Shown piece after piece: positions 1 to 64,000 of a stretch of 64,000 bases of DNA. The position numbers and the translations under genes are program-made. Numbering within the stretch: the first letter of the stretch is position 1; each line of letters starts with the position of its first letter. Source of the DNA: Nemertoderma westbladi (lineage: Eukaryota > Animalia > Xenacoelomorpha); contig JAUCBJ010003600.1 of NCBI GenBank assembly GCA_032718475.1, positions 17,125-81,124 on the forward strand, read 5' to 3'. The notes under the pieces were generated by a model that saw nothing but the letters and a program-made list of their open reading frames with translations, was not told the origin of the DNA and did not search any database.

Positions 1-1
1 T

Positions 2-1204
2 CAGACTGTAATTGAAGAAAGTTTTGAGCAGGAAATATACCCTGTGACTACATTGGGAGAGGGCACATCAGTTATAGATTTCATGATTGAAAAGTCAGAA
101 GATTACTATACGATAGGAAATGAAACAACACTACAATTAGTATATCGTGTTGTAACAACAACACGACCTGACAATGGTGCAGTTTATCAAACACCACTAA
201 GCCTCTCTACTCTAATTTCAAACATTAGTGTTTTGATTAATGAGCGGGAGGTAGAGTCTAATACTGCAAACTATCCCTATAAAGCTTTCCTAAAAGCGGT
301 CTTACTTAACGATCAGAGTACAAAAGAAACGATTTTAGCTGCCAAAGGGTTTGCAGAACAAGAAGCATTTGGTGTTCCTGTAGACTTTGCTGCAGCTGCT
401 CATTTGGAAAGTAAACCATATTATGTTCAGGGGTCTCTATTTGTTGACCTTTTTGAACAGGCTAAATTTATCCCACCCAAAACTAGTATAAGAATTAGAT
501 TAACAAGAGCTACAAATGCATTTAACTTAGTATGTATTGCAGCTGTACAAGAGCCTCGAATCAATATATCTAATGCTTTGTTGAAAATTAAACGAGTAAA
601 ATTGGATCCATATATACGTCAACAACATATAGAACAATTAAAAATAGGAGATTATATTTATCCAATTATACAGAATGAGGTGACAACCTTTACTATAGCA
701 AATGGTCAACAATCTCATGTGAGGGAAAATTTGTTTACAAGCAAGAATGTACCTCGCTTTGTTAATATTGTCATGGTTCGAAATGACTCTTACAATGGAA
801 ACTTAAGATCTAATTCACTATTGTTTGATCACTTTAATGTGAATTACTTACAACTTACGCTGGATGGTAAGGTAATTGGAGGTGTGACATATAAACCAAA
901 TTTTGCTACTGGACAATATATTAATGAGTATTGCGCCAGTCAAAAAAACCTGCTATCTATAACCAGAGGTACAAACAACGGCATTACTCCCACTAGATTT
1001 CGTGATTTATATCCAATATTTTCTTGGAATTTATCCCCCACGGGATTTCTTGATGAAGACGAACGAAACCCACATCAAATAGGCAATGCTAGATTAGAGA
1101 TTGCTTTCTCAGCTCCTTTACAAAATACAATTAACGTTATTATGTGGGTGGGATATGATAGAACTGTGAATATCAGCAATGTCGGATCAGTAACTATTTT
1201 CTAG
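2..1204 (+). CDS. Polinton/Maverick (adintovirus-like) major capsid protein, 5'-truncated by window edge
   Basis: The frame is open from position 2 (QTVIEESFEQEIYPVTTLGEGTSVIDF). Motifs typical of Polinton MCPs: DLFEQAKFIPPKTSIRIRLTR, FDHFNVNYLQL, and C-terminal GNARLEIAFSAPLQNTINVIMW. Intronless and directly upstream of an adenain-like protease. Confidence 0.85.
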   Translation, partial: QTVIEESFEQEIYPVTTLGEGTSVIDFMIEKSEDYYTIGNETTLQLVYRVVTTTRPDNGAVYQTPLSLSTLISNISVLINEREVESNTANYPYKAFLKAVLLNDQSTKETILAAKGFAEQEAFGVPVDFAAAAHLESKPYYVQGSLFVDLFEQAKFIPPKTSIRIRLTRATNAFNLVCIAAVQEPRINISNALLKIKRVKLDPYIRQQHIEQLKIGDYIYPIIQNEVTTFTIANGQQSHVRENLFTSKNVPRFVNIVMVRNDSYNGNLRSNSLLFDHFNVNYLQLTLDGKVIGGVTYKPNFATGQYINEYCASQKNLLSITRGTNNGITPTRFRDLYPIFSWNLSPTGFLDEDERNPHQIGNARLEIAFSAPLQNTINVIMWVGYDRTVNISNVGSVTIF

Positions 1205-1214
1205 AAAGAAAAAC

Positions 1215-1643
1215 ATGTTGAACTCATATGATTTGAATAATTTCCCAATAGGAGAACATTATCGTGGTTCTTTTGCCATTGATCAATTACCAGCAAAGGA
1301 TGGCTCTAAAATGAGCTTCATTTCAAATACTCAAGCCGCTCATTTACCTGGTATGCACTGGGTCGCTGCTTTTATGAATGAAAATATAGGTGAATACTTT
1401 GATTCATTTGGAGTGTTCCCCCCGGCTCGTATAGAAGACTGGTTGTTGCGTAATACAATAAAATGGACAAGGACACGAAAAGTGGTTCAACACCCTCTAA
1501 GGACAAGTTGTGGGGGATACTGTTTATATTACTTATCTGAACGATCAAAAACTGACACGCCTCTACGCAAGTTTGGAACAGACTTGAAACAAAATGAAAA
1601 GATACTTGCATGTTGGTTGCGGAACAAAGCCATAATGAATTGA
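1215..1643 (+). CDS. Adenain-like cysteine protease (Polinton PRO, capsid maturation protease)
   Basis: NTQ..HLPGMHWVA (catalytic His), EYFDSFG (Asp), and Q-x6-CGGYC (oxyanion Gln, catalytic Cys). Starts 10 bp after the MCP stop. Confidence 0.9.
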   Translation: MLNSYDLNNFPIGEHYRGSFAIDQLPAKDGSKMSFISNTQAAHLPGMHWVAAFMNENIGEYFDSFGVFPPARIEDWLLRNTIKWTRTRKVVQHPLRTSCGGYCLYYLSERSKTDTPLRKFGTDLKQNEKILACWLRNKAIMN

Positions 1644-1939
1644 TATTATTAATTGTGTTACAATGTGTTATATCTTATGTGTTACAATGTGTTATATCTT
1701 AAATGTTACTCTGCTATATGTATATGTGTTATGTTATAAATATATATTTCAATGTTGCTATATTAAAAATATGAAAATAGTCGACTATATTTCATTTTTC
1801 TTTTTCAACTTTGGATAAATAATATAAGGGTTAAACAAAGAACATCAAAACAGTTAAACAGTTACATTTAACATTTAGACAGTAAACAGTAACAGTAAAC
1901 ATTTACATGACCAGTTACAATAGACAAGTAACATAAAGT

Positions 1940-3679
1940 TTAGTTTATATCCACAGCATCTAGCTTTATCTTTTTCTGTTCTATTGGAGGATAGTGAGCT
2001 AATTTTCGTTTTACAATTTCCATCGAATATCTTTTAGAGACGTTGGGGGAATCATTAGGGTGAAATAGATTGAGGTGGATCTGCTTGGGGAGGAAAACTG
2101 CATCTTTTAGTGTGCGTTTGAGAAAGTTGATGCAACACTCAACAGCATAGTTTGAAGGTAGGGTTAATTTGTTTGTTGTCTTCAGGTTGACAATAATTGT
2201 TTCTGATGGTGTATGTTGAATGTGTATAAGGGGGGTGAGATAGTAATGGGAGGAAGTGGATTGTTGAATGAGATGAAAGTTGGAGAAATCACTCGCTTTT
2301 ATATTTAAACCATCGGTAAACTGAAACGTAGTTGATTTCAAATCTTTTTTGATGACAGGCCATATGGCAACATAAGCTTCACCTTTGAATGAATAAATGA
2401 AAGCCGCTACTGATTCGTATAAATTAAGACACTGGTGATTAGGTAGTTGTAGTTGCTTTGGTTCATAATCACTATTGTTAGCCAATGACTTTAGTTCAGA
2501 GAGTGCTTCTCGGGCGCGATCTGTATTGTCAATAGAGAACATGTAGTCATAGCGTCTGTCAGAAATTTCGAGGGTTTCGCAGCTGTAAGAGGTATAAATT
2601 TTTATTCGATCAGAAATTAATTCTTCATGGTTGACTTCATCATAGCATTCGTATCCTTTGACCGCAGAATCGAACCATGAAATTTTAAGAAGTTCATTTC
2701 TTGTGAGTAAAAGTGCATCTCTTGTGGAAACAATAACTTTGTTTGAATCAACCTCAACTCCGCTCGCGATTGCAATATTTCTTTTATTATTAATATTTGT
2801 GATATAACCAAAAGTAGAACTATCGAAAGAAACATAGTTCTCTGGCTCTAAGACAATGTGCGAGATTGGATTAATGTAAGGACGACAAATGTTTATATAA
2901 TGTTGTAGTAAAGCAGCCGCAGTGTCTGAGATGGTTAACCAACCCCCATCTACTGTATCTTCTAGTTGTATTAAATCAATAGGTTTCAGTGGGGATGTTT
3001 TCGAATAACGAACAACTTTAAAATTAAAACCAAAATAATGTGCTTTGCTGTTGTTGTAGAAACAGGTTATTTCATTCAATTGTTCAATAAAAGTTAGTAC
3101 GTCATATCCAAACAGTTTGAAGAAACGAGATTCATCTTTGAGGGGGTGAATCGAGGCGTTCCAAATAATTAAAAGAATTGAGTTTGAAATATTATGAAAA
3201 TCAAACAGACACTCATCAACAAAAAAGGAAGCTTTGAGTGTTGACATACCAAGGAGCTTGTTTGCAGATTCTTGTGTTACATTGCTGTGGATATATTCAA
3301 CAACCGGTTGAGGTATTACAAATGTTTCTAATGAGGTTGTCAGATTGAATGTTATATTCGATTCTGATTTGTGCAGTTTGAAACCATGGTTTGCGGAATG
3401 AAATTTATCATTATTTAGAGTTTGATATTGACCATCCTTCAACTCAAAGCAGGATCGTAGAATGAAATGTGCATAATTTGCTGGAATGAGTTGGGGTTGG
3501 TTAGATGAAGTGGTAACCGTCATTGGAAAGCGTTTGTTTGAAGGATCAAAATATAAACCGAAAGAGTTGTCTGAGAGAGATATTTGATTTTCGTTGGAAA
3601 CAATTTTTACTTGATTTTCGTTGGAAACAATTTTTACTTGAGGGAAGTTGAACTTTTGAAGGAGTTGAGCTTGAGCCAT
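1940..3679 (-). CDS. Uncharacterised 579-aa intronless ORF, probably a Polinton accessory gene
   Basis: Long uninterrupted ORF in AT-rich DNA, convergent with MCP-PRO. Has a 27-bp duplication (QVKIVSNEN x2), a basic NLS-like C-terminus (KRK...KKIK) and a weak PC4-like segment (FIYSFKGEAYVAIW...GLNI). Confidence 0.7.
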   Translation of the reverse strand: MAQAQLLQKFNFPQVKIVSNENQVKIVSNENQISLSDNSFGLYFDPSNKRFPMTVTTSSNQPQLIPANYAHFILRSCFELKDGQYQTLNNDKFHSANHGFKLHKSESNITFNLTTSLETFVIPQPVVEYIHSNVTQESANKLLGMSTLKASFFVDECLFDFHNISNSILLIIWNASIHPLKDESRFFKLFGYDVLTFIEQLNEITCFYNNSKAHYFGFNFKVVRYSKTSPLKPIDLIQLEDTVDGGWLTISDTAAALLQHYINICRPYINPISHIVLEPENYVSFDSSTFGYITNINNKRNIAIASGVEVDSNKVIVSTRDALLLTRNELLKISWFDSAVKGYECYDEVNHEELISDRIKIYTSYSCETLEISDRRYDYMFSIDNTDRAREALSELKSLANNSDYEPKQLQLPNHQCLNLYESVAAFIYSFKGEAYVAIWPVIKKDLKSTTFQFTDGLNIKASDFSNFHLIQQSTSSHYYLTPLIHIQHTPSETIIVNLKTTNKLTLPSNYAVECCINFLKRTLKDAVFLPKQIHLNLFHPNDSPNVSKRYSMEIVKRKLAHYPPIEQKKIKLDAVDIN

Positions 3680-5237
3680 CTTGAAGAAAATATAATATTA
3701 TGAATAACAATAAATGTATTATAACTTTAAATAAAAAGTAAAATGGTCAATAATATTTTTGTAGTAAGTAAAGTTCAAAGCGATGGAAGGGGGTTTATAA
3801 GGGAAAGAGTAACCAATGAAAATAAAAGTTAAGCTTGTGGGAACCAATAGAAATAAAAAGAGAGAGAGAGACGCGCTATTGGGTTGAGGGAATAATAAAC
3901 ACATTTCATTGGGTTAATTAAATGTAAAACATTAGTTAGGATGTGAAATGGGGTGAATTGAGAAGTGGGGGAGTGCGCTGGAGAAAAGTGCATGTAATGA
4001 ATGGGTTGCTGCGTCAGAATGGGTATGTTAATTAATGTTACACTAGAGCATCTGAAATTACTTCAAACAAAAACTACAGTAACTAGTATAGAGAAGGTTG
4101 GGGGTTAATTTGACACATGGCGTTTGGGTGATGGCTTTGTTGTTGAGCTAATACTGCTTCATAAAGTACAATGCGAAAGAATGCAATCTATTGCAAGAGC
4201 AGATGTTTATTATAATTTCTCGGGCGAATTGATGTAATAGCAGAGCTGGAGGTTTGAATAATTTAAACTCTGTGGCAGGCCCCATCCGCGCGTTGACGTA
4301 CAGTATAGGATTCAATGTTGGGGTTAGTTATGCTACATCTAATAATAGCCCAACGGCTGCAGATTATTGAGGGATTGAACCGGGGCCAAACTGGCCCATT
4401 TTATTTTCTTGAAAGGGTAATTTATGTTTTGGGCCCCGCTCGCTTCTTTATATTTCATTCTATCATTCTATTGCACGGCAAAAATAATATAAATGTACTG
4501 TATATTGTATTGCACAGTGCCTACAGTATTGTATATTTCGTTTGCTGTAGTACAATTTATTCATCCCGCGTCCCTATCTGATTGATTTGTGTCATATTAA
4601 ATTGCCTTTGGCAACATTATTTGATACAAATCGATTGATTAAACAATTAATTAATTGTTTAATCGACCAATTAATTAATTGTTTAATCGACCAATTAATT
4701 AATTGTTTAATTAATTAATGACCTACTTAACACCCAAGGTGCGAAGTGGGTCTAACTGTCGCCGAAAAGGGGTTCATCTTACTACTATTGATTATAAAAC
4801 TAATACAGTAATAGGCCTAAATTATGTGAAAGGTATATCCACATTTTCCACAATCCTGCAATCCAGTTTGGCCTATCAATTATTTAAAATTTATTAGCAC
4901 AACCGGTAGGCCTATCATTACCGTATTTAAATGGTAGGCTACACAGTAGGCCTATAGCAGTACCGGTGCCGGTACCGGTACTAAAATACAGAAATACCTG
5001 CTTTAAACCTACATCTGTACATACATAATACAGCAAAATAGTGCTATATATACTAATACCGGTACTGATAGCCTGAGAGAACAGCAGTAGAGAAACCGGT
5101 AGCATGGAACCTAACATTAGACTTTTGGAGGACATAAAAAATAAAAAAAAAAGGACAAAAAAAGGATTTAAACGGACAATAAAATTATTGCGTTACTTAT
5201 ATTGCGCCTCTAAAGGTCTAAAGGTATTGTGCCTACG

Positions 5238-5580
5238 GTACTAGGGACCATGGACCACCTCGTAGTATCCCTCGTTGTTAGTGAGTGAGGTGTCCACGGT
5301 CTCAATAATGGAGGCCGCATTTCCAACCTGGATGGCAACAGCCAGTCTCTGCAAGAGGAAGCAGTGGGATCGGGGTTCCTTGGTAACAGAGTGTAGTCTT
5401 GCCCTGATCTCCTTCAGGAACTCGGATGTTTCAGGGCCGGGGCGGCCCAAGGTCTCGTAGGCTACTTGGGGGGAGAGGTAGCCCTGGCCCATGAGTTCTC
5501 TGCAGTGAAGCCTCCGGCGGATAGCATCTGGGCGAGGTGGCTGGACGCCAGTGGGTCCTCCACCGTTGCGTCCCACACAA
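5238..5580 (-). mobile_element. 3' fragment of a CRE-like non-LTR retrotransposon (restriction-like endonuclease end), frameshifted
   Basis: VWDATVEDPLASSHL in one frame, then VAYETLGRPGPETSEFL...FLLQRLAVAIQVGNAASI, the characteristic C-terminus of CRE-type RLE elements. Confidence 0.75.
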
Positions 5581-5661
5581 GGCTTATTATTATTATTACT
5601 CTTATCATTTTATATCTATAATTTTGTTATATTCTATATTTGTCTTCCTCTCGAACAGTTG

Positions 5662-5799
5662 CCCCCGCTCTTACCGCTTCCTTCTGCCGAGACTGGTGTT
5701 GCCCTCCTGGTCGGAAATGCGGCCTCCATTATGGGGACCATGGACCCCTCACTCACTAACAACAAGGGACTCTACGGGGTGGTCTATGGTCTTTAGTAC
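5662..5799 (+). mobile_element. Second, shorter CRE-like 3' end, inverted relative to the first
   Basis: VALLVGNAASIMGTMDPSLTNN. Its reverse complement aligns by eye with 5238-5375. Confidence 0.7.
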
Positions 5800-5983
5800 C
5801 CCCCCCCCCCCCCTCTCCCTCCCCAATGAAACATACTAACTTACACCCCACACCCCCCCCCCCCCCCTCCCTATAGCTTTTATATATTAATATGTTATTA
5901 ATATTTACATAATTTCTTTATTATGACTAAATATAAATAACTGGGACACAATCCAATTAAATCGCATCAATTAAACCGAATAA

Positions 5984-6385
5984 TTACAAATAATTAATAT
6001 AAAGGAATAGGGTTAGCTCACAATAATAATCCTTCAATAAATACAAATAATTAATATAAAGGAATAGGGTTAGCTCACAATAATGATCCTTCAATAAATA
6101 CAAATAATTAATATAAAGGAATAGGGTTAGCTCACAATAATGATCCTTCAATAAATACAAATAATTAATATAAAGGAATAGGGTTAGCTCACAATAATGA
6201 TCCTTCAATAAATACAAATAATTAATATAAAGGAATAGGGTTAGCTCACAATAATGATCCTTCAATAAATACAAATAATTAATAGAAAGGAATAGGGTTA
6301 GCTCACAATAATGATCCTTCAATAAATACAAATAATTAATATAAAGGAATAGGGTTAGCTCACAATAATGATCCTTCAATAATTA
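5984..6385. repeat. 57-bp minisatellite, ~7 near-identical copies
   Basis: Unit TACAAATAATTAATATAAAGGAATAGGGTTAGCTCACAATAATGATCCTTCAATAAA. It explains the 19-aa periodic ORF. Confidence 0.95.
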
Positions 6386-6434
6386 CAACAGCTGAAAATC
6401 TGATTTGGTTTCATGTCAGTGTTCCATATAGGAA

Positions 6435-6933
6435 TGTAAGTATATAGAGAAGGAACCCTGTGTAGTGTGTATCCAATACAGACCCCCCCAGGTTTACTGA
6501 ACAAGTCTGTAACCAATCCACTGATCGCTGTAATTAATTAATGCTAAATATATCCTTTATAAGGATATAAATAGCTGAACTGGTGTTTTTGGGTGCAGAA
6601 TGGAGTGCGATTGTCCAAACAGAGTTGATAGTTTAGTAACACGGACGGACGTACAATGACAAAGGGTTGTCGGGTAACTTTAGGGAAACCACAACCAGCC
6701 ACAGTGGGACCGAGATAATTAGAATAGATTAGATAAACATATAACATTATAGTAGTTCTGAATGGGAACCAACTCCGTTACACTCATTGTAAACCAATGT
6801 ATTATTGGTTAAAGAACCGATTGGTTAATAATATAACCAATGGGAACCTCTGAGTTATAATTAAATCGTTTTATTAGTAGGTGGTCCAGGTTTGTGTCTA
6901 CCAAAGGGACGTAGCAGATACACAGGTATTACA
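6435..6933 (+). mobile_element. Probable solo LTR (~500 bp)
   Basis: Termini TGTAA...TTACA, flanked by GGAA/AGAA (4-bp TSD with one mismatch). Internal TATAAATA (~6566) and ATTAAA (~6860). Confidence 0.5.
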
Positions 6934-7839
6934 AGAATACACAATACAGATAATATGGGAATAATATCGACCAAGAACGAATTAAAATGGAAATAAATTG
7001 AAAGAAATTTATATCATTATTGTATTTACATCTGATATAAATTAATTATTTTATATCTAATTTTAGCAAACATTGCGAGCTCTCCCTATGGAAAATACTA
7101 ATAAATCTTTGTTATTATTTTTTATATAAATAGAGTTAGAAAATTCCATAAATTAAAATTAATACAAAATACTCTAAATTATTTTTTGTAACTAAATGTA
7201 ATATTCTGTAAGATACGGAATTGAACTGATGTTATTCAATTATTTGATCTGATCTTCAATGGAATAATTAGGACAGTTTGACGTTCCAACATCTGAACTT
7301 CTTTCTGTAGAGGGTTGGATTACTTTATTAGGATTTCTTTTTTGATTCGCGGTTATTCTGTAAATAAATAAATAATATAATAATATGTGATGGGATCCGA
7401 GTTGGCGTGGGATCCCGACCGGGTAAATCTCTTGTCGTGTTTCCTACGCATCGCCGTGTTTATAATGACTATGAAGGCTGAAGGCCGTAGGCTGGTAAAA
7501 TGCAAGAGTTATTGGTTTATCGTTGTTAATAATAGCTGATAAATATATAAGTACCAGTAGACAAATTTCAGCACAATCAATAGAAGATACCTCGACGGTG
7601 GTATACCGTCCAACATCCACAGTAATTAATAGCCAACTGAACACAGTTAATATTGTCCAACAGATATATGGAAACTATGGGGAAACTTATTACACAGTCC
7701 TACCTACATGGCGACTGACCAAAGGATACACGTTATACTTGCCAGCTGCCCCCCCCCCCATTTGTTGGTTTTTCCCCCACTTCTGTCACCCCATGTTCCC
7801 TCAGCCCTTGCATCACCTCATATTCCTTGGTCCTCGATC

Positions 7840-8845
7840 GACACAAACGTTGTCGATCCATCGTATACTGATCTGATTGCTGCAATAATTTCATCAGGAA
7901 TCCCATATAATGAAAGTATGCTGAAGATACATAGGCGAGAGACTGAATCAAAGGCCTTGAAGAATTCAACAAAGATAACAGCCAGATGCCTGTCTTCTCT
8001 TTGCAGCAGCCTTCACTTCTGCAAAGGAGATATCGCCAATGGGAATATCTGGGAGTACAGACTCAAACACTTTTACTTCTATAAAGTTATCAGGCAATAC
8101 CCTGTCATTATTGAGGAGCTTTTCAAAGTATGCCTTCCAACCATTGAGGCGATCGGCTGGTGATTCTGTATTAACCTTGGTGGTTGGTTGGCTTTTCCGC
8201 CCAGTAAGCAAGTTTATTAATTTGTATGCCTGGGATGATTGCCTGCTGTTGTCAGAATCATTGATGGCATCAACCTGTTGGTTTATTAGCTCCTGCATAT
8301 TAACAGAGTACTGCCTGTTCGGGGATCTAGATGCAGCCTTAACTGCATTCTTGGCCGCTGTTGTCTGTTTGAGTCGGGACTCTTTCGGCGCCTTATAGAG
8401 GTCATTTCGGCACTTCTGAATTTTGTGGTCAGTCCAGGGGGCCCTTTTCCTGTTTCTTGGGTATACAGCAACTTTTTCTGCAGCTGCTAACTTAGCTGCT
8501 TCTGTGTAGGCAGTATAGCCCTCACAGTGATCTGCCGCCTCAGAGGAAAGAACCTCATACCTGTTGCTCAGCTGTAGTGTGAAGCTGTATCTCACACGTG
8601 GCTGTTGCAACTGAGAGGACCAGTCATGCTGCGGCAAGGCAGATTTCGTTGTTCTGCTAGCACGCAGACTGAGTAGTCTTACCTTAGCCACAATAAGGCA
8701 GTGATCACTGGAGAAGGGTCGAAGTGTTAAAGCATTACAGTCTTGTATAGAGCTCCTTTATTTCCTACGAAACAGAAAATAGTCTTTCTGGGACTTGTGA
8801 CCACTGGGTCCACTATGAGTCCATAGCTTTCCAGCCCCTTTTTGA
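7840..8845 (-). mobile_element. RTE-clade LINE fragment (APE end, linker, part of RT) with an internal deletion
   Basis: KLWTHSGP...KDYFL...SDHCLIVAKVRL (APE end), then the 7966-8691 ORF, then HLAVIFVEFFKAFDSVSR (RT). Near-identical to parts of the 26909-29105 element, with ~370 bp missing at ~7996. Confidence 0.85.
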
Positions 8846-9429
8846 CTAGGTTCCAGCCGAAAACAATCCATTTACAGAGATAAAATCCTGAAGATGGACA
8901 GAATTTCGATTAACACTATCGCTATAGACACTTGGTCCATTTCGCCACACTTTCGATTAGTTTGGTTCAGTTCGGCCCAGATTCGTGTTCGCGTGCTATC
9001 CAACTAACAGCTTAGATTAACAAACTCTGTGCAACTTAATAAACACTAACTAGTCTGCTGTTGTTATTTAATAGGAGAACCAATACCGGTGCTGTACCAT
9101 TGTAAAGATGTAAGTAAAAAAGTCAGTGTTTATTTTATGAATGGATGCTACACTTACTTCAAGGTTTAGTGAGATAGTGGCGACCAACTGGAGTTTGTAA
9201 ATGGCGAATCATCTTAAGTTACACAAAATCGCTCAGTTCATTCATTTAATTTATTAAATTGTGTTTCTTTTTGCGGTTAAATTCTTAATCTATAAATAAA
9301 TAAGGAATAATAAAATGTCGTTCTATCAGAAAAATGAAACATTAATGATAAACATAACATCTGGGGACAATAATATGACAATACGAACATATGTCAACAA
9401 TATGACATATAACACATTGATCAAACACA

Positions 9430-9668
9430 CAACCCCCGTGAATGCAGATTAAGATTCAGTGGGCACTGCTGGAGAAGTAAACATGAGGTCTTAATACCAG
9501 ATCTGCTTTTCTGCAACCAACACAATGAAAGTGTATGCGTGGACGACCGGCTATAACATAGAAAGACCAACTTGAAAGGGATACTGAACTTGAGAGAAAC
9601 GAAATTGCGACAACTATGAATAAATCTCATTTCAACTGTCCAGTCCATTCTCTCTCGTCCTAGTAGTA
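9430..9668 (+). mobile_element. Degenerate 3' end of an RTE-type LINE
   Basis: Plus-strand translation RLRFSGHCWRSKHEV..DLLF parallels RLRFAGHCFRREDQPVHNLVLW of the 26956-27453 ORF. Ends in a TAGTAGTA tail. Confidence 0.65.
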
Positions 9669-9894
9669 TGTATTAGTGACATAGTCTAGTCTACTCATGG
9701 TTTAGTTTCATTTAATTTATATAACTGTGACATGCAATATACTATATATCTAGTATATCATAGTTTAATGTATAGAAATATGTTTATTGACGAATGTTCG
9801 ATGATAGGTTTGTAATGTGACCAAGCAAAGGCAAAAAAATCATATAATTATTACTTACCAGTAATTAAGATCCAGTTCAGTTGCCAAATCTTAT

Positions 9895-12775
9895 AACTCA
9901 GATGGTTTAGTGGACAGAGTTTATAGTTCCGATGGGTTAGTGGATATAGTTTATGGTTCGGATGGGTTGGTGGATAGAGTTTATGGTTCCAATGGGTTGG
10001 TGGATAGAGTTTATGGTTCCGATGGTTTGGTGGATAGAGTTTAGGGTTCCGATGTGTTGGTGGATAGAGTTTATGGCTCCGATGGGTCGGTGGATAGAGT
10101 TTATGGTTCCGATGGTTTGGTGGATAGAGTTTATGGTTCCCGATGGGTTGGTGGATAGAGGTTATGGTTCCGATGGGTTGGTGGATAGAGGTTATGGTTC
10201 CGATGGGTTGGTGGATAGAGTTTATCAGTCCGATGGGTTGGTGGATAGATTTTATGGTTCCGATGGGTTGGTGGAGAGAGTTTATGGTTCCGATGGATTG
10301 GTGAATAGAGTTTATGGTTCCGATGGGTTGGTGAATAGATTTTATGGTTTCGAAGGGTTGGTGGATAGAGTTTATGGTTCTGATGGGTTGGTGGATAGAG
10401 GTTATGGTTCCGATGGGTTGGTGGATAGAGTTTAGGGTTCCGATGTGTTGGTGGATAGAGTTTATGGCTCCGATGGGTCGGTGGATAGAGTTTATGGTTC
10501 CGATGGTTTGGTGGATAGAGTTTATGGTTCCCGATGGGTTGGTGGATAGAGGTTATGGTTCCGATGGGTTGGTGGATAGAGGTTATGGTTCCGATGGGTT
10601 GGTGGATAGAGTTTATCAGTCCGATGGGTTGGTGGATAGATTTTATGGTTCCGATGGGTTGGTGGAGAGAGTTTATGGTTCCGATGGATTGGTGAATAGA
10701 GTTTATGGTTCCGATGGGTTGGTGAATAGATTTTATGGTTTCGATGGGTTGGTGGATAGAGTTTATGGTTCTGATGGGTTGGTGGATAGAGGTTATGGTT
10801 CCGATGAATTACTGGACAGAGTTTATGAGTCCGATGGGTTGGTGGATAGAGGTTATGGTTCCGATGGGTTGGTGAATATAGTTTATGGTTCCGATGGGTT
10901 GGTGGATAGAGGTTATGGTTCCTATGGATTACTGGACAGAGTTTATGAGTCCGATGGGTTGGTGGATAGAGGTTATGGTTCCGATGGGTTGGTGAATAGA
11001 GTTTATGGTTCCGATGGGTTGGTGGATAGAGTTTATGGTTCTGATGGTTTGGTGGATAGAGGTTATGGTTCCGATGGATTACCTGACAGAGTTTATGAGT
11101 CCGATGGGTCACTGGATAGAGGTTATGGTTCCGATGGGTTGGTGAATAGAGTTTATGGTTCCGATGGGTTGGTGGATAGAGTTTATGGTTCTGATGGTTG
11201 GTGGATAGAGGTTATGGTTCCGATGGAATACTGGACAGAGTTTATGAGTCCGATGTGTTGGTGGATAGAGGTTATGGTTCCGATGGGTTGGTGAATAGAG
11301 TTTATGGTTCAGATGGGTTGGTGGATAGAGTTTATGGTTCCGATGGGTTGGTGGATAGAGTTTATGGTTCCGATGGGTTGGTGGATAGAGTTTAGGGTTC
11401 CGATGTGTTGGTGGATAGAGTTTATGGTTCCCATTGGTTAGTGGATAGAGTTTATGGTTCCGATGGGTTGGTGGATAGAGTTTATGGTTCCGATGGGTTG
11501 GTGGATAGAGTTTATGGTTCCGATGGGTTGGTGGATAGAGTTTATGGTTCCGATGGGTTGGTGGATAGAGTTTATGGTTCCGATGGGTTGGTTGATATAG
11601 TTTATGGTTCTGATGGGTTGGTTGATAGAGTTTATCGTTCCGATCGGTTGGTGGATAGAGTTTATGATTCCGATGGGTTGGTGGATAGATGTTTTGGTTC
11701 CGATGTGTTGGTGGATAAATGTTTTGGTTCCGATGTGTTGGTGGATAGAGTTTATGGTTCCCATTGGTTGGTGGATAGAGTTTATGGTTCCGATGGGTTG
11801 GTGGATAGAGTTTATGGTTCCGATGGGTTTGTGGATAGATGTTATGGTTCCGATGGGTTGGTGGATAGAGTTTATGGTTCCGATGGGTTGGTGGATAGAG
11901 TTCATGGTTCCGATGGGTTGGTGGATAGAGTTTAGGGTTCCGATGTGTTGGTGGATAGAGTTTATGGTTCCGATGGGTTGGTGGATAGAGTTTATGGTTC
12001 CGATGGGTTGGTGGATAGAGTTTAGGGTACCGATGTGTTGGTGGATAGAGTTTATGGTTCCGATGGGATGGTGGATAGAGTTTATGGTTCCGATGGGTTG
12101 GTGGATAGAGTTTAGCTTTCCGATGTGTTGGTGGATAGAGTTTATGGTTCCGATGGGTTGGTGGATAGAGTTTACGGTTCCGATGGGTTGGTGAATAGAG
12201 TTTATGGTTCCAATGGGTTGGTGGATAGAGTTTATGGTTCCGATGGGTTGGTGGATAGAGTTTATGGTTCCGATGGGTTGGTGGATAGAGTTTAGGGTTC
12301 CGATGTGTTGGTGGATAGAGTTTATGGTTCCGATGGGTTGGTGGATAGAGTTTAGGGTTTCGATGGGTTGGTGAATAGAGTTTATGGTTCCAATGGGTTG
12401 GTGGATAGAGTTTATGGTTCCAATGGTTTGGTGGATAGAGTTTATGGTTCCGATGGGTTGGTGGATAGAGTTTATGGTTCCGATGGGTTGGTGGATAGAG
12501 TTTATGGTTCCGATGGGTTGGTGGATAGAGTTTAGGGTTCCGATGTGTTGGTGGATAGAGTTTATGGTTCCGATGGGTTGGTGGATAGAGTTTAGGGTTC
12601 CGATGGGTTGGTGAATAGAGTTTATGGTTCCAATGGATTTTTTGGATAGAGTTTATGGTTCCGATGGGTTGGTTGATAGAGTTTATGGTTCCAATGGGTT
12701 GGTGGATAGAGTTTATGGTTCCGATGGGTTGGTGGATAGAGTTTTTGGTTCCGATGGGTTGGTGGATAGAGTTTG
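9895..12775. repeat. 30-bp G/T-rich minisatellite, ~95 copies
   Basis: Unit GATGGGTTGGTGGATAGAGTTTATGGTTCC. It contains an internal 391-bp block duplication (10051 vs 10442). Confidence 0.97.
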
Positions 12776-13543
12776 TGAGCTCTACCTATAAAATAAGTAG
12801 AAATAATATAATTTATTAATAATGTATTCAAAATAACGGTAATACCAGATTACACTTTGAGACCCCGACTGTAGGATATTTTCCATGTAACAATTTATTA
12901 CTAACTTATTCTGAAGTTTTCAATAATTGTGTTCCAAGTAATTTGGTTCCAACATCTCCATTAAGCCACTAATATTTGAGTTCCAGTAGATTCCAGGTTT
13001 GTGTTTCCAGATTTCCTGGTTTCCCAGACTACGACGAATATCTGATAAGGAACAAATCATGTCGGTTCATTACAGTCCAGAATCGGGGTTATCTTATCGG
13101 ATCGGCGATACTAAAAGATTTCAAGTTATCTGTTTTATAATTTAGGCGGTTGTTTGATTTGGTTCAGAGCCTGACAGTTTACTGGTTTACGATTCCGAGA
13201 TCAGGAGATATTCGTATTTCTATCTATAAAAGAGAAAACTTATAAAATATTTATTAAACTTTAACTTGAATGTATATTTACCATAATATAATAGAAATTG
13301 CACTAAATTTTATATATTTAATATAGTAGATGGTAGGCTATAAATAGCTATAAAATGCTAGTAGAAATTGTGTGTCCGGCCCTGACTGGCACTATAAGTT
13401 AAAAATAAATATGAGATATTATCCTTACCATTCTTGCTAAATAACATTATTATGGGATATATTCCAATAATATCCAAAACATTATTTATCTCTGGTTGGT
13501 AACAAAATTAAACACTGAAAATTGTATATAATTATTTTTATAT

Positions 13544-14389
13544 TTAGACTAAATCATCTAAATTATGTACAGCTGTAGTCAGGATATCAGCTATTTGACC
13601 CTGATTTGTGTCTCTCAGACATTGACAGAATGTAATAAAATCGTTGAATGACCTTCTAATTATCGCGTTGACCAGTTCATTATTCTTTGCCAATGTGGAT
13701 TCTTTACTATTGATTGATTCAGCTATAGAATCCCTAAACACTTGTTTCCTACAAAGTAATTTTATTACCAAGTTTGGTTCGATTCTATTAACTAAAACAA
13801 ACTTATATTTAGTTAGTATCAACGGAAACTTTTTATCATCATCTGTTGTTTTATCCTCTAAAATATATACTATATGAGTTTGATATGTTTCCTTTAATCC
13901 TTCAATAAATATTCCGTAATTATTTTCTGTACCCCATTTTATTGCCTCCAATAAAGTCTTTATTTTACTGAATACATTTGGTTTCGAGTTAATTATAGAT
14001 AAAACATCCCGAGACAAAGTTCGCTTAGCTTCTAAGAAAATTATAAGTTCCAATATTTCTAGTTTATCTAGAAGTTCATTCTCCTTAGACGCTATTTTCT
14101 TCCAATTTGAACTTAAATCACCTGTATATTTTTCTCTTATTAAGTTGCTTTCCATATGTTTATGAAACTTACATTTGACTTTATTATGTGAAATATTTTC
14201 ATCGATTTCAATAAAATGGAAACAAATTTCTTCTCTACAGTTAATTTCATTGTGCTGTTCGCATTTTGAATTACATTGACATTTTAAATGAAAACTAAAC
14301 GAAATGTTTTTTATTCGAATTTGTTTAAGGAATTCCTGCAATGAATTATTAAGATAACACTTCACTTTATTGACCAGCTGTGGATCCGG
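13544..14389 (-). pseudogene. Duplicated ROCO 3' module: COR tail (Cys-rich) + two CARD-like domains; paralog remnant or alternative terminal exon
   Basis: Open frame PDPQLVNKVKCYLNNSL...KCQCNSKCEQH...CFHF is collinear with PDPDIVNKVNHFINTSL...KCECNAKCDQH...CFHF of the main ORF, followed by two CARD-like helical repeats. No ATG; the frame is closed at 14416 inside the VNTR. Confidence 0.75.
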
Positions 14390-14390
14390 G

Positions 14391-15565
14391 TAATGTCTAT
14401 AACAGCAGCCTCTCTACCTTGATTGGTAACGTCTATAACAGCAGACTCTCTAGCTTCATTGGTAATGTCTATAACAGCAGCCCCTCTACCTTGATTGATA
14501 TCGTCTATTACAGCAGCCTCTCCACCTTCATTGGTAATGTCTATAACAGCAGCCCCTCTACCTTGATTGGTATCGTCTATTACAGCAGCCTTATCTACCT
14601 TGATTGGTAATGTCTATAACAGCAGCCTCTCTACCTTGATTGGTAACGTCTATAACAGCAGCCTCTCTACGTTGATTGGTAACGTTTATAACAGCAGCAT
14701 CTTCACCTTGATTGGTAAAGTCTATAACCCCAGCAGCCTCTCCACCGGTTGATTGGTAACATCTATAACAACAGCTACATTATATTGATTGGCAATGTCT
14801 ATAACAGCAGCCTCTCCACCGGTTGATTGGTAACATCTATAACAACAGCTACATTACATTAATTGGCAATGTCTATAACAGCAGCCCCTCTACCTTGATT
14901 GGTATCGTCTATTACAGCAGCCTCTCTACGTTGATTGGTAGCGTTTATAACAGCAGCCTCTTCACCTTGATTGGTAAAGTCTATAACCCCAGCAGCCTCT
15001 CCACCGGTTGATTGGTAACATCTATAACAACAGCTACATTACATTAATTGGCAATGTCTATCTATAACAGCAGCCTCTCCACCGGTTGATTGGTAACATC
15101 TATAACAACAGCTACATTACATTGATTGGCAATGTCTATAACAGCAGCCTCTCCACCGGTGGATTGGTAACGTTTATAACAGCAGTCTCTCTACCTTGAT
15201 TGGTAACGTCTATAACAGCAGCCTCTTCACCTTCATTGGTAATGTCTATAACAGCAGCCTCTTCACCTTCATTGGTGATGTCTATAACAGCACCCCCTCT
15301 ACCTTGATTGGCAATGTCTATAACAGCAGCCTCTCTACCTCGATTGGTAATGTCTATAACAGCAGCTTCTCTACCTCGATTGGTGATGTCTATAACAGCA
15401 CCCCCTCTACCTTGATTGGCAATGTCTATAACAGCAGACTCTCCACCTGTTGATTGGTAACATCTATAACAACAGCTACATTACATTGATTGGCAATGTC
15501 TATAACAGCAGCCTCTCCACCGGTTGATTGGTAACGTCTATAACCCCAGCGGCCTCTCCACCTTG
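14391..15565. repeat. ~36-bp VNTR (36-41 bp variants) overlapping the ROCO stop codon
   Basis: Unit TTGATTGGTAATGTCTATAACAGCAGCCTCTCTACC. On the minus strand it reads GREAAVIDITNQ, matching the last ~35 aa of the ROCO ORF. Confidence 0.95.
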
Positions 15566-18500
15566 ATTAGTATTATCTCTATCAGCAACTTCATCAGGTT
15601 GATCGGTAATGTCTACAATATCCGCATCATAACCTTTGGTAGCTTCCTCTAGAGTATCAGCTAAATGATGTTGGTTGGTGACACGAAGACATTTACAAAA
15701 AGATAGAAAATCCTTGTAAGATCTTTTCATTACTGCGTTTATAAGTACAACATTCTTACTATCTATCGATTCTTTACATTCTATTATTTCTATGATAGAT
15801 TTACTTATAACTTTTCTGATAACAAGAAGTTGTGCAACAAATTTAGTTTGTTCTAAATTTTTCATTAACATATATTTATACTTTGTTAGAATATCAGGGA
15901 ACATTTGGTCTTCCATTTTGATTTTTTCATGCAAAATTTCAACCAAAAGCGGTTGATTGGTTACATATAATGCTTCAATAAATACTTTGTAATTATTTTC
16001 TGATCCCCATTTTATTGACTCCAACAAAATCTTATTCTTACTCATCAAATTCGACTTAGATTCAATAACAGCTAAAACTTCCTTTGATATAGCCCCCTTA
16101 CTTGCTAAGTATACAAGTAACTCTGAGATTTCCAGTCTATCAATAAGGTCATCTTGGTTAGTTGTAATGTTTAACCAATGTGAGCTAAATCTCCCAACAA
16201 CAGGGAATTTTCCACTAATAAATCGACTTCTAACAGTGTTATTAAATTGACATTCAACAAAATCATTTGATAAAATATCAGCCAGTTTAACAAAGTGAAA
16301 ACACCCTTCTTCATTGCAGTCAAGTAATCTATGTTGATCGCATTTAGCATTACATTCACATTTTATTTCGAACTCAAATGAAATATTTTTAAATCTCATT
16401 TGGGTAATAATTTCCTTCAATGAAGTATTAATAAAGTGATTTACTTTATTAACAATATCCGGATCTGGTGCAAGTTTACTTTCAGTTTGTTCATCGCCCG
16501 AACTAAACATCTCAGATCTAACTACCTGAACTTTAATCCAATTTAATGAAATAGAAGATCTTTCCAAAATTACCTGATGATTAAAATCTAAAAATATTTG
16601 AGCAACTCTGTGGTAAAGTTTAGGTTGAATTACTCTATTACCTACAATGTAGGACAAATCAATAGTTCTCTTAATTAAACGGTAGTACAATCCTTGCGGT
16701 AAGAAACTCTTGAATGTAATATAAAATTCAACTTTACATTGTCTTGGTGTGAATGGAGTATATCTAACAGATTTAAGGCGGCAAGGTACATAATAAGCCA
16801 ACTTTACATCATCTTGCAATGTTCTTTCGGTTTTTGGTAAAACTCGTTCACATAGTAAATCAAAACGTTCTAGAATATTCAACATAAATTGTTTTTTATC
16901 AAGAACGTCTTCCCACAGATAATCAAGGAGTTCTTCATGTAATATACCATTGTTGTCCAGGTCCTTCCAGAACGTAAAATGTTGTTTCTTTATTTTGTCT
17001 TTTACAGTTATTATTTTGGTAAACATTCCACTCAACCATTCTGGGCTCAGTATAACAGTATCCCTTAGAGATTCATCATCAAAGTAAATTATTTTACCCA
17101 TATCGTGGTAAAATTCTAACATTGTTTTCAAACCAATGTTATCCATTTCTACATCAATATCCTTTAATTTAATCTCTAGCAAGTCAATGTCAATATAAAC
17201 TTTACCATCCGTTATTAATTGAGACACAAGTTGGTCAAATTTTAGATATTGCAAAGGTATTTCCTCCTTAAAATTTGCCATTTCGTTGACAATATCGGCC
17301 TGTAAATTTTCAAGTCCTTTCTCTCCACCATATATAATTTCTCTATTATTCTCTATAGCAATGTAATCTTTAATTAAATTATCTGTATATGAAGATTTAC
17401 CCAAATGGGTCTTAATCTTTTCAAATATTTTACTTGCTATTACAGATTGAGTTGCAGGATCAGCATGTAAGCTGCCTTTATGAGTTCCAACTACAAAAAC
17501 AGGTGGACAAGAATTTATTTCTAGTTTTGTACCAAATGAATAAATATTTTTTAACCAAAATTCAATAAACTCAATATTCTTAATCTCACCGAAAACAAAC
17601 TCATTAATATTGTTTTCATCTGATCTGAAAATAATATCAGGAGTTTTTTCAAGATTTTCCAAGAGATTAAATACAATTATATAAATAGCACGTCTACTCA
17701 AAAATATCTGATGGGTTGTGTAATAAATACATTGGCCACCAAAATCGACTATCTGTAGAGAAAAGCGACTGTCTTCCTCATTAAATTTAGCCAGAATATC
17801 TTGAGGTTTACCAGATAACAATATATCCTCTACTCCCTTTGTGATGTTTTCAGGAATATCATTTTCCATAGCTTCCCTTATGGGTTGCCTAGAAAGATTT
17901 TCTTCAATAGGTTTACTTTCATTCTCACCAGTTAATAAAGTTGTACTAGATTTTTTATTTATCCACAAAGTATCCTTTTGAACTTTCTCAGCACCATAAC
18001 TTGAAGTTGTAGTAGCAATCTTAGGTTGATCATCAGTAGAAGATGAAGGTGTTGCAACTGAGGGTGTCGCAATACCAATACCCATTGCCGAAGTTCCAGA
18101 AATATCAGACTCATCACCTGCAACTTGTTTTCTTTCTAGAACTGTTTTTGCAATTTCCTTAGTAATGACGACATCAACAGCTGTCTCAAGCTCTTCTTTC
18201 ATGTTGGTCCAATCTCTGTTTTGTTCGGTATTTATAATACAGTTAGCAGATGAGTCAATACCATCAGTTATTGGTTCATTTATATCAAACGGTTGACCAA
18301 TAAGGGACTTCTTCAAACTAGTTTTACCAGCCCTCTCTTGTCCCACTAACATTAACCGGGTTTTCAATATCCATGTAGTCCCTTTAGAAAGAGCTGCTTT
18401 ATATGCAGCCAATGCTTCTGGGCCTCTCGCCAGTATCTCTATCGGCAGTTTTTGTTCTTTAATATAATTAATTAAAAATTTTGGAAGTTTCAGTGTATTA

Positions 18501-18867
18501 AATCCACTTATATTCATAATCATAAGTCCCATGTCTCTGAATTTATTAACAATTTCAATTGTTAAAATTTCATTTAAACCCCAAATACTAACCAGATTCT
18601 GGGTTGTTAGCTCAGAAATATCTGCATCCAGTCTAAAGTAAAGTTCTTTCTCTTTATCTGAAAGAACATCAACAGTAGATATAATTATATCAGTTATCTT
18701 ACCCTGGAGTGGTTTATTTATGGGACCAACCCATCCAATATACTCAACAATTTCCTTTACTTCTTCAGTTTTCTCCAATATACTTTCCACCTGTTTGATA
18801 CTTTTCTTTCTTTCAGTTTGACCTTCACGGAACGTATCAATTACTGTAATTGTGCCGCCATTATCTC
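15500..18867 (-). CDS. ROCO-family exon: winged-helix-like + Roc GTPase + COR + two CARD-like domains
   Basis: PIEILARGPEALAAYKAAL pre-Roc helix; P-loop LMLVGQERAGKTSL; switch I TDGID; G3 DFGGQCIYYTTHQIFLS; G4 VGTHKG; COR motifs FYHDMGKIIYF, VILSPEWL, YYVPCRL, LPQGLYYRL; two C-terminal CARD-like repeats. Acceptor TTATCCTTTATACAG ends at 18868. Confidence 0.92.
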
Positions 18868-19203
18868 CTGTATAAAGGATAATTATCATTAAGCTGTCTT
18901 TCCACTATGTTGACATCCAATAATACGATGAAAAATTCAGGGTTGGAGCAAGTTAAATTATCTAAAATCTCGAGGTAATTCATTCATATTTTCAGAACTA
19001 ACTTAAACATAGTTTCAACAACAGTATCAAAACTTTAACCAATCTCGATTTATTAGGTAGGGTACAAATGTAGTATTTGGGCGCTATGGAGGTATTTATA
19101 TAGTAATAAAAAGAACACCAATTTGTTTGTAAAGGACAGACTTATTGCAATATTGTCGATGTTATTAACTACTTTGGTGGGTTTAGAATGGAGTATACGC
19201 ATA

Positions 19204-20082
19204 AGCAAATTACAAATATAATTATAAATATATTTCGTTAAGGCTCTCCAATATGCACCTACGGTCCCTATACGTTTCCCTGCCTATGTCTTCTATTTTT
19301 TTGGTTATTTATTATGTTTTTAGTGCAATTTTCAACAGATAACAAGTCGTACGTTACGTTAGTCAATTCTGCAATTTATATTAGAATTTGTACTTTATTG
19401 ATAATGAAAGCGCTGAGCTACCGCAATATATTTGTAATTATATTTGAAATTTGATTAATAATATTTAACTTGCTCCAACCCAGAATCTTTCATCGAATAT
19501 ATCTGACATCTCAAACTTTCTTATAGTTAATCCAAAATTACGTATTATAGCAAGGATCTTTCTTTCAGTTTGATCTTTACTGAACGTATCAATTACTGTA
19601 ATTGTGCCGCCATTATCTCCTGTATAAAGTATAATTATCGTTAAGCTGTCTTTCCTCTGAGTTGACATCCAGTATTAGAGTACGATGAAAAATTCTGGGT
19701 TGGAGCAAATTAATTTTTATTAATCAAATTACAAATATAATTATAAATATAATTCGTTAGGCTCTCCAGTATGCACCTATGGTCCCTATACGTTTCCCTG
19801 CCTATGTCTTCTGTTTTTTGGTTACAACTTTTATTCTGTGCAATTCAGTGCAATTTTCAACAGATATAAAGTCGTACATTACGTTAAGTCAATTCTGCAA
19901 TTTATATTAGAATTTGTACTTTATTGATAATGATAGCGCTGAGCTACCGAAATATATTTGTAATTATATTTGAAATTTGATTAATAATATTTAACTTGCT
20001 CCAAACCAGAATCTTTCATCGAATATATCTGACATCTCAAACTTTCTTATAGTTAATCCAAAATTACGTATTATAGCAAGGA
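19204..20082. repeat. Local ~360-bp direct duplication (19204-19560 vs 19724-20082)
   Basis: Both copies run from CAAATTACAAATATAATTATAAAT to TTACGTATTATAGCAAGGAT with few differences. Confidence 0.9.
19465..19619 (-). CDS. Duplicated acceptor + start of the ROCO exon; candidate short alternative terminal exon
   Basis: 19556-19710 duplicates 18805-18955, including TTTATACAG|GAGATAATGGCGGC. It reads GDNGGTITVIDTFSKDQTERK and then unrelated sequence to a stop at 19465. Confidence 0.4.
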
Positions 20083-20085
20083 TAA

Positions 20086-20385
20086 ACGGACAATAGGCGG
20101 GACAATAGGCGGGGCAATAGGCGGGACAATAGGCGGGACAATAGGCGGGACAATAGGCGGGACAATAGGCGGGACAATAGGTGGGACAATAGGCGGGACA
20201 ATAGGCGGGACAAAAGGCGGGGCAATAGGCGGGACAATAGACGGGACAATAGGCAGGACAATAGGCCGGACAATAGGTGGGACAATAGGCGGAACATTAG
20301 GTGGGACAATAGGCGGGATAATAGGCGGGACAATAGGCGGGACAATAGGCGGGACAATAGGCGGGACAATAGGCGGGACAATAGG
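20086..20385. repeat. 12-bp minisatellite (GGCGGGACAATA)n, ~25 copies
   Basis: Directly visible; it produces the PPIV/SRLL pseudo-ORFs. Confidence 0.97.
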
Positions 20386-20461
20386 ATGGTTAAAATTATA
20401 AAAATATGTTTTTTGCAATATTTCTGAGCCGAAGTATGAAGCTGAAATACAATATCTCACT

Positions 20462-22263
20462 AATACTGTATACTGTTAATATAAACAAGTACACCCGCAA
20501 TACTGTATACTGTTAATATAAACAACTACCCGCGATACTGTATACTGTTAATATAAACAACTACCCGCGATACTATACTGGTAATATAAACAACTACCCG
20601 CGATACTGTATACTGTTAATATAAACAACTACCCGCGATAATGTATACTGGTAATATAAACAACTACCCGCGGTACTGTATACTGTTAATATAAACAACT
20701 ACCCGCGATACTGTATACTGTTAATATGAACAACTACCCATGATACTGTATACTGTTAATATAAACAACTACCCGCGATATTGTATACTGTTAATAAACA
20801 ACTACCCGCGATACTGTATACTGTTAATAAAAACAACTACCCGCGATACTGTATACTGTTAATATAAACAACTACCCGCGATAGTGTATACTGTTAATAT
20901 AAACAACTACCCGCGATACTGTATACTGTTACTAAAAAAAAAACTACCCGCGATACTGTATACTGTTAATATAAACAACTACCCGCGATACTGTATACTG
21001 TTAATATAAACAACTACCCGCGATACTGTTAATATAAACAACTACCCGCGATACTGTATACTATTAATATAAACAACTACCCGCGATATTGTATACTGTT
21101 AATATAAACAACTACCCGCGATACTGTATACTGTTAATATAAACAACTACCCGCGATACTATACTGGTAATATAAACAACTACCCGCGATACTGTATACT
21201 GTTAATATAAACAACTACCCGCGATATTGTATACTGTTAATAAACAACTACCCGCGATACTGTATACTGTTAATAAAAACAACTACCCGCGATACTGTAT
21301 ACTGTTAATATAAACAACTACCCGCGATAGCGTATACTGTTAATATAAACAACTACCCGCGATACTGTATACTGTTACTAAAAAAAAAACTACCCGCGAT
21401 ACTGTATATTGTTAATATAAACAACTACCCGCGATACTGTTAATATAAACAACTACCCGCGATACTGTATACTATTAATATAAACAACTACCCGCGATAT
21501 TGTATACTGTTAATATAAACAACTACCCGCGATACTGTATACTGTTAATATAAACAACTACCCGCGATACTATACTGGTAATATAAACAACTACCCGCGA
21601 TACTGTATACAGTTAATATAAACAACTACCCGCGATATTGTATACTGTTAATAAACAACTACCCGCGATACTGTATACTGTTAATAAAAACAACTACCCG
21701 CGATACTGTATACTGTTAATAAAAACAACTACCCGCGATACTGTATACTGTTAATATAAACAACTACCCGCGATGATATTGATATTGATATTGATTTATT
21801 AGTGACGGGACACATAATAGATAATATTTAAGTTGGTATAGACCGTTAGCAACCATACAATTGTTATAGATACAGTACGAGATATTTTTGTTATGAAATT
21901 AAATCAGTATGGTATGAAAAATATATGAACAGTACATCTTACGCGAGTTATATCGATAAAATTGTCACTTAATGGGATAGCCACATGAGGCGCACCTCGT
22001 TTCCATGTGGGTCCCCGATACTGTATACTGTTAATATAAACAACTACCCGCGATACTATATACTGTTAATATAAACAACTACCCGCGATACTGTATACTG
22101 TTAATATAAACAACTACCCGCGATACTGTATACTGTTAATATAAACAACTACCCGCGATACTGTATACTGTTAATATAAACAACTACCCGCGATATTGTA
22201 TACTGTTAATATAAACAACTACCCGCGATACTGTATACTGTTAATATAAACAACTACCCGCGA
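20462..22263. repeat. 35-bp minisatellite interrupted by an insertion at ~21775-22015
   Basis: Unit GATACTGTATACTGTTAATATAAACAACTACCCGC. Confidence 0.97.
21775..22015 (-). mobile_element. 5'-truncated LINE 3' end (CR1/L2-like) inserted in the minisatellite
   Basis: Minus strand has a stem-loop (CCACATG...CATGTGG) and ends AATAAA + (TCAATA)3 tail. Flanked by a CGAT duplication of the repeat unit. Confidence 0.6.
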
Positions 22264-22264
22264 G

Positions 22265-22505
22265 ATGTGGTCGAGAATAGTCTCCAACACTCCGCTAGCT
22301 CCAACAGTAGCACCCAAACCTACATACGATACTTATTGTGTTATACGATTTGTACCAACAGTCTCCAAAGCTATAAAAACAATCCTTGATCAGATTGGAT
22401 TGCACACATTTAATTTCAAACGTAGCACTCGGTCAAATAAATTGGACCAGACGAACTACCAATTTAAACTTCGGTCTAATAGCAGTCAATAGTGCTGGTT
22501 TACAA
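22265..22505 (+). mobile_element. Possible Penelope-like element fragment (RT-to-GIY-YIG linker)
   Basis: YCVIRFVPTVSKAIKTILDQIGLHTFNFK...VLVYK resembles the PLE linker consensus (lPyv..vSe.I.riL...gi...FKp...vVYkI). Confidence 0.4.
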
Positions 22506-22982
22506 GGCTGAGATACTGTAACTCCCTCTTGAAATGACTCCCCAATCGTCTCAGCCTAGGCTGAGAACACTCCCCACCACCAGTTATGACTCCCCTTAGG
22601 CTGAGATGACTCCCCTTAGGCTGATATGACTCCCCTTAGGCGGAGATGACTCCCCTTAGGCTGAGATGACTCCCCTTTGGCTGAGATGACTCCCCTTAGG
22701 CTGAGATGAAGCCCCTCAGGCTGAGATGACTCCCCTTAGGCTGATATGACTCCCCTAATTGAGTTATAATTCATATCCGTACCTGTGCTATTTCCGTATA
22801 TTGCAAAAATTAAACTGTTACCTATGTTAATGAGTTGTCGTTTATTGTTTTGGTTAGAAAAGCCCGCCACTGTAACCTGCTCCTTTCCGTTAATTAAGAA
22901 ATCTAGGAAGAAAACTGGGTAGTGTTCTCAGCCTAGGCTGAGAAGACTGGGGAGTCATATTTGGTGGGGAGTTATCTCAGCC
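22506..22982. mobile_element. MITE-like element with ~65-bp inverted repeats and an internal 20-bp tandem repeat
   Basis: GGCTGAGATA...TGACTCCCCA..TCTCAGCCTAGGCTGAGAACACT occurs at the left end and in reverse complement at the right end. (AGGCTGAGATGACTCCCCTT)n at 22590-22757. Confidence 0.75.
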
Positions 22983-24109
22983 AGTTACATCGGACGAACT
23001 TAAAATTTTTTTTACAAAGTTTAAGTTGACTCGATATGAAACTGTTTCGAAAATTTCTACAAATTTACTCCGATTTAAAGAGGGTTGGGAAAGAAGGTTA
23101 AACTCATGCAGGCAATATGTAAAATAGACTGTAATGCCTGAACTGACCATAATTACATTGGGAAACTTAAACGAAAACATGTAAAGCGCCACAATGAACA
23201 TTATTTATGGAGAGTGTTAGAGTTTTTACTGACAGTGTTGGTGGTGGGCTTAAAATTTGAATTTAAATAATGGTAATTGGTAAATAAAAAGTATCGATTT
23301 ACAGTTATATGCGGTCTTATATAATGGCTATAAACGTTGTGAAATAACACAACACTGTATCGACAATGGCCACTTATTCGACGAATATAACGTGTCAGTT
23401 CTAGACTCCCATATATAGATCCAACCGATTTGGCAACTCACAAAACTATTCAAATACGAACTAATTTATATACATATATTTTTATAATAATTTATTTTAC
23501 CAGGAATAAAACGACATTAAAAATTGTACTTTCTTTGATGAGTGACACTTATATACTTATATGAACTTACATTAATATTTTTCCACATTCACTGTTCTGT
23601 ACACTCGTAATTTTTGAAAAAGACACTTACTCTGCTATAAACAGTACAATAACACTTATTGTAACATGAGAAAACCTACCAAATCCAATGATACATTTCT
23701 CTGTTTGTGGGAAAGTATGTTTGTTTGTTGTGGTGGGAAATTTCAAAAAGGTCAGGGTATCATATTCTGTATCACTACCCGTCTAAATACTATAGAGAAA
23801 AGTTGTCTTTGCCTGACCCCGTAAGAGATCAGAAATATTGCCATAAAGTTGTAAATAGTAAATGTGGCTGTAAATAAAATAGTCATATTCCAAACAGTAT
23901 GAGTCAAAAATGAGCTCCCTACTGCACGATAATTTAACTCGCAGAAATAAGCTGTTTCCTTATTAAAAATTGTATTAGTTCAACTCAGAGCAGAGGACCC
24001 CATGTAACCGGAATTTTCAATTTTACATTTAAATTTTTACTTTAGCGTTTTATAAAAGTGTCTTTTACGAAATTGTTGCCTTCGTTTCGTTGTCATTTTT
24101 CTCATCAAT

Positions 24110-24515
24110 AGTGATTTATTTTTTATATTTGAAAGTTTGCATTGTGAGGATTCCAAATATGCATAAATGTCTAAATTTCGTTGATAAACAAATGAGATAT
24201 GGGCGTTCTAAGATTGCAAGAAGTATCTTTCATTATAATATACCAGTTATTTATGTATATGTGTAGCTATGGATACATAAATATAATAATATATAATAAA
24301 TAGGATAAATAAATACGATTTTTATCATAAAAATGATAAAAATAATAACACGTTCTAGAATGTTGTGTTTATATTAACTATAATAAATGACTTCCAGCGA
24401 ATGATAATTTATCACAATCTTTGAACGCCAGTATTATATCACAGCTGTTTCTCAACGAAACTCAAAATATATTTATATTTGGAATCCTTACAACTCAAGC
24501 TTTCTAAAAATATGC
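24110..24515. mobile_element. Degenerate non-autonomous DNA transposon (imperfect inverted repeats)
   Basis: GAAAGTTTGCATTGTGAGGATTCCAAATAT...TTTCGTTGATAAACA (24131-24190) pairs with TGTTTCTCAACGAAA...ATATTTGGAATCCTTACAACTCAAGCTTTC (24446-24504). Confidence 0.5.
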
Positions 24516-25356
24516 CATTGTGGCTAATAATATGAGGAATGGCCGTGATGCAATGAGGGCGATATCGCAAACGTTAAACGTATATAAATTCAAAATAGAA
24601 AATTATACGTAGCTCCATGTTAAATAAAGTATGATACAGATTGTATAAAAATAAGGTGGGGTGTGGGTTAGGGGTGTCCCTTCTTATCTAAAATGACACT
24701 TTATTACGGGCAAGGTGTTATATAATATAATACACCTTGTTGTATGCCTAAGTAATTGGACTGTGTGGCAGACCTAAAAATGAAAGTTTTTATTATACAT
24801 TACCGGTTGTATTCTCTTACAGTTACTTTACTGCATTGCAGTACCGGTACGCATATTGGTACCATTATAGTTTGTTTATTTAAGTAGAACTACCAGTTGG
24901 TTAAAACGCCATTGATACAAACCAATAACAAACACCCTAACATATAACTGAATACATAATATTATTAAGCTAATTGCTGGTTTATTAGTTTATTTTTATG
25001 TTACATTTACCGAAACCAAACCGCACCTAAAACTATCCGACTACAGGGACTATGTTGTAATGGTCTATATTCTGATATTAGACTAATTTAAATTTCGTTC
25101 CCATGGTACCCAATATTGGCAGGAGGCAGTGAAGGTAATGTTCAGTTAATCCGCATCATATCGGTAAGTAAATTATTAATTAAATAAAATAAAATTAAAT
25201 ACCGGTAATAGGCCCCTAATAATTAATGTAATTAATTCATTTAAGTGTTATAATGCTTATTACTTACTATGGTACGTGGTACGGTACTGAATTAGACCCT
25301 AGGCCTAATTAATTAATTTAACGTGTTTTAATAAAGGAGGTCTATTAATTAATTAC

Positions 25357-26232
25357 CTGTAATAATATGCCGGTCATCTTTACAGAAATCGACAGCACGG
25401 ATGCGGTTCCCCGTTCCTTCAATCCGGTTGATAACCTCCCCAGTTACAGAATTTAGAATATAAATCAACCCGGTGTTCCTCCCAACAGCAGCGATTCTGG
25501 ATCCGTTCGGACTCAATACGATCGTCAGGACCTCAGGAGTTGCTTCCTGTTTCCACAAGGTCTCCCCTGAACCAACAACGAAGCGATGGATCCCTCCTCC
25601 CTCATCTACCGACACCACTGACTCCCCATCCGGACCCCAACCCAGACTGTAGAACCTCCCACTGTACCCCCGGTATTGATACAACATCTCCCGGGTTCCG
25701 GTCAACCAAACTTTTACTGTTCTATCCTCCGAACAGCTGGCCAACCGGGACCCGTTCGAGTCGAACCGAATACAGTAAACCGACCCAGAATGCCCCACCC
25801 AGTTCGTAACCTCATAGTTCCCCCCAGTTACTGATATAATAGAAATCCCCCCGTTGGACCCACAAGTTACAATGACGTCCCGGTTGGAGGGATTTATATC
25901 TATTCCCAACCTCCATTCATGCTCCCCCCCACCAACCACTAACTTCCTCCCCGGTACCTCCACTACGACCCTCCAACCGGTCGCTTCCCGCTCCCAGACA
26001 GTCACCAACCCCCTCCAACCGGTTCCCGAGGCAACGCGGTTCCCGTCCGTAGAAACCGCGACTGTTTCGTAGTAATCGTTAGAACCTCCGGATCCCGGTA
26101 GATCTTCCTTTTTGTAGAGAGTTGTTGAATTTATGATACAGGGGAGGTTGTGAGACACAAAGACAACCTCCTCGGTACCCGGGATCATTTTGAGTTCCCG
26201 GATCGGCGCCATTGTTAGGGGGATTATTGAAT
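25357..26232 (-). CDS. WD40 beta-propeller exon (7 blades, the last one incomplete); predicted 5' coding exon of the ROCO gene
   Basis: GHSGSVYCIRFDSNGSRLASCSEDRTVKVW and other WD repeats. Acceptor TTTATTTTATCTTTTAG ends at 26233, ATG at 26212, donor CAG|GTAATT at 25357/25356 just before the apparent stop. Confidence 0.88.
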
Positions 26233-26908
26233 CTAAAAGATAAAATAAAGTAAATTGCCGCTAAATTGCTAAAGTACTAATAAGTATTACAGCGCTAGTA
26301 ATTGTTATTAGATAGTCAGCGTAGCCAGTAATTATTTACTAGCTGTTTTTATTTATTCGGTTTGTATAAACGATCAATATAATATTTAATTTATTTTTAA
26401 TGTTCCAGTAAAACAAAGTGTTCTAGAACCTTAATTGATAACGAACTTGTTCTAGGAGATTAAAAAGTAGCGACAACTAGTTAGTTTAAATAATTTAGGT
26501 TTTTTTTAAATAAAATGTTCTAGAACAAAATAAATATGTTCTAGAACATGAATATTGAACATCCAGTATTTGTGCTACATACCGTAGTTAGTATAAGGTT
26601 TGGTATTTAATAAATATACGGAAGGAAACCTTTTCAAACTAAAATTTATTTAGTTATTTTGCAAATAAGTTTTGCAAGTAATTTGACCAAAAATTCATTC
26701 AAAAACTTAAAAGTTATTGCAATTTTAGTGTCTGAAAGACGAACTCCATAACGGAACTCAATAACCACTATTGGTTTATGTAGTTAAGCGGCTCTCTAGT
26801 TACTTAATAAATATCCGAGAACACTAAATTATTTAACATTGAGTTAAGGCAGCCATCAGGAGTTGGGGAGTTCAATAACAAAAAAGTAACAATATAATTA
26901 CGTATTAC

Positions 26909-28437
26909 TACTACTATTACTACTAGGATCGGCATGCTGCATTGCAGCTGCATTTTTAAGAATGCTGTGCCGGCTTGTCAACAAAATTGCACCGCCACAA
27001 CTCCCTATCACCCATGACATTTGCTAGATCATCCGCATCTTCAAGGCCAGTGTCCTTTAAGATGCGTCTCAAGAAAGTCATGGGCTGTCCACTATGCTTA
27101 TTCACTCCATGAGGCTGCCAAAGTACAAGATTATGCACTGGCTGGTCCTCACGGCGAAAGCAATGTCCTGCAAAGCGGAGACGATTTTGTTCTAGTGTCA
27201 AGCTTGGGGGAACCAATGAGACACCTCCAATGTTATATAGTGTCTGGTTGGAGATGTGTGCATTGTACTTGGCACAATTAACCCGGCGTAGCATTCTTGT
27301 GAATGTGCCATCCAGAAATTTGGTGTCCTCAGCAGTTAGAGCCCAGCATGGACTCCCATAGAGGAGTACTGGAACTACTGCTGCTCTAAATAATCGGACC
27401 TTAAGTTTTCGATTAATTCTCGGTGACTTCCAAATCCTGGAAAGCCTATTCAAGGCTGCCCGTGCCTTTCCCTTACGTATTCAAAGGTCCTCACCTGACT
27501 TCCGGATCCATGATCCCAGGTAACAGAAGTCGTCCACATGCTCAAGCATACCATCCTTTGAGTTATGCTCATCCGATCAGAGACTTGCTGAGGACTTTCA
27601 AAGTTAACTGTCAGAATTTTGGTCTTTCTGGAGTTAATAAAAAGACCAACACTAGAAGCAGCATTTTCTAATGAGCTGAGGAGCCGTTGGGCTCCCTCTA
27701 ATGATTCTGAGAGTACTCATAAGTCATCAGCAAAGTCTAGATCAGTTAGGCACTTGGCAGGATTTCCTCGACTTCTGGAGCCAGTAGGTGGAGTTATCAT
27801 CACCCCATCATCATTATGATGATCTAAGGACATGCGTAGAACATAGTCAACCACAATAATGAACAAGAATGGTGCAAGTGTGTCTCCTTGGGGGACGCCC
27901 CATAACACTTCAAATGGTTCTGTGTCACCGTCAACAGTAGACACAAATGTTGTCGAACCATCGTATACTGATCTGATTGCTGCAATAATTTCATACGGAA
28001 TCCCATATAATGAAAGTATGCTGAACATACGTGAGCGAGAGACTGAATCAAATTCCTTGAAGAAGTCAACAAAGATAACAGCCAGATGCCTGTCTTTCTT
28101 TTTTGATAATTCTTCAATTATCCTTCTAAGTGCCAAAATGGGCTCCATGGTCCCACGACCTTTACGGAACCCATTCTGATTTCCACGGAGCAGTCTCTCA
28201 ATGGGATCCTTGATGCGATTTAATAGAATCTTATTGTATAGCTTTGCAGCAATCGAGATCAATGAGATTCCCCGAAAAGAACCATAGAGTGTTAGGTTGC
28301 CCTTCTTGGGAACTACTGGCACCAACTTATTTGTTTTCATTTCTTGTGGGACTCTTGTTGTGGGGCGAGCCACGAAGTTGGCGGAGCCTTAGCGAATTGA
28401 CACTGTTAGGGGGTGGGTCAATTTATGCAAATAGTTG

Positions 28438-28469
<32 letters not shown>

Positions 28470-29105
28470 GTCGTTGTCGTCGTCGTTACGATTTTGACAT
28501 GCTAATAACTTTGTCGGATTTAAAGCTGCCAAGTTGAAAATTTGTAGGTATCAATATGAGCAAAAGTTGAGATTTTTGAGAGACTTTCAGACACCATCAG
28601 TGCAATGGTCTCCCGCTAGAGGGCCACATGTCTAAACATTAAATGCCCTCCCATTTCTTTGCTTTTAATCCGTTTAAGCTGAAACTTGGCAGATATGTAT
28701 TAGACCATTAGCTGTGACTTTCAAAGGAGGCGAATCCATCTGCAGTTCTCCAGTCTGCCGCTAGAGGGCCAACGTGACAACGACAACTATTTGCATAAAT
28801 TGACCCACCCCCTAACAGTGTCAATTCGCTAAGGCTTCGCCAACTTCGTGCTGCGCGAAGTCCCCACTTCGTGTACGGTACATGTCTACTATGATGGGAT
28901 AGATGAGCTTTAAACACTCAGGTATTTTAAAGACCTCAGGGGGAACACCATCTACTCCACTGGCACGATTGGTCTTAATGCTCTTTGCAGCAGCCTTCAC
29001 TTCTGCAAAGGAGATATCGCCGATGGGAATATCTGGGAGTACAGACTCAGACACTTTTACTTCTATAAAGTTATCAGGCAATACCCTGTCATTATTGAGG
29101 AGCGT
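26909..29105 (-). mobile_element. 5'-truncated RTE-clade LINE (RT + C-terminus), frameshifted, with 12-bp TSD
   Basis: RT motifs KASGVDG-like RASGVDGVP, PKKGNL, FRGISL, QNGFRKGR, FVDFFKEFDSV, GVPQGDTLAPFLF, FADDL; C-terminal LLYGSPCW and RLRFAGH. (TAG/TAA)n tail at 26909-26925. TSD ATTACGTATTAC at 26897-26908 and 29106-29117. Confidence 0.92.
28357..28869. mobile_element. ~510-bp MITE/HINE-like element nested in the LINE RT
   Basis: ~80-bp inverted repeats (GTGGGG..CACGAAGTTGGCG.AGCCTTAGCGAATTGACACTGTTAGGGGGTGGGTCAATTTATGCAAATAGTTGTCG), an internal (GTC)n tract and insertion at TT. Removing it restores MYRTR|RVPQE. Confidence 0.88.
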
Positions 29106-29108
29106 ATT

Positions 29109-29240
29109 ACGTATTACATGGGAAAAAAGTGGAACATTTCTTTTCAATATTCTCTCGACCCTTTATTAACCTCGCTGACGCGGTAAATAAAATGCCTCGA
29201 GAATAGTGAAAAAAAGTTCTACTTTTTCTCCCATGTAATA
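29109..29240. repeat. Imperfect ~130-bp palindrome
   Basis: TATTACATGGGAAAAAAGTGGAAC...TATTCTCTCGA pairs with TCGAGAATA...GTTCTACTTTTTCTCCCATGTAATA. Confidence 0.75.
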
Positions 29241-31383
29241 AATAATTATTATTTGTTGTATATAAGTCACTTTTTTAGTCAAAGTCGTTTGTCAAGTTTG
29301 ACATAAAAATAGCACTTTTTCTGCCAACACAAAAAGTAATGTTTCCATGACATTAATTATAATATTGCATTTAAATAGATTAAATAGATAATTTCTATAA
29401 TAATAGCTAGTTTTTGCTTATTTTATTATAAATGTTCTAGAACAAGTGTTGGTTATCAATTTTGATAAATATTTTTGTTCTTGAACACATTTTTTTTCTA
29501 GAACATTTTTAGGAAAAAAAATACCATACTACTGTCAGAAGGTCAAATATTTGTTCTAGAATAAAAACCTCATGATAAAAGCCTATTTATATGAAAAAAA
29601 TTGGTTAAACTACGGGTACCCAAGGTGTTATAGTAATGGCCGTATTTAACTAACAAACCATCAGGGCATGAATGAATAAAGCAAAATAAAACCCAATGAA
29701 CCCTCACAAAGAAGCTCACAAACTAGGGCGCTAATCCTGTAGTAACAATCAGGACGCACCTCCCGAACCTCCCTTATTTGGCTTAGCCTAATCACACCGC
29801 ACAATTTTTAGCTAGGCGCCTACACTTCACCACTTACCCCTGCTGCCCTGTTATCAGTCACAATTGACCTCATAACTTGACACCTGGTAGTAAATGCAAA
29901 GGGTAACAAAGTCAACTGTGCCCCTTTTTTGGGCCCCAATGTAAACACCAAGCAACTAAATAAAGGTAATGCGGTTAATCTCCCCTATTTTAAAACAAAT
30001 ACAACGCTTACTGCAGTGGCTGGCCTGGTACAATAGTTCAACTTCCCTGATTTTTGTTAGCTAACGCATCTCAGACTTTCCCCCTTTCACATTCCATAGG
30101 CCTGCGTCGGGCCTAGATGATCCCTACTCCATATCACAGGGATTCACCGCCTTCAAGGTTGCAAGGTACGACAGCACGGTCTGACGGTAGGCTCTGCACG
30201 GCACTGACCGCGGACTAGGTTTTAAAAGTCTGTATTATTGATCAGCACATTGCAGAATATTAATATGTTTAGAGTTAAATTAAATTTAAATTGTATAAGC
30301 AGTCAGGCAGCACCGGACCGGTACATATTCCAGTACAGCAGTACACAAGTACAGCAGCACGGTACAGAATTCAGAATTTTAGAGTTAAAGAGTACAACTG
30401 TACAAGTATTGTGACTTATGCACATAGAATGAATCATATGCCCGCCTGGCCTAATGCAAGACTGGCGTCCAATAGAAATGTTGCAAATGGCACCTTTTTA
30501 AATATATTTTTTGGTGGGTTGTTTAAATAATACTTTCCTAATGTTATTTGTAGGTATCGTTGCACACAGTTTAGGTATATTATACAGTAGATTTTAGATT
30601 TCTTACGACAATATGACTGACCATAATATATTATAAAATATCAAAATTTTCTTGGTGCGTACCTAAAGATAACTAAGCTAATCTAATGCCTTTCGATAAG
30701 AATATTACAATGGCGTGTACTCTCGCCAACACTCGTGGTATATTTACTTTTTCAAGAGATACTTAAATAAGCCCAATCCAACGTCATGTTCCTGTGTTTT
30801 CACTCAACATATCCATTCAAGATGGCGTCCATTCATTGGCAATATCCAATCTACTTATGCTAATGAGTTCTTTACTATAGTCACTGCGTACAGGCGCATT
30901 GCATTGTTACCTTGCTAGCCATAGCCATCCATTATTATTACATTGACACAACGTTCTTTAATACAACCCCACAGAGTTCATAGAGAGTTCACAGACAGTT
31001 GTTCGCGCATACCATCTCAATCAGGCCTACGCGACCGTAGCCTACTTGTTTCAGTTTACATTCAGTGGGCTTTATTTATACAAAGGCAACGGCCAGTGTC
31101 ATTTCATTCAATAACAATACTTCTGTGTTACTTACCGTAGGTAGTTGTTACGTCGGATTACAATAATTAATTATCCGTTCGCAATCAAATATTATATTAA
31201 AGTGTTTCGGGACGACGCCATCCTTTGTTATTGCAAGGACTATTAATTCATTCAAAGCAAAGGTAATTTATTTATTATAATCCCGTATATAATTATTACG
31301 TAGCTAGACTTACTATAAGAAGGCTGAACTTATTAATTAACTTATTATTTAAATTCATTTACTCAGGTTTACTCAATTATTTT

Positions 31384-31530
31384 GGCGCTAATCTTCTGGT
31401 AGACTCGACCGGCCAGAAGCTGAAACTGTCTGACTTTGGTAGTACGGCAGCCCGTCTGCAGTCGCAACAAACGTTCGGTGGGGAATTCCAGGGTCAACTA
31501 TTGGGCACCATCGCATTTATGGCTCCAGAA
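31384..31530 (+). pseudogene. MAP3K1: Isolated MAP3K1/MEKK1-like kinase exon (subdomains VIb-VIII), copy 1
   Basis: [49 protein letters not shown]|gtaagt closely matches the MEKK1 segment [24 protein letters not shown]...[17 protein letters not shown]. The expected acceptor reads TTTTG rather than TTTAG. Confidence 0.85.
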
Positions 31531-32732
31531 GTAAGTTGTAGGGAATTCAGTAGTCACTCAGTCAATTCAGTAGAACCCTCACTGACAACTAAACTAAAAA
31601 TTAAAAAGTATGTAAGACAATCACCAAACTTATTTCATAAGAAAAATTACAAATCGAAATGATATATTGGCTTTCTATCCACATAACCTGTTAGTAAATG
31701 GGCCGTACGGCGCTATGTAATCACAACGCCATCTGATTACGATGCCATTTTATATGAAATCGCTTTAAACAGTAACTTCCATTGAGTTTCAATACGATCT
31801 ATTAACATATTTATAATGCTGAAATGTGTAGCTTTTAAATAAGCTAAAAATCGTTAAATTCCGTTAATTAGAACGCGACTTACACTTGTTTTTATAAAGA
31901 ACAATATTTATTTATCCATTAATTTCACTTTTTTTACGAAATTAATTAATTCTTGACTTCACCCCCCCCCCCCCCCCCCCCCCATCCCAGTTGTTGCTGA
32001 CCAATAAGAACTCAAGGATTGTTATATTGCCGTAGCCCCTCCGCTATAGACGATACAGAGAGTTAAACTTATGAAATCATAATAAACAACATTCATTGTG
32101 TTGGAGAGATTCATTTACGGTCTGGATCAATTCAATTACAAGTCGCTTATAAGAAAGTTTGATGTTCTGGATATGACGACGGCCGTTTAATAAAACTGTT
32201 GTAGAGGTTCCGATAATATTTCTAGCTCTTAGTTTTGGGAAGATATTTATAAATTATATTGTGTAAATTATACGCAATATAAATATGTTTTAAAACTATA
32301 AGTTAAGATACTATTACTATTCGTTTGTACTAATTAATTGATCTATCTGAATTATTGTTAATATTTTTTTTAGGACAGACTACATTGAACGCCGCATGAT
32401 GATGAACAACGCCGCTAATACTCCACACACTGCCTAGGGATGGGTTTCTACCATGTTGAAAAATCAATGTGTATTGGTCACTCGCGATTGATAATTTATA
32501 TTAATTAGAACTAATTAATTAATTATGGACACAATAATGGTGATTTAACTGTTTTTAACTGAACTGATATTAAGTTATATAACTGTGTGTTTCAAATATT
32601 TGGTTTATATCAGTTGTTGACATTACAAATAATTATTGATTCTTATCCAAGTTACATAACTGTATTTTTTCGAATTTATCTCAAAGACGTTTTGTTTGAA
32701 CCCCAATATCTTCATAAGAACAAAATATATTT

Positions 32733-33348
32733 AAAAACGGTTACTGTATTTGGAATCTGCTGTTAATTTAACACTAAAAGAAGTATCACAAGTTAACTTT
32801 TCTCTAAATGTTACAGAAACGGACAGGGAATAGTTATGTCTGCCTTTTCAAGAAAAAATACCTAAAATATCATAAAATATCAAAAAACGTTGTGTTTGAA
32901 CCCAAATATCGCGAGAACTACCAATAATATGTAAAAACGGTTACTGTATTTGGAATCTGCTGTTAATTTAACACTAAAAGAAGTATCACAAGTGAACTTT
33001 TCTCTAAATGTTACAGAAACGGACTGGGAATAGTTATGTCTGCTTTTTCAATAAAAAATACCTAAAATATCATAAAATATCAAAAAACGTTGTGTTTGAA
33101 CCCAAATATCGCGAGAACTACCAATCATATGTTAAAACGGTTACTGTATTTGGAATCTGCTGTTAATTTAACACTAAAAGAAGTATCACAAGTGAACTTT
33201 TCTCTAAATGTTACAGAAACGGACTGGGAATAGTTATGTCTGCTTTTTCAATAAAAAATACCTAAAATATCATAAAATATCAAAAAACGTTGTGTTTGAA
33301 CCAAAATATCGCGAGAACTACAAATCATATGTAAAAACGGTTACTGTT
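32733..33348. repeat. 200-bp satellite, 3 copies (also 43928-44543)
   Basis: TGGAATCTGC recurs at 32751, 32951 and 33151. Confidence 0.95.
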
Positions 33349-33355
33349 TTTAGTT

Positions 33356-41130
<7,775 letters not shown>

Positions 41131-42576
41131 GTATCATTTCACAAGCATTTACATAATGATACATACCATGGCATTTAGCCGCAATGCATAGGCCTATAAC
41201 AAATACTTACCATACATACCCCTGCTGCCCCCTTTGATCCATTGTATCAACTATGTTATTATAACTATAATTTCAAATAAGGTTATTCTTCATCGTTTTA
41301 ATTAGTACTTAATATGAATAGAAAGATAAAATTACGCTAATTCTAATGAACTTAAAATCAGCCAATTTCATCCACGTCAACCAAAGTTACAGGCCGCCAA
41401 AGTTTTCATTATTTTCAGAGTACACTAGTGGTTTCTAAGCCACGCTCAGTCATTACCTCTATGCCACGAAGATCTCTGATTCGTTCAAACGCTATCATTA
41501 TTTCAATGGTGGGGAGAAAGTTAGTATTTAAAATTCAAATTAAACATAGAAAACATGATTCTCATGAGTAGCTAAAAAAAAAAATTTTAAGCAAAATTCA
41601 ATCTAGTTCCCGAATCTGTCACTTTCCCGCCATCAAACCCTCAACTTTTCCAAATAATGTACAGGGGAAAATTCTGTCAAAAAGAAAAACCATTATTCCC
41701 CTTCACTTAATGTAAAATCTATAATGGTTGAAGCTATTTTCCCTTTGTCTCCACAGAAACAGCGAATCAGAAGCTTTGTTTACATCCCACCAACTCATCT
41801 TGCTAAACCCGGCTTTTTCCAAAAAAATATCGCGTTTTAAGCTAGTTTTTATGCAAAAACTCCTATTATACTATCCAAAATTATATTCAAAATATATACA
41901 TCATATGGAATGCGACATGGCGAGTCTCGTGGTATATTTACTTTTTCAAGAGATACTTAAATAAGCCCAATCTAACGTCAAGTTCCTGTGTTTTCACTCA
42001 ACATATCCATTCAAGATGGCGTCCGTTCAAGGCAATATCCAATCTACTTATGCTAATGAGTTCTTTACTATAGTCACTGCGTACAGGCGCATTGCATTGT
42101 TACCTTGCTAGCCATAGCCATCCATTATTATTACATTGACACAACGTTCTTTAATACAACCCCACAGAGTTCATAGAGAGTTCACAGACAGTTGTTCGCG
42201 CATACCATCTCAATCAGGCCTACGCGACCGTAGCCTACTTGTTTCAGTTTACATTCAGTGGGCTTTATTTATACAAAGGCAACGGCCAGTGTCATTTCAT
42301 TCAATAACAATACTTCTGTGTTACTTACCGTAGGTAGTTGTTACGTCGGATTACAATAATTAATTATCCGTTCGCAATCAAATATTATATTAAAGTGTTT
42401 CGGGACGACGCCATCCTTTGTTATTGCAAGGACTATTAATTCATTCAAAGCAAAGGTAATTTATTTATTATAATCCCGTATATAATTATTACGTAGCTAG
42501 ACTTACTATAAGAAGGCTGAACTTATTAATTAACTTATTATTTAAATTCATTTACTCAGGTTTACTCAATTATTTT

Positions 42577-42723
42577 GGCGCTAATCTTCTGGTAGACTCG
42601 ACCGGCCAGAAGCTGAAACTGTCTGACTTTGGTAGTACGGCAGCCCGTCTGCAGTCGCAACAAACGTTCGGTGGGGAATTCCAGGGTCAACTATTGGGCA
42701 CCATCGCATTTATGGCTCCAGAA
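42577..42723 (+). pseudogene. MAP3K1: MAP3K1-like kinase exon, copy 2
   Basis: Same sequence as 31384-31530. Confidence 0.85.
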
Positions 42724-44550
42724 GTAAGTTGTAGGGAATTCAGTAGTCACTCAGTCAATTCAGTAGAACCCTCACTGACAACTAAACTAAAAATTAAAAA
42801 GTATGTAAGACAATCACCAAACTTATTTCATAAGAAAAATTACAAATCGAAATGATATATTGGCTTTCTATCCACATAACCTGTTAGTAAATGGGCCGTA
42901 CGGCGCTATGTAATCACAACGCCATCTGATTACGATGCCATTTTATATGAAATCGCTTTAAACAGTAACTTCCATTGAGTTTCAATACGATCTATTAACA
43001 TATTTATAATGCTGAAATGTGTAGCTTTTAAATAAGCTAAAAATCGTTAAATTCCGTTAATTAGAACGCGACTTACACTTGTTTTTATAAAGAACAATAT
43101 TTATTTATCCATTAATTTCACTTTTTTTACGAAATTAATTAATTCTTGACTTCACCCCCCCCCCCCCCCCCCCCCCCATCCCAGTTGTTGCTGACCAATA
43201 AGAACTCAAGGATTGTTATATTGCCGTAGCCCCTCCGCTATAGACGATACAGAGAGTTAAACTTATGAAATCATAATAAACAACATTCATTGTGTTGGAG
43301 AGATTCATTTACGGTCTGGATCCAATTCAATTACAAGTCGCTTATAAGAAAGTTTGATGTTCTGGATATGACGACGGCCGTTTAATAAAACTGTTGTAGA
43401 GGTTCCGATAATATTTCTAGCTCTTAGTTTTGGGAAGATATTTATAAATTATATTGTGTAAATTATACGCAATATAAATATGTTTTAAAACTATAAGTTA
43501 AGATACTATTACTATTCGTTTGTACTAATTAATTGATCTATCTGAATTATTGTTAATATTTTTTTTAGGACAGACTACATTGAACGCCGCATGATGATGA
43601 ACAACGCCGCTAATACTCCACACACTGCCTAGGGATGGGTTTCTACCATGTTGAAAAATCAATGTGTATTGGTCACTCGCGATTGATAATTTATATTAAT
43701 TAGAACTAATTAATTAATTATGGACACAATAATGGTGATTTAACTGTTTTTAACTGAACTGATATTAAGTTATATAACTGTGTGTTTCAAATATTTGGTT
43801 TATATCAGTTGTTGACATTACAAATAATTATTGATTCTTATCCAAGTTACATAACTGTATTTTTTCGAATTTATCTCAAAGACGTTTTGTTTGAACCCCA
43901 ATATCTTCATAAGAACAAAATATATTTAAAAACGGTTACTGTATTTGGAATCTGCTGTTAATTTAACACTAAAAGAAGTATCACAAGTTAACTTTTCTCT
44001 AAATGTTACAGAAACGGACAGGGAATAGTTATGTCTGCCTTTTCAAGAAAAAATACCTAAAATATCATAAAATATCAAAAAACGTTGTGTTTGAACCCAA
44101 ATATCGCGAGAACTACCAATAATATGTAAAAACGGTTACTGTATTTGGAATCTGCTGTTAATTTAACACTAAAAGAAGAATCACAAGTGAACTTTTCTCT
44201 AAATGTTACAGAAACGGACTGGGAATAGTTATGTCTGCTTTTTCAATAAAAAATACCTAAAATATCATAAAATATCAAAAAACGTTGTGTTTGAACCCAA
44301 ATATCGCGAGAACTACCAATCATATGTTAAAACGGTTACTGTATTTGGAATCTGCTGTTAATTTAACACTAAAAGAAGTATCACAAGTGAACTTTTCTCT
44401 AAATGTTACAGAAACGGACTGGGAATAGTTATGTCTGCTTTTTCAATAAAAAATACCTAAAATATCATAAAATATCAAAAAACGTTGTGTTTGAACCAAA
44501 ATATCGCGAGAACTACAAATCATATGTAAAAACGGTTACTGTTTTTAGTT

Positions 44551-52325
<7,775 letters not shown>

Positions 52326-53771
52326 GTATCATTTCACAAGCATTTACATAATGATACATACCATGGCATTTAGCCGCAATGCATAGGCCTATAACAAATA
52401 CTTACCATACATACCCCTGCTGCCCCCTTTGATCCATTGTATCAACTATGTTATTATAACTATAATTTCAAATAAGGTTATTCTTCATCGTTTTAATTAG
52501 TACTTAATATGAATAGAAAGATAAAATTACGCTAATTCTAATGAACTTAAAATCAGCCAATTTCATCCACGTCAACCAAAGTTACAGGCCGCCAAAGTTT
52601 TCATTATTTTCAGAGTACACTAGTGGTTTCTAAGCCACGCTCAGTCATTACCTCTATGCCACGAAGATCTCTGATTCGTTCAAACGCTATCATTATTTCA
52701 ATGGTGGGGAGAAAGTTAGTATCTAAAATTCAAATTAAACATAGAAAACATGATTCTCATGAGTAGCTAAAAAAAAAAATTTTAAGCAAAATTCAATCTA
52801 GTTCCCGAATCTGTCACTTTCCCGCCATCAAACCCTCAACTTTTCCAAATAATGTACAGGGGAAAATTCTGTCAAAAAGAAAAACCATTATTCCCCTTCA
52901 CTTAATGTTAAATCTATAATGGTTGAAGCTATTTTCCCTTTGTCTCCACAGAAACAGCGAATCAGAAGCTTTGTTTACATCCCACCAACTCATCTTGCTA
53001 AACCCGGCTTTTTCCAAAAAAATATCGCGTTTTAAGCTAGTTTTTATGCAAAAACTCCTATTATACTATCCAAAATTATATTCAAAATATATACATCATA
53101 TGGAATGCGACATGGCGAGTCTCGTGGTATATTTACTTTTTCAAGAGATACTTAAATAAGCCCAATCTAACGTCAAGTTCCTGTGTTTTCACTCAACATA
53201 TCCATTCAAGATGGCGTCCGTTCAAGGCAATATCCAATCTACTTATGCTAATGAGTTCTTTACTATAGTCACTGCGTACAGGCGCATTGCATTGTTACCT
53301 TGCTAGCCATAGCCATCCATTATTATTACATTGACACAACGTTCTTTAATACAACCCCACAGAGTTCATAGAGAGTTCACAGACAGTTGTTCGCGCATAC
53401 CATCTCAATCAGGCCTACGCGACCGTAGCCTACTTGTTTCAGTTTACATTCAGTGGGCTTTATTTATACAAAGGCAACGGCCAGTGTCATTTCATTCAAT
53501 AACAATACTTCTGTGTTACTTACCGTAGGTAGTTGTTACGTCGGATTACAATAATTAATTATCCGTTCGCAATCAAATATTATATTAAAGTGTTTCGGGA
53601 CGACGCCATCCTTTGTTATTGCAAGGACTATTAATTCATTCAAAGCAAAGGTAATTTATTTATTATAATCCCGTATATAATTATTACGTAGCTAGACTTA
53701 CTATAAGAAGGCTGAACTTATTAATTAACTTATTATTTAAATTCATTTACTCAGGTTTACTCAATTATTTT

Positions 53772-53918
53772 GGCGCTAATCTTCTGGTAGACTCGACCGG
53801 CCAGAAGCTGAAACTGTCTGACTTTGGTAGTACGGCAGCCCGTCTGCAGTCGCAACAAACGTTCGGTGGGGAATTCCAGGGTCAACTATTGGGCACCATC
53901 GCATTTATGGCTCCAGAA
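53772..53918 (+). pseudogene. MAP3K1: MAP3K1-like kinase exon, copy 3
   Basis: Same sequence as 31384-31530. Confidence 0.85.
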
Positions 53919-55122
53919 GTAAGTTGTAGGGAATTCAGTAGTCACTCAGTCAATTCAGTAGAACCCTCACTGACAACTAAACTAAAAATTAAAAAGTATG
54001 TAAGACAATCACCAAACTTATTTCATAAGAAAAATTACAAATCGAAATGATATATTGGCTTTCTATCCACATAACCTGTTAGTAAATGGGCCGTACGGCG
54101 CTATGTAATCACAACGCCATCTGATTACGATGCCATTTTATATGAAATCGCTTTAAACAGTAACTTCCATTGAGTTTCAATACGATCTATTAACATATTT
54201 ATAATGCTGAAATGTGTAGCTTTTAAATGAGCTAAAAATCATTAAATTCCGTTAATTACAACGCTACTTACACTTGTTTTTATAAAGAACAATATTTATT
54301 TATCCATTAATTTCACTTTTTTTACGAAATTAATTAATTCTTGACTTCACCCCCCCCCCCCCCCCCCCCCCCATCCCAGTTGTTGCTGACCAATAAGAAC
54401 TCAAGGATTGTTATATTGCCGTAGCCCCTCCGCTATAGACGATACAGAGAGTTAAACTTATGAAATCATAATAAACAACATTCATTGTGTTGGAGAGATT
54501 CATTTACGGTCTGGATCCAATTCAATTACAAGTCGCTTATAAGAAAGTTTGATGTTCTGGATATGACGACGGCCGTTTAATAAAACTGTTGTAGAGGTTC
54601 CGATAATATTTCTAGCTCTTAGTTTTGGGAAGATATTTATAAATTATATTGTGTAAATTATACGCAATATAAATATGTTTTAAAACTATAAGTTAAGATA
54701 CTATTACTATTCGTTTGTACTAATTAATTGATCTATCTGAATTATTGTTAATATTTTTTTTAGGACAGACTACATTGAACGCCGCATGATGATGAACAAC
54801 GCCGCTAATACTCCACACACTGCCTAGGGATGGGTTTCTACCATGTTGAAAAATCAATGTGTATTGGTCACTCGCGATTGATAATTTATATTAATTAGAA
54901 CTAATTAATTAATTATGGACACAATAATGGTGATTTAACTGTTTTTAACTGAACTGATATTAAGTTATATAACTGTGTGTTTCAAATATTTGGTTTATAT
55001 CAGTTGTTGACATTACAAATAATTATTGATTCTTATCCAAGTTACATAACTGTATTTTTTCGAATTCATCTCAAAGACGTTTTGTTTGAACCCCAATATC
55101 TTCATAAGAACAAAATATATTT

Positions 55123-56546
55123 AAAAACGGTTACTGTATTTGGAATCTGCTGTTAATTTAACACTAAAAGAAGTATCACAAGTGAACTTTTCTCTAAATG
55201 TTACAGAAACGGACTGGGAATAGTTATGTCTGCTTTTTCAATAAAAAATACCTAAAATATCATAAAATATCAAAAAACGTTGTGTTTGAACCCAAATATC
55301 GCGAGAACTACAAATCATATGTAAAAACGGTTACTGTATTTGGAATCTGCTGTTAATTTAACACTAAAAGAAGTATCACAAGTGAACTTTTCTCTAAATG
55401 TTACAGAAACGGACTGGGAATAGTTATGTCTGCTTTTTCAATAAAAAATACCTAAAATCTCATAAAATATCAAAAAACGTTGTGTTTGAACCCAAATATC
55501 GCGAGAACTACAAATCATATGTAAAAACGGTTACTGTATTTGGAATCTGCTGTTAATTTAACACTAAAAGAAGTATCACAAGTGAACTTTTCTCTAAATG
55601 TTACAGAAACGGACTGGGAATAGTTATGTCTGCTTTTTCAATAAAAAATACCTAAAATCTCATAAAATATCAAAAAACGTTGTGTTTGAACCCAAATATC
55701 GCGAGAACTACAAATCATATGTAAAAACGGTTACTGTATTTGGAATCTGCTGTTAATTTAACACTAAAAGAAGTATCACAAGTGAACTTTTCTCTAAATG
55801 TTACAGAAACGGACTGGGAATAGTTATGTCTGCTTTTTCAATAAAAAATACCTTAAATCTCATAAAATATCAAAAAACGTTGTGTTTGAACCCAAATATC
55901 GCGAGAACTACAAATCATATGTAAAAACGGTTACTGTATTTGGAATCTGCTGTTAATTTAACACTAAAAGAAGTATCACAAGTGAACTTTTCTCTAAATG
56001 TTACAGAAACGGACTGGGAATAGTTATGTCTGCTTTTTCAATAAAAAATACCTTAAATCTCATAAAATATCAAAAAACGTTGTGTTTGAACCCAAATATC
56101 GCGAGAACTACAAATCATATGTAAAAACGGTTACTGTATTTGGAATCTGCTGTTAATTTAACACTAAAAGAAGTATCACAAGTGAACTTTTCTCTAAATG
56201 TTACAGAAACGGACTGGGAATAGTTATGTCTGCTTTTTCAATAAAAAATACCTTAAATTTCGTAAAATATCAAAAAACGTTGTGTTTGAACCCAAATATC
56301 GCGAGAACTACAAATCATATGTAAAAACGGTTACTGTATTTGGAATCTGCTGTTAATTTAACACTAAAAGAAGTATCACAAGTGAACTTTTCTCTAAATG
56401 TTACAGAAACGGACTGGGAATAGTTATGTCTGCTTTTTCAAGAAAAAATACCTTAAATTTTGAAAAATATCAAAAAACGTTGTGTTTGAACCCAAATATC
56501 GCGAGAACTACCAATCATATGTAAAAACGGTTACTGTATTTGGAAT
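55123..56546. repeat. 200-bp satellite, 7 copies
   Basis: TGGAATCTGC recurs every 200 bp from 55141 to 56341. Confidence 0.97.
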
Positions 56547-57109
56547 GAAAATAAACCTGGTTGAGTTGGACCGCACAGTTGAATTAATTACATTCTAGTT
56601 CACTACATATACTAATATTTTGCATTGTGTTCTGGATTGCTTCTTTTAATAAAACTATTTAAAGTTGATAAGTTATTGCAGTTCCTTGTAATAAATGTTA
56701 AAATCAGTTCAACATTCAACTATATCAGTTAATACAATATTAGCATTAGTATTTGTTTGTACTAATAAACGATCTATGTAAACTTATAGTTATTATTTTT
56801 ATTTTTAGGACAGACTCCGACATTGAAGAAGCTCTACACAATGCAGCTACTACCAAACACACTTCCAAGGAACGAGTTTCTACTCTATTGTTATGATCTT
56901 GGGACCGCAAATGAAACTACTAAACAGTCTGGGATTTTAATTAAACTGTTAAAGAGATTCGAATGACAATTATTATTAGTGCTGCTTAATTAATTGCTGA
57001 TGTAACTTCGTATTTACCCGAACTGATATTATGTTATATAACTGTATGTTTAATATATTTTGTTTATATCAGTTGTTGACATTACCAATAATTAATTATT
57101 AATTTAACA

Positions 57110-63025
<5,916 letters not shown>

Positions 63026-64000
63026 GTATCATTTCACCAGCATTTTACATAATGATACATACCATGGCATTTAGCCGCAATGCATAGGCCTATAACAAAT
63101 ACTTACCATACATAGCCCTGCTGCCCCCTTTGATCCATTGTATCAACTATGTTATTATAACTATAATTTCAAATAAGGTTATTCTTCATCGTTTTAATGA
63201 GTACTTAATATGAACAGAAAGATAAAATTACGCCCATTCTAATGAACTTAAAATCAGCCAATTTCATCCACGTCAACCAAAGTTACAGGCCGCCAAAGTT
63301 TTCATTATTTTCCCAGATACACGACTGGTCTCTATGCCACGCTCAGTCATTACTCATGATGTCATTTTAGCCATGAAGATCTCTCATTCGTTCAAACGCT
63401 ACCATTAGTTCAATGGTGGGGAGAAAGTTAGTATTTAAAATGCAAGATAAACATAGAAAACTTCATCCTCAAGAGTAGCTAAAAAAAAAAAGTTGTAGGC
63501 AAAATTCAATCTAGTTCCCGAATCTGTCACTTTCCCGCCATCAAACCCTCAACTTTTCCAAATAATGTACAGGCGAAATTTCTGTCAAAAAGACAAACCA
63601 TTATTCCCCTTCACTTAATGTTAAATCTATAATGGTTGAAGCTATTTTCCCTTTGTCTCCACAGAAACAGCGAATCAGAAGCTTTGTTGACATCCCAACC
63701 AACTCATCTTGCTAAACCCGGCTTTTTCCAAAAAATATCGCGTTTTAAGCTAGTTTTTATGCAAAAACTCCTATTATACTATCAAAAATTATATTCAAAA
63801 TATATACATCTTATGGAATGCAACATGACGAGTCTCCTGGTATATTTACTTTTTCAAGAGATACTTAAATAAGCCCAATCCAACGTCATGTTCCTGTGTT
63901 TTCACTCAACATACCCATTCAAGATGGCGTCCGTTCAAGGCAATATCCAATCTACTTATGCTAATGAGTTCTTTACTATAGTCACTGCGTACAGGCGCAT

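Follow-up and report, generated by a model that had tools for sequence, protein, structure and literature searches.

A predicted spliced gene of Nemertoderma westbladi joins a WD40 propeller to a Roc-COR core and tandem CARDs

The minus strand of the window, the whole 64-kb stretch of Nemertoderma westbladi DNA analysed here, carries two long coding frames. The WD40 exon (25357..26232, 876 nt) encodes blades 1–6 and strands a and b of blade 7 of a propeller. It is bounded by a good acceptor of its own at 26233 (AG at 26234-26233) and by a donor GT at 25356-25355, and is symmetric in phase (1-1). Large coding exon 2 (15500..18867) comprises 1121 codons after a split codon and ends with a stop at 15502-15500; it is open over this whole length, although stops would be expected at intervals of about 12 codons. 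The predicted splice runs from donor 25357/25356 to acceptor 18868/18867, both in phase 1, and removes an intron of 6489 bp (18868..25356). The joined frame of 1407 aa starts at the ATG at 26212-26210. These coordinates, splice letters, phase, intron length, frame and start had been proposed in an earlier note and all were exact on re-check. From the sequence we predict that the WD40 exon and the Roc-COR-CARD-CARD exon are spliced into one protein. Within the intron lie a local duplication and tandem arrays with units of 12, 35 and 20 bp, and none of its ORFs of at least 45 aa has a credible Pfam domain. The Pro-rich frame at 20074-20475 and similar intron ORFs were rejected, being the translated 12-bp array.

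The exon-2 frame is ended by frame-shifted, stop-containing units of a 36-bp tandem array of 32 copies (14389..15572, minus strand), which starts in frame in the tail of the protein. Beyond the array lies a second, diverged COR-tail-CARD-CARD frame (13544..14389, minus strand), open for 281 codons, with 46% identity (dN 0.40, dS 0.98, dN/dS ~0.41). Its CARDs score 19.3 and 27.6 bits in Pfam (cut-off 23.9).

The seven blade starts, assigned by eye, are spaced by 41-53 aa, and the seventh blade ends after strand b. Reading through from the WD40 exon into the intron meets an immediate stop. The junction was ranked among all 1127 AG sites of the stretch that starts 40 nt beyond the donor and runs down to position 3700. 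A local HMM discriminated poorly: the join scored 14.7 bits, in a tie with a site at 19620, and the third site reached 14.5. With a 12-column PSSM that required an open frame (598 of the 1127 sites were open), the join scored 4.4 (z = 4.0), again tied with 19620, the third site 1.9 and all others -5.0 or less. The join is thus joint first among the 1127 downstream sites for completion of blade 7, sharing its rank with a duplicate acceptor. In the ESMFold2 model, residues 1-13 of exon 2 dock on blade 7, beside blade 1 (0.62, compared to 0.02 for the best control), and strand c (joined aa 286-298; 18830..18867, minus strand) lies paired with propeller-chain residues 287-291. The pLDDT was 84-85 for the propeller chain and 43-46 for its exon-2 partner, and the runs shared at least 69% of contacts. 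Among microbial pairs, 51 of 78 solved and 2 of 108 mismatched ones attained the docking mark, as did 39 of 65 solved and 2 of 126 mismatched eukaryotic pairs; this calibration contained no peptides, and halves of a split domain may pass through their likeness to solved propellers. Exon 2 contributes strand c of blade 7 according to both the PSSM and the docking model; the closing d-strand of this blade was not identified in the joined protein.

The site at 19620 owes its existence to the local duplication, of type A-B / A-x-B (18805..20083, minus strand), found by BLASTN self-comparison and alignment. Its copies are 93% identical between 19721-20083 and 19202-19557, and 89% identical between 19557-19716 and 18805-18959. 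This divergence of 7-11% between the copies led us to reject an assembly artefact as the source. The duplicated segment (19465..19620, minus strand; last G of the acceptor at 19620) repeats the opening 63 nt of exon 2, with identity at 60 positions and no change over the first 38; the intronic flank is identical at 82 of 92. The two acceptors have the same junction letters and differ by one base in the pyrimidine tract, and the branch-like CTTAAC is kept. The junction probe proposed earlier is therefore ambiguous. Splicing to 19620 is predicted to close blade 7 and to reach a stop 39 codons on, giving a propeller-only product of 336 aa, while a possible donor at 19580 would give a 39-nt in-frame cassette. 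Some transcripts may use acceptor 19620 and encode the propeller-only form, and the duplication would offer a cheap handle on a built-in decoy isoform.

The WD40, Roc, COR and tandem CARD domains claimed earlier were confirmed by Pfam, COR through its COR-A part. WD40 is matched at E 2e-21. A conserved pre-Roc helix (PxEILARG) and the Roc GTPase occupy 17321..18448 (minus strand), as judged by Pfam (45.2 bits; cut-off 27), alignment and a motif census. Motifs G1 (GQERAGKTS, at 18343) and G3 (DFGGQ, at 17746) match those of relatives, and the domain carries a long, acidic, Ser/Thr-rich insert. However, G4 reads THKG, without the guanine-specifying Asp of the canonical N/T-K/H-x-D; this Asp is present in 5 of the 31 closest relatives and absent in the other 26. 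COR (16196..17266, minus strand) begins directly after Roc with COR-A (48.8 bits; cut-off 35.3; E 9e-13), followed by a COR-B-like region that reaches only E 0.11 in Pfam but can be aligned to relatives, with which it has a Cys/His cluster in common. CARD 1 (15920..16177, minus strand) and CARD 2 (15650..15913, minus strand) score 34.8 and 28.3 bits (cut-off 23.9). Compared with PDB sequences, the CARD pair matched a designed protein only (E 0.13), and the single-sequence AlphaFold model of exon 2 was poor (pLDDT 31.7). Pfam matched no NB-ARC or NACHT ATPase in the two exons, nor in the 104 short ORFs lying between 3700 and 33000, and no gene for a ligand, partner or caspase was seen within the 64-kb window.

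Between the propeller and Roc, the region of joined aa ~341-423 (18455..18703, minus strand) may correspond to an orphan NB-ARC-type helical-domain tail and winged helix. The winged-helix label given earlier is tentative. A collinear alignment of 80 aa links the region to the part of a TIR-NB-ARC-WD40-like protein that follows the ATPase, and the score of the region with a three-sequence profile (8.4 bits) exceeds the maximum of 1000 shuffles (6.1). However, in a whole-protein search the match falls short of significance (E 1.5, rank 5 of 262), and in pairwise tests two unrelated ROCO regions scored 65 and 62 compared to 67 for this region. No homologue was found at E ≤10 among 72 candidates, no Pfam or NCBIfam family matched, and PDB gave only a chance match to S100. 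Foldseek returned nothing at E ≤0.001, an uninformative result with a model of pLDDT 36.6.

Judged from its sequence, the Roc-COR core is a member of a large invertebrate X-Roc-COR-Y family with exchanged ends. The N-termini of relatives include neuralized, NHL, Ank, FN3, NACHT, DED, Macro, HEPN and SH2, and the C-termini Death, TIR, CARD, DED, caspase, HEPN, GT4 and trypsin, mostly death or immune effectors. The closest cores (29-36% identity, E down to 1e-126) are those of bilaterian neuralized(NHR)-Roc-COR-Death-TIR proteins, noted earlier in PMC5094078 and PMC9334734 and found in Saccoglossus ('neuralized PATS1'), Strongylocentrotus (LOC755988), Ptychodera, Branchiostoma and molluscs. In quick trees the N. 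westbladi protein, on a long branch, groups with this clade (SH-aLRT 99 and 93), which is spread over deuterostomes and spiralians. The PxEILARG helix, the Roc insert, the degenerate G4 and the COR-B Cys/His cluster are common to both. Nevertheless, WD40 and the possible winged helix stand here in place of NHR, and CARD-CARD in place of Death-TIR; Pfam found no NHR, Death or TIR in the N. westbladi protein, and the core alone is related to the neuralized subfamily. WD40 precedes Roc in none of the 261 relatives, and the version with the possible orphan winged helix is likewise absent from them. A search of long proteins with the WD40 exon gave 74 generic matches, mostly bacterial or fungal and of 22-36% identity, none with Roc-COR. 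In the parts of the literature consulted, we found no published function for any member of the family.

The same order with tandem C-terminal CARDs occurs in the freshwater mussel Sinanodonta woodiana (KAL3889163.1, here P0300), as a likely NHL propeller-Roc-COR-CARD-CARD protein whose alignment with ours (24% identity) starts at the pre-Roc helix and covers both CARDs. Pfam matches nothing in its N-terminus, which is homologous (E 5e-27) to the NHL-match region of relative P0272, not to WD40; this type of module is also found with HEPN, TIR or Death-Death ends. P0300 has no winged-helix linker. In a quick tree its core falls in a separate, mostly molluscan clade, and the layout is therefore probably convergent, which suggests that it has been favoured repeatedly. 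Branchiostoma floridae has a Roc-COR-CARD protein (P0314). Atlas results, reached through homologues P0004 and P0300, include a poriferan COR/Roc/CARD cluster with CARD on 26% of its 85 members. Two bacterial Atlas clusters with WD40 and Roc (94 and 68 members, one also with TIR_2; scores 0.84 and 0.78) record presence without domain order and serve as leads only. For Trichoplax, Civiero et al. (2014, PMC4104024) describe kinase-less Roc-COR proteins flanked by CARD or death domains and by TPR and LRR repeat sensors; WD40 is not mentioned in the text and figure legend of that source that we consulted. According to the parts of Kaur et al. (2021, PMC8195603) consulted, an AP-GTPase (Roc) displaces the STAND NTPase in bacterial proteins that carry a repeat sensor at the N-terminus and variable effectors at the C-terminus, and LRR-AP-GTPase-COR-effector proteins are read as counter-invader systems. 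The sequence of repeat sensor, GTPase switch and variable effector is as in our protein, but those sensors are LRRs and the effectors TIR, caspase or GT4, not tandem CARDs. The earlier suggestion of an undescribed architecture overstated the novelty: Roc-COR with CARD and Roc in place of STAND are both already published, and the mussel protein has a similar layout. On present sequences the combination of WD40, Roc-COR and CARD-CARD appears in none of the 261 relatives, in a family whose end-swapping was already known.

APAF-1 has a CARD effector and a WD40 sensor made of two propellers. The N. westbladi protein resembles APAF-1/NLR (STAND) proteins in its WD40 sensor, its CARD effector and possibly an NB-ARC-type winged helix; if the splice is used, it also unites a death-fold effector and a repeat sensor in one chain. 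It differs in having no STAND ATPase, the reversed order, one propeller instead of two and a predicted dimer switch instead of a ring. 'APAF-1-like' is thus apt as an analogy only. Since the AAA+/STAND ATPase is absent, a heptameric apoptosome ring is not expected.

We favour, with moderate confidence, a single cytosolic protein, likely an innate-immune or cell-death receptor, that would act by GTP-switched, dimer-based clustering of CARDs. The earlier reading of WD40 as sensor, Roc-COR as switch and CARDs as effector is upheld as a prediction from the gene model and domains. A closed seven-blade propeller would bind a microbial or damage ligand, or keep the protein shut, and the change would be relayed to Roc through the coiled, possibly winged-helix linker, as by the LRR-Roc hinge of bacterial CtRoco. 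As described in the sections consulted of PMC6337361 and PMC11052575, COR serves for dimerisation, and GTP turns CtRoco into monomers via that hinge. By analogy, the Roc-COR module here may bind GTP and dimerise in a nucleotide-dependent manner, the GTP/GDP cycle shifting the COR-mediated monomer-dimer balance. The signalling state would gather four CARDs and nucleate a CARD adaptor or CARD-caspase through like-with-like contacts, forming a dimer-based seed and not an APAF-1 ring. The likely origin of the protein is domain shuffling, with an ancient invertebrate Roc-COR core as the recipient. It would add a WD40 sensor, and perhaps a STAND-derived winged helix, to a little-studied family in which Roc-COR is flanked by exchangeable sensors on one side and death or immune effectors on the other. 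A kinase-less ROCO protein with a CARD read-out would also be a simple system for asking in which nucleotide state Roc-COR signals, a point of continuing debate for LRRK2. The THKG sequence of G4, the near-identical duplicate acceptor closer to the donor and the non-significant winged helix are points against a receptor. We consider doubtful a more elaborate version, in which the ATPase of an APAF-1-type receptor was lost, its winged-helix latch was retained and grafted between WD40 and Roc-COR, and the duplicated acceptor yields both full receptor and a free propeller decoy that sets the threshold.

The duplication could instead have rerouted splicing, with the WD40 exon joined mainly or only to 19620, and the full-length form minor or the gene decaying; this we regard as unlikely. 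Acceptor 19620 is met first and its splice signals and first 38 exon bases are preserved, an AATAAA (19399) lies 68 nt past the stop of its product, and the severing of the second CARD module by the 3′ array would fit decay. However, all 1121 codons of exon 2 are still open, the 19620 copy carries three amino-acid changes beyond the strand and lacks a strong donor downstream, a run of 38 unchanged nt has P = 0.12 under the pooled intronic rate and 0.013 under the local one, and AATAAA is common in the intron (2.3/kb). That the WD40 exon and the ROCO frame belong to separate genes or fragments, the former splicing elsewhere and the latter starting at ATG 18889 or 18532 or in another upstream exon, is highly improbable. 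The sharp composition gap (GC3 0.57 and CpG o/e 0.93 in the WD40 exon, 0.24 and 0.51 in exon 2) and the counts of 0/261 and 0/74 given above speak for it. However, invertebrates usually have high CpG in the first exon and CpG loss in the gene body, and the gap matches this pattern; moreover, the propeller needs the first 12 codons of exon 2 to be complete, and bar the duplicate no AG down to position 3700 completes blade 7 equally well.

The protein could also be made as predicted yet serve as a non-immune scaffold in trafficking, the cytoskeleton or developmental signalling, with the CARDs as interaction modules only. Characterised ROCO proteins act in diverse cellular processes, according to the parts of PMC6337361 and PMC11378527 consulted, and the wide spread of the neuralized-Roc-COR-Death-TIR clade fits a conserved signalling role; but the C-termini exchanged onto the core are mostly death or immune effectors, and the N. 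westbladi copy has unusual ends and a long branch in the trees. We consider a scaffold quite unlikely. It is possible, though not probable, that the real protein exceeds 1407 aa, an upstream exon adding an N-terminal domain, or the second module being reached through the array in another allele or by splicing to give four CARDs, or both. The good acceptor and symmetric phase of the WD40 exon would allow the former, and the open second module, with its dN/dS of ~0.41, lies in the same genomic frame as exon 2. Against this, the 104 short ORFs (3700-33000) hold no non-transposon Pfam domain, no strong phase-matched donor-acceptor pair leads to the second module, stops interrupt every path through the array as assembled, and the frame match is expected by chance in 1 of 3 cases. 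The duplicate acceptor at 19620, the WD40-exon acceptor at 26233 and the second CARD-CARD module are additions to the features listed in the earlier note.

Two minus-strand open frames, a WD40 frame of 303 codons (25349-26260) and a ROCO frame of 1134 codons (15500-18904), are separated by 6.5 kb of repeats. Donor (25357/25356) and acceptor (18868/18867) share phase 1. Joining the WD40 exon (25357-26232) to exon 2 (15500-18867) by coordinates removes an intron of 6489 bp and leaves a frame of 1407 codons, which begins at the ATG at 26212 and has one stop, at the end. These splice sites, their phase, the intron length and the joined frame all agree with the gene model put forward in an earlier, sequence-only note. 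Since the base composition of the window predicts a stop about every 12 codons, the long ROCO frame is not due to chance. The first frame has a Pfam match to WD40; the second has matches to Roc, COR-A and CARD, and its CARDs individually exceeded the curated cut-off of 23.9 (34.8 and 28.3 bits); the earlier calls of WD40, Roc, COR and two CARDs are thus backed. On the sequence evidence, the gene model is real and the predicted protein is a member of the ROCO family.

The junction was assessed with WD40 profiles built solely from 74 homologues of the WD40 exon. The candidate acceptors scored were the 1127 AG dinucleotides lying between a point 40 nt beyond the donor and position 3700. With a local HMM the predicted join, 25357 to 18867, ranked first with 14.7 bits, equal to a site within the intron at 19620; because the third site reached 14.5 bits, this HMM discriminated poorly. 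A 12-column PSSM demanding an open frame, which 598 of the 1127 sites satisfied, gave 4.4 bits each to the join and to 19620, 1.9 to the third site and -5.0 or less to the remainder (z 4.0). The absolute score of the join is modest, as the protein's own blades span -17 to +24 on the same PSSM. ESMFold2 was run on two chains, one being the WD40 exon and the other residues 1-40 of exon 2. Exon-2 residues 1-13 were placed on strand b of blade 7, beside blade 1, with a docking score of 0.62 (best of three controls, 0.02). Among microbial pairs, 51 of 78 solved ones attained this mark, as did 2 of 108 mismatched ones; for eukaryotic pairs the figures were 39 of 65 and 2 of 126. The runs had at least 69% of contacts in common, with a partner pLDDT of 43-46. 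Docking shows fit rather than splicing, because the halves of one domain can pass through likeness to solved propellers.

The competing site at 19620 arose by a local duplication (copies 89-93% identical) that placed a second acceptor and the first 63 bases of exon 2 there. The junction letters of the two acceptor copies are alike for 38 bases, so the junction probe suggested earlier cannot distinguish 18867 from 19620. The probability of these first 38 bases being unchanged is 0.12 or 0.013, according to the background rate chosen. Splicing to 19620 would give a 336-aa product with a completed propeller; an AATAAA lies 68 nt past the stop of this predicted form, but this signal is frequent in the intron (2.3 per kb). 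The duplicate acceptor may yield a decoy isoform. As for the predicted join 25357-18867, we consider it quite probable that it is used.

An acceptor of its own, at 26233, precedes the WD40 exon, which is symmetric (phase 1-1, 876 nt). Among 104 ORFs of at least 45 aa between 3700 and 33000, none showed a domain other than those of transposons; an upstream exon, should there be one, is therefore short or non-coding or went unrecognised. At the other end, a 36-bp array, with frame-shifted units carrying stops, starts in coding frame within the tail of the predicted protein. Beyond it lies module 2, a second COR-tail-CARD-CARD frame (13544-14389, minus strand; 13544-15572 with the array). It has a genomic frame in common with exon 2 and is 46% identical to it over 281 aa (dN 0.40, dS 0.98). 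Module 2 is under apparent purifying selection and separated from exon 2 by the array, and a scan of the region found no strong splice path between them. The gene may have a four-CARD ancestor or allele.

The candidate winged helix between WD40 and Roc gave zero matches in Pfam, NCBIfam, PDB sequences and the homologue search, and its predicted structure was too poor for structure searching. In pairwise comparison with proteins P0001-P0339, the top score (67) came from P0125, which is TIR-NB-ARC-WD40-like and whose post-ATPase region aligned collinearly over 80 residues; scores of 65 and 62, from two ROCO regions, also passed the same shuffle test. A profile of three such post-ATPase regions reached 8.4 bits, whereas the best of 1000 shuffles reached 6.1; in a whole-protein search the profile gave only E 1.5, at rank 5 of 262. 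From the NB-ARC layout, the post-ATPase regions in the profile are presumably winged helices. On balance we lean towards the winged-helix label. The orphan winged helix and the decoy isoform, both putative, could make the gene more notable.

Homologue searches returned 154 matches (best 120 of 154 used) and 5583 representatives at E ≤ 0.001 (best 150 of 5583 used). Homology extends from the conserved PxEILARG helix before Roc through COR. Among the matches listed, deuterostome and spiralian proteins with the layout neuralized-Roc-COR-Death-TIR are the closest, and in two quick trees the query, on a long branch, groups with their clade (SH-aLRT 99 and 93), a placement that points to a bilaterian invertebrate. 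Pfam scans of 24, 40 and 8 selected relatives revealed N-termini including neuralized, NHL, ankyrin, FN3, NACHT, DED, Macro, HEPN, SH2, KH, TAZ and Bcl-2, and C-termini including Death, TIR, DED, caspase, HEPN, GT4, trypsin and kinase. CARD occurred in 5 of the 40 (3 C-terminal) and in none of the 24; the WD40 profile matched none of 261 relatives listed. The Sinanodonta woodiana protein P0300 (KAL3889163.1) is, like the query, Roc-COR-CARD-CARD, but its N-terminal module is homologous to an NHL-match region (E 5e-27). Since its core sits in a clade apart from the query's, the propeller-Roc-COR-CARD-CARD layout probably arose twice. Homologue queries of the Atlas found a Porifera cluster of 85 members that has COR and Roc, with CARD on 26% of them, and bacterial WD40 + Roc clusters, one with TIR_2, all with scores below 0.9 and domain order not given. 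The same ROCO family includes NACHT-Roc-COR (P0212), Bcl-2-Roc-COR-caspase (P0237), NACHT-Roc-COR-trypsin (P0248), Roc-COR-caspase (P0217) and caspase-Roc-COR-Death (P0335).

Sequence establishes which domains there are, how they are ordered and that the two exons could be spliced. In the mechanism we propose, the propeller would sense ligand or auto-inhibit, the linker would relay a propeller change to Roc, the Roc nucleotide cycle would shift the COR dimer, and the tandem CARDs, once clustered, would nucleate a CARD adaptor or caspase. Tandem-CARD receptors offer the analogy for this seeding step. The G4 motif (THKG) lacks Asp; of the 31 closest relatives among the matches listed, 26 lack it too. 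The APAF-1/NLR-like reading of the earlier note would hold for the logic, not for family membership: APAF-1 and NLRs have a STAND ATPase, whereas the query protein has none and is therefore not a member of either family. It would resemble them in working logic only.

No description of WD40-Roc-COR-CARD was found in the literature searched, most subscription papers being outside its coverage. Trichoplax has at least 17 ROCO genes, and CARD, death, TPR and LRR occur among their domains (PMC4104024); brown-algal ROCOs are candidate immune receptors, and ROCO N-terminal regions often hold WD40 and other repeats (PMC11378527). Other papers describe AP-GTPase displacing STAND, with at least 24 effector domains (PMC8195603), COR strictly accompanying AP-GTPase (PMC7159879), a monomer-dimer cycle and LRR-Roc hinge of the bacterial CtRoco (PMC6337361, PMC11052575), and anemone and mollusc proteins of Roc-COR-Death-TIR and neuralized type (PMC5094078, PMC9334734).

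Elsewhere in the window, a cluster at 2-1201 (+), 1194-1640 (+) and 1943-3697 (-) contains a match to Peptidase_C5 (adenovirus-type protease; E 0.01, under cut-off), beside two long ORFs with nothing in Pfam or PHROGs; we take this cluster to resemble part of a Polinton/Maverick element. Reverse-transcriptase fragments of a non-LTR retrotransposon (RVT_1 E 5e-21, DUF6451), split by another insertion, lie upstream of the WD40 exon at 26956-29162 (-); a piece at about 7400-8760 (-), with no Pfam match, looks similar. Large tandem arrays (30-bp, 6/48-bp and 13/19-bp) at 9901-12774, 33359-41107, 44554-52302 and 57108-62971 carry long spurious ORFs. A kinase exon (Pfam Pkinase E 6e-6), presumably MAP3K1-like, is present in three identical copies at 31267-31659, 42460-42852 and 53655-54047 (+), each apparently missing the canonical AG at its expected acceptor. 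The tandem units carrying it (11.2 kb, 99.96% identical) reflect either a very recent duplication or an assembly artefact.
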